A DNA stretch of 64,000 nt from Adineta vaga. Lineage: Eukaryota; Animalia; Rotifera. The notes beneath the pieces are model-generated. The model made no database searches and was not told the DNA's origin. It saw only the letters and a program-made list of their open reading frames with translations. The DNA is taken from positions 12,214,001 to 12,278,000 of the forward strand of contig CP075493.1 of NCBI GenBank assembly GCA_021613535.1. The letters run 5' to 3'. Below, piece by piece: positions 1 through 64,000 of this stretch. Position 1 is the first letter of the stretch; every line of letters starts with the position of its first letter. The position numbers and the translations under genes were made by a program.

Positions 1-2976
1 ATGACCAATTGTATGTAATGTATGAATTAATGATGGATCATTTGATTCACATAAATCATGTCGAATAGCCAATGCTTTTTCATATAAACCTAAAGCTTCA
101 TTACCATGTCCTAATGCCATATGTACCTTAGCAACATTACTAATATATGTTGCTTCGGTTAATGGATCGTATGATTCTAATTTACTTAAAGCATCTAAAG
201 CTTTTTCATAGAATTTTAAACTATCTTTAAATTCACGTTGTTTGTATAATGTACTTGCAACATTAGCATTACTAGCTGGAATATTTTGATAATGATTCGT
301 TGTACCTAATTGATCAAGAACACGTTTGAAAAACTCTAATAAAGTTAATTGAATTTGATCTGTTTCTTTTTTTAATTGTTTATCTTTTTCACTAACAGAA
401 ACTAAACGAACGTTCCAAATACCTTCGTTTGTTTTCTTTTCTGCTACATCAACGATTCGAAATATCGTTCCAATTGAAAAGAGTACTTCACGTTCCTCTT
501 CATATTTACTCCAACGTGATATATCAGCAAATGGACGTTCCATTTGATCAGCATCAATTTCCATATAAAACACAAGTGATTCCGTTTTTGGAGGTTTTCT
601 ATCTAAAGCAAATCTTCTTGCTACGTGTTCATCTAAACTTGTTGAAAGAAAACTATTGAATGCAATTAATTTATCCACTTGAATTGTCATTTTGAATTCA
701 TCCATAGTCATAGTTAATCCACGATGAACAGTAAAAAATCGTGATGCTAATGATGGTTTATATAAACTATGCATTTGTTCCAATTGTACATGTAAATCTT
801 TGATAAAGAAATGAAATTTATATAAGATGGCTATATCTTGTTTCCAAAGAGCTTCATTCAATTTTTTGAATAGAATTGTCTGTCGAGTATACCTAAAGAA
901 TGTATTGTTAGAAAATAGAAATCGTTGAAAGTTTATCGTACCATGATATAGCTTTTCCAGCATGATACTTTGTTTTTAATTCATCAACAATCTTGAGATC
1001 GTTTTGTTCTAATACATAGGTTTTCTCAAAATATTCAGCCAGTTCGATTTTTGCGTTGTTGTTATATTCCATTGTAAAGAGAAGATCACGATGTAATTGT
1101 GAACAGAGAAATTCGACTTGATTTTTAATATCATCGGAACCTTCCGATGTTGTAGAAATAGGAAGAAGATTTTTCAATGCTTGTTTCGTATCTTCTTTTA
1201 AACGTTCACATAATGGATCAATTGTGACAAAAATTCCACGTATTTTATTCGATTGGTTCATCAATTCTGTATATTTTCCTTCATCGTTACAAAATATATA
1301 GATCGAATTTAATTTCGAACATTCGATGATTTCTTTGGTCAATAGAAGTTCGCGAGCAAATTTACCAGAGACAATTAGATAGATTTCTTGATCTTGAATT
1401 TGTTGAATAATATTTGTCGCTTCTATAATTTCACGACAAGTAACTAAAGAATTGACAATAGTACGAAGATTTTGTACAGAATCAGCAGTTTCTTGATTCT
1501 TATTGATTGTTTCATCCAACCAAATTAGAACAAAACTTTCGTTTGTACTGATTATTGTCGACATTGGAACTGATATGGGTCCTGTATATGGCATTGAAGC
1601 TCTTAGTGCTCGATTGGCTTCTTCTACTCAAGACAAATCCATCCACAGAATGTTTGTTATTTTAATTCGATATAGAAAGATCAGTTACCTGTTGAATCAG
1701 AAGTAATCAGAGGTTTGGTCGACTCGTTTGATTGGGAATTCTTTGTCGATGTCTTTAATTGTGGTACGAATAATTTTAAATATTCAAACAATAATTTTTG
1801 CATTTCCACCGAAGCTGTTGCAGAAATTTTTGCTAAAAATCAAATGTACAAATCGTATACTCTTTTGTTTTTAAAATGAATTTTTATACTTTTATTATCT
1901 TCATTCATGATTTTCGTATTTACAGATGAATCAATTGGTTCTAATTCAGCTATAACATCTTTCGATGTCTATATATATAGAATGAAAATATAAAATCAGA
2001 GAAAAGAAATGTTGATTTCTACTTTGATATTTTCCGTTGGTTGTTCATCCTAAAAAGAATTCAATAAGAAACATATTTATCTTTATTAGTTTATCAGGTA
2101 TACTTGTGGATTAATTCCTCCTTTCGTATTCATTTCTTCATCTTGTTTAGGCATTGCCTAAATGATAATTTATGTTATAATTCTTAAATAATTTCGAATT
2201 AATTATACTTGAGGATTGTTCGAATTCATGATTGAATCATATTTCATAGGTCCAGTATTTGGTACTTCAATCTGTTTGTCTTTTGTTACATTCGTTATTG
2301 CATTCATTATCGTAGGTAGATCATCAGAACTCAAAATGATGTCATTTGTTTCTTCATAGTGAGTTTCATTTGAGAAAAAATTCATTAATTGAAGAGAATG
2401 ACAACTAAATCATATATAAATCAAGAAAGTCTAATCATTTGATAAAGAACAATCATACGTTTGACATGGTATTCCTCCTGTAATCGATTGTAATTGACAT
2501 GTACTTCGTCTTGTATGAAAATGTGCTTGATTAACAAATCCATATTCACAACAGACGGATACATGTTGATCGAGAATTCCATTGATATAGATTGTTATAT
2601 CAAAATGGCGATTCACTAGACGAGATGATTTAAAAGTAAATTTATCTAGAAGAATAAAAAAATTTGATGAGAATGACGATCAATCGATGGATGAGAATAC
2701 CATTTGGTTTTAAACAGCCTTTAAAAACAGATTTAGTGCCAGTTGAAGTGTGAGATTGAAGGATTAGAATTTCGTCAGTATGAATTTTAAATGTATAGGT
2801 ACCATTGAAATTTATCATGGATGGGCCAAGATACAGCATTGCTATAGCAGTACATGGAACATTGACCGGTGAGTTTCTCGTAGATCGAACAACATCTAGA
2901 AGTCTATAAAAGAATATTGTAAGGTATTCACGACATTGTTTTGTACTTACGGTTGATTTGCTGTTGTAGACATCAT
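1..2976 (-). CDS. Paralogue A: DUF4590-like + receiver-like + arginine-type ADP-ribosyltransferase + TPR protein (3' end runs off the window)
   Basis: In-frame splicing from ATG 2976 through introns at about 2904-2950, 2646-2700, 2405-2458, 2158-2208, 2050-2103, 1969-2022, 1833-1889, 1624-1688 and 893-941 joins ORFs 2642-2839, 2431-2616, 2203-2385 and 908-1594 to an open frame at 1-892. DUF4590-like segment: AMLYLG..DEILILQ..VFKGCL..FTFKSSR..YING..SVCCEY..PCQTC. ART segment: WYTRQTILFKKLNEAL..TVHRG..SFLSTSLD..EEEREVLF. TPRs follow (YEKALAIR). Confidence 0.85.
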
Positions 2977-3057
2977 TGGTGAATGAATTTATCTGAAAAA
3001 AGAAGAGAAATATGAAAAAAGGAAAACTAATGTCAATCAGTCGTTTTTTAGTTTGTA

Positions 3058-6000
3058 TTAGACAGATAAAACTTGTTTAAGCCATTGTTTTTGTCGAGCA
3101 ATTTCCAATTGTGCCTGATTTTCTTTTAATTCTGGATGATTTTCTGAGATTGTCTTTAAATATTCCACAGATTTCTCTGCGCATTTAACCGCCTCATCAT
3201 ACTCATTCAATTGTGCATAAGCAGTCGACAAATTATAATACGTAACCGATAATGGATGTGGCAATGGATTTGGTAATTGTAATTGAAGTTCTAATGTTTT
3301 CTTATAATAATTCAATGCTTCTTTTGCTTCTCCTCTTTGCCAATAGCAACTTGAAATTCGTTGAAGAAGTGAAATTAATGCTTTTATATTATCTTCTTCC
3401 ATAGACATTTGTTCTCGAATAGTCACTGCTCGTTTGAGATGTTTTATAGCTTCTATATATTTCTTTTCATCGACATAAACAGCGCCGATATTTGTTGAAT
3501 ATACAGCTATTGAATCCATATCAGGACTCGATGATTTCAATTGACATTGAAGTGCCATTTGATGAAATTCTATTGCATTTTCATTTTGATCATCTTGAAA
3601 GAACATACTTCCAATATTATTATAACTTGATGATAACATTGAACTGAATGGTGAAACAATGATTTGAAATGCGCGTATAGATTTAAAGAATTGATAACGT
3701 GCTCCTTCATTATCTTTCTGTTTTACATTAATATTTCCTAATTGATGATGAGCTGCTGCTAAACTTGCTAATAATGTTCCATCTTCGTTGAAAGATTTAT
3801 CTTGATAAATGGACTCTGTTAGATAATCACATTCCCAATAATGATTTGTCTCAAGGAGAAGTTTACTCATTTGTAGAATAACAACCGGTGCTTCGATTTC
3901 TTTACGTAACGAACTAGTTAATTGTTGAAAATGAGTGTCATTAGGTGGAATAGATTCTAAGTTTATTATATGAGTATCATTTTCGTTTGTATCAATGGAA
4001 ATAATACGAAAGATCACATCGAGATTAATCAATATGTCAATTTGATGATTGGATTCGATTTTAGCTGCACAATTCGGTCCAAGACGGATTGAAAAGAGAA
4101 GAGACTTTTCAGAATCTTTATCAAAACATTTGACAGATCTTGCCGGAAGAAATGAACGAAATATAACTAATCCATTGATATTCTCTCGAAAATTTTCAAT
4201 CATTCCTTGTTCAAAATTTAACATTACATAGACAGTAATTGATTCTTTGATAGATATAGTTTGAATTTGTTTATGAAGTGATTGAATAAAATAGCGCATT
4301 TTAAATAGAAGATCAATTTCGTGTGTACGAAATGCACGTGATAGCATTTTTGATAAAAAACTATAACGTGTATACCATCGAATACAATCTGAATCAATAA
4401 ATGAATTTTCAAATAGATCAATTTGATTGAGTTCTTCGGAATTGTCGACGTAATGAAGACGACAAAATGTTAACATATCCTTCTTTAAATCACTTTCATC
4501 ATCTTGACAAAGAAGTGTTTCTTTCAATAATTGACTGTAAGTAAATGATAGATCAGCAGTTGTATTATCTTTTGATGTAATTTCAAAAGGAATCATTCGA
4601 AAAGATGCATAAGGAAGGGTGTTAATTAAATGATCGCGTAATGAATCAATAGTTTGATAGATTCCAATAGTTTTATTGGAAATATCAATTGATTGAGTTT
4701 GTTTTGATAGTATATAAATGAATTGATAGTTTTGAAATTGAGGAAGAATTGTTGAAGGTTGATCAGAAGAGATTACAACAATGAGTTTTTCATCTGTAAT
4801 TGTTGTTAGCAATGTTTTTAATGTATTTAAATCATTTGTTTTACGAATAAAATTAACTACAGGACGAAGTTGATTGAGATCTTCGTTTTCCTTTAGATTG
4901 ATATGAAGAATTGTAAAATTTTCAACATTACCAATGCATCGAGGTGGAATTGTTTGACTTGATTTAGGTTTCGATAGAGCTTTAAAAAAGATAATATTAA
5001 AGAAGGATTATTCGATAAGAAGTATACCTTCTTGCATGCATTCAGTGACAAATTTAAGTACAGCGGATCCGTCATCGACTAATTTATCTTTCGAAGGTAT
5101 AGGTTTGACAATGAGTTCAACTTCTGGTTTTGAAGTTAATGGCTTTTCTGTGTGTGTTGGTTTTACTTGAGGTTGTTCGACATTTTTGACAGATTTCTCC
5201 GATACTTGAATAGAACCAATAAAGATTTCTTTCGTATCATTTTCAAATTTCAATACTTACCAACAGATTGATCTTCTTCCGTATCACTTTCTTCGCTATC
5301 CTAAAATTTACAACATTGAATTAAACTTCAAGTTCGCATAAAAGCAATCTTACCGAAGGAGGAACCGCTAGATTTTCTTCATCGGTCGATGTTGATAATA
5401 CATCAATGCTCTCAAGACATCTAAAAGATATTTACATCAAATTTACTTTCGATATATGTTCTTATACAACTTGCTTTGCACATGAAGTGTATTGTTCAAT
5501 ACTTCTGATCCAAAATGAACTATCACCGTCATCAATTCGACCTCCACGATGAAGCGGATGTTCACAACATGCTGAAATTGTTGTGTCAAGCGAACCATTA
5601 ATTTCCATTTTGAGATGAAAACGATCATCGATTGAACGTTGAGATTTAAAGGTAAACGCATCTGAAGTCTTAAGAAAACCTTTAAACACAATCCAAGTTA
5701 AACCGTTCTTTGTCAATTGAAAAATTGTTATTTCATCACGTCTTGTATTATGTAGAATGGAAGGTAAAGTTGGATCAGATCGATAACACATCGTTATTTG
5801 ACAAAAACATGGATTATCCAAATGTTTTGGTCCAATCAAAATATTCTATAACTCGTATTCATGAAGAAATATTCTCATGCAAATGGTCTCTGTCTAACCT
5901 GTGGAGGCGGAGGATGAACGAATTCCACTCGCTAATAAAAAAACAATAATTGAAAAACAAATCTATATTCGATGATAATATTTCAATGAAAATGACTTAC

Positions 6001-6342
6001 ACGAAGTGAAACATCGGATACAAGTTGAGAAGGATTAGAATCTATCATTTCTCTAGGCATGGAGAATAAAAATATACGAAATAAATACAAAGCTAATCAT
6101 TTACCCGTTATTTTCTATTTGTTGAGTAAAGTCTTGTAAAGATGTACTTGTTAATGGGCTCAATAATTCTACTGAACGAGTCTTCTGACGTGATGATTTC
6201 GATAGTGAACGTTGCATTGGTGCAATTTGTTCGAACTGAAATTACATTTGATTCAGAAATAGAGATGATTTTTTATTACTATTTGATTTACCGATGATCG
6301 TGGAGTAATTGGTTGTCGTCGAGATGATCTAACTGGATTCAT
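3058..6342 (-). CDS. Paralogue B: DUF4590-like + receiver-like + degenerate ART fold + TPR protein
   Basis: ATG 6342. Small exons splice in frame into ORF 5462-5839 (CQITMCY..DEITIFQ..VFKGFL..FTFKSQR..ISACCEH..SCAK|C). Introns at 5421-5474 (GC-AG), 5301-5353, 5205-5260 and 4980-5027 then lead into the 584-aa ORF 3058-4812 (WYTRYSFLSKML; TPRs such as YNNIGSMF and YYNLSTAY). Confidence 0.85.
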
Positions 6343-6428
6343 TATTTCTCTTATTAATTAATCTAAAAGCAATGAACATAGTTTTCAGAATGACAAATAA
6401 AAAGATCATTAGAAAAAAATGAGAGAGT

Positions 6429-9400
6429 CTATTGTTGATCAAATAAATTTTTCATCCAAAGTTTTTTTTCGATATATTCAAGATATTTTCTTTGCATTTG
6501 AATTTCTTCATTATCTTCTTTCTTAGTTAAAAGTAAACGTTGAATCGCTTGTTCAACTGCATCTTTAGCTTCTTGTAATCGGCCAAGTTTTTCCAAAGCC
6601 GTAGCCATATTGAAATAACTAGTTGCCACTGTTGGATTATCAGCCGTATGACATTTAAGTTCAATTTGAAGGCATTTTTCATAATTATTCAATGCTTCAG
6701 AGTATAGATGTGCACGATATTGTGCACCGGCAAGATTAAAATATTTAACAGCTACTTCCGGATGCTTCAAATTTGGATGAAGTTTTTGTTTAATTTGTAA
6801 TTCAATTTCAAGATAAGGAATTGCTTCTTTATATTGACCAAGTTTACTAAGAATTGATGCAATATTTCCTGCATACGATGAAACAGAATCCATATCAGGT
6901 TCTGATGAATTTTTTTGCATTTCATAGGCTTTTTTATGATATTCTAACGCTCGTTCATGTTGACCTAGTTTATGATAAATGCTTCCAATATTATTATATG
7001 TTGGCGATAGTTTAACATGATCAGCAGGTAGAAAACGTATATAAGTTTTTAACGAATTTTGTAAATGATCTAATGCTTGTTCATAATGTTTTCTTTCATA
7101 ATGATGTGTTCCTAACGAATGAAGTATACCACCAAGAGTTATATTTGCCGATTGATCATTAATCACTTGTGGATCATCGATTAATAATGAACAGAAATAT
7201 TCCATATAGCCTGTTGATTTTCGATGTTTCATTAATTGTAACATTGATACTAATGGAATTGATGAATTAATTGAATCATTTATATCTTTTGTCATTAATT
7301 CTCCAGCTTTAAGAATATCATTATTCGTTGTTAGTTTAACATGAAACGTATCCTCATCGATGGGTTCAATTTTATCAATACGAAATAGAGTTCCGAAAGT
7401 AAGAAGGATTTCATCTGGCTTGGTCGGATGATTACATCGAACTATACCAGATCCTAATGAAATTTCGAAATGAAGTAATTTCCAATCTTTATTTATTGGT
7501 GGAGGTTGAATTTTTGTTAAATTTCTTTCAAGTAAAACAAATTCATTAAAGGATAATAATCCACCAGGATTGTTTTTCATATTATCATAATGTTCCTTTT
7601 GAACTCGAAGTGTTCGATAGACCATCAATGGACTTGTATCATTCGTTGATTTTAATTGATTATGAAGGTGTTGAATAAAATATCGAAGTTTATATAAAAT
7701 ATCTGGATCGAATGCTCGCAATGCTCGTGTAAGCATTTTATATAGAAATGTTTCTTCTCGTAAATACCATTGAATTGCTTCATGTACTTGAAAATTCTTT
7801 TCGAATTCATCAATAAATCGTAATTGAAGATCATTCTCTGCATATTCTTCACGACAAAAATTGATCATGTCTCTTTTGGAATCTTGTGTACCATCAGTTT
7901 GTAACAGAATATTTTTCAAAGCTTGAACATAAGTCAATGTTCTCAATCCACTTTGATTTGCTGGCATGGAATTGAACGATGTTAAATGATACATTAGAAA
8001 TGGAAGATCATTTTCCAATTGTTTACAAAGATCGGCAATATTATGGAAAGCTCCTCGATAAAAATTTGAATCAGATGAAATAGTTTTCGTTGCATCAATC
8101 ACATAGATTCCACACAGATAAGGTTCTTCTCGAATAGGTTTGGAGAGATTTTCCATGCTAGTTTTTGAGAGTATTAATATAATCTTTTCTTTGGTAATTT
8201 TCTTAAGAAAATCAATCGATTCTTGAGAATTTATATCATCGAAAGTATAACCTAAATTGATCAAACCACGTAATGTTTGTTGTTCATCAGTAGATATCGA
8301 AATTTGACTTTCGATTATGTAGCAAAAGTTTTCTACACTCTTTTGATGACGTGTTCCTGTGGAGCTGTTGCCTAAATTATGTAAGCAAAAAACGAATGAT
8401 CGTAATGAAAATAAAACGTAGAATCTAATAAAAACAACCTGCTAAAAACATTTGTAAAATTTGCTGAATATCGAAATTACTCGTGTCGATTGTGATAGTG
8501 TTACTATCATCTGCATCTTCTGTAGCATCATTTGGTTTTTCTTCTATACAAGATAATTTAGTTGTCAAATTTATCGTTGAAAAAGCTATCGTTTTTACCG
8601 GATGGTTTTTCTGCTTCTGAAGGATTTGTAGGGGCCGTTGTTGTTTCTAAATAAAGATATATGTTTATAATGAACGATCTTTTTGTCTATACAAACCTGT
8701 CTGATGATGATGATGATTAGAAGATACGTCTTGTTTTTGTGGTTTCGATTTCTTAGCTTTCGAAGACTGTATTACGGAAAACAGTACGATAAAAGTAAGT
8801 AATAATGATTACTCAATTACCTTTTTATCTTGTTGATGTTTATCAGACGATGTAGGAAGATGCGTGGGAGGTTGAAAATAATTTGTAGCAGGTTTTTTAT
8901 TTCTCTTAAATAATGTAATTCAATCTGAAGATTTGATTGATAGAATAAAAGGATCAGACTTACAGGAACTAATAATGTATTTTTTTCATTATTTTGTAAA
9001 AATTTCTCGGCATTTTCTTTTCGACATCTAAAATCATAAAGAGAACTTTTATTCGATATTCGAAAAAAGTGATGGTATTACTTTTCACACGGATTTGCTT
9101 TTTTGATTTCTTTAAAATGGAATCGTTTCTGTTCGTCGATATTTAAATGTGCAGGAACGCATTTAAATTCGCAACATTCCTTGATTGTGCTCGCGAGCGT
9201 TCCTTCAGCATAGAAAGCTAATGACAGACTGGAGGTTGGTCGTCGTTGTGATTTAAATGTAAATGTTTCTAGAAAAGCAATGACAATTTTTTATTCCTTG
9301 TATCTATATTGATCACTATTATTACCTCCTTTCGTTAAATATCCTCGATAGACCATTGAAGTTTCACCAGAACTATATTGTTGTATGACAATAATCTCTT

Positions 9401-10010
9401 CACGATCGGATGCTGTTGTCGATACATATGACATTGTAATCTCACAAGCGATACGTTCTTCCATAGGATCATTATACTAGAATGACAAGTATGGAAATTT
9501 AATGTAGAAAAAGTAGGATATACAGTATGAATTTGAACATTCTGCTGATCAACTTCGAATTGATTTTGATTTGTTTGTGTGGAACTAGTTTCTGTTGGTC
9601 GTTCATCATTATTTCGAGTAAGAGGACGTTTGACCGAACTTCTCAATCGACGATTACGATTGGGATTGATTGTTCTAAAATCTCATATTTACGAATGACA
9701 AAAAAAAACCTCTTTCAAAGAAAAGTTACCTTGATGAAAGATCATGTACTGTTATTCTTTGTTCTCGCAGTTGATTAACTCGTGTTGATTGAATTCTAGG
9801 AGTAGACTAAATGAAAGACGAGAATTTTATGAAGAAAAAGAAGCATTGATTTTTACCCAAGGAGCAGATGGTGACTGTGGTTGTACAAATGGAGAATTGA
9901 TCAATCGCGGATTTAACCATTCTCTCAAGGGTCTGTGAATGAACAGATTATTGTTTTTGCTATTTCAATTCGAATAGAACGTACCTTGTTTCAGATCGAT
10001 CAACCATCAT
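6429..10010 (-). CDS. Paralogue C: DUF4590-like + receiver-like + degenerate ART fold + TPR protein
   Basis: ATG 10010. Exons at about 9325-9476 and 9082-9268 give ACEITMSY..EEIIVIQQ..VYRGYL..ETFTFKSQRR..LAFYAEG..ECCEFK..PCEK|C. Five small exons (introns at about 9028-9081, 8905-8963, 8767-8820, 8647-8696, 8543-8598, 8372-8438) link in frame to the 611-aa ORF 6429-8264 with TPRs (YNNIGSIY, YFNLAGAQ). Confidence 0.85.
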
Positions 10011-10799
10011 GAAACGAATTTAAAAAAGCGTTCTAGTTTTAAATTTCTACTGAAAAAATTTAAAAAACAGTTTTGTGATCAGAACAGACAAGACATTTTT
10101 CTTTTCTCTTTTCAGAGAATGAGAAAAAATGGCATGGAGACCATTTGATATTTTACTTTCTTTTTTTTCTGCATATTGCATTTTTTGAAGTTACAGTTTT
10201 TTCGGAGAAAAGAAAAGAAATGTATTAATCTGAATTTCTTGCTCTTATGGAAGCTAGCTTACAATCGCATACTCAGTTCTTGTACTTACAAGTATTAAAC
10301 TATATAATTTAAGTGGCGACAGTTATGTTGAAAACTGAAAATACATAGTATTTTTGACGTCTCAACAGTGTTGGTAGTATATTAGTTAGAAAATCACGTT
10401 TTTTTTAATGAATTTTAGCAGATGTACTTCTATTCTTGTATATATTTTTTTTCCAGAGATTGTAAAGAGTTTATTGACTAATTCTGCATTAAATGATGAA
10501 TAACTAAAGAAAAGCAAGCATTGATCGGTTCATGTAAATAACATCACTAGAGATGTAACCCAGTCAACGGAGTTACCGTCGACAGAAAAAGGAAAGTTCA
10601 AAAATTCCAACCACACTGCCGCCGGTTCACACTAGTAGACTTTTTTTTGAAGGAATTTTCGCACACGACATCAATTTTCATAAATATGACTGTAATCTTC
10701 ATAAGAGATTATATATTATAAATAGTCACACTCATGATAACTACGATGCGTCATTCATTTATTTGATCATTATAATTCCCACGGAAAAATATTTAAGTA

Positions 10800-12640
10800 G
10801 ATACCGCCGTTAGACGCGGTTATTTGCTTGAAGACAGCGATGGGTTGAAAAAGACGCAATTAACTGCGGTAAGTTACATCGACATTAAGACGCACCGCGA
10901 TATACTTGAATGAAACCGCAGTGTATGCACCATAGAAAACCGAGATTTTGGAAAAACACGGTATGCTGGCAACTATTTGCGGTATCAGAGAACCTCCATC
11001 TTTTACGGTATTTTTATTCGCGAAATCTCTATTAGAAACCGCGGTCTGTATATTATATCGAATAGTACCATTAATTGAATCAGTTTATTTTCAAAACATG
11101 ACTGGACTTTCTAACGTTATTTTTCTAATAAGATTATATCAACAAAGCTTATTACTTAAAAGTCACAGTATGATATAAAAACCTTTTCTCATCGATTAAA
11201 ACTAAATTTATCATCATCCTACAACATAGAAAGTTGGAAAAAACTACGTTATAAAAAATAACGATTTGACGATTCGCAACGTATAATAAACTTTTTTTTC
11301 TGTTTTTTGAAGTGATTCATAAATCCAGAAGGGATTTAATCTTCTTCAAATACAATAAAAACGGAGTTCCTTATACGGTGAAAATTCATAAATCTTTTTT
11401 TACGTTTATGAGACCATATCATAAACGCTTTTATTGTTGGCTATTCCCCACTTTTTTACAGTACAGATATATGTGATTTTTAAATGAAAATAGAGTATTT
11501 TTATTAAATGGCAACAAATGATAATATTTTAATTAATTTTTCAATTTAGATGGTAATACAGTACAACTAAAATTAGAACAGTTAGAATTTAAAAAGGTGA
11601 AGCTACAAAGAAAATAAACCAGATCAATATGAAATGTAAATAGACATTAACTATACCTAGGGATTTAGCAGATTTTTAGAAAATATGGGTATATAGAATA
11701 CGTTATAGCCACAGTTAATTCAGATGATTACTTCTGATAGTATTAACAAGCTTGTAGATTATTCAGATACAGAAAAATACATAAACTTGTTTTGTTAGTC
11801 AATAAAATCGAGATCTTATAAATTTCTTAATAACTTAGATGCGTTTTAGTATTAAGATTTACATATATTTACTGAATTTCAATACTATGCTCGATATTTA
11901 GACTTTTCAGTACCGCACAAAAACCGCGGTTGAATATCTACAAATTCTGATAAATCCCTATGTCATGGCCTTCAGCCATAATAACTCATAAGTCAAGGAA
12001 TCCATGAGTCATGTACATGTGGCTAGGTATGGTGTTTTATCACAATAAAGTATGTTTATATACCAATGGTCATATTATAGAGGATAAATGTGATTCTACA
12101 GATCATATACAAAGTATACTGTTAATAAAGTTACTCGAGGAAATCTAACAAAGTTTTAGAGATATCATAAATTAATGAGAAATATTTATGAAATTATTAA
12201 TATTTTACTCGTATATGATATCTATATTTTTATATGAAACAATTTTTCATTACAAATCAGATGGATTATTATATCTGATCTTAATATAAACATCACCACA
12301 TGGTTCAATGGAATTAGTGAACGCCAATCACATGGTAATAAGTTTGAATCTAACAAGAAGTAGATAAATAGATAATAGATAATACTACTATAAGAGTCGA
12401 CCGCGGTATGAGACCAACGTGTCGAGATCGTAGACCAGTGGCGAACATGGAAAATCAAGGATTACCGGACAGATGGTAGAAATAAAATACCACTAAATTG
12501 AATTAGAATTTTCTCGAAAACCGCGAAGAACCGCGGTTTGTAGCGGTTTTAAAAAACCTAATAAAAGGTCTGACTTTTGCGATTCATAATAACCATTTCA
12601 AACCTTCAACTTACAAACCGTCAAAAACCGTGGTATCACT
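10800..12640. repeat. Dispersed ACCGCGG-like motif clusters; possible non-autonomous DNA transposon relic
   Basis: About 12 copies of (A)ACCGC(G/A)G / CGCGGT in both orientations, clustered at 10800-11050 and 11900-12640 in otherwise CpG-poor, gene-free DNA. No clean TIR or TSD was found. Confidence 0.3.
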
Positions 12641-13158
12641 TAGTTTATTTTTATAATTGATTAAAGGAAGTATAAACATTTTCAATTCGTTTTTCTAGTT
12701 AGTTTTTGCGCCTATGAAATACACATATACACACGTGTGTACACATTGGCAAGGGAAAAAAAGAGGAAGCAAAATATACATCATCATCATCATCATTTTC
12801 AAGGAGAAAAATAACGTTGGTTATTGTGTATAAAATTTAAAGTTTTGAAGATTTTATTTTGATATCTGATTCGAGAAAGAAACCTGTTACAATGATACAT
12901 GATCGATACTAGTTGATTGTATTTCTTATTCAAAACCAATCGTGACAAAATTTCGAGTGCGTCAATTGTTTCTATATTTGCCTTCAACGATTGTTTTTAT
13001 ACATGCGTCAAAGAACGATACAGTCGAAAGAGCAAGCGAGAAAAAAAAGGTATGAAATACGCATTTGTTTGTACATGATCATTTTCACGTAAACAGAAAT
13101 ATATCGAAGCATTAAAATCGATGGTCCATCGTTTGTTGTCTTTTTTTTTTGTTATTAG

Positions 13159-14709
13159 ATGATTACTAACGATAGGAATGATAAAATCAAGGATGATGGC
13201 GATACTCTATTCGCTTTCAATACGTATGAAGAATTTAAGAATGAACGAGTGAAAATAAATTATGAAAATACACTTCAATTATGGTATTCTCTACCATCTG
13301 GATTGCCCAAGATTGATAATCAACGAATCAAAGAATATTCATCTCGACAGCAACGTATGCGTATGGGAAAAGTTTCAGCATTTGCTGTCTATTGTGCTTT
13401 ATTCAAACGAACACCTCTTAGAAAAAGAATTAGTTCGAAAGGTAAGAATAAAAGTATTTAGAAAAACATAAAGAAAACTATTAGATCGAGTGTATGAGTA
13501 TATAGAAAGAGAAAGTAATGAATTTCATTTCAAATATTTTAGGTTCTCGTTTGTGGCATGAAACATTGAATCTTTCTTCGTCACAAGATAAATCTCTCTT
13601 TGAATTTTATCAATCATTGAATCGTACTACAACAGAATTTCTTAATAAAGCTGAACGTTATGATCCAAAAATCAATAATGATGAGCTATTCAAAGCAAAT
13701 CGTTTAGTCTGGTGGATGGCTGCTTATCAACTTCAACAAAATGTACCGTTAGTGTTTTCTGATTCAATGTTTGGTTATAATATGCTCTATCCTTATACTG
13801 ATGATTTAGTCGACTCGAATGATGTACCCAGAGAAGCAAAGATAGATTTTGCACATATATTCCATAAACGATTACTTATTGGCGAATCAAATTATGATCC
13901 AAAATCTCATTTCAATGGTCAACAATCGAATGTGAACGAATTGGAATTACCACCTTCGCTTAAACCATTTGCAGATCGTATAGGAAAAATTTTCGATATG
14001 GTGAAATTTATTGAAAATGATTGGATACGTGATGATGAACATAATGGAGTTTATATGGGTTTAGCAACTATTCATGAATGTCAAATGCTTTCGACATTGC
14101 AACATGCACGACCTAAAGATGATTATGCCCCGACAATGGCAAAAATTGAAGAAATTAGCGCTCTAAAAGGAGGTGCATCAATAATTGCCGCTGGTTTTCT
14201 CATCGAAGGAAAATTAACACGAACAGAAATGGCTTATTTAGAATATGTTGGTTTTGGTCTACAATTACTCGATGACCTACAGGTAGACTCAGTCATATTA
14301 TGATATATTTAATTTCTTTTGTTTTCATGTAAAGGATGTAGAAGAAGATATGAAGAATAATCATCGAACAATATTTACTCAATCGATTGTTGAACGGCAA
14401 ACACTCGATGCTCCTACCGCTCGTCTCATTCAATTTTTATATAATCCACCGGCTAATCTCAAATTTTTGGACAATTCTCATTCTGAATCAAAGACAGGAA
14501 ATTATACAGATTTATTTCAATATATCCATGATTCAATGACAGTGTTTGGCGTAATGCTCATTTTAGAAGCTGCCTGTCATTTATCACAATATTATTCAAC
14601 GGGCTTTTATCGTGAATTATCCATGCGTTGTCCAGTGAGATTTAAAAGGATGAAAAGGGCACATATTGAAAAACGTATGTGGTCTGTGTTTCGACGAAAT
14701 TGGTTTTAA
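13159..14709 (+). CDS. Class I isoprenoid-synthase-fold enzyme (prenyltransferase/terpene synthase-like), bacterial type; 5' end uncertain
   Basis: Three ORFs join through introns 13442-13542 and 14283-14334. Asp-rich motifs YPYTDDLVD and GLQLLDDLQ|DVEED, plus LKGGAS. Confidence 0.75.
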
Positions 14710-16169
14710 AGAAAACACTTTTCACCTTCTGCTTGATTCATTTTGTAGAAAATTGTTAATTGCTAATAACGAACTTCAGTCATAATTATTCTCTATATAT
14801 TAAGGCTCAATTTTGTACTTCACTCCCTGATGTTCCCGAAAAGTTCAAGAAAAATGCAACGTCATTATTTTGAGAAAGAACATGTTTTCTTTTGTTCATA
14901 ATTTCATACTAATTACATACATATTTATTAAAAACAGTCGAAACGGAACATGCATGCAAATTCATGATATCATTCGAATAACTTTCTCTTTCATCAGATG
15001 AATAAATGAATGACGTAATTAGCCTTCAGAGCTGATTGCTTGATAGAGATAGCATATTATTACTGATGAACGTATAGTAGCATCAATTGAGAAAATCCTA
15101 CTTTCTTCCAATATTTTGAGATCGATATATAGCACATGTAGCATGTCTCAGAAAGTAATGCGATAATCCACACACTTCTATAATTCTTAATTATTTGATA
15201 CTTTTTATGTATTCTTTTTTTTTAATCTGAAATAATCATTGTCGATCAAAAAAGAAACTTTTGCTAATATTATCATCACTGAACTGCTGAAATCGTATAA
15301 TTAATTTTAGATCTATATGAAATTGTTCTATTAAATACATAGATATAACGAAGAAATGTATATGCATATATAGTTTTCTTCTATCTTTATATTATACTTG
15401 AAAATGAGGCCCAAATCAAGCGATGAACACATTTTTATCATGTCAAATAACATAACTATTAAGATATAACTGACGACATTATTCTGATCAGAATACAATG
15501 ATAAATTTAATCAACGGAGAAAACAACACTGTAGTAGGACATCTATTGAAAATTTCATCTATAAATATAACGATTAGAAAGAAAATATGGACGATGGATT
15601 TGAGTTTGGCTTACGCGCAGTTCGGTTCACTTCTATGACGACCCGCTGAAAGCAGACATGTGTATATTAATCTTCTTGTATGAGTTACTCGAAAACAAAC
15701 GACTTTAATAATTCTTTTTCTACCTCTTCCTTGTCAGATTATATACGAGAAAAGATTTCCGACGTTCTTTTACAAATTTTTGATTGGTCTAAGAAAATAT
15801 TAACAACGTTACCTTTGGGTTTTTTTACAAGATATTTAATTTTATAAAAGAACGTTGTCATTACATCAACAGCACAATTGATAAATATTTTTCATTTTGT
15901 TTATCGTTGAATGTGATTCTTTAGAGATGCCGCCTTCATTCTTATGCTTATGATTCGAATTTCATTATTCTCTATAAGTTTTCTGCTATTTAGATCTTCA
16001 ACGATTTGTAATAAAATGAAACGTACATCGTCTATATTTCCTTCATTCTATTCAATACCGAAAAAAGTGAAAGGTAAATTACCGATCAATTATTTAGTTA
16101 ATATATCGTTTTCTATTGTATTCATTTACAGGATTCAACACAGAAAAGTAAGTTATTTACCAACATAGG

Positions 16170-17964
16170 TTGAATAAAACCTCTTCTCATTTAAATAGTA
16201 AATCAATTAGCTGTATTGAAAATATGCCCAATGAAATTTTCTATGAAATTTTTGATTATCTTAATACGTTTGATTTTTACGAAACATTTTTTAATCTAAA
16301 TAAGCGATTTCAAAATCTTTTATCACCACCGGAATTTCTACTGAAAATCAATTTATTAAACGGTTCACATAATCAATTAGAAAATCGTTGTAATCGTACT
16401 ATTTTACCAAATAATAATCGAATTATTTCATTCCATTTAAATTCTGCGACATTGATTGAATCGTTTTTTTCAAAATATTTGATCGATTCGTCATTCAGCT
16501 CTCTACAATCAATCGTTCTTGATGAAATTTCAGAAAAAAGACTTCTCAAATGTCTTTTTTATTTCAATTCATTACCAAATCTTTCTTCACTCACTATTTA
16601 TTTGAATGAAAAATCTGCCGAATGGAAAACTCTCTATCATATGATTTTTCATTTACGTTCTTTAAAATATTTGAAAATGAGATCGAAATATAATCCGAAA
16701 GCAGATTTCATAGTACCGACTACATTGAATGAACCATTTAGTAAGTTGAAATATTTGATTATTCATCATTCATGTACTGTCAATACACTTATTTCAATGT
16801 TAAATCATACGCCTGAATTGTCTCATCTAACTTGTCAACAATTGAATGCAAGTAAAAATGAAATTGCTAACGAAATATCAATTAGACATCCCGATCTAAG
16901 ATTTATATTTATTCGACGATGTGAAGTGAAATTCGATGACTTTGAAACATTTATTACAATGTTCGCTACTAACTTGAAAACATTATATATCAATGCAGAT
17001 GTGAATCAAGCCTATTTGGATGCTAATCGATGGCAACGATTGATAACAAATTCTATGCCAAGATTATCGCGTTTTCATTTAAAATATTTCGGTACCAGAA
17101 AGAACAATTCTAAAAATAATCAACTGGATATGAAAATTAATCAATTTATTTCAACATTTTGGTTTGAAGAAGGATGCTATTTAAAAATTAAAACCGACTC
17201 TTTATTTATTCAATGTTCAATTCTTCCAGCAAGGTGTATTATTAGAAAATCTATTTTTTAGGATAAAATTCAACTTTCTTTTTACTTTCAGAAAAACATG
17301 GTTTAGCTTCCAGGACAATCTACAAACTGATCAAAATATGAATACGACTGAACAAGAAAATAATGATCCTTCTCGGATATTTTCTTCACATATTCAGCTA
17401 TTTATCCCGTTTAAAAATGACATTAATTTGAGTGAAGTTCTACAGATGCAGATGAAATCCATATTTTCGACAAGTTTATTTCTTAATTTACATGTTGATT
17501 GCATGAATATATCCAGTGATGTATTAATGGGAATTTTATGTCTATCACCTTATTTCAATTCATTAAAAATATCATCTTTTGAATCAATCAAATTGGAACA
17601 TTTATCAAGTGAAAATGTGGAGAAAGGTCTTCGTCATTTAACATCAGATAGTAACAAAATAACAAAAATCTATTTGGAACAGTTAGATAGCTTTGCAAAT
17701 ATTGATTATCTTTCAACTTTTTGCCCTCATATACAACATCTCGAAGTCGATTGTATCAATGATAATCATCTTCTACCAACTATACAACTTATTTTGGAAA
17801 AACTGACCAAAAACAATCTGGGTATTAAATACTTATGCTTGCATATTCCTGGTATCAACAAAAAGATGACACATCCAGTACAAGCAATGATTGAATATAA
17901 AAATTTACTTATAAACTATACAATTGAATATAAACCCAACAAAATTATTCTACAATGGAAATGA
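16170..17964 (+). CDS. F-box/LRR-like protein (rotifer-expanded type)
   Basis: F-box-like IENMPNEIFYEIFDYL, leucine-rich segments, and the family motif AYLDANRWQRLI. An intron at about 17233-17291 joins the 363-aa and 208-aa ORFs. Start uncertain. Confidence 0.75.
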
Positions 17965-18096
17965 GGGTGGGCGGGTGTATAGATCAAGAGATCATAGGAA
18001 GATATTTTTTCCCTTCATTCTCGCTCATATCCACTTTCTTTATATGTTTTATTCTTTGAAAAGAGAACAAAATTATTTATACAAATAGGAAACATC

Positions 18097-18720
18097 TTAA
18101 AATCTTTCTGATCTTTGAATAAAATGATCATTTTGATAAATATCTACAGAAATTAATTGTCGAAATAATGTTTGATCATTGAGAACATCTTCAGTAAATT
18201 GTTTCCAATTGATTTTTTGTTCTTTGGTTAAATTATTTTTTTGAAATACTCGATCAATAACATCTGTTATATTTGATTTCGAAGATGGAATATCAAATAA
18301 ATCGAATATATTTCGAAGAAATTCTTTAATTTCATCACGTAAAAAATATTTTTCTTTTTCATTTTCATAAAAACGAAAAATTAATTTCATTTTTTCATAA
18401 ATTGATCCATTATTACTCAAAATATTCAATAAAACAAATTCATAGAAATCAATTTGTTTATCATTATTTAAATCAAATAAATCAAATAATTGCTCAATTA
18501 ATGAAACAAATTGCGTTCGATATTCATCACGTAATTGTTGATAATAAAGACAAAATTGTCTTTTCGATAAATAACCGTGAGGATAACAATGTACAAAACT
18601 TGAATACCATTGTTGAATATCATCACGAGTTAAATCACTTTTTAATGATAGTAAATGCATATCTTTGGTTGTTAATTCAGGAGCTAAACGAGATCGAAAA
18701 CAGCCAGTTGAACCACCCAT
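18097..18720 (-). CDS. Neuronal calcium sensor / recoverin-family EF-hand protein
   Basis: MGG N-terminus (candidate myristoylation site), IQQWYSSFVHCYPHGYL, and EF-hand FDLNNDKQIDFYEF. The later EF-hands are degenerate. Intronless. Confidence 0.8.
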   Translation of the reverse strand: MGGSTGCFRSRLAPELTTKDMHLLSLKSDLTRDDIQQWYSSFVHCYPHGYLSKRQFCLYYQQLRDEYRTQFVSLIEQLFDLFDLNNDKQIDFYEFVLLNILSNNGSIYEKMKLIFRFYENEKEKYFLRDEIKEFLRNIFDLFDIPSSKSNITDVIDRVFQKNNLTKEQKINWKQFTEDVLNDQTLFRQLISVDIYQNDHFIQRSERF

Positions 18721-18884
18721 TTCCATCAAATAACATCACTATTATTCATTTCTTATCAAATGACTTGTTATTCGTCAGTGTGACAGATTTTTCTTTGATA
18801 AGAATAAAAAAACAAGAAATGTCACAGATGTTTGTCAATGAATGTGATCAAATTTATATATGTATCAAAAGAACGAAGAAGGAG

Positions 18885-19140
18885 AAGAAGAAAAAGAATC
18901 CTCGATATGCAATTGTTCAAATAATTTACTTTTAGTAATTAGAAAAAAAAATGATTTATTTGTTCATTTTATTCATCGATTCATTCAAATAGATGACATA
19001 CAAGTTGTTAAAAGAAGAAGAAAAGAATCTCGATATGTTCAAATGAATAATATTGAAATAAATGTACAAAGAATGAGTTATATGTTTCATTCATTCGATT
19101 TCATATTCAAATTAAATTAAAAAGACATACAAGTTGTTAA
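18885..19140. repeat. Degenerate two-copy tandem duplication (about 128-bp unit)
   Basis: AAGAAGAAAA(A)GAATC(C)TCGATATG at about 18885 and 19013; GACATACAAGTTGTTAA at about 18995 and 19123. Confidence 0.6.
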
Positions 19141-19375
19141 TTAGTTTTTGAGCATAAATTGATTTTTGCTTTTTTGAGAATATTAATTAAAAGAGACTTT
19201 AAGTAATGAATTCTATCGATTTTACATTCATTTTCTAAAGGAAAAAGAAGATGAGATGATTGGATTAAATATAACACTATTCGAAAAACAATATATCCAT
19301 GAGAAGAGAGTTTTAAAATATGCACAAGGAATAGAAAATTATAGGTAACTCAAATGTATTCTAGTTTATTTTATT

Positions 19376-20206
19376 TCATCTGCATTTTAGATGCGAAAAG
19401 AAGCCGATTACAGGATAATGATCAGATAGAATCGCAGTTGTTTCGTTATTTAAGACATTCGCTTTGATTAATTTGCTTGATAATGCCTTGGTTACAAGAA
19501 TATAATCTAATCTCATTGGTAGAGCATGCATCGGATCGACTTCTAATCTTGTAGGAACACTGGGTGTAAATTGATTGGATTCTTGAATTGTATCAATATA
19601 TCCTTCGTGCATCAAATGATTGATCGTTGTATAATCCACTAATTTGAAATCAGAAGTTAAAAATTTTGCTTTTAATTTGTCAGTAATAGTAAACTTTGTT
19701 ATTGGTTCGTAGTGAACATAATCACATTCCGCTAATGAATTAAGATCGCCTCCAATAATCCAATCTTTCAGATCTTGTTTTTTCAATTGATCAGTAATAA
19801 GTTTTGCTTCTATCGTTCGTGCTGTTGCTGAAAATGGATTTAAATGAGTTGCCACCAAACCAATCTTTGTTTGATCATTAACTTGAACGTAAATTAGTAG
19901 AGCACCATGATGCATATCATGTTTAAGTTGAGCAAGTTCAATTAATGGAAATGCCGATGATATGCCGAGATGAAAACCAGTCGAAGCATGGAGAAAAGTA
20001 GTATGAGAATGATTCCATTGCTTAGCAAAATTTGATAATTGTAAATGATCGAAGCGATTTAACTCAGTAAGAATAACTACTGTTGGATTTAAACTTTTCA
20101 GATAAGTGGCTATAGCATTGAGTCTATCAGAACCGAAAGTATCAACTCCACCTTCAAAAATATTGTAAACAACAATTTTGAAATCAATCGTCATAGTAAT
20201 CTTCAA
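19376..20206 (-). CDS. Endonuclease/exonuclease/phosphatase (EEP) family protein
   Basis: Motifs YNIFEGG, LTELN, ATHLNP, GDLNSL, RLDYIL, SDHYPV. Intronless. Confidence 0.85.
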   Translation of the reverse strand: MKITMTIDFKIVVYNIFEGGVDTFGSDRLNAIATYLKSLNPTVVILTELNRFDHLQLSNFAKQWNHSHTTFLHASTGFHLGISSAFPLIELAQLKHDMHHGALLIYVQVNDQTKIGLVATHLNPFSATARTIEAKLITDQLKKQDLKDWIIGGDLNSLAECDYVHYEPITKFTITDKLKAKFLTSDFKLVDYTTINHLMHEGYIDTIQESNQFTPSVPTRLEVDPMHALPMRLDYILVTKALSSKLIKANVLNNETTAILSDHYPVIGFFSHLKCR

Positions 20207-20527
20207 TACAATTGAAAGTGAAATAAAGAACGAACATAAATGATATTACTTGCAGAAAGGTAACAATCCAATATTAAATGATATTCGACAGAGGGCATTG
20301 AATGTCAGTACTACAATACATAATTTATCTCAAGCATATCGAAAACAATATCACTTCACTTTTGCTCGTTTCAGAAGATCTATCATCGTATTTACACAGT
20401 AATATATACTGTCCATTTTGTTTACGAACTGTCATTATGACGAAATGACGACAGCAAACACATGTGATTCATTTCAACCTATATAAAGCACAGAGCAGAA
20501 AAACAAATATTCGACGTTTCATGATAT

Positions 20528-21739
20528 ATGGAGAATAGAGAAAGTTCTGTAGGTGATATAAATTCGAATGCTGGGACAACAACTACTCAAAAAACTAACA
20601 GTTCAGGCGAATCTTATGACGAACAACTATTAAAGCGTTGTAGAAACATTCATTTTGATGTTGAATTTTGGTATGAAATTCTTCGAAATCAAACATTTCC
20701 TACTGAATTCATTTCAATTTCTTCATCACTTGCGCAAGCATTTGTAAATTTTTACCAAACACGTTTTATGTCAAAAACTTCCTTAACTCTCAATGATATT
20801 CAACTAATTCAATCAATACAACATCAATTGAAAGAACAAATCTTCAATTCCAAAACTTTTCAATTTATTCGTTTAAGTGCACGAAGTCCTAAAGATGGAA
20901 AACCATTAGATTCGAAAAAGATTCATCAATTTTATCAACAAAAATTACATGAATTACAAGTTCAATATCCCGATGAATATCAATCAATTAAAGGCAAAGC
21001 AAATATACAAACTATGGCGTTTTATTATGCACAATTTCATTCTTTAAAAGTAACGGATGAAATTCAAGCTTTAAATCTAATTCTAACTAGTGAACGAATC
21101 TATTATGATTTAATTGAAATACTCGATTGTCAACAAGTGAAAGAGAATCAGATTGAAAATATAAATCATATCAAAGTATTCGATTGGAATAATCATATGA
21201 TCATTCGTGAATGGAATGATGACTTAGATCCTTCGATGGAATTTCGTTGTTTTGTTTATCAATCAAATCTAACTGCGATATCACAATATAATTATTATTG
21301 TAAATATTATCATTTACAAAATCAAGAAAATATTCAACAAATTAAAACAACCATAAGAAATTATTGGCGAGAGACACTTCAACCATTGTTGAATCCATTT
21401 TCTGACCGATATTCGAATTATATTATTGATATTGGATTAATTGAAAATAAATTAAATCATCAATATGATTGTATTGTTATTGAAATGAATCCATTTGAAA
21501 GAACAACAAATCCAAGTTTATTCGATTGGATGAAAGATGATGATCAATTGAAAGGAAATGGAAATGAAGTAGAAATACGTGTACAAATGGATTATTATCC
21601 ATATATTGAAGATTATATTGAATTTCTTCTTGAAGTAAATGAATGTAATGGAGAAAATCAAACGTCATCTGATCATCCTGGTAGAAAACCATATTTTGTC
21701 TTCTTAGAACAAATGAAAACTCAACTTTCTATTGAATAA
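20528..21739 (+). CDS. Cdc123/D123-like ATP-grasp protein (divergent, non-canonical)
   Basis: Motifs FIRLSARSPKD, MEFRCFV, AISQY, YIIDIG, IEMNPF, SLFDW. Intronless, 403 aa. Confidence 0.8.
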   Translation: MENRESSVGDINSNAGTTTTQKTNSSGESYDEQLLKRCRNIHFDVEFWYEILRNQTFPTEFISISSSLAQAFVNFYQTRFMSKTSLTLNDIQLIQSIQHQLKEQIFNSKTFQFIRLSARSPKDGKPLDSKKIHQFYQQKLHELQVQYPDEYQSIKGKANIQTMAFYYAQFHSLKVTDEIQALNLILTSERIYYDLIEILDCQQVKENQIENINHIKVFDWNNHMIIREWNDDLDPSMEFRCFVYQSNLTAISQYNYYCKYYHLQNQENIQQIKTTIRNYWRETLQPLLNPFSDRYSNYIIDIGLIENKLNHQYDCIVIEMNPFERTTNPSLFDWMKDDDQLKGNGNEVEIRVQMDYYPYIEDYIEFLLEVNECNGENQTSSDHPGRKPYFVFLEQMKTQLSIE

Positions 21740-21769
21740 AAAAGATTTTATTTTGAAAATGTTTCTTTT

Positions 21770-22612
21770 GCTTTCTGACGAAAATCTTGTGAAACCGATT
21801 AAATTTTGATAGAAGTTAATGTATGCAGGTATACAAAGAGGAATAACAAGTGCATTTTCGAGGTTCGAGTAATTGTCGCGGATAACTTTTGCGGGTTGAT
21901 TACGTTTAATCTGCACATAGATCTGAAAAATCACCACTACTGTTTGACAAATGACTACCACCAATGTTTTAGCCGAAACTAAACTTGTTAACGAACGATC
22001 TTTCGACCCATGTGAGTTCGATTCAGTATTTATTGGTGCACTGTGATTTTGTCGAAGATTTTTCAATGTTTTTATGGCGAGCCTACTCAAGAAAAACAAT
22101 GGAGTGACATTACCAATGACAATATAACTATAAGCACCTAATTGATATTGACTTGCAAGTAATCCCGGTTAATATTCAACAATATCGACGCCAACTATCA
22201 AATGAATATGATAGAGTGAGATGATGACTGTCATTCCTATAATCATCCATAGAGCTAAACAATGAGTACTTTGTTTTCGTGTTACTGCTTTCGATGATGC
22301 GATCAAAGTTTGATCAATCGAACATAAAATAAGGTACAAGAGAAGTATAATAAATTAGTTTGCAGTATACAGAATTTTGTATCAATGTTGGTAGAATATA
22401 AGTTGTTATCATGATTAGAATAGTAGCATTCTGTGCGATGAAATAAATCGATTCAGGACGCTATACCGCATGCTTCTGTGTGACTAAATACGATGCAATT
22501 TAAAACGGTACCGATCGTAACCATGACCACAAGGATAGGACTAACTAAATAATTCAATAGAAATGAACATTCAGCATAATAATTTTCAATTTCAGCATTG
22601 ATCGGTGTCATT
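21770..22612 (-). pseudogene. Disrupted rhodopsin-like GPCR
   Basis: TM1-like LVSPILVVMVTIGTVLNCIVF, TM3-like LILCSIDQ and TM5-7 fragments in ORF 21704-22099 are spread over different frames with stops. Confidence 0.65.
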
Positions 22613-23588
22613 TTTATGAGATGATCCGTTGTATATATGGTAACTCTTGTGTTGAGTGATGAGAAAAATGATTGAATCGTGTTTTGCTTGTTCCACATCA
22701 ACAGTCTATTTTACATGGTTGAGTTGAAATGACAGAAAAAGAGGAAAACGCATTCAAGTGCGCAAACTTGCTTAGAAAGCTTCTCATATTTTCTTCTAAT
22801 ATTTGAAATAAGTACTTTGTTCTTTTTTTCTTATCTATACTAAGACGCTTACTCTTCATCTTATTAAAAACAGTTCCAAAAAAAACAGCACATCCTCGTT
22901 CGATCGCAACCCATACATTAAGCCAATTATCAGTATGTATGGAACATTTCAGAAAATATTCGCAATAAACTTATTACGCAGCTGAAGTACTGTTTGATTG
23001 TTTTTGATAAAAAGTTACGAAAGAGAGAACTTCATTGATAAAAACCTAAAACAAATATCATTATTAACACAATAGCACTTACTTTGATCGATATTGATTG
23101 TTGTGAAAATAATGAATATCGTCGAATTTCATAACCTAAAATATCATCCAGCCTTAAATCAAAACCTTTCGCGTAGAACTGACATAGAGTACCAAAATAC
23201 CAATTAGTATAACCGAGATAGTATGTGCGATGTTTTTCCTGCATCCATTCATGATCATTCAAATACTAAACAATACAATATAGTACATCTATTCTATTGT
23301 AAGAACTTGGGATAGAAATAATGTACATCATTCAATGCTTCATTCATCTATACGAATAATCTGTAATTTATCTATGTTCGAAACTGAAAGAAAATCTTGA
23401 TAGTATTCAGATAAAATAAAATTATGTTTTTATATAGGTTACCAAGAACAATATAGTCATTTTTTATATGGATTCTCGGTTATAAGATTTTTCAATGTTC
23501 ATCTTCACTATTAAGAAAACAATAAAAACAAAAGTAAATTGCGTCATCATATGCCCAACTTTCACTATATTTACACAAAAGTTATTTA

Positions 23589-24040
23589 TTAAGCACCAGG
23601 CCACGTTCCTAGCACCATACACCAATAAATAACGTTATTTTCATCTTTAGCAATACCTATTCCTATATTGCGAAAATTGCCATTGAGAATGTTTTCTCGA
23701 TGGCCTTGACTGTGCATCCATCCATTCATTACACTCGAAGCCGATGTCTGTCCAGTAGCCACATTTTCACCAATCGTAGTCCAACTGTAACGTGCTCTAT
23801 GAGCACGTTCACCGACCGTTTTATGACCGTGGATATTTTCTTCATGACTCATATGTTTAGTTTTTGCCATATAATTGGCATGGTTTTGTGCTGCACGATG
23901 TAATCTCAAATGGTACGATAAAGATGGCGCACGATGTGAATGACGATGGTGATTACATAAACTGACAATTTCTAAAAATTATTGAATGCACTGGTATTGA
24001 AAATAATTTTTCTGAATGATACTATACCTCTTCGTGTCAT
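23589..24040 (-). CDS. CAP/SCP domain protein, bacterial YkwD-like
   Basis: ATG 24040 (MTRR), intron at about 23972-24027, then EIVSLCNHHR..AAQNHANYM..GENVATGQ..WMHSQGHRENIL..IGIG..YWCMVLG. No signal peptide. Confidence 0.85.
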
Positions 24041-24497
24041 TGCTGCAATTGTATGCTTTTGAATTGTTTGAAATCATGTTCTGATATGTAAATTATATAT
24101 AAGCAAAAAAAACAACGATGAATCAGTTGTGATAAACAGAAATAAGAAATCTCAAATAAAAAAAATACAACTAAGTCTGATTCATCGATTTGTTTTTTCT
24201 GTTTCACATTTCTTAAAAATAGTGACGTCATGAATGATCTTGTTGCTTTATTACCCGTGATAAAGAAAACGAGAAAAAAAACAACGTGTTGGTCGATTCA
24301 ATTTCTTCAGTTTAAGATTTCTGATATAGAAAAATTTGTTTGCACCATTGATAGATGAGATGAAAAGAATATCTCCGGTACATGTACCTAAATATAAAAA
24401 TGCGCCAAGTAATATTCTCTTATCAGTCAAAATAATACTATAGTCACTCTCTTTTTTTAGTAAGATGACATAACAAATTTATATATTATCTTGTTAA

Positions 24498-25147
24498 GGG
24501 ACGATTTTTTCAAGCAATTTATCCGTATAAACGACATAGTTTTGCACCACTCTATGCTATAGAAATTCTGATGATAGATTCGGATTCCTCGTCACCAAGT
24601 CTATCAAAATCACTATTTTTAAAAAAATTTTCGAAGGGGGTTTTGCTAGAAATCCTAATATACAGGTGGGATTTCCAGACCCAAAAACTCGATTAATAGA
24701 GAACTCTGGACATAGTGAAGTGTCACGTTTGATAGAGGAACAAAAGTTCTGTCGAAACATATATTTGCCGCCGGGGGGGAGTGAGTTTTTCCCGAAGTAG
24801 GATTTTCAACGACCTTGACATAGTTTTTTCTGACATCATACATTTGTTTCCTTCAAAAATCTTACTTCGGGAAAAACTCACTCCCCCCCGGCGGCAAATA
24901 TATGTTTCGACAGAACTTTTGTTCCTCTATCAAACGTGACACTTCACTATGTCCAGAGTTCTCTATTAATCGAGTCCCACCTGTATATTAGGATTTCTAG
25001 CAAACCCCCTTCGAAAATTTTTTTAAAAATAGTGATTTTGATAGACTTGGTGACGAGGAATCCGAATCTATCATCGGAATTTCTATAGCATAGAGTGGTG
25101 CAAAACTATGTCGTTTATACGGATAAATTGCTTGAAAAAATCGTCCC
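24498..25147. mobile_element. Fold-back element / MITE-like near-perfect palindrome, about 650 bp
   Basis: Left arm GGGACGATTTTTTCAAGCAATTTATCCG... (24498 to about 24806) is the reverse complement of the right arm (about 24856 to 25147, ...AAAAAATCGTCCC). Spacer about 50 bp; one ~16-bp indel between arms. Confidence 0.85.
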
Positions 25148-25313
25148 GGAGAGTACATGGTATTTGGGCTGCAGTTCATCAGCAAGAGGTGGCATGACTT
25201 TCGTCCAAGAGTGAAAAAGTCTTAGAAATGGTTATTACACAAGTCCTGAAAGTTTCAAACGATTTGGTGAGGTTCAGTGTAAACGTGTCACAAGTACGAT
25301 GGAAACACCCATA

Positions 25314-25332
25314 ATATATATATATATATATA
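25314..25332 (+). promoter_or_regulatory. (TA)n run at TATA-box position upstream of cathepsin L
   Basis: ATATATATATATATATAG lies about 35-50 bp upstream of ATG 25367. Confidence 0.4.
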
Positions 25333-25366
25333 GCTCCACACCTTATTCATTCTGTTACATACAAAA

Positions 25367-26565
25367 ATGAAAACTTTGATCATCGTTTGTGTTTTATTTG
25401 CGAGTACTTTCTGTGCACCAACAATCAATGAAAATCTAAATAATGAATGGACATTATTCAAACAAGTTCACAGCAAAGTGTACAAATCAATGAAAGAAGA
25501 GGATACTCGGTATAGACATCATATTTTCCTGCTTGATATCACTATTATTTTTCTTATTTTTGTTCATAGACGAAGTATCTGGGAAAAAAATGTTGCCAAG
25601 ATTCAATTACACAACCTTGAAGCTGACTTAGGTATGCATACATATACATTAGGAATGAATGAATTTGGTGATAAGACGCATGAAGAATTCAAAAAGCAAA
25701 TGAATGGATACAAAGGTGCTTCATCTCCTACAGAACACAATGCTGCTAGTCGTACATTTAAAGTTCTAGCAGATTTTGCTATTCCAGATGCTGTTGGTAA
25801 ATTCTTTTTAGTTACTGATTTGATTTGAATATTTTACAAATTATTTTTAAATGCTGAAATAGATTGGCGTAAAGAAGGTTATGTCACGCCAATTAAAAAT
25901 CAAAAAGAGTGTGGTTCATGTTGGGCTTTTTCATCAGTGGGAGCACTTGAAGGTCAACATTTCGCTAAAACTAAACAACTTGTCTCACTTTCCGAACAAA
26001 ACTTAGTCGATTGTTCTGGTAAATATGGTAATATGGGTTGTAATGGTGGGTGGATGAATCCATCCTTTGAATATATCAAAGATAACAAAGGTATCGATAC
26101 TGAATCAAGTTATCCATATGAAGCTCGTGATAACCAATGTCGATTCCAAAAAGTGAATGTTGGTGCTACTGATACTGTATGATTTGTTTTTGTGTTTGAC
26201 ATTTCAGCTAAATATTTAGATGATTTATTGGATTATTCTAGGGTTATGTTAATGTGACAAGCGGAAGTGAAGCGGATCTCCAAGGTGCTATCGCTAAAGT
26301 TGGTCCTGTTGCTGTTGCTATCGATGCATCACAAGATTCGTTTATGTTTTATAAAAATGGCGTTTATAATGAACCACAGTGTTCTACAACAGAACTTGAT
26401 CATGCTGTCTTAGCTGTTGGTTATGATAAAGCAGGTTCAAATGAATATTATATTGTTAAAAATTCTTGGGGAACATCTTGGGGTACAGATGGATATATTT
26501 GGATGACAAGAAATGGTAAAAACCAATGTGGAATTGCTACTGCCGCGAGTTATCCTCTAGTCTAA
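25367..26565 (+). CDS. CTSL: Cathepsin L-like cysteine protease (C1A), pre-pro-enzyme
   Basis: Exons at about 25367-25509, 25571-25796, 25862-26176, 26242-26565. Signal peptide, I29 propeptide (GMNEFGD), catalytic [26 protein letters not shown]. Confidence 0.95.
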
Positions 26566-27659
26566 ATCGACAATTTTCAAAAAAGACACTATAATCATCT
26601 TTTATTATTCACCTTCATCGTAAATATATTGATTCATAATAAAACAATGAAAATGACTAAAATATTCTAAGATACATGTGTTCACATTTTCATATCTATA
26701 TATCTGTTGCTTTATTTATAAATCTTCGCTTACATTAAATTTTCTTTCTACATGGAATTAATACAATTGTTGATAGGCAATAATAATTCGCCCTATTATG
26801 ATGTATTATATTTTAGAACTCATTTGCAACAAAGTTTAACCACTTGTTTATGTCGTCATAGTATAAGTGATAAACGATGATGTTTCTCAAGGGAGAATTG
26901 ATCTAAAAAGAATGATACAATTCTACTCATATTAGAAGAAAAGTAAACGGAACGAACCTCACTTTTCATAATTCTAATTGGTAAATGAAAGAGATGTTAT
27001 AAACAATCATTGATTTGAAATGACTCAATAAAATACTCTTTTCTAAGGAGAATGTATACCGTTTTATCTGCGTTTTCGACCATCGTGATTTTGTTAGATG
27101 TAATAAATGTCTAAGGGCAAAATTTCTCAATCTCTATCAGATTCTAATATTTTACTCAAATAATAGGACATTTGACAAGTAGTTACCCACACCCTTTCTG
27201 AACACATCAACATCTATCGTGTACGAATAGAGCCAAAGGTGTAGGTTGAATGAGTATGAGTCACTTAAAGAGACACTCGCACTTATCCGAACTTTTGCAC
27301 GTTCTGTAACTTGCAAATATATAAATATAATTGGATTACATCGAAAGATTTTATATGAAATATGTAACTTTACTGGTGCTTTTATGTTTCATAAGCATGT
27401 GATTGTGTTAGTATTGGAATTAAAATTAAAATAAAACAGTTGAATAAAAAACATACAATTTTGTTTTAATGATAACTCAAAATATGAAATCGACATTCAT
27501 TACTGGTGCTTTCGGTCCAATAAGGATCTATGTGAATGTCTAGATATCTTTATCTTGGTGTAAAATTATAAGTGTTTTACTCAACTGTCTTTTTTAAACT
27601 TACAATATCGATATATAATTACAATGTGAATAAAGCAGAGTTCGATTTCGAAAAAAAGT

Positions 27660-29710
27660 TTAACAATGTAACAGAACACCAACATTATTTGAACCAGAAT
27701 TTGCAACAATAATATCAGGTTTGCCATCGCTGTCTATGTCGCTAACTGCAATTGAAGATGGTTGAGAACCAACTGAATAATTCATTTGAGTAAGAAATAC
27801 ACCATTGCCTATATTTAAGAGTATGGTTATGCTGTTTGAACCTTGATTTCCCACGATTATATCAGGTTTGTCATCGCTGTCTATGTCGCTAACTACAATA
27901 GAAGATGGTTGCATGCCAACTGAATAAGTCATTTGAGTAAGGAATGCACCGGTACCCGAATTAAGAAGCACACTAATAGTGTTTGCACCTTGGTTTGCGG
28001 TGATTATATCAGATTTGCTGTCATTGTTTACATCAACAGCTACAACTGAAGATGGTGGAAAACCAACTGAATAAGATATTTGAGCAAGAAATGTGTCATT
28101 ATTTGCGTTGCGAAGAATACCAATATTATTCGAACCATAATTTGCAACAATGATATCAGTTTTATTATCATTGTCTACATCGCTAACTGCAACTGAAGAT
28201 GGTAGAGCACTAACTGGATAACTCGTTGAAACAGGAAATGAACCACTACCATCATTAAGGAGAACATCAATGCTGGCCTGATATTTATTTGCTACAATAA
28301 TATCAGGTTTGAGATCACCATTCACATCAGAAACTATCACGGAGGACGGACCGAAGCCAACGGCATGATTACTTGCAAAAGCAAATGTACCATTACCAAG
28401 ATTCATATAAATTCTGACATCTGGACTACTAGTTACCACAACAATATCTGGTTTGCCATCATTGTTTACATCACCCACGGTAATTGACGCTAGACTACCA
28501 GTGACTAAAAAACTAGTTTCAGAATAAAATGTAGTATTGCCGGCATTGAGAAGTACATCGATAGTGTTCGAACCAGAATTTGCGACAATAATATCGGGTT
28601 TATCGTCATCATTTACATCGGTTACTACAATTGAGATCGGACGATTACCGGTTGTATAATTAGTCCAGTAAAAAAACAGTTGGTTAGTACAAACTAGAAG
28701 AAAAAAAACATTCTTTGTTTGTGTGATTAAGCATTGTTAGAATTTATCAATGTATTTTGAACGTTTTATCACTTCTATGTACGATGTCAACGAATATTTC
28801 AGACAAGTGAAGTTTGATATATTGTCAATATACTTTATAATGAGAATAAGAAAGGTCAGAAACACCTTAATAACCTCGCAATTATATTACTAAGAGATAT
28901 TCTTGATCTTACTCTCAGTAATGTGCCAACTTATTATCAAAGAAAATATTCGCATTCATTCATTGTTGTGTTAGATAGATATTTTTGATGAAAAAACTGG
29001 AAGCAAATATCTAACAAAATACTTACCATTAGTGGTTGTTGTTGTTGATGACGTTGATGTTGTTTTACTTGTGGTGGACGTCGATGAGGATGCGTTGATG
29101 AGGATGATGACGTTGACGACGAGGTTGACGATGAGGATGAGGTAGTTTTAGTGGTGGTGGTGGTTGACGATGATGATGTTGATGACGAGGTTGACGATGA
29201 TGATGTTGATGACGAGGTTGACGATGATGATGAGGTAGTTACAGTGGTGGAGGTGGTTGACAATGATGATGTTGATGTATCAGTGGTGATGAATGTTGGT
29301 GGTATAGTTGACAATGTTTGAACTATAAAATGGAGATGATATAATAGAATTGTATTAGGGAGATAATTCATTGATTTATACAGCCACATGTACTCTTACT
29401 TACTATTTGTTTGATTATTAGTGATTGATACTAATGATTGGTTGAAAAAAATTAATATAGAATACAACTCATATTTTAGTTCAATTGTATTTATATATGA
29501 ATATAATATTTGACAACTTTGATTTGTTGAAAAATAATTCAGAGCACAAATCGTTGCATTTAGCCTTAACATTTGACATGTACATTGATCTATTGTTACA
29601 TTTACCAATGTCTTATTGATATTACCTATCATCATATAATTCTCTGCTTTACCAATATTAATACAATCAACAGTAGAGAACAATAATAAAATAACAGTCA
29701 TCCGCAACAT
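27660..29710 (-). pseudogene. Secreted apple/PAN-like + Ser/Thr linker + FG-GAP/VCBS repeat protein with a 1-bp frameshift
   Basis: Signal peptide and Cys-containing N-domain (29401-29710), S/T-rich exon (about 29027-29321), and an exon at 27660-28694 with seven D(V/I)xxDxKxDII repeats. The linker changes frame at about 29092 (ACG-CA-TCC versus the repeat unit ACG-TCA-TCC). Confidence 0.75.
29030..29290 (-). repeat. Coding low-complexity (TCA/ACA/TCG)n Ser/Thr repeat
   Basis: Repeated GATGATGATGTTGATGACGAGGTTGAC units on the + strand. Confidence 0.8.
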
Positions 29711-31219
29711 AGTATACTCGTTTTTGTTTTAAAAAACTGACTGACATTTGTTTCTACATATTTTATCACTATTTTTTTTGTTCCGTTTTCCGAAATACTT
29801 CCTAGTTAATATTTAATCGTGAAAAAAAAGTGCCACGCATTATGCAAGAAGCGTATGTCGAAGAAAAAGGAGAGATGTGCACATGATTACGACAATACAA
29901 AGCAGTTCTATCGTGATATTTACTGCAAAGAAAAAAGTACAAGTGAAGTTATTTATGTAATAAAACGTATTCGACAACCATTATATACACCAACTAAAAG
30001 AAAAAGAAAACGCATGACAATTACTAAATTACTTCGTCTATGAGCTGAATATCAGGCTTTTGTTAAGCATGAACTGTCTGAAGGAGAAAGAAGCATTATG
30101 TTTATATTCTATTATTACATACACAAAATATGAGTAGATAAAGAGATATAATTAGGTCATCAAAGCAAAATGAATTTCTAATCTTATACATCTGATTTAT
30201 CGTAGTATCGAAATATGATTATTTTTTCATTCTCGCTATTCACTCACAAACTACACTTATTTATGTCATTACATATGTAATTATATTATTAGAATAGTAA
30301 AAAGCCTTTCCAAGAAAAAGAAACATTTCTACTTGTAGTGAACATTTAATTTATTCTTCTTTTTTAGAGAAAAAAAATCTGTTTTCAAAGAATATCCAGA
30401 AAGATCTGTTTTTTTTCCTTCTTCTTTTTATTATGAGGATGAGTGTGAATGTAGGTTATACTTATATCGCTTACCTACATATCTACTCTGGTCAGATAAA
30501 ACAGAAGAAAACTGTCTGTCGATAAATTAGTTTTATGGTTGGCATATCTCTGATTGAACGACATCATACTATTGTGACGATGATTATTGCAACTAATTCA
30601 CTAATAATTTTTTTATAAAATGTTCTCTCAAATATCGAACACTATAATAGTAGAACTATTCTCTGCACATTTAGCGACGGGAAGGTCAACAATAAATACC
30701 AACATTGTTCATTTATAACCAGAAATTAGTCCTAAATAAATTCACTCATATTATTCTTCTATTTCATATTAAATAATGACTCTAACCTATGTTAAATCAC
30801 TTGTTTGTTTGCGATTATAAATAAGATACATTTGTGTATCAGTACTATATCATACACGGCAGTCACTCACCCATTAATTTCATATCAACGGTTTCCATCA
30901 TTTTTCTACACAATTCATAAAATACTAACATTGACATTTGCAGTCGAATGCCATAAAGTATCTTACATACGTATATTTGGAAATATGACAAAATCATAAA
31001 AGCCATCAAAGATGTTCGTTAGAAGTCATAAATGTCAAAAAGTGAGATGGACAATTTTGACAGAGATAAATTATGAAAGACAACGAGACATTATAGCATG
31101 ATACTACTGTATTAGCACTAACAGCAGTGCCATTAAATGTTATTATTCGAACAATCAGAATAGAAAGTGCGAAAACAGAATGTAATCATGGTAGGTTAGA
31201 ATTTTTGGTAAATATTGAT

Positions 31220-31920
31220 GATTTAACAGTAAATACTAATTTGAAAGTTCAATTGTAGTTTTTTTCTTATCTTACATTTAAGTTAAATGATGATCCTATC
31301 GTATATCGGCTTATATCAATGGTACGGAAGTCAATTTTACATATGGATCACTCTGGATCGTCTGATTTTCTCAATTTAGTCCAGTTAACAATAATACCAA
31401 ATGTTGGATGTGATGAATCTAATTGGTTAATTGTCATTGCTTCACTGAGAAGTAATTGTTAAACGTGATATGAGAAATGTCGCTGGACTTCTAATTTATA
31501 ATGATGGTACTACACCAGATCGGAATTCTCCCATGTCACCAAGTGTTCATCCAGATGCAACATTTTCATCTTGATTTTTATTCTATTAGACTGGTAATAT
31601 TTTAGTGAATATGACACAGATATAGACATGAGTGTACGAGCAAAAATTCGTATTTCAACGACAAAAGTCCCAACTCCTGCTGCCAAGTGGGGCTCATACA
31701 GTAACAGGTAATGCAACGCAGAAAATTGACATCGGAAGTTATAGCGATACCGTAGCACCTAGTCTAGGAATTAATAACAACGGTAAAGTTTTTATGAATA
31801 AATGAATATACTTTCTCAAAATACGTTTTGATTTACAGGTAGTGGTATTGCGATGTATCTTGTGTTAGCAACCAACTTAGCTCATATTCACCTTATAAAT
31901 ATGTTACCATTAAGAGCATA
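31220..31920 (+). pseudogene. Decayed M28 aminopeptidase with PA domain
   Basis: Fragments NTNLKVQL*, SAYINGTEVNFTYGS, IPNVGCDES, NVAGLLIYNDGTTPDR, and IGSYSDTVAPSLGINNNG|SGIAMYLVLATNLA (family pattern GSHxDSVxxGPGINDNGSG; intron at about 31783-31838). Stops and frameshifts present. Confidence 0.65.
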
Positions 31921-32278
31921 GCGTCGCAACTAACACATGTACTTGTCTATACGTTTTTTGCATCGAGTTTCAATATATTACTGTGATATGTAGCAGTCGA
32001 TTTCGTCTAGAAATTAAATACTTATTTTTTTGAGAAATCAAATAGATCCTTGACATATTGCTACTGTTATTCTCCCCCCAATGAAATGAATTAACAATGA
32101 TTTAGTTAATCGATTCTCTAAATAAACTATCCTTGCGACATCTCTTTTATTTCTCTTATGATTGGTTATCGTTCTGGTTTAATAAGATTTTTTTACTTTA
32201 AGGATACGTACACATGTGTGTGGATTGTATTATGGCAGCACGGTAGAAAACATACGTTTTTTTAATTTAAATCAAACA

Positions 32279-34053
32279 ATGTCGATCGAAACTACACTCA
32301 CGCTTGTGACACTTCCCGTTGAACTACTGTATTACATTTTTGATCAACTCGATATCAATGATATTTTACTTTCATTACGCAATGTTTGTACACAATTTCG
32401 TGCTATGACCAACACATACAATCGATACAAAGTACGATATACAAGTACATCAGTAAAAGCGGATATTCATCGAATATGTCGTATCATTCGACCTGAACAT
32501 GTGATGTCAATGTCTCTTACAAATTCACATAGATATGAAATATCAGATCGAATTGAACTCTTTTTTTCACTCATCGATATTCATCAATTTACTCATCTTC
32601 ACTCACTAGATCTTTTCGATATCGATGACAATAATCTTAAAAACATCTTACAGTATATTATCACCGTTCCCACACTCAAAAACTTGTCGATAGGAATAAA
32701 ATATATCGAAAACTTCAGTGACCAAACGGTTGATCTTCTTTCAACAGTGATTACAACATCCGGTATTCATAAACTTCACCTATTTTCAATGAATTATATG
32801 ATTCTAAAAATAGCATGGTCAAGTAAATCTAAACTAGAACATTTGGCACTTGATAGTTGTAGTTCTCAACAACTATGCTACATCCTTGATCACTTACCTA
32901 ATCTTCGAAATTTGTCGTCAGACCATTATTATAGCGTCAAAACTGATCCGATTATATTTCCATCCACTGTTCATAGATTGACTTCTTTGAAACTGCATAG
33001 TACAGGAATGACAATGAATTACCTGGAATCTTTATTATCATTTACACCTTCACTTGTTCGTCTTCAACTAATGAATTATTTTACTATATTCGACTTTTTA
33101 CAACGCTTATCACTGGGAATATTTTATCCGTAAAAAATTACCCATATTAGAAACGTTTAAGTTTCATGTCAGCATTAAAGAATATTCATATACAAATGTA
33201 AAAGATTTAGAATCGATAATCAATGGATTTCGTACACCATTTTGGTTTCAACTCAAATACTCCTGTGTAACTTGTAAATACCTCAACAATAGTGCGAGAT
33301 CTGAGGTTATGTTATATTCATCAACTGATTCAAGTAATCATTTTCTAGAGAATACATTATCAGGAAATATGTCATACTTTACTTCGACGAATAAGAATGA
33401 CAACATAGTCGAAATGAACAGTAAATGGAAAGTTCGTTTCAATGTACTTCACATTAACGACGCTATTCATTCAAAACAGGTAAGCACTTAGATGAATTTG
33501 ACACTATTTCTATTTTATTCTTTAGTTACATGAACCAACGGATTACATTTTTCATAACATGACTCATCTTGCACTCGATATCGATTGGCCAATCAATTCA
33601 TTTGACTTTCTTTCAACGTTTGCTAATTATTTGCATTTGATTGAACTTTGGCTGTTCCTTCATTTAAATCATCATTATTTTGAATCGAAAACAATGGATA
33701 TTTTACTTGATCTGGCATATAATGTTCAGACGGTTGGTATATCGTATGATAATGATTCGACATTGATACCAGAGAATATATTGGATTCAGTAATATCTCA
33801 TCGAGTGAAACATCTTATAGTACGAACAACGGATGCCAAATGTATGCAACTGATTCTTGAATATGTTCAAAACCTGTCCAGTGTGACATTTATACGTGAT
33901 CGTGCCTCTGCAAACTCTTGGATAGATATTAGTAATTGGTTAGATGAAAGAGGAAGCGTATTTTCACTAAGTGAAGATCTTCGATCTCTTCGTGTGTATC
34001 TTGAGGATGCGTCTGTTTTTTCACCCACTCCCACACCCGCTTACATTTCGTAA
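32279..34053 (+). pseudogene. F-box/LRR-like gene with a frameshift near 33115
   Basis: F-box LVTLPVELLYYIFDQL. The conserved WEYFIRKKLPILETFKF and FRTPFW continue in a different frame from the 305-aa ORF. Intron at about 33480-33525. Confidence 0.7.
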
Positions 34054-34240
34054 TTAAAGTCAATGAATTGGTAACTATATTTATATGCAAACTCGAAATT
34101 AACATCCCATGTATATTTTGCGTTTCTCTTATATTCTTATCTTGAGTCGCTCCGAACTGCATTTTGATAAAAATTAATGTTTCACTTATCAGTTGCTTTA
34201 CTGCATTCATTCAATAGAATTTTCACTAAAAGATTATATC

Positions 34241-36571
34241 ATGTGGTCGACTTTCGTTAGGGTGCTTTTTTCTATTCTGATATGTAGTAATTTATCGTTA
34301 TCACGAGCCATCTTAGCGTCAACTATTCCAGATACTGAATATGAACAAGTCATTGCTGAACGTTATCTATTTGCTCCTTTGCAAATGAGTCGACAGCTTG
34401 GATGGTTCTTGATGATGTTTATAATATTTGGCAAGCTGTTTCATTGCCAAAGTATCATTCTCAAGCTTCTGAAGGAGTTTGGTTACTTGGTTAATTAAAT
34501 AATGTATTACAGATGTTTTTGATGTCTTTATCTGCCAATGGTACTTTGGTAACTGTCAATGATGTTACTATTAATAGTAATACCAGTCGCCTGATTGTTT
34601 CTCACACAAGAAATACTTCTATGACATATGTAGCAGCTCTTATTTCATTGAATCGTATAGAATTAATTTCGTGCAATCTATCCGATGCTACCTCTTGTAA
34701 TGTTGCACAAATCATTTATTTTCCTTCTGTTTTGATGAACATATCCAAAATTATAGACGGCTTGTTTATCGAAGATTTAGGAGTAGCAGGTTGGTTATAT
34801 ATTGCTACTGATACTGGACTACATGGATTGAACCTTCATACATTTACAATTGCTCCTTTTCTCAATGCAATCGACGTGACTGTTTCATCATTAGTACGAA
34901 GTTCCAAACGACAAACAGTTTTTATTGGCACAGAAACTAAACTGTGGATATATTCGTATGGTATTGGTAAGCAAGGATGGCGTTTCGAACATATTGATGC
35001 ATTGATTGATGCACCAATTACATCTTTGGTATTCAACGATGCACAAGATCAGTTATGGATAGGACAAGCTACGGGAATAACATTGCTCTCACCAATTGTC
35101 ATGTCGACAGGTAGTATTCGCTGGTACTTTACGAGACTAGCAGGTCAAATCTCAAATCCAGGCTCTTATATTGGTCATCTTCCATTTGCTAATATAACGG
35201 TTATGGATGTAAGTCATTCGATTCTATCTGACAATCGAGTTTGGTTAGGCAGCATCTATGGTGTGATGCGTTTCAGTCCTAATGATACGGATTTGAATAC
35301 TTGGCGTGTGTTTAATAGTGCTAGGTATATGCCAAATCGCAACGCTTTAGTTAGTGTTACTTGATTGGCGGTGTTGAGTCGACCGAGAAATGCATCTGCA
35401 GCTTTAGGAAGTGCTGCTGTGGCAGTAACCAATAAAGGTCTTAGTGTTCTTCGTTTTGAAATGTGGACATTATCACAAAAAGCAGAACATTTTCAAGCTT
35501 TTTTCGAACAACCAGGTAGACATAGCAAATATAATCTTGTTTCTAACTGTTCAATGTCATTGTGGGGTGACAGTCGTTCATGCGTCAAAGGACCAGATGA
35601 CAATGATGGTCTTTGGACATCTATGTATCTGAGCAGTCAAATCTTTCGTTATATGGTCACGAAAGATGTAATGGTCAAATCATTGGCTTGGACACATTTC
35701 GAAGCATTGGAATTGCTCAATAGAGTCGCAGGTAGTTAACAGACTGAAATATAATTATTTACAGATTCAATTTGCCTTTTATTTTATCTTTCACAGGTAT
35801 TCCTGGCTATCCCAGTCGTTCATTCGCCAAACGCACTGATTTTCCTCCTGCTGATGATTGGTATCTATCTCCTGCTAATTCAACCCTTCAATTTAAAAGG
35901 GATACTTCTTCATCCGACAAAATTGTTGGACACGAATTTGTTTATACACTATAGTACATGATTTGTTAGCTGGTAATGATGATGAACAACAAAGAGCTTA
36001 TATATTAATCTTAAATATCACAACTCATATTCTTACCCATGACTGGTATCTGATAGGTGAAAACCGTACCCATACTACGTGGGGCATTTGGAATCCGATA
36101 CATGTAAATAATGATAGTGATTTTCAAGATGACCGAGGTCTTAACACTCTAGAAATATTAACTTATTTACTTCAAACCTATGCATACAATGGTGATGAGC
36201 GTTTTCTCAATGGTGCTAAATTATTGATTGAAACGTATCAATACAATATCAATCTTATTAATATGAAAGCAATTGCTGTTTGTGATGATAATTTTTCGGA
36301 TGATGAACTCATTTATTTATCCTATTTCAATCTTGTTTATGCCATTAATACAATTAAATAGTTATCGATAGGATATTCAACGTAATGTACCATCTGAATG
36401 TGATCAGCAACATCATTCATTACAGTTATTACCTTCTGATGAGCGACCTTTAGAAAAGTGGAATTGTGGTGTCTATAATTTAGATGATGGTGACGGATTT
36501 TACGAAGAAGATCCAACTGCTTTCTTGATTAGTTATTGGGGGATGCGTTTCTTTAATCTATTAGGCGAATA
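34241..36571 (+). pseudogene. Secreted beta-propeller + helical-domain protein of an uncharacterised bacterial-type family, multiply disrupted
   Basis: Signal peptide; motifs DNDGLWTSMYL, RDTSSS/DKIVGH, TTWGIWNP, DRGLN, SDDEL, LPSDERPLEKWN, FLISYWGMRF. Stops at 35362, 35952 and 36359, frameshifts near 34400 and 35905, introns at about 34481-34513 and 35732-35797. Confidence 0.7.
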
Positions 36572-36720
36572 ATATATATAGTCATTATTTGTTCTTTGAT
36601 ATCATCAGATACGCTTGAATCTGTTACTATTTATACTCATTCTAAAGAACAACACAACAAATTTTAAAAGAACATATCATCACCAGTCATTACTATATTT
36701 CGTTCATTTTATTTTTTTAA

Positions 36721-37632
36721 TCATTCTAATAAATAAGTATCTGAGTGAATGACTGCTTTCCCGTTCAAGTCATATATCTTCTTCATTTGTTCTTTGTCAT
36801 TATCGTCGTCGGTTGCTACGGCAACATAATCATAACCTGTTGCTTGATTTTTGCGTTTTGATACATAATATGCGGGTAAAGCTAACAGAACCAGTATGGA
36901 TAATCCAATGACCATATGAATAACAAAATAAAAGGTAATGAGCATTAATGTTCGATGTTCATCTGGATCTCTATTTTGACTGTATTCAGCATGAAATGGA
37001 CTGTAAAGAAAGAAACCGACAGTATAAAACCATGAACCTTGTACAAAAGCGAAATATGCTCGCATTAACGTAGCATAGATCTGATTATTATGTTGAATTA
37101 TTTCAAAAATACCGCCTATAACTGTACCGCAAATAGCGAGAGCAAGAAGAACATGTAGTTGAATTTCGACTGGAGATCGAGCATGTCCATGAAAATAGAA
37201 AGATACTGCTTCAGCAGAAAAAGCTAAGTTAACAGCGACAATATCCATATGTTTTGGTATAGGAAACCGCTGATGAATTAAAAAATCAATAATGCCAACG
37301 AGAAAGAATACCATATATGTAGCAACATGTTGTAAACTGTTCGCACCCATATGGAGTGCAATATGACGACCATTTGTATCGTAGACATGATATACTCCAG
37401 CACTGATTTCAGTGATGATACCCACTGATGTACTGATAATGATGAAAATAGCTTCTATCGGTAATTTGGCTATTCGTGATCCACAACAGTGCAGTGGAAA
37501 GGACAACGAAACGTAGTACGATCGTTGACGTTGTTGACAAATGAAATAACGCAACCATGCTGAATAAGTCCACCAAACACTTAGTATGAGAAAAATAGAG
37601 CCAGGAATCAGGTGGCCAACAAAAGTTCCCAT
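36721..37632 (-). CDS. TMEM45-like multi-pass membrane protein (DUF716)
   Basis: MGTFVGHLIPGS, LQHVATY, FYFHGHAR, QLHVLL, QGSWF. About seven hydrophobic segments; intronless. Confidence 0.85.
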   Translation of the reverse strand: MGTFVGHLIPGSIFLILSVWWTYSAWLRYFICQQRQRSYYVSLSFPLHCCGSRIAKLPIEAIFIIISTSVGIITEISAGVYHVYDTNGRHIALHMGANSLQHVATYMVFFLVGIIDFLIHQRFPIPKHMDIVAVNLAFSAEAVSFYFHGHARSPVEIQLHVLLALAICGTVIGGIFEIIQHNNQIYATLMRAYFAFVQGSWFYTVGFFLYSPFHAEYSQNRDPDEHRTLMLITFYFVIHMVIGLSILVLLALPAYYVSKRKNQATGYDYVAVATDDDNDKEQMKKIYDLNGKAVIHSDTYLLE

Positions 37633-38274
37633 TTTTACAAATTTATAAAAATCTTGTGCCAACACATGTGCACAATAGAAGGAAGAAATAAAAAAGAATC
37701 TTTTTCTTAAACGTAGTCAGTGCCAGCGAGAAGAAAAAGGGAAAGAGAAACAAGCAAATTGGCATATTGCTGTAAGAAGACGAAGAAGCAAAAATTGCAA
37801 CAGCGACCAAACGGCAGACAGAACGGATGTATTTTTATATAATACTCATCGCAACGCATTGTTACGCCACTTTCAAAAGATGGAAGTAAAACAAGCATAC
37901 GTTTGCATTTCTTTGTTTTATTGCTCCACCGTATAAAACGTCGTAGTTTATATACATGAGGTACACTCAAGCAATATTTGCGCAATTCAATCGAAGAATA
38001 AGAATTGTGATCATTACTCTTAGTAAGCAAAGAAAGGAAATGTAAGCACAGTAACTCGATTATATAACTTGCAACGATGTTTCTGTAAGTTCAGATTTGA
38101 AAATTGATGCTGCATAGTTTTATTGTTTTTTAAATTCAAAATTCAAAAATAACGACAATGATGATGATGATAGTGACACATTGTTTTCTCCTATCTAAAA
38201 GTCAGTTTTATGATGATACGATCGTTTTCTAAGTATCAGACACGACTGTTGTATGTTGAAACAAATTTGTCTCG

Positions 38275-39255
38275 TTATTTACTATGTGCTGTCTTAGCAA
38301 CGGTAGTCATCGGATAACTTTGTTCGCTAAATGGAAAAATCTGTGCTCGTCGTCTGATAAATTTATTCCAGAAATTCATGAGTAACCCGATAAAATCCTT
38401 GCGAAAAGGTTTCGATGTGAAGATGAACAGATAAAATGGAATAACACTTAGGGAATATACCAATAATTGCGTAATATAAGTAATAAACGATTCAATCTCT
38501 ATCCGTTCGGCACTTTTATTTGTCAGAGTATATGTAAATGCGCCATAGAAAAGACTGGCTGAATATGGTATGGACGTAATAATATTGATTAAAACTTCAG
38601 CAATAACCATTCGTATCATATGCTGATCTCGTTGTTTGATACGTAGTTGAGCAGCAGAATGTCGCTGATGAAGACTATGAATAGTGAGAATACTGAAGAT
38701 ACCCATTAATAATGGTGGTACAATACTGACAATGACAATCTGATAGATTGCATAGATTAATCTATATATACCTGTCATACCACAAATACCGTTTCTGATA
38801 TCCATATAGATTAGTATATGAACAGCAATTAATGATCCTATTATAATCATAATGATGAGTAAGATAACTGCTATTTTAACTGAACTTAATGAACGAAGAC
38901 GTGCATTTGTTCGAGTGAGAAAAAATCGATCAATACAGGCAAATACTATAGTATAGCGAAGATACACAGCGAGAATATGAATTCCGTACTTCTGTGCTTT
39001 ACAATAGACTACCGATTGTGTTTGAGGATCAGAATAATTAAGTGTATGCATCAATGGAAACATCGTCCAAATAATATAGATGATACTAAATATTGAAAGA
39101 GTCAGGAAATAGACTGAGCTCGATGTATGACGATAAGATTGTCGTGTAAACATAATACAATTGAAAATATTGCCTATCAAACCTAACGCAAAATAAATGG
39201 ACAAACCATATCGTGTTATTTGCTGTTGCAAGAATGGTAAGTTTGTTACTGGCAT
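38275..39255 (-). CDS. Orphan class A (rhodopsin-like) GPCR
   Basis: Seven hydrophobic helices; GLIGNIFN, ACIDRF, IVPPLLM, PFYLFIFTSKPFRK. Intronless. Confidence 0.9.
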   Translation of the reverse strand: MPVTNLPFLQQQITRYGLSIYFALGLIGNIFNCIMFTRQSYRHTSSSVYFLTLSIFSIIYIIWTMFPLMHTLNYSDPQTQSVVYCKAQKYGIHILAVYLRYTIVFACIDRFFLTRTNARLRSLSSVKIAVILLIIMIIIGSLIAVHILIYMDIRNGICGMTGIYRLIYAIYQIVIVSIVPPLLMGIFSILTIHSLHQRHSAAQLRIKQRDQHMIRMVIAEVLINIITSIPYSASLFYGAFTYTLTNKSAERIEIESFITYITQLLVYSLSVIPFYLFIFTSKPFRKDFIGLLMNFWNKFIRRRAQIFPFSEQSYPMTTVAKTAHSK

Positions 39256-41090
39256 TATTGTGTCAATGATGTGCGACTGTTTTAAGGAATGCAAAAATTC
39301 TTTTAATGAATAGTTCTATGAAAGATGAGCAGAACAACGAGTTGATCCAAATCTGATTACAAATGAACGTATATATCATCTGAAGTAACTACACCATAAG
39401 AGACAGAAGATTTTATTGTGATTAAAAATGATAATTATTTTGCTAAGTAACTGAACTACTGTCACGGATAAAAACAAACATGAATGTTATCATTTCCATA
39501 CTATGAACATAGGAATCTCTACAAAATGAGATAGGAAAAGGTTTTCTGTCACTCATTAATTCTAATTCACATAGATTCAATGACAGTTTTGTGCGTAGAG
39601 CGACAATTTCTCAAAGTAAAATCTAATACGTTTATGTGGATGAAGATCATTATGCTCTTATCTTTCCTTGCTTGTATACGCAAAAGTACATATCTAAATT
39701 AGAATAATCAACAGAAAAGGAGGAAAATAAAGGATATTGAGGATGTTCTGAAACAGTGGTGAATAATTTCGATTTTTTTATTTATCTACCATAGTTAATA
39801 CTATTGATGAGAAACGAGAAGAATAATGTTGATTATGTTTTTGACACTTTTCGCAGATATTGAATTTTATGTAAATGATAGGAACGTTTTCTTCTGTGTG
39901 TCTCTTTGATTGTACGAGGGTGTGAGTGTTACAGAAAGGCTGACTAACATAAAGATATAAAAGCACATATCTGACTTTTTGCTTTTCTTTCTTCTTTTCT
40001 ACTCTGCGCATGACGAATAATCCATATAGTCATAGTTGTCGAACAGGCTCTTCTTTAGATGAAGAAAAAAGAAGTGATGTTTTTCTTTCTCTCCTATAGT
40101 GTAACGCTGACGACGACTGTAAGAAAATTGAAATGGCTAGAACATTGATTATAAAGTCAATGCATATTTTTATCACAGTTGCTTGTCAATACATCACTTT
40201 CAATTCTTGTGACAATATCTACGACATACGAGACAGAAGAAATCAGTTTGAACTGTTGCATTCAATCACATAAGATTAGAGTACTATATAATCAATAACT
40301 CTTATCTAGTTGTACAAAGAATGAATCATTAGAAAGATGTTAGTAGCGATTCATAAAATTAATATGACGATAAATTCATCAAATTGCATTCTGGCATCCT
40401 GTCGACTTTTCACCGTCAGGTTGCATCGTAACTAAGCTTGCTTAACCTCTTGAATACTGCTGCTTTCAAGCTGAAGACAAGATAGAGAAAAGAGATATAT
40501 TCCTGCTTTCTTTCAAATCGTTCATCAGGGACTTACACTAGAGAGAGTGATTCGCCATCTTATTTCTGTATAACCACCATAGAACGAAAAAATTTCATCG
40601 GCATCAAAGAGATCAAGCCACATGAATTCTAACTATTCAACATACAAATTCTCATTCATACTCTCATACGCACGAGAATTTTTCGAGGAAACAATACGAA
40701 ATTTTGAAGAATATGTTGTTGCCTATAATTTTCTTGTAAATTTAATATATATATATAAATCAAGTTTCATTCGTATTCATATCCTTAGATCTTTTTGCTA
40801 CTATATTTCATATAGAATTAAAGCTCGCAATAGATGCATTCTTTCTTTGTTTTAGAAAATAAAACAAATATTGGCGAGATATATAAGATAAGAACTATGA
40901 AATAAAGTCTTGTGTATAATTTGTCGTTATCGGTAAGTAAAAATTCTCGCTTTTGCCTTTGATAAAACAGATGAAAAGAAATAAAACAATCTCTTTTTTA
41001 CAATGAAACAAAACGAAAGGAAAATTTTAATTTCGTAAATCAAAGCATATTTCTTTCTTTTTAGACTATCTTAGCAAAACAAAATATTCA

Positions 41091-42956
41091 ATGTCAGAGT
41101 GTTCAACTTTCATTCCACATGCATTTAAATAAACCAAATGCCGTGAATGTGGTCAGACAGAAGATAAACATTCTGAAGTAGAAAATTTAATAAAATTCGA
41201 CGATCCTTTACCAAATGATGACTCAGCGCCGAAAGTTATTATGCGCGGTAATGTTACATTGAGTCGATCTTCCATTCATCGAAATACAATCGACCAAGGG
41301 AATAAACGCCCTCCAACCAATTTCATTAGACAAAGATCTATTTCATCCGATAGAAAATCACTAACGCAACAAATACCAAACCAGTTTGATTCGAAATATT
41401 CTAGAAGAGATACAATACATTTTATGCAATATTCCCAAACATCTGGATTTGAAGCGAAACAAACATATAATGCTCAGAAACCTGAATATCAGAATGTGTT
41501 TAATTCAGAAAAACGACCATGCCGATATGGTTCGAAATGTTATAGGAAAAATCCTGGACATTTCCAGTATTACTCACATCCTCAAGAGCAAAATAGAAGT
41601 TTTGAATCATTAGAAGAAGGCTTAGAAAAACAATTGGAACTTGTTGAAAAACAATTTATTGCATGAATAGCAGATTTAAAAAATAAAAATGTATATTATG
41701 AACAAGAAATTGAAAAGCTACGTCAAGAGAAAGTTCAAATGGCACGATATCATCAACAGCTAGAAAAGGCATTAGCTGTTGCAACGGATGAACGAGAACG
41801 TTGTGAGATAGAAAAGAAACGAATTTTATCCATTCCACGTGATACACCAAGCTATTGGGGTATCAATGCATTTGAAGAACCGTTTCGTGAAATAGATATT
41901 CGTCATGAATCACCTAAATTTAGAATTATTGATGATTTGTTTAATAGTACAATTGCAAATCATGGTAATAGATTTGGAACTATTTATGGAAAAGATCCAA
42001 CTAAATTCATTGTTACAAAGATTACTCGAATTCATAATGATAAACTTTGGCATGAATATTGTTTCAAAAAAGTATGTTTTATTTCATTTAAATAAGGAGA
42101 GAGATCATCTATAGGGACTAAAAATTGTTTTAAAGATAATCAATCTTTCTTTGAATGTGATAAATTTATCGAATTAATGTCATCTATAGAAATTGAGAGA
42201 ACTTTTCATGGAGTTTAGCGCATGTTAAAAAGCAATTTTAGATTCCATTTTGATTGTATTATTGAATGCCAATTTTCATTTAAGGATAATATTAGAAATA
42301 AAACAAACCATCGTCTAATGGAATTTGAAAGCTCAAGATATTTTCAAGATCATCCGCTTTTAACACCATTATTAGACGCATCTGTTAATGAATACTGGTT
42401 ATTTCATGGTTGTGATAAAGATATATTGCCTATTTTAGTACGTCAAGGCTATGATCCTCGAGTTTCAAGTGTAATGGGAATGTTTGGAGGTGGATTTTAT
42501 TTAGCTGAAAATTCAAGCAAATCAAATCAATATATACCATGTCCTGGTTGCCGAAAAAATGCTATATTCTATGGAGAAGGATGTAGTTGTGGAGATGAAG
42601 AAGAGATCGAATTATCAATGCTTCTTTATCGTGTATCATTAGGCGATGTACATATAGCTAAAATCTATGAGAAGACAATTTATCGTGGACAAGAAAAAAG
42701 TCCAATTCGTCGACCACCAATGAAAGAAAATTCTCTCGGTTTATATGATTCAGTTATGGGCGAATCAAAGACACATGGTGGAAATGCATTACAATATCGC
42801 GAATTTATTTTATATGAAACTGGTCAAGCATATCCGGAATATATTATACGATTTAAAAGGTCTGCGATGAACGCATTTCCCTCTTCTGATACGACGAAAT
42901 TGTTCAATAAATGTCGAATGTTTCTTCAAAATACATTTAATTCAAAAAAAGAATAA
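41091..42956 (+). pseudogene. Zinc-finger + PBZ + coiled-coil + tankyrase-like PARP catalytic domain; two in-frame nonsense codons
   Basis: One frame from ATG 41091 is interrupted by TAA 41130 and TGA 41664. PBZ CRYGSKCYRKNPGHFQYYSH; intron at about 42072-42284; PARP triad WLFHG, GFYLAENSSKSNQY, YREF. Confidence 0.8.
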
Positions 42957-43238
42957 TTTATTCGTCAGAATTTTATCTTTCTTTGTTTCTAATACAATTT
43001 CATAGTCAAGAAAATAAAGAACATTATAAGACTTTAAGAATATATTGATTCGAATGCCATTTCTTTCTTTCTTTCTTTATATTACTCAATATATTCATAC
43101 ACATGGGGAAAAAACCAAAGATGTTCGTTTTTATTTATATATCAGTGTGAAGAGACAAAAAAATAGGTTCTTATTTTTCATTTCACAGTAATAATTATAG
43201 CAATAAGATCTACTAGTACAGATGATCAAATTCATTCA

Positions 43239-43612
43239 ATGAAAACGATTGAAAATATTAGTCTTGTTTGGTTTGAACCAACTAACGAATATTTTCAAAT
43301 GCGATTATCTCAATTGAATGATGGGTTAGTTTTTTTTTTCATAATGAATTCGATTCTTGCATGATATTTCTTAAAAATTCTAGAAATAAATCTTCCTTTT
43401 GAACATAATATTATAAACGTGTATTGAATATTTACGAACAAACGTTACCGGATTCTCATGAAGATATTCAACAAGTGAAAGAACGTATTAAAAATATAGA
43501 AAGCTTTTTCAAGATCCGTGAAAACAAACAGAATATAGAACAATCGAAGAGTTTCGAATTTGAAGTATATGATTGGATGGAACCCTTATATGACAGTAAT
43601 GACGATTTATAA
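43239..43612 (+). pseudogene. Remnant of a receiver-like/TPR gene (N- and C-terminal pieces only)
   Basis: MKTIENISLVWFE.. resembles the ExFxLxWLD start of the ART-TPR family. YKRVLNIYEQTLPDSHEDI is a terminal TPR-like helix pair. Confidence 0.45.
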
Positions 43613-43754
43613 TCTAAAGAAATTTTATTTTCGAAAAAGATTCTTCTCTTTATAAAAATCTCGATGAGGATGTGGATGTAGCTAGTAGTGATACATCGAT
43701 ATCTCACCAAAATCCACGCCCATGCTTTAGGTTATTGTTGGATTTCTTGAATGA

Positions 43755-46089
43755 TTACATCATATCGATTTCAGTTGTGTAATCGTTAACAGTAGATATC
43801 GTGAGAGTCTGAATAGAATAAAAACAAATTAGAGGTAAGAATCGTAAGAAAGATGAAAATTACCATGTTGCTTCGTATTACACGATGCAAATGTTGTATT
43901 CCTTCTGTCGAAATGTCATTCATTTCGAGGCAAAGTGTCGTGAGCGTCTGTTTAATTAATATGAATATGAATATGATGAAAATACAATTTATAATACCGT
44001 ATTAGTTTGTAGTGCCTCAGCTAAACGATCTACTCCTTGTGTTGTAATATCGTTGTTTTTAAGATCAAGTGTAATAAGTGTCTGTATAGAATAATTTAAA
44101 TAGATAACAATAATACGAACTAAGGAAGAGTTACTGTGTTATTTCTTAACATATCAGCTAAATAGTTTGCTCCTCTATCGTCGATGTGATTGTCTTCAAG
44201 ATAGAGGTTCATTAGTGTCTACGGAAAGAGATAACGACAGACAAGAAAAATAAATAGGAAGGTAAAATTTTAATTACTTTATTGATTCGTAATGCATCTA
44301 CGAGATATTGTATTCCTTGAAGTCCGAGATTATTTTTCGCAACATTGAGTGTGGTGAGTGTCTGTGACCAAAAGTGACTATATATCAGATCTGAGAGAAA
44401 AAAGAACTTACTGTACTGTTTCGTAATAAATCAGCAAGATATCGTACTCCTTCAGCTGCGAAATGATTGTTTCTAAGATCAAGTATAACTAGTGGCTACG
44501 TGGAAAGAGAAATGGGAGATAAATATAGACATAATGAAGATTATCACTTTGTTTCGCAACATATCAATTAAATATTGTATTCCACTGTTCTGAATCGAAT
44601 TATCTCCAAGATGGAGTGAGGTAAGTGTCTACGATCCAAAATAAAGATCGATTTACAAATAAAAGAGCGTAAAAACTACTGTATTATTTTTCAACGCTTC
44701 ACAGAAAGATTTTATTTCATTGTCTCCAATGTGATTTTCTCGAAGATAAAGTGTACTGAGTGTCTAGGTTAATAGATTAGCACATATTGTGAAAAGAATA
44801 AAATAGAATTAAGTGTCATTACTGTATTATTTCGTAATGCATCACACAAACACCGAATCCCAGTACCGGTGATTTGTTCACCATCAAAATTGAGTGTATC
44901 AAGTATCTGAGTAAGAATAATTAACTTTACGATAAACAAACTATTTTATACGTACGTCTTCTGTAACAACCGTCCCATTTTTGCTATCTCTATTCAAAAT
45001 TTGAACATCATCAATCGATGATACTTTATATCTGAGTATAATCCCGGGTTCCATCAGGGTATATGTGGGAAATGTGTAGAGTATCATTCGACTTTTACAC
45101 GAACCTGTAAGGTAATAATCACAAGTGACAAACCAATGTTTATCATCGAGCCAAAATGGTGTTCGAAATGAATGAATATATGATATGGGTTGGCGGGCAT
45201 CAGAATACAAAAGGAAAGAAGTGGAAAACATGAAATCGAATTTATCCAATAGTGGTAACTTTGTTTGAATAAACTCGACCCAAAAAGCACCGTCAAATTG
45301 GAAAATCGATGAATGCCCCTTAGAACTCAGTTTCAGATGAACCAGTGATGGTGTTAACGAAAGGATCGTTTTGAGATGTTTCGCATAATACGGACAATTC
45401 TTAATTGTTAGTGATGTTAATTGTGGATAGGTGACGTCAGCAAAAGGTACGATATTTGATCCATCTAGACCATACGCATCACTGTTTTCCAATGCAAGTG
45501 TACGTAAAAGCGGTAAATGACTAAGAATCAAATGGAGATCTGTATAGGTACAACGTCCGATTGTCAAATGTTGTAATGTACACTGAACAGGCCATGATAT
45601 ATTTTTAATGATATTATGGAATTTATCAAGATATAACTGCTTCAAATGACATCGATTGATAGCTGATACAATAGTAGCAAGTGCTTTGGTTTTATTTGCT
45701 TCACGCGAATTGATTGAAAGTGACGTCAGTGTAAAAATATTGATATGCTGTAAAAATCGATCGAGATCAACCTGATCGATTTGATCAAGAGTCAACGAAT
45801 TGAGTCGTGAAAAACGGTGAACGTCATAGACTGAGAAAAATTTACGTAATTTTCCTTTATAATTATTGGAAATAGTTAACGAAATGATGTTTTCAGGTTG
45901 AATAATATAAGAGACAAGTTCTAAATTAGACTTTGAAATTGAGGTGAAATCCAGCTGACACTTATTGTAAGTCACAATTGCTGCATGAAATTGCTTGCAA
46001 ACACAACGGAACGAACAAAAGATGCTTTTAAAATCCAAATGGTCAAGAATTCGATGAAGAAGTTCGACGGGTAAGGATAGAAAATCCAT
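43755..46089 (-). CDS. F-box + LRR-like + C-terminal RNI/NLRC3-type LRR array protein
   Basis: Large exon 1 (MDFLSLPVELLHRILDHL) is followed by eight 81-84-bp phase-0 exons, each one LRR (e.g. TLSTLYLRENHIGDNEIKSFCEALKNNT, TLMNLYLEDNHIDDRGANYLADMLRNNT). The terminal exon ends at TAA 43755. Confidence 0.9.
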
Positions 46090-46529
46090 AGTAGATATTC
46101 TTAGTTAAATAAGTGACGAACGGGTATTGCTTCGTTGAAAGATAATATTAGTAGGTATGTATGTGTATCTTGATGTATTAAATGACATATTATTGCGAAA
46201 TTTTTCTCTTTCTGCATTCTTCTTCAAACAATACACTTTGTTATCGCACATGGAGAACATGTTTTACTTTGCTTTCATAACTACGTAAGCTGCCGAAAAC
46301 GTAAAATTCGAATTGAAATCTTTTGAGGGTACGCGTGTGAATATCCTAAGGTCTTCTTAACTTATATCCACACCGTCAATTTTTCTGTGTGCAAATCCAT
46401 TCGTATGCTTTTGAATAAGACAGCTATATGAAGAAATGCAATGTACATATAAAAGGAATTGAAATGAACTATGTTCACGGCGCAAGAAAAAAGTGCTCTT
46501 TTCTATTAATGAATTTTATTGTTTATAAT

Positions 46530-47466
46530 GGGTGTCCCAGAAATAATGAGCCTCTCAGTATTTTTAAAATTTCTTCGCTATCATCCTTTTAATAAAAACA
46601 CTTTTTTTATCAAAAGATAGCGCTTGAAATTCTGCACAAAACCATATACGGTTGAAACGAAAAACTATTTTAGATATATTTGAAAAAAGATGAAAAATAA
46701 AGACATACGAAAAGCTGTAAAATGTAAACAGGTTGAGCATAATGAATGATCGTGCTCTCCATCCCATTTTTTCATCGCTTAGTTTACTCTACTAAAAAAA
46801 CAAAATACACCAAAAGATGCAGCCTGAAAAGTTCTACAATTTACATACGCTCACTTATTTTATAGTTGCACTTTTTGTTTTCAAAGTCGACAAAATTTTG
46901 AGCTCTCAAAGTTCGACTGTGCAAAAAAGAAACTTTTTTTGATACAAGATGAATTCGTTTTTTTCTTATTTCCTCTTTTTATAATTTGTTCGTTGTAAAT
47001 TGTAGAGCTTCTCACGCTGCATCCTGTGATATATTTTTTTTTCTAATAAAACAATATAAGTAATAACAAGATGAAATAGAAAAAAAGCGAATTCATATGC
47101 GATCACTCAAAAAATTTGTGCTTAGTTTGAAAAATAAAAACTTGCAACTATAAAATAAGTGGGCGTATGTAGATTATAGATCTTTTCAGACTGCATCTTT
47201 TGGTATGTTTTGTTTTTTCTAATAGGGCGATACAAAGAAAAGCGCAGTCATTCACTATGCTGAACCCGTTACATTTTACAGCTTTTTGTATGTCTTTACT
47301 TTCCATCTTTTTTCAAATATATCTAAAATCGTTTTTCGTTTCAACCATATATGGTTTTGTGCAGAATCTCAAGCGCTATCTTTTGATAAAAAAAGTGTTT
47401 TTATTAAAAGGATGATAGCGAAGAAATTTTAAAAATACTGAGAGGCTCATTATTTCTGGGACACCC
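46530..47466. mobile_element. Non-autonomous Tc1/mariner-like element (MITE) with ~350-bp TIRs
   Basis: GGGTGTCCCAGAAATAATGAGCCTCTCAG... at 46530 is mirrored by ...CTGAGAGGCTCATTATTTCTGGGACACCC at 47466. Arms are nearly identical for the outer ~100 bp and diverge inward (to about 46885 and 47125). The terminus resembles mariner/Tc1 CAGGGTGTCCC; the TA TSD is not clean. Confidence 0.85.
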
Positions 47467-47946
47467 GTGAATAGGAGAATAGTTATTCTCAACACTACAC
47501 AGATTTTTCCTTGTTATATTTGTATTTACCTGACTTGAGATATACACGATGTAACTATACATATTATTATGGGCATACATGATGCTTTTATTATTGTTAT
47601 TTTGTGCGCAATTCTGAATCATATTTTGCTCGAAAGCTAAACGAGTCTTTCATTTACAGTCATTGTCATTGCATCGTAGTAATCTAGAAATAGATAGCGA
47701 ATTAAATGATAATCTATTGTTATCATCTTTCTTACTTCACATTGATCTATAGATATATGCATTCGGTCTTATCTTGAGACTGCGCTATAACTTAGTCATT
47801 GTCGTCAGAGATTATTGCATAAGTTTCTTTTCTAATAAATCGTCATCATTTTGTATGACTCAATTTGTACGACGTGTCAAACTATTGTGCATCAATAAAT
47901 ATTTTGCTTCAATTCATTAATAACAAGAAAGTAAGGGATATAAATA

Positions 47947-48650
47947 ATGACTAATTCGTCATTGATTTGCGTTAATAATAGAAAACCTATCATTGCTCTT
48001 GATTGTGACGGTGTTCTTCTTGATTATCAAACAACATATGCCCATATCTATAGAAAAACATTCGGCAAAGAAGTTACATTAGTCGCACCAAAAGCATATT
48101 ATGTGAGTATCGTAGAATGATCATTCTTCCGTCTTTGAAACTTGTTTCTACCTAATTTGTATAGGCATCTGTTAGATATGGTATCACATGGACGCCTGAA
48201 GAACGTTCTCGATTTCGTGCTGCATGGGATGCCGATGCATGGCGAACGATGTCAATGCTTGACGGTGCTCTCGAAGCCTGTCAGCTCCTGCATGCAGCTG
48301 GTTATGAACTAGTATGTGTTACAGCACTACGTCAGTGTTTCACTGAACATCGTTTAGAAAATTTTCGATTACATGGATTTCCTATTGATCGAATTATTAG
48401 TACAAGTGTGGATAAAGAAGATCGAAATAAAAATCCGAAGAAACATGCTATTGAACAGTTACGTCCGATAATCTTCGTCGACGATAAAAAACAAAATTTC
48501 AAAGATATCGAAGGTGGACAAACGAAATTTATTTTTATCGATCATGAATTACATGGTGATCCATATCGCGATGAAGACATCTATTATGATGCAAAATATT
48601 CCAGTCTCCTCGCATTTACCAAAGATTTTCTGAAAGATAAAGTAGTATAG
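47947..48650 (+). CDS. HAD-superfamily hydrolase (phosphatase/nucleotidase-like), proteobacterial type
   Basis: Exon 1 from ATG 47947 contains IALDCDGVLLDY (motif I). Phase-0 intron at about 48103-48164. Then LVCVTAL (II), NPKK (III), FVDDK (IV). Confidence 0.88.
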
Positions 48651-49825
48651 ACGGCAAAATCATATCTTCTGTTTGATGTTCTTCTTTTTCGATCCTCGTC
48701 ATCACTTTTTATTTTATATTGTGTGAATCTGAAAAATAACGATCTACATTTTTCTTTGCTCCTGCTTCTTCTCAATATCATGCGGAAGAGAGAAGGCAAA
48801 ATGAAAACAGTTACATACTTAATGCGTATGGCATGTTCTTTATTCAAGCAAAACAGTTTCATTCATTCGACTTATGTCTTATTCCCAAAACAAAAAAAGG
48901 AGGTTCACACAATACTGCTCAACGGAACAATGCAGGACCTCTTGTTGGTGTCATGACAACAAGAAGTATTGGGAACAACTGAAATACAACTCAAAATAAT
49001 GCTAAAAGTTCGGCATCATCACATTTATCTGAGAATAAAATTCAAATAAAAGCTAAACGTAGTGTAACAACGGTTGGTCCACAATCAATTGAACATGCTT
49101 CCATTCCTTTCATTCAAAGTACTCAGCTATCGTTATCTGTACTGGTCGTCCAGAACAAGTGAGTACATGGAAAAAGTGTGAATTTAATAAATATTATCCT
49201 CCTCAATTTGAATTATTCGGCAGTATGTGTCCTTTCTGTGATCATAGTATGCGTTTTCATCAAGTGAAACCAGAAGTAGAGTGAATCAGAATGCGAAGAA
49301 TATCAATTCTGATTTGATAAATTTATCGAATTACAAAAATTATACTGTTCAGTAAAAAAAAAGATTTGTCATATAATGATATATCAAGACAAGCAATGTT
49401 GAGCTTTATTAAAAGTCCTAATCATAGATACGTATTAATCAAGTATAGTTATAGTGCTGCGTATGATGAAAGAGAACATTCATTTCTGAGAAGATACCAA
49501 ATTATTAGCTTACAAACAGAATATGGTTTTCGAACAGTTGCATCTTGAGAGTGAGAGTGTCGGAATAGGTGATAAATAAAAGACGTTCACACCCTCACCC
49601 ACATTTTACCGAAATGTTCCATTTTCTTTTGCTTAAAACTAGGTGAAGAATGATGAGACAAATACTGTGTGCGCTCTCAGTACAAAACTAAACGAATATC
49701 ATCATCATCGCACTTTTTTATAGAAAAAGAATCAGCATATGAAAATATATCTAATTTCTATTTAATAAAAGATTATCCAATGCATTTTTCTTTATTCTCA
49801 AAACGATATAAAAAGTCGTATCGTC

Positions 49826-51413
49826 ATGATTGTGTTTCGTTTCATTCTAAACTATATGACGATAGTAGTAATTCGTTGGTTTCTTGTTCTTCTTTCAAGG
49901 TAGTTCTAAACATTCTGTTGTTCGATTCGTATAGATTTCTATTGATTTAGTGCATATATAGCTCACGTAGGAGCTCAGATATGCTATGATATGTCTCAGT
50001 ACGATAGATGTTCAGCAAATAGTGCATGTGGTTGTTTCCATATGTTGGGTGCTGATAGTACTGGTATTTGTGGTTTTCTTTGGAAATCTTGTTCTGAATT
50101 AGTTTCATGCGATCTTTCAAATAATGTTTGCCATAAGCCTGATCATGTATGTGTCCATCATCCTCGATGCCATGCTCAACCTGTTTGCTATCCAGTATCC
50201 ATGATGGATAACCGCATTTGTCCATCCATGACAGGTGAGGGAACGATCACTGATGAACATATTTCTTTGTCCTTCATACACTTTCACTTATACTATTTTG
50301 TATGCTATTAAAAACTGTCCGCTTTACTTATAATGTTTTAATTCGAAATATACAAATGAGTATTATAGTCACAACTCTGAATACAACTTCAGTTATGGCT
50401 ACAAGCACAACCACAAGCACGACCACAGCTCCACGACCAAGTAAAATTTACAACGATGATTTTAAATGTACTGTTTTCTTTTGTTTTAGTTCCACGGCGT
50501 GGAAGTTCGGTAGACATTCCTTCAAATGCAAAATGGGACAATAATGGAAAACAGTTAGCAGGATATAATTCCGGTGTTCGATAATCCCAAAGGCTTGTCT
50601 GTGAGTGTTGATCAAACTGTTTATGTTGCTGATTATTGGAAACATCATGTTGTCGCAAGGAAATCGGGTGAGGCAAATGGAAAGATAGTAGCTGGTGGTA
50701 ACGGAGATGGAAAGGGCATACATCAATTAGATAGACCAACAGATGTAATTTTAGATACTGAGACAGATAGTATCATTATTTGCGATTACTGGAATGGCAG
50801 AATAGTTCGATGGCCTCGTCAAAATGGAACAAAGGGAGAAACGATCCTATCGAATATCTCATGTATGAGTTTGACAATGGATGAAAACAAAACTCTATGT
50901 TTTACTGATCAGAATAATAATGCGGTACAACGGTATCGAATGGGCGAGTCAAAAGGAACGATAGTAGCTGGTGGGAATGGAAACGGAAATGGTCTTCATC
51001 AGTTCGATTATCCCACTTACATATTCGTTGATAAAGAACATTCCGTATACGTGTCTGATGGAGGCAATCATCGTGTAATGAAATGGATAGAAGGTGCAAA
51101 AGAGGGTATCGTTGTTGTGGGTGGTCAAGGCCGGGGAGGTAATTTAACACAACTAAATTATCCTCACGGTATTCTCGTTGATCAATTGGGCACTGCTTAT
51201 GCAAGTGACGAATGGAATCATCGAGTTGTATGTTGGCCTAAAGGAGCACAACAAGGAGATGTTATTATTGTTGGAAATGGCGCAGGAAAAGAAGCAAATC
51301 AACTTAATTGGCCTGAAGGAATATCATTTGATCTTCAAGGTAATATGTATAGTGTAGATCGGGCAAACATACGGATACAACAATTTTCAATTCAAATACC
51401 ATCAAATGAATGA
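49826..51413 (+). pseudogene. Secreted Cys-rich + Thr-rich + NHL-repeat protein with an apparent frameshift near 50570
   Basis: Signal exon, Cys-rich exon (CSANSACGC..CVHHPRC), Thr-rich exon, then NAKWDNNG..GYNSGVR* with the six NHL blades (FDNPKGL, LDRPTDV, FDYPTYI, LNYPHGI, LNWPEGI) in another frame. Confidence 0.7.
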
Positions 51414-51982
51414 GAATAACTAAACTCTATTTATCTCAACTAATACTTATTTTACTGGATGATTTACAATTTTATCTGAGAGAAATAAAACCAATTCTTA
51501 TTTCCTTATATTTTACTTAGAATATATACGAAATAAATTAGTTTTTATTCAGATTCACAAGATATAAACGCATCGTCGTATATTTTTCCTTCTGGAAAAT
51601 GTACTACTATACAACTGTCGTTATACTAGTTTATATTAATAGAAATTACTTTTGACGCACATATAAGTAAAAATGAATATACCATATCGAAATTAACATC
51701 GCACAAAAACAGAATAGAAGCAATCATGCAAAATTACCTGCTGACGTATTTTTCTTTTCGTTATGGCGAACAAACCCACTGCTGGTAGAAGAAAAATAAC
51801 AAGACACAAGTTGCTAATTTTCAATGATAGATGAGTCACATAGTCGACGATAGATATATATGAAACGCATTTATAATTTTTAACATTCTCATTTTGTTAT
51901 ATAGTATGTATTCTAAACATGCGTAAAGGGTTATACAGTTTTAAATATATGAAATTTTGTTTTTTCTTGCAGCGCAATAAAA

Positions 51983-54900
51983 ATGAATAATTCTTCGCTT
52001 ATTCTTGAACGAGATGCAAATACTGAGGATGATAATCTGCAGAAACCTAATATTTATCTTCGTCATTTACCATCTCCTCAATCAATTCCAAAACAAGCAC
52101 ATGATTTCTTTGAAGAAATTCGAGAAAATCTATCACGTACAATTCAAGCTGGTGAATTTCAGCCGGGTTTTATTGTTTGGACAAGAAAATTGAAAGAATT
52201 CATTTCACTCTATGGATTCTATTTTACTAAAATCGATCATGTGAAACTTATTAAATACTATTTATCTATCGTATCGACAACTGATTTAAGTTATTCTGTT
52301 GCACAAATCTGTTTTGAATTACTTATGGATCTATTGCAGTACGTATTGCTTTTACTGCAAAGAAGTCCTCTATTCTTGGCGAATATTTTTCAGATATGTT
52401 CATTTGATTTTACGAGATGATTTAACAATTGACTGGCACATATTCTATCGATGGTTAAAGCTTGTTAAAGATTATCAACATAAAAGTTATCTGATAGTAT
52501 CATTACCCAAGTTCGTATAATAATTAGTCATTAAAAAGATAATTTATTCTGTTATTTTTTTTCAAGAGAATTCGAATTGTCGATTATTCAATGCACACAG
52601 TCGGCTTCTCCATACTTCTCATCCACAGCTACTCAGGAAATTCTCGACGAAGTTCGTCCACAATTATGTCCTTTTGATTCGATTTCTATGTGTAATGCAA
52701 TGCAAGTTTTTGATTATTTTCTACCTCTTCATCTACCACCACATTTACACAATCAAGGATTTAAGTATGTTTATCTCTTTTTCTCACTCTATTCATCACT
52801 ATTATAATGCGATTTAGATTATGGTTTTCGGAATTTTTTGGTATCTGGGCGAATATTAATAACGAAACTGTATGGGAATTAGTAAGTATGATTTATAAGT
52901 AAAAGCGATGTTTCGAATTTTGAATAATTTAATTTAGTATCTGGTGAACATTTTCTCACAACTCGCTTGGTATAATATAGGTCACATCGATTGGAATCAA
53001 TGGTTAAATCAGGTTTGGTCATTTTTTCGTGTATCTTTCGTTTTTCTGTATTCAATTCGTTCCTTACTAGATTTTTACACATTTTCTACGAGGATTTTCA
53101 TTACCTATTGGTCAAGCACAAAAAACGACGAAGAAACTCATCTATTCAATGGAAGGCGTTGCACAATGGATTGTTGCTATGATTGGTAATGGAAATTCAT
53201 GTCTTCAACATTTAGAAGACCTCCTCATTGCCATACGAAGTTTTTATTATCCATCGAATACAGGATATTTTCAAAAACAATTGGTCGATTTTCTTTTCAA
53301 TCTTACTCAACAATTTGTCAATCGAGTTCACTTGTAAGTATAAAAAAAAAGATCAATGTAGGAAGTAAACAGACAACAATTATGAACTATTTTAGAGAAC
53401 GTCAAACTCGTTCTATTTGGTTCTTCGCACCACCTGAATCTCATCGACTTACTGAACAGGATATTACTGATTTTGTCAATTGTATCAAAGAATATACATT
53501 TATATCCATATTTAATAAAGATTATTCAGAAAAAGCAGCTGAAGTTTGTCAATTTCTGTCTGTATTACGACCGGAACTGATCATTCCATCCATTGTTGAC
53601 AAGTTTGTTATGATTTGAATTCTTTTCATGACTTCGAGCTCATTTCTCTGCTAGACTATTCATATCAATCGATGATATTGATGAAGCACATCGTTTTACA
53701 TCATTGATGTATTGTGTAACACGTATAAGTCGTCAATTAGTACGACAAACACCTTCCTATTCTCATGGACAAACTTATGTTGTACCATTACTTTTATCTG
53801 TTTTACCCGGTATTGATGTCAATGATATCGATAAAACAGCAGTAACAATAGATCTTCTCGATGTTATTCTCATGCTTATTACATGTGTCGATTGTTCATC
53901 AGCATTAGCAGTTCGAAATGATCTCACTGAAGTATGTTATATTTAATTTACAATAGGGAATGATACTTTTCCATCTCTTCTATGTATAGATTGAAAAAGA
54001 AGTTTGTTTATCGACGGCAATGTTTGAAGAATTCATCACACGATTTCTCGATGAAATATTTGAAATAATCGATAGCTTAGCAACAGATTATATGGATGCG
54101 CCAACTATCAATGATCATCCAACAGAATATGATATATTTCAAAGGAGATTAATATCAATTATCACCAGTATTGTTCAACATTGTAGTAGTAATCTTTTTC
54201 GAGTATGTATCTGTTGAATCTGTGACTTATTTAGAAGATGTATGTGTATATTTTCAGATAGTTCGACAGAAGATAGTAAATTTTGTAACTGGTTCAGTTT
54301 TTGTATCGAAAGCAAAATTATTAGTCATTGGTCTTGTTCGAGCGATTGTCAAATGTCATCCTGAAGAAACTCTAAAATATCTATTACCACAAACATGTCA
54401 AACAATCGAAAGGATCTTTGATAAAGCAGAAAGAAATCTATTAATCGATGATAAAGGTGATCAAGAATTAACTTGGCATTTATATCTATTTGCTGAACTT
54501 GTTCATGCTCGTGGTGATATTTTATTGATGTACAAAGAAATGATACAAACTTGCTTCCACAGTTGTATTCGTATTCTTCATGCCGATTCTTATGAAACTG
54601 TAGCTCTAGCAATCAAAAATTTACTTCAATCACTTCTAAACGTTTATCCTATCGAATTTGGTCGAATTGTAGAAAATCTCGATGAATCATTCGTAGATTT
54701 TCTACCTATTCGAGTGAGTGCATACTTTACTTTTTCACACACAAATCATTGGCCATTGTTTTCTTTAGACATGGGGACAAAATGCTGAATTTGATCAATT
54801 TCAAGTTCATTATCATATTCCCAATATAGATGAAATTAATTTTGCTTGCAACTTTATCAATACTTTCCTCTATGCAGAATTATCGTTATTGAATGATACA

Positions 54901-57900
54901 GATTCAAAATTATCCAAACAGGACCGACGACGATCACTTACCATTATTCATAGTATAGCTCTAGGATGTTTTCGCATCGTACCACGTATTGAAAGTAAAG
55001 AAATACCAGATTTGTAAGGATGAAAACCTTTCTCATGAACATATAGTTAGATGATTTTTGATTATTTGCATAGATCTCAATCAGTGATATCCTACGATTC
55101 ACAATCTCAAAGTCGATATTCAATCTATTATCAAGATTTGAAACCAGGTTTATATCACTTAGAAAAACAAAAATATTAATTCATCTATTCTTGTAGAATT
55201 TCGTGAGAACTTACGAATGCGTTTACTCCTTGACATTGGCAACTTACTTGGTAAATCAATTTCATACATTAATGAGTATATTACGAATAAAGTTCTTCCT
55301 TTCTCTCATCATTTATAGATAAGCTCATTGAAAATCAACCGAATGATGTTTTATCAATACGAGAAGCTCTCTCCGTAAGTATCGTAATAGAAGTATTAGA
55401 CATTCTCTAGAAGTTTATACATAGATTTGTATATTAACATCCGAATATTATGGCATATTTTCTCGTGATGTTATCGAAAAATATGAAGAAATTCTATCTA
55501 TAACAGAAATAGTTCTCAATCCAATTCTTGGTAAACGAGATTTTCCTCGCTTTTTAAATATCAAACAGATGGAATTAAAACTTGAAGAATTCGAAATACA
55601 TAATTTTCGTTTATTAACCGAAATTGACAAACAAATTGGATTTAAATTATTTGATTTATCAATCAGTCCATATAGAGAGGTAAAAATACAGGATAAAATC
55701 ATTCAAAATTCGCTTCTGTTTTTTCTTTTTTATCATAAAGATTCGTTGTAAAGCACAAGATGAATTGTTTCATTTTATCGAACATTATAATTTATCATGG
55801 ACAATCTTTATTAATCGTATTGTTGAACAACTAAATGCATCTGGCGATATTCATCATCATCAAATTAAGGTTCTACTCTTTTCTTGTATTTATCTTTTTA
55901 TCATTTTATCGTATAGGGTTGTTTGTATATTCTGCTTGGCAATGACAAATTCTTCTTACCAATCAAACATTCATGGACAATGTTGAATGAAATCTTGCCA
56001 TTAATTGTTCGTCGAAATCAAACAAATCGATTTAGTATTCAAAATTTAATTGAACGTATCCAACAAAAAATTGAAGCCGAATTCGAAACACAAACACTCA
56101 TTCCTGATGTTGATCATCAAGCTGTATGTGGAGCGATTGAACTATGGTATCCATTAGAAACTAATGAAATAGAAACCAGTAAACAAATATGTAAACAACA
56201 TCGTGAAATTAATCTTCTATCGTACTATCATTTAATTGATAAACTTCATTCACTACTTCGAGATAAAACTTTGTATGTGTATAATTGAGTTCTCATCATA
56301 TTTATATAGATTAATGTTTATATTTTAGATCATGGGGACAGGAAAAGATTGCCATATCATTTTTATGTCTACTTATTCGAAAAGATGCACCATTATCACC
56401 GACATGTATTGAAACATGTACTAATTTTCTTATTCATGATAATGCAGAATTACGAGAAGTATGTCATACAATTTGTGTTCTATGATTAAATAATTCAGGT
56501 GAATATTTTTTTTTCAGTATGCCTTTAAAATTGTTACAGCATTGTGTCATATACAAAAACCATCTCGTATATACCTCGAAAAATCAACGGATGAACTCCT
56601 TTCTAGTGCAGATCAATCACTGGAAAAGATAAGCAATGATAAATGTCAGGCAGGTGTACGCGATGATAATTTATGGATAACATTCAACGACTATGAACTA
56701 CCAAAAACACAAAATGAATGGGAAGAAACATGTTTTTTGAATAAAATTTATTATGGATATTATCAATGGCCAAAGAGAATCAAGTATGCTATGAATAAAC
56801 GAGAACGTTACACTTCTAATCAAATGCCAAAACAAGTATCGATCATATTCGATCGATTTATGGATAAAAATTTCATCATTCGATTGGTCAAAGTCAATGT
56901 GAATAACGAAAATACGAAAAGATTCAACAAAAAGCGTTTCTCAATGTTTAAAGTAAATCGAATATCATTGAAAATGATAATCGTTCAGTTTACGCTTCAT
57001 TCTTAGAGTCTCTTTCGTAATTTTGGTCTTGCATTTATCGACAATTTCATCGAACAATTGCATCTACTCATTCGTCGAAAGACTCATGCAAAACAAGAAC
57101 ATCAATTAGCAGCTGAAATTATCGCTGGCATGATTCGTGGTTCTAAATATTGGACGTTAGATATGGTAAGAGAACAAATCGTATTTAATCATTCATTTTC
57201 AATAAAACGAATTCATTTTAGCTTAATGAACTTTGGGAAAAACTGACACCATTTCTCGATGAAGTTTGTGCCAATCTCAGTCCTGATTTATTCGTTTATT
57301 GGGGTTCTTGTTTTCAATTTAGTATGGTTAGTTATACGTTCAGTTTGAATTAAATCTTTTTCTTTTATACAAATTTATTGTATTTAAACAGGAAAATCAA
57401 GATCCTCGTCGAATGTTTCATTCTATCAATTTCCTTCTTGGATTGATCAACAACCAAACATGGATGAATACGTTCAATGAAGCATCTCGTTGGTATTTAG
57501 TTCAGAGTCTCGCAGTTTTTCACTGGCGAATTCCATCTGTTTGGTGCACTATCTATGAACGAGCCAAGGAATTAATTGATCATCCATCTAAATTAATACG
57601 ACAAATGATCACTATGTAAGAAGAAAAATGTCATATAAATCGAATGTAATTCTTTGTTGCTAGTGTATTACCATTAACACTACAATTTGATTTGACACTG
57701 TTTGGAGGAAAATCAACATATTATCCTACTTTTAAGGAATTGATTGATGATACACGTGAAGGATTAGATCGAGCCATAGCAATTTGTGGAAGCAAATCAC
57801 GAAGTAAAATGTTGATTATCGAAAAATTTGACTGAATAAAAACTTTCTTTTAAAAGTTAATCATGCTGCAGAAACTGGTGTACTTGACAATGAAGTTCAT

Positions 57901-59046
57901 CAAGCATTGAACTTGATCCAATCAGGTAGGCATACGCATGACAAAGGTATTCAATTCATTTCCTTTGAATATAATCTATAGTCGTTGCAATACAAGGACA
58001 ATTGTTTGCTTTATGTCATCAACCGATAAGAGATACGACTCTTCAAATGTTTTCCTATGTAAATTTGTTTTTTTTTGAATAACAACCATACGATCAAGTA
58101 TTTTATTTTCACTATTGGTTGTTTATAGTTCTGCGATATTGGAAGTATTACATTTAATGATGATGATGGCTTCAAAAATCATTTAATGAGCATTCGAGCA
58201 TTTATCGGTATGGCTTATTTACATACAGATCTAATCGAAGTACTCATTGAACAGATTGAACATGTACGCATTTAGATACATCACGAATTGATTAAAACTA
58301 ATTTTTGCATTCTGTAAACGTATAGGTATGTACAAAAAGCAAATGGCAAGCACGTTTAGCCGCTTTGGAATTTATTCAATATTTCGTCTTTTGTAATCTA
58401 TTTAATATTCGTTCATATGTTCAACGATTACATAAACTTGTATTTACATGTTTATTTGATGAACGATTGGAAGTACGTTTAATAGCATCAACGACTCTGG
58501 CGGGTTTCTATCAATGTGGTTATATTCCAGTAACTGATACAGATCTGGTAGGCGAGATTTCGTTTGAGTTTACGTTTTCTAATTGAATGAATTGACAAAT
58601 AGAAACACTTTCGAAAAATGAGCAAAACAGCTTATCGTACGATCGTCAACGGCGAGAAAGTTATATCTGCCAAAGATATTGTCAAAAGACACGGTGGTAA
58701 GTGGAACTTTTATTACTATTCATTCTATATTGTTTTCTCACATTAGGAATCTTGGGTTTATGTGCCATTGTTCAAGCAAATCCGTACGATATTCCCGATT
58801 ATGTACCAGATACATTAATGATACTCTGCGAACATTCACATGATCCACATCTCATACAAGTAAGTTATATTCTAACTATCGCTATGCGAATATATCAACT
58901 CATGAATTTAGCGATCTATAAAACAATGCCTGTCTGAATTTCGTCGTACTCATCACGATTCATGGCATGAACATCGAATGAAATTCACTGGTGATCAACT
59001 TGGTATTTTAGTCGATGTACTTATTTCACATAATTATTATGTTTAA
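51983..59046 (+). CDS. PSME4: Proteasome activator complex subunit 4 (PA200/Blm10), divergent, multi-exon (more than 25 exons)
   Basis: Recognisable blocks: LQKPNIY, YGFYFTKIDH, RPQLCPFD, FLPLHLPP, NIGHIDW, LPGIDVND, GVRDDNLW, YYGYYQWP, AGMIRGSKYW, DERLEVR, KRHG|GILGLCA..PYDIP, FRRTHHDSWHEH, and C-terminal HNYYV*. Not every exon was checked for lesions. Confidence 0.92.
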
Positions 59047-59205
59047 AAAGTACAATAATAATCATGACTTTTTTTGTTTATTTTGCTGAAAGCTTATTTA
59101 TTTTTAGTGTAAATACAGATGAAAGAAATTTAATTCGATCTTGAGGATGATGGACAGGGATAGTGAAAGAGAAGATAGAGTCAATTAGACTCTCATTTAG
59201 AATAA

Positions 59206-60257
59206 TTATTTAGAACTTGAAATACATCGATAGTAAACTGAACCTGTAGTTGGTATTGATTTTGTATCTTCATATATGTAACTTGTTTCAAATGCTGTAA
59301 AATCATGTCTCTTATCGAAACTTGATTGTAGAAAAGTATGAGCGTCTCCTTTTGTTGGGACATGTTCATAAGATGAATAGCGAAGAAGAACATACGCATT
59401 TCCAACAACTAAATTTGTCATTTTAACAATTCCGATCATCTCTATTGGATCTTCATTGAAATCTGGATTGGGTTCTTCACAAGCAGAAACTGATAGATGA
59501 ACGGGTACTGTCACTTGATCTTCATCTACAATTCCAGTAATAGCGATCCCATAGTCAATCTATGGAAAGAATAATTCAAAATTATCGTCATACCATTAGC
59601 TTTAAAAAGATGTTTCACATTCAATGGTATGCATCCATATTCCGCATAATCTTTGTCACAAATACTCTTTTTCGTTGATCCAAATTCTTCTTCATTCATA
59701 CATCGTTTCATTTCATTTTTGTCAAATAAATCGTAATATATAAGTTCATCCTTTGAATCATATTCATCTTCATTTTCATATCGTATACCAACTGCTGGCA
59801 CAATATGATCGTACTCTTCAAAGCCCGCACCTTCAAGACAGACACCAAATATTACTGGATGTCCATATAAAATCGATCGTTTCATCCAACGACAAAAAGA
59901 TCGAAATTGTGGTTGGGAAGAATTCACCCAATCCCATTCGTTATAGATAAAGTGTAGGACAGACAATGTATGAAGTGGATCTCGACAGTCGTCTATTGAT
60001 GTTTTTTGTAGAAGATATTCACCATTATTTATGATTCGAATAAGTTTTTGAGAAATCCAAGCACCATAATACAAACCTAACGATAGAAGATTTATTAATT
60101 TGTGTAAATTTATCATTCGCTACGAAATACCAATCGATTGAATAGCTGTTTCAGCACAGAAACCATTGTCATTATCCCACTGTAATCGAGGAGGAATATT
60201 AAGTCTTATCATCTGGCGTTTGATGCTGTTATTCTTTTCTTCTAAATCGGTTGACAT
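59206..60257 (-). CDS. Uncharacterised protein with a putative papain-like (C39-like) Cys-His-Asp triad
   Basis: ATG 60257; introns at about 60078-60131 and 59560-59618. PPRLQWDNDNGFCAETAIQ..GHPVIFGV..YDHIVPAVG..IYYDL. Confidence 0.65.
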
Positions 60258-61773
60258 TATCTAAATAAAAAAAAGACACATTGTTGTATAAAATTATGTT
60301 GGTTAACCACCTATTCGTTTGATTGTGTTGCAATTATGCAAAAAACATGCAATTCTTCACTAAAATTTGTCAGGAGCGATCAAAGAAGACTGAAATATTG
60401 CCGAGAAGTCGACAAATACCGTGTGAATTGAGTGTTTCTTTTTCTCTTCTTCAAATGCGAGTAAGCAATAACAAACATATTATATTTTTTTCTTACATGT
60501 AGTTGTGCAATACAAATTTAGATAGTGCATGCATGTGATGGATGCGTATGTATCTTTTTTTTAAAATTTTGGATCTATTCAAATACCGATAACAATTGAA
60601 CGTGTTTGACGTGAGTATTCTGATAATTCACTGCACAAGGTATAACCACTGATTGAGCTTATTCTTTCTTTCATGGTTGTATGAAATCGAATAGTTGTCG
60701 TCATAAGCAGACAATCAATGATAAAACACCCTCTGTTCAATAACTAGAACTATGCATACATCGCCATTCTATTATTCTTGTTATATTTGACAAAGAAACA
60801 ACAATGATGGCATCTACAGTCTCGTCATATGTGAGAAATCGACATTAATAACGCTTCAGACAGTAGTATCCGAAAAAACCATTACTGTTAGTTCGCGTAG
60901 CGTCACAACCACGCAGTCGACATTTGTAAAGCTGTTTTTGATTCGACAGAGACACAATTAATCGGAAATGGAAACTATCACGGGATTAATGGAAATTCAA
61001 AGCATTGTTACAGATGTGTTACACGGTAGAAGCAACTCATTATTAACACTAAAAGGTACTGCACGTAGGAGAAAGTAAGAACAGTTTTGGCCAAGAACAT
61101 AAGAGTATACTTTTCTGAGGATGAGTGTGGGTAATACTCTTCTTTACACCCTCAAGATCCACACCCACATCCTTGTCAATTATCAATCTGTAAGTTTTGC
61201 AAAGTATACTGTAGATCCAACCAAATTTAATAGCGATGGAACCTATTTTTCTTAACTCTCCATCAAATATATAGACTTTTCCTGCATGTCTAATGCGTTA
61301 CATTTTAAATCAATTTTTAACTGTTTCGATTTTTATATCTCTCAAGAAAAATAAAAAAGTGAATCAACTATTATGATTGAACAATCAAATACAATTTTCG
61401 TTTTTTATTGTCAATTACTTTTCTCATTGCTGTCTGCTCTCTTTCCCTTCGTTGTGATATCATCTTCTATTGTTACGGTTCATGCGCCGAGGTTACATAT
61501 AACATAAAATTTCTCCTTCTTCATGAGACGAAGTACAGTCTAATTTTTGATTAATTATGAAAGTTTATTTCTTCGGAACCCTTGGTATATACGTTTGATA
61601 TCTAAAACAGTCGTAAGTTAACAATGAGACTGTAAGCTTTCTAAAAGGTTCTTTAATATATTATTTCCATTTTAAAAATGATTTGAAATTGATAAGATTT
61701 ATCGATATTGTTCGTTTACCCTTGCTTTTCTTATTCTAGATACTAACGAAATCTAAGTATCAGTGAGTTCACA

Positions 61774-62943
61774 ATGATTTCTATCATCTTCTTATTTACA
61801 TGGCTTTCCGTGGTTGTTGTTCACAGCACGAACTATTCAAGATGGATGGCAGATAACTCAGCGTTACTCTCATCCAAGACATTGGGAAGTATATGTTTGA
61901 TTGCAACACACAATTCGGGTGCATATAATCTGTCAAATAAGATCATCAATATCGATTCGTATGGACCACCATTTACGACCTTGTACAATAGTCTTGATGA
62001 TGTTGCCTTTGCTACCGGTCAACCTCTCAATCATCTCGTCGGATTATTTACAGCTGGTATTCGAGCTAGTAGTGAATGCACTACGAAAGACATTTATTCA
62101 CAATTGATGGACGGTAATCGAGCATTGGATCTTCGTGTATTCATATTTGAGAACGATATTTATATAGCACACGCACTACAAGGACCTTCCCTAGTTAATG
62201 TTCTAACACAGATTTGGAAGTTTTTGCAAGGAACAAATGGTGAAATTGTATTTATAACCATGGGACATCCGTATGGATTCAATCAAACCTATATCGATCG
62301 ACTTGCTTTCCTTCTGGAACCATTTCTTATCAGCAGAATTGCTATCACACCGGCTAGCTATCCAGGAGATCTATTGAGTTATACGTATGCACAACTCGTT
62401 ACGAATCGTTCTTCACGTGCTATTTTCGTAATTGATAATAGCATCAATCCTGATGCCAATTCTTTCTTTTCCACTTCACTTTATTCACCACCGAATGGAG
62501 GTAGTAATAAACTATATGGATTTTATACCAACAGTAATGATATTGCAGTTGTGATCAACAATCAGACTGCTAACTATGCTCGTTCTCGAGAAATTCTAGC
62601 ACCAGCAGCTATCTATATGACGCTGACGCCGACATATAATGATGTGGTCAGTATAATCAATACTATCGTAGCAGATTTGCGTCCACTTATGAAATCGCTC
62701 GCACTCGCTATCTTTCGAAGAGCATTGATGACCGAAAATATCGATGATCTCAATCTTACCTATACGTCACTTTATGATATCTACGTTCAACAGAATATGA
62801 TTGCAAGACGTGCTAATATCGTGGCAAATATTCAGCCGCGAATACCATCTTCAACTAAGAATAGTATTTTTCTCATCTACACAGATTTTTACGAGAACAA
62901 TAAAGACATGATCGATTTCGCTATTTCGTTCTCAACCAAATAA
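61774..62943 (+). CDS. Secreted PI-PLC X-domain (PLC-like phosphodiesterase) protein
   Basis: Signal peptide; WMAD..LGSICLIATHNSGAY, QLMDGNRALDLRV, IAHAL (both catalytic His), GEIVFI. Intronless. Confidence 0.85.
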   Translation: MISIIFLFTWLSVVVVHSTNYSRWMADNSALLSSKTLGSICLIATHNSGAYNLSNKIINIDSYGPPFTTLYNSLDDVAFATGQPLNHLVGLFTAGIRASSECTTKDIYSQLMDGNRALDLRVFIFENDIYIAHALQGPSLVNVLTQIWKFLQGTNGEIVFITMGHPYGFNQTYIDRLAFLLEPFLISRIAITPASYPGDLLSYTYAQLVTNRSSRAIFVIDNSINPDANSFFSTSLYSPPNGGSNKLYGFYTNSNDIAVVINNQTANYARSREILAPAAIYMTLTPTYNDVVSIINTIVADLRPLMKSLALAIFRRALMTENIDDLNLTYTSLYDIYVQQNMIARRANIVANIQPRIPSSTKNSIFLIYTDFYENNKDMIDFAISFSTK

Positions 62944-63665
62944 GAATACCCACTTTGACAACGAGTGAAAGATCGAACTTACTATCAGTCATTACTATTT
63001 GGACATATTACTTCAAAAAAAGTTTTTTTTAAGTTCCTTTGAATATAAACTATTATTTTCATTTTGCGCTGACACTCGCTAATCAAACAGCCAAGTATTA
63101 TCAAAATATAGAAAGGCTTCTTTTTCCAACTGAAAAGAAGCCTTTTTATGAAAGAAGTAATGCTTTGTTGGAAACAAATGAATTTCACTTCCTACTACTG
63201 CTGTATATTTATCAATTATTTTTCTTTAGAACAGCAACATGTATTTATTCATAAAAATCAAATCTGTAATCATATTTTAGTATCTATCGACCTATTAGAG
63301 TATGAGATATATCAGTTATCAACAAATACGTCACAAAAAAAAGAAAAATAGTGGAGTATTTATAGTTACATAATTTTATCGAATAATGATCACAAGTTAT
63401 ATAAAGAGAACAAGATATGTACACATTTTCTCTTTCTTTATTCCACTTATTGATCTAATGTTTACTTTATTTTTATCATCAAACGAGAGTGCTTCACATA
63501 CTTACTATCTTTCTCTTTCCTTCTTCATATATTTCAATACCCATTTAAAACACATTACCATTCTATTTCTTTTCTCAATCGTTATCTTCTCACATCGTGT
63601 CAAACGATAGATCGTTTCTGATCCAGTATAACACTATATACACACATAAATTTGAAATTATCATC

Positions 63666-64000
63666 ATGGTTGGTACCATCACTGGCGATATAAATTATCT
63701 TGATTCTACAATAGATGGACGTCCTCCTTGGTCAATACAACTTTCAATACCAACAACAATGCGAACAAATTTTGCACACTCACCTATTTATGTTCCCATT
63801 CATGACTTACGAGGCAAAGAAAATAGTGTTAATCTCGACACAAATGCTCTCGAAATCGTCAATTACAATGGTTCTATACAAAAAGAATTCGGAGATGGTA
63901 GTGAAGAACAAAAGGCGTATTATAAAGAAATTGAAGAATTTCTTAAGAAGCATCTAGGCGCTACCCATGTGATTATCTATCATCATAGTATTCGTTCTCG
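63666..64000 (+). CDS. CmcJ/NvfI/AsaB-family oxidoreductase, 5' part (runs off the window)
   Basis: Open frame from ATG 63666 to the end of the window, absent from the ORF track: INYL..VPIHDLRGKENSVNLDTNALE..YYKEIEEFLKKHLGATHVIIYHHSIRS. Confidence 0.8.
   Translation, partial: MVGTITGDINYLDSTIDGRPPWSIQLSIPTTMRTNFAHSPIYVPIHDLRGKENSVNLDTNALEIVNYNGSIQKEFGDGSEEQKAYYKEIEEFLKKHLGATHVIIYHHSIRS

What the first reader, a model, noticed from the sequence alone, without database searches (positions are those of the whole stretch)
480..7630. One catalytically intact ART and two pseudo-ARTs in the same cluster
Seen in sequence: paralogue A has the full arginine-ART signature (VHRG, FLSTS, EEEREVL). At the same positions B reads VYVML / FLPARS / HQIDIL and C reads VYRTL / FVLLE / KPDEIL. 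Both B and C nonetheless keep long uninterrupted frames. Established: R-S-ExE is required for cholera-toxin-type ART catalysis. Inference: this is an enzyme plus two maintained pseudo-enzymes, perhaps a heteromeric complex or an executor/sensor arrangement analogous to paired immune receptors.
Basis: partly seen in the sequence, partly recalled or inferred. Interest (0 to 1): 0.7.

Follow-up and report, generated by a model that had tools for sequence, protein, structure and literature searches.

The report
Rotifer ADP-ribosyltransferase with two disabled siblings
In bdelloid rotifers three neighbouring, expressed and conserved genes each join a domain known from a human cilium protein to a toxin-like ADP-ribosyltransferase fold; one keeps the catalytic residues and two have lost some or all of them, so they likely act as one enzyme with two non-catalytic partners made from a likely shared transcript.

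Summary
The motifs are there as described. The window is Adineta vaga; A, B and C are head-to-tail genes built alike: DUF4590 (the ERICH3 ciliary-protein domain), linker, receiver-like fold, R-S-E-type ART fold, TPRs. A keeps R-S-E in 8 of 8 homologues. B lacks the arginine in 40 of 40 and has Asp for the catalytic Glu in 38. C is only half-degenerate: Arg 35 of 36, Glu 30 of 36, Ser 1 of 36. Predicted structures of B and C keep the ART fold (Z about 12). All three are spliced and under purifying selection (ART omega 0.15-0.2), so they are not decaying. The C-B-A order holds in Adineta, Rotaria and an old duplicate of the triad. New here: gaps under 100 nt with a splice acceptor at 10 of 11 junctions suggest a trans-spliced operon. 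About 90% of the wider family keeps R-S-E. A physical complex was not tested (tool unavailable). The paired-immune-receptor analogy gets little support; a cilium-linked enzyme plus pseudoenzyme module is likelier. No description was found in ten literature searches.

The parts
1..2976 (-). Gene A (1011 aa; runs off the window's left end at residue 830): DUF4590, linker, receiver-like, ART with R-S-E, TPR
   Evidence: P0176 100% identical; Pfam; spliced joints; start codon read
388..964 (-). A: ART domain with Arg 723-721, Ser 645-643, Glu-x-Glu 495-487; intron 893-941
   Evidence: PF01129 residues 526-701; hit to Vis toxin structure E 0.011; intron in RNA-like contigs
1175..1540 (-). A: receiver-like (CheY/flavodoxin-like) domain without the phospho-acceptor Asp
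   Evidence: alignment with B and C models; A itself was not folded
2460..2782 (-). A: DUF4590 (approximate, over two exons)
   Evidence: PF15257 61.3 bits; mapping
2977..3057 (-). B-to-A spacer: T-rich tract and splice acceptor AG at 2994-2993, 16 nt before A's ATG; likely trans-splice site
   Evidence: no read-level proof
3058..6342 (-). Gene B (I4U23_003986, 947 aa): DUF4590, linker, receiver-like, pseudo-ART, TPR
   Evidence: P0001; 7 introns in RNA-like contigs
3946..4404 (-). B: ART fold without Arg, Ser and Glu (Val, Pro, Asp)
   Evidence: model pLDDT 92; Z 12.9 Tre1, 12.1 ART2.2, 11.2 VIP2; counts
4600..4923 (-). B: receiver-like domain
   Evidence: Z 11.4, rmsd 2.2, 107 aligned to 4xlt
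3061..3804 (-). B: TPR region (approximate)
5474..5746 (-). B: DUF4590 (main exon)
   Evidence: PF15257 49 bits
6343..6428 (-). C-to-B spacer: C's poly(A)-like end at 6362 abuts a splice acceptor AG at 6364-6363, 20 nt before B's ATG; a 9-nt non-genomic 5' end on a B contig at 6364
   Evidence: one contig each in runs X5 and X9 (table 7)
6429..10010 (-). Gene C (I4U23_003987, 993 aa): DUF4590, linker, receiver-like, degenerate ART, TPR
   Evidence: P0121; 9 introns shown in a 2904-nt contig; start codon read
7311..7796 (-). C: ART fold with Arg and catalytic Glu kept, S-T-S and first Glu lost, loop before the Glu shorter
   Evidence: model pLDDT 90; Z 12.2 Tre1, 11.3 VIP2, 10.3 ART2.2
7995..8333 (-). 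C: receiver-like/flavodoxin-like domain
   Evidence: Z 9.0 to 4xlt, tied with dehydrogenase domains
6537..7127 (-). C: TPR region (approximate)
9010..9420 (-). C: DUF4590 (approximate, over three exons)
   Evidence: PF15257 76.1 bits

Best explanation
A, B and C are old tandem duplicates of one DUF4590-receiver-like-ART-TPR gene, kept in order and under purifying selection across bdelloid rotifers; A is likely an active intracellular mono-ADP-ribosyltransferase, B and probably C are likely non-catalytic partners, and the three are likely made from one trans-spliced operon and would act together at cilia. Shown: architecture, motif states, ART fold in models of B and C, splicing, selection, conserved order, short spacers with splice acceptors. 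Inferred: A's activity (about 0.85), B inactive (0.9), C inactive as a protein ART (0.65), operon (0.75), same pathway or structure (0.55), direct binding (0.3), ciliary site (0.5). Proposed working: DUF4590 would place each protein on the same ciliary or basal-body structure, the TPRs would bind clients, A would transfer ADP-ribose from NAD+, and the B and C folds would serve as scaffold or allosteric regulator; C, with Arg and Glu kept, may still bind NAD+.
For: Motif counts: A 8 of 8 R-S-E; B Arg 0 of 40, Glu-to-Asp 38 of 40; C copy 1 Arg 35, Ser 1, Glu 30 of 36. Wider family intact in 125 of 137 and 108 of 122, so loss is lineage-specific. Folds. Selection: ART omega 0.158 (A, 4 sequences), 0.202 (B, 8), 0.146 (C, 3), each p<1e-17 against 1; B within each triad copy 0.18 and 0.23. 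Order: neighbouring accessions on one contig in A. steineri, A. ricciae, R. magnacalcarata and C-B-A in metagenome loci. Spliced RNA-like contigs for all three; TPM about 1-2 for each in PMC12220480 Table S2 (ids mapped by neighbour order). Acceptor plus ATG at 10 of 11 junctions against 3-6% of shuffles; poly(A)-like end and non-genomic 5' end meet at 6362-6364. DUF4590 is the domain of ciliary ERICH3 and among proteins fetched up to occurs only in the A/B/B'/C groups. B+B'+C form a clade (SH-aLRT 98); A with them is not rejected (p-AU 0.61).
Against: No activity, binding or localisation data exist for any of the three. A. vaga keeps a B-like gene (I4U23_017378) and a C-like gene (I4U23_030198) on two other chromosomes, and no A-like neighbour for them turned up, so the degenerate genes do not need to sit beside A. 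Over half of bdelloid transcripts are trans-spliced, so operon-like packing may be common and may keep neighbours together without a shared function; no genome-wide control was possible. The acceptor pattern was chosen after seeing the data, and the two RNA ends rest on one contig each. That DUF4590 itself targets cilia is not shown in the passages of PMC6848114 that I read. Synonymous sites are near saturation (pS 0.36-0.73), so omega values are rough. C's catalytic Glu is kept in 39 of 47 rows, more than expected of a dead site but not invariant.
Confidence: 0.45

Rival explanations
1. Independent paralogues: B and C work on their own as DUF4590-TPR adaptors, the ART fold is kept only as a structural spacer, and the order persists because the genes share an operon promoter.
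For: ART omega is higher than TPR omega in all three genes (0.15-0.20 against 0.07-0.08). Conserved positions in B and C ART domains are mostly the helical lobe and core. B' and the second C copy persist away from A. Trans-splicing is common in bdelloids.
Against: A's own ART domain has the same omega as B's and C's. The Glu-to-Asp change in B is fixed in 38 of 40 rows and C's Arg in 45 of 47, which suggests constraint at the old active site. The order survived in both copies of the duplicated triad.
Confidence: 0.3
2. C (and the B' paralogue) are atypical active enzymes or NAD+/ADP-ribose sensors with a changed target; only B is a true pseudoenzyme.
For: C keeps Arg 35 and Glu 30 of 36; B' keeps Arg 18 and Glu 19 of 21. 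The fold is intact. Human ART4 (G-S-E) and ART3 (K-L-V) show that triad variants exist (table rows).
Against: Ser of S-T-S lost in 35 of 36; the Glu is replaced by Gly, Ala, Asp or Arg in 6 of 36; the stretch before the Glu, which holds the target-recognition (ARTT) loop, is 19 residues against 27-28; the first Glu/Gln that recognises the target is absent.
Confidence: 0.15
3. Paired immune receptors: B and C are decoy sensors for pathogen effectors and A is the executor.
For: Toxin-type ART fold with TPRs in a very large rotifer family; tight linkage; pseudo-domains are used as decoys in plant and animal immunity (own knowledge).
Against: Same order across genera and low omega in every domain; shared ciliary-protein domain; low, similar expression. 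No arginine-ART GO term among up-regulated sets after fungal challenge in PMC11258130 file 1, which is weak because these genes could not be traced in that study's ids. No site-wise test for positive selection was run.
Confidence: 0.1

Closest known systems
R-S-E (cholera-toxin-like, ARTC) ADP-ribosyltransferases: ART2.2, VIP2, Tre1, Vis, C3
   Same: Fold of B and C models (Z 10-13); A's R, S-T-S, E-x-E and PF01129 hit.
   Different: Embedded between a receiver-like domain and TPRs; I saw no obvious signal peptide or GPI tail in the sequences (no predictor run), unlike vertebrate ecto-ARTs; B and C lack triad residues.
Human ART3 (K-L-V) and ART4 (G-S-E), deviant ARTC paralogues; LRRC9 and PARP13 pseudo-ARTs
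   Same: Conserved ART-fold proteins with an incomplete active site beside active relatives (PMC7955679 passages and table).
   Different: ART3/ART4 are extracellular single-domain proteins; LRRC9 and PARP13 are PARP-type. None is described there as co-transcribed with an active sibling.
Bdelloid receiver-like-ART-TPR family (UniRef labels 'NAD(P)(+)--arginine ADP-ribosyltransferase')
   Same: Same three-domain core; A is 26-35% identical to many members; Atlas clusters are eukaryotic, mostly Rotifera.
   Different: About 90% keep R-S-E and none of the background proteins tested carries DUF4590. Known only as automatic labels in my searches.
ERICH3 (C1orf173)
   Same: DUF4590, its only annotated domain; ciliary protein.
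   Different: ERICH3 has no ART or TPR; A. vaga has a separate ERICH3-like gene (FUN_001963).
Spliced-leader operons of Ciona, Oikopleura, C. elegans, chaetognaths
   Same: Same-strand genes under about 100 nt apart; in Ciona the poly(A) site and acceptor typically abut (median 1 bp), as at 6362-6364 here.
   Different: I found no description of operons in bdelloids; polycistronic RNA is not shown here.

Membership tests
R-S-E (ARTC) ADP-ribosyltransferase, gene A | Arg, Ser (S-T-S) and catalytic Glu | tested here: met
   8 of 8 homologues
R-S-E (ARTC) ADP-ribosyltransferase, gene A | ART profile or fold | tested here: met
   PF01129 36.9 bits over cut-off 22.3; A was not folded
R-S-E (ARTC) ADP-ribosyltransferase, gene A | E-x-E for arginine specificity | tested here: inconclusive
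   E-x-E in 6, Q-x-E in 2 of 8; the two Q rows belong to the second triad copy
R-S-E (ARTC) ADP-ribosyltransferase, gene A | NAD+-dependent transfer activity | not testable with these tools
   needs an assay
R-S-E (ARTC) ADP-ribosyltransferase, gene B | ART fold | tested here: met
   Z 12.9, rmsd 3.0, 164 aligned to 6drh
R-S-E (ARTC) ADP-ribosyltransferase, gene B | Arg, Ser, Glu triad | tested here: not met
   Arg 0, Ser 9, Glu 0 of 40
R-S-E (ARTC) ADP-ribosyltransferase, gene C | ART fold | tested here: met
   Z 12.2, rmsd 2.8, 161 aligned to 6drh
R-S-E (ARTC) ADP-ribosyltransferase, gene C | Arg, Ser, Glu triad | tested here: not met
   Arg 35, Ser 1, Glu 30 of 36: two of three kept
Pseudoenzyme (B, C) | Expressed, intact frame, purifying selection on the domain | tested here: met
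Pseudoenzyme (B, C) | No catalytic activity | not testable with these tools
   needs an assay
Two-component receiver domain | CheY-like fold | tested here: met
   Z 11.4 (B), Z 9.0 (C)
Two-component receiver domain | Phospho-acceptor Asp at the end of strand 3 | tested here: not met
   mostly Ser in that column in A, B, C and background (column placed by my reading of the model's strands)
Spliced-leader operon | Same strand, short spacer, acceptor before downstream ATG | tested here: met
   10 of 11 junctions, shuffles 3-6%
Spliced-leader operon | Leader on downstream mRNAs | tested here: inconclusive
   one contig with a 9-nt non-genomic end at B's acceptor; its match to the bdelloid leader is from recall, the source paper is not held
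Spliced-leader operon | One promoter, polycistronic precursor | not testable with these tools
   only assembled contigs were available
Paired sensor/executor immune receptors | Physical pair in which the sensor controls the executor | not tested

The most novel reading that the evidence does not exclude
An operon-encoded, cilium-anchored heteromer of one toxin-derived ADP-ribosyltransferase and two pseudo-transferases: an intracellular R-S-E ADP-ribosylation switch on animal ciliary proteins, controlled by its own disabled duplicates, and a conserved operon in bdelloid rotifers.
Probability: 0.2. Interest if true: 0.78.

Novelty: new variant of a known kind. Interest (0 to 1): 0.52.

Why it matters
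Animal R-S-E ADP-ribosyltransferases are known mainly as cell-surface enzymes. Bdelloids carry a large, apparently intracellular and unstudied family; this triad is a stable, low-copy branch of it, tied to a ciliary-protein domain of unknown function. It gives a matched enzyme/half-degenerate/fully degenerate series for testing what pseudo-ARTs do, a handle on DUF4590, and a concrete candidate for operons in a trans-splicing phylum where I found none described.

Tried and rejected
No whole genome was held, so A. vaga paralogues were not counted exhaustively. Complex prediction of A with B and C was not available: no verdict. Pseudogene or neutral decay rejected. 'Degenerate ARTs are the norm in this family' rejected. 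DUF4590 found no solved relative (best E 0.71, chance). The profile search of PDB with the A alignment returned only TPR proteins in its top 60. FUN ids do not equal I4U23 numbers; mapping was by neighbour order. Supplements of PMC10809525 (one file held) and 12 of 16 files of PMC11258130 held no usable row for these genes; unread or cut files may hold desiccation, radiation or infection data. No run was on record as RNA; RNA status rests on GT-AG joints. Earlier scan findings: none. Ten paper searches found no description of this triad or of bdelloid ART-TPR proteins; the library lacks most subscription journals.
Full report
Setting. The B frame matches Adineta vaga I4U23_003986 at 100%, C matches I4U23_003987 and A a 1011-residue protein on the same 18.1-Mb contig. 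The genes lie head-to-tail on the minus strand in the order C, B, A. Each has DUF4590 (51-76 bits, cut-off 27), a low-complexity linker, a core of about 350 residues and TPRs; only A passes Pfam ART. A-B, A-C and B-C are 23-28% identical in the core and TPRs, so the duplications are old.

Observation. Counting over homologues (40 of 40 B rows, 44 of 45 C rows, 21 of 21 B' rows, 8 of 8 A rows and 138 of 152 background rows aligned): A has Arg, Ser and catalytic Glu in 8 of 8 (one row is a near-copy from the same 90% cluster); the first Glu is Gln in two. B has no Arg in 40, Pro for Ser in 29, Asp for Glu in 38. Split by copy, C copy 1 has Arg 35, Ser 1, Glu 30 of 36, and copy 2 Arg 10, Ser 3, Glu 9 of 11. 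So B has lost the triad and C only part of it. The stretch from strand 3 to the Glu has median length 27 in A, 28 in background, 23 in B and 19 in C; it holds the loop that recognises the target in R-S-E enzymes (PMC7827354 passages).

Is degeneration ordinary here? Background proteins keep R-S-E in 125 of 137 complete rows, a set partly found with A and so biased. A profile built mostly from the degenerate groups returned 141 new representatives, 122 with the domain, 108 intact. Degenerate groups are thus a minority: B, B', C and one more clade without DUF4590 (P0165-P0175 in part).

Fold. AlphaFold2 models of the receiver-plus-ART part reach pLDDT 90 (C) and 92 (B). Both match R-S-E ARTs: C Z 12.2 to Tre1, 11.3 VIP2, 10.3 ART2.2 (Foldseek E down to 2e-7); B Z 12.9, 11.2, 12.1. 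The first domain is receiver-like (Z 11.4 for B; 9.0 for C, tied with dehydrogenase domains) without the phospho-acceptor Asp. A was not folded; its best PDB sequence hit is Vis, E 0.011.

Maintenance. Contigs of runs guessed to be RNA show GT-AG joints for A and C (one study) and seven for B (two studies). In Table S2 of PMC12220480, neighbour order identifies FUN_001502 as C, 001503+001504 as B and 001505 as A; ground TPMs are 1.0-2.1 for all; in spaceflight C and A fell slightly (log2 -0.44, FDR 0.002; -0.30, FDR 0.04), B not significantly. Codon models on the window plus metagenome loci (3 of the loci for A, 7 for B, 2 for C, chosen as non-redundant among 24) give ART omega 0.158, 0.202 and 0.146, all far below 1; B is 0.18 and 0.23 within each copy. 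Synonymous sites are near saturation, and the first sets mix the two copies.

Order and history. Consecutive or near-consecutive accessions on one contig place A, B, C together in A. steineri, A. ricciae and R. magnacalcarata. Of 24 metagenome loci, 11 show B beside A, C or both in the same order (L001-L005, L007-L009, L012, L017, L018; several are the same organism); the other B loci are too short and the rest are other family members. Trees show a second copy of the whole triad (L001, L007-9), likely from the old bdelloid genome duplication (recalled, not tested). B+B'+C form a clade (98), so the S-T-S loss may have happened once; adding A is not rejected. Against strict pairing, A. vaga keeps B' on a 15.2-Mb contig and the second C on a 13.9-Mb contig, and no second A or B from A. 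vaga appeared in searches that scored only part of the candidates.

Operon-like packing. C's stop and B's start are 86 nt apart, B's stop and A's start 81 nt. At 10 of 11 junctions in the window and six loci, a T-rich tract and a splice acceptor lie 35-97 nt after the stop with an ATG 0-23 nt later; shuffles give 3-6% (pattern chosen after inspection; the eleventh has an acceptor at 139 without a near ATG). One contig of C ends in a poly(A)-like tail at 6362 and one contig of B begins with nine non-genomic letters at the acceptor at 6364; from recall these fit the end of the bdelloid spliced leader. Bdelloids trans-splice over half of their transcripts (PMC1925144 passages; PMC4824033), and abutting poly(A) and acceptor sites are typical of Ciona operons (PMC7986045 passages). 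This supports co-transcription but also offers a function-free reason for conserved order.

Mechanism. DUF4590 is the one annotated domain of ERICH3, a ciliary protein (PMC6848114, two passages; the only paper with the term). Among proteins fetched up to it occurs only in A, B, B' and C groups and carries conserved cysteines that may bind zinc (inference). A. vaga also fuses it to DUF563, a glycosyltransferase-annotated domain, which fits a targeting module for modifying enzymes. I therefore favour a cilium-linked module: A modifies, B and C scaffold or regulate (0.45). Rivals: independent adaptors held by an operon (0.3), C as an atypical enzyme or NAD+ sensor (0.15), immune pair (0.1). The complex itself could not be modelled.

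Literature seen. Passages only: PMC3417536 (eukaryotic mono-ARTs recruited from toxins; nothing on rotifers), PMC7955679, PMC12220480 (44, plus supplement rows 50-54, file cut), PMC7827354, PMC9503650 (82, nothing relevant), PMC1925144, PMC12460157, PMC4824033, PMC7986045, PMC6848114. Supplement searches only: PMC10809525, PMC11258130. PMID 15788744 not held.

Verdict. Real, conserved and apparently undescribed; a new variant of known themes (enzyme with pseudoenzyme paralogues, spliced-leader operon). Interest 0.52.

Noticed in passing
A. vaga FUN_003622 and FUN_003626 (PMC12220480 Table S2): DUF4590 is also fused to DUF563 (PF04577, glycosyltransferase GO term) in two nearby genes: a second modifying enzyme on the same module.
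   Followed up: no
P0165, P0166, P0168, P0169, P0171-P0175: A further conserved pseudo-ART-TPR clade without DUF4590: Arg kept, S-T-S changed, Gly at the Glu position.
   Followed up: partly
P0039-P0056, P0059-P0061; A. vaga I4U23_017378: B' paralogue keeps Arg and Glu and has an invariant Cys in the middle of the S-T-S position (21 of 21); some records are auto-labelled arginine ARTs.
   Followed up: partly
L001:7167-9314, L008:13577-15565: A of the second triad copy has Q-x-E instead of E-x-E, which may mean a different target residue; L008 also lacks the 49-nt-type intron, as does L002.
   Followed up: partly
P0016 and P0340 (A. ricciae, contig 310774): Two B copies on one contig, hinting at a local extra duplication.
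   Followed up: no
window 13506-14709 (+): Gene with an aspartate-rich motif like terpene or prenyl synthases and bacterial best hits (FUN_001501); possible horizontal acquisition.
   Followed up: no
window 42219-42956 (+): A PARP-type catalytic domain gene (FUN_001492) lies 32 kb from the triad.
   Followed up: no
window 20525-21739, 23589-23978, 27660-28736, 34495-36361, 48165-48650, 61747-62943: Dense set of foreign-looking genes (D123, CAP, VCBS repeats, propeller protein, HAD, phospholipase-C-like); several flagged HGT.
   Followed up: no
window 10780-11060 and 11900-12630: Non-coding stretch with many short CCGCGG-centred motifs, perhaps a decayed transposon end; no repeat search was run.
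   Followed up: no
L019:700-1900 and 4530-5319: B' is followed by an agmatine-deiminase-like frame (my reading, not searched) and then a protein with repeated receiver-like domains.
   Followed up: no
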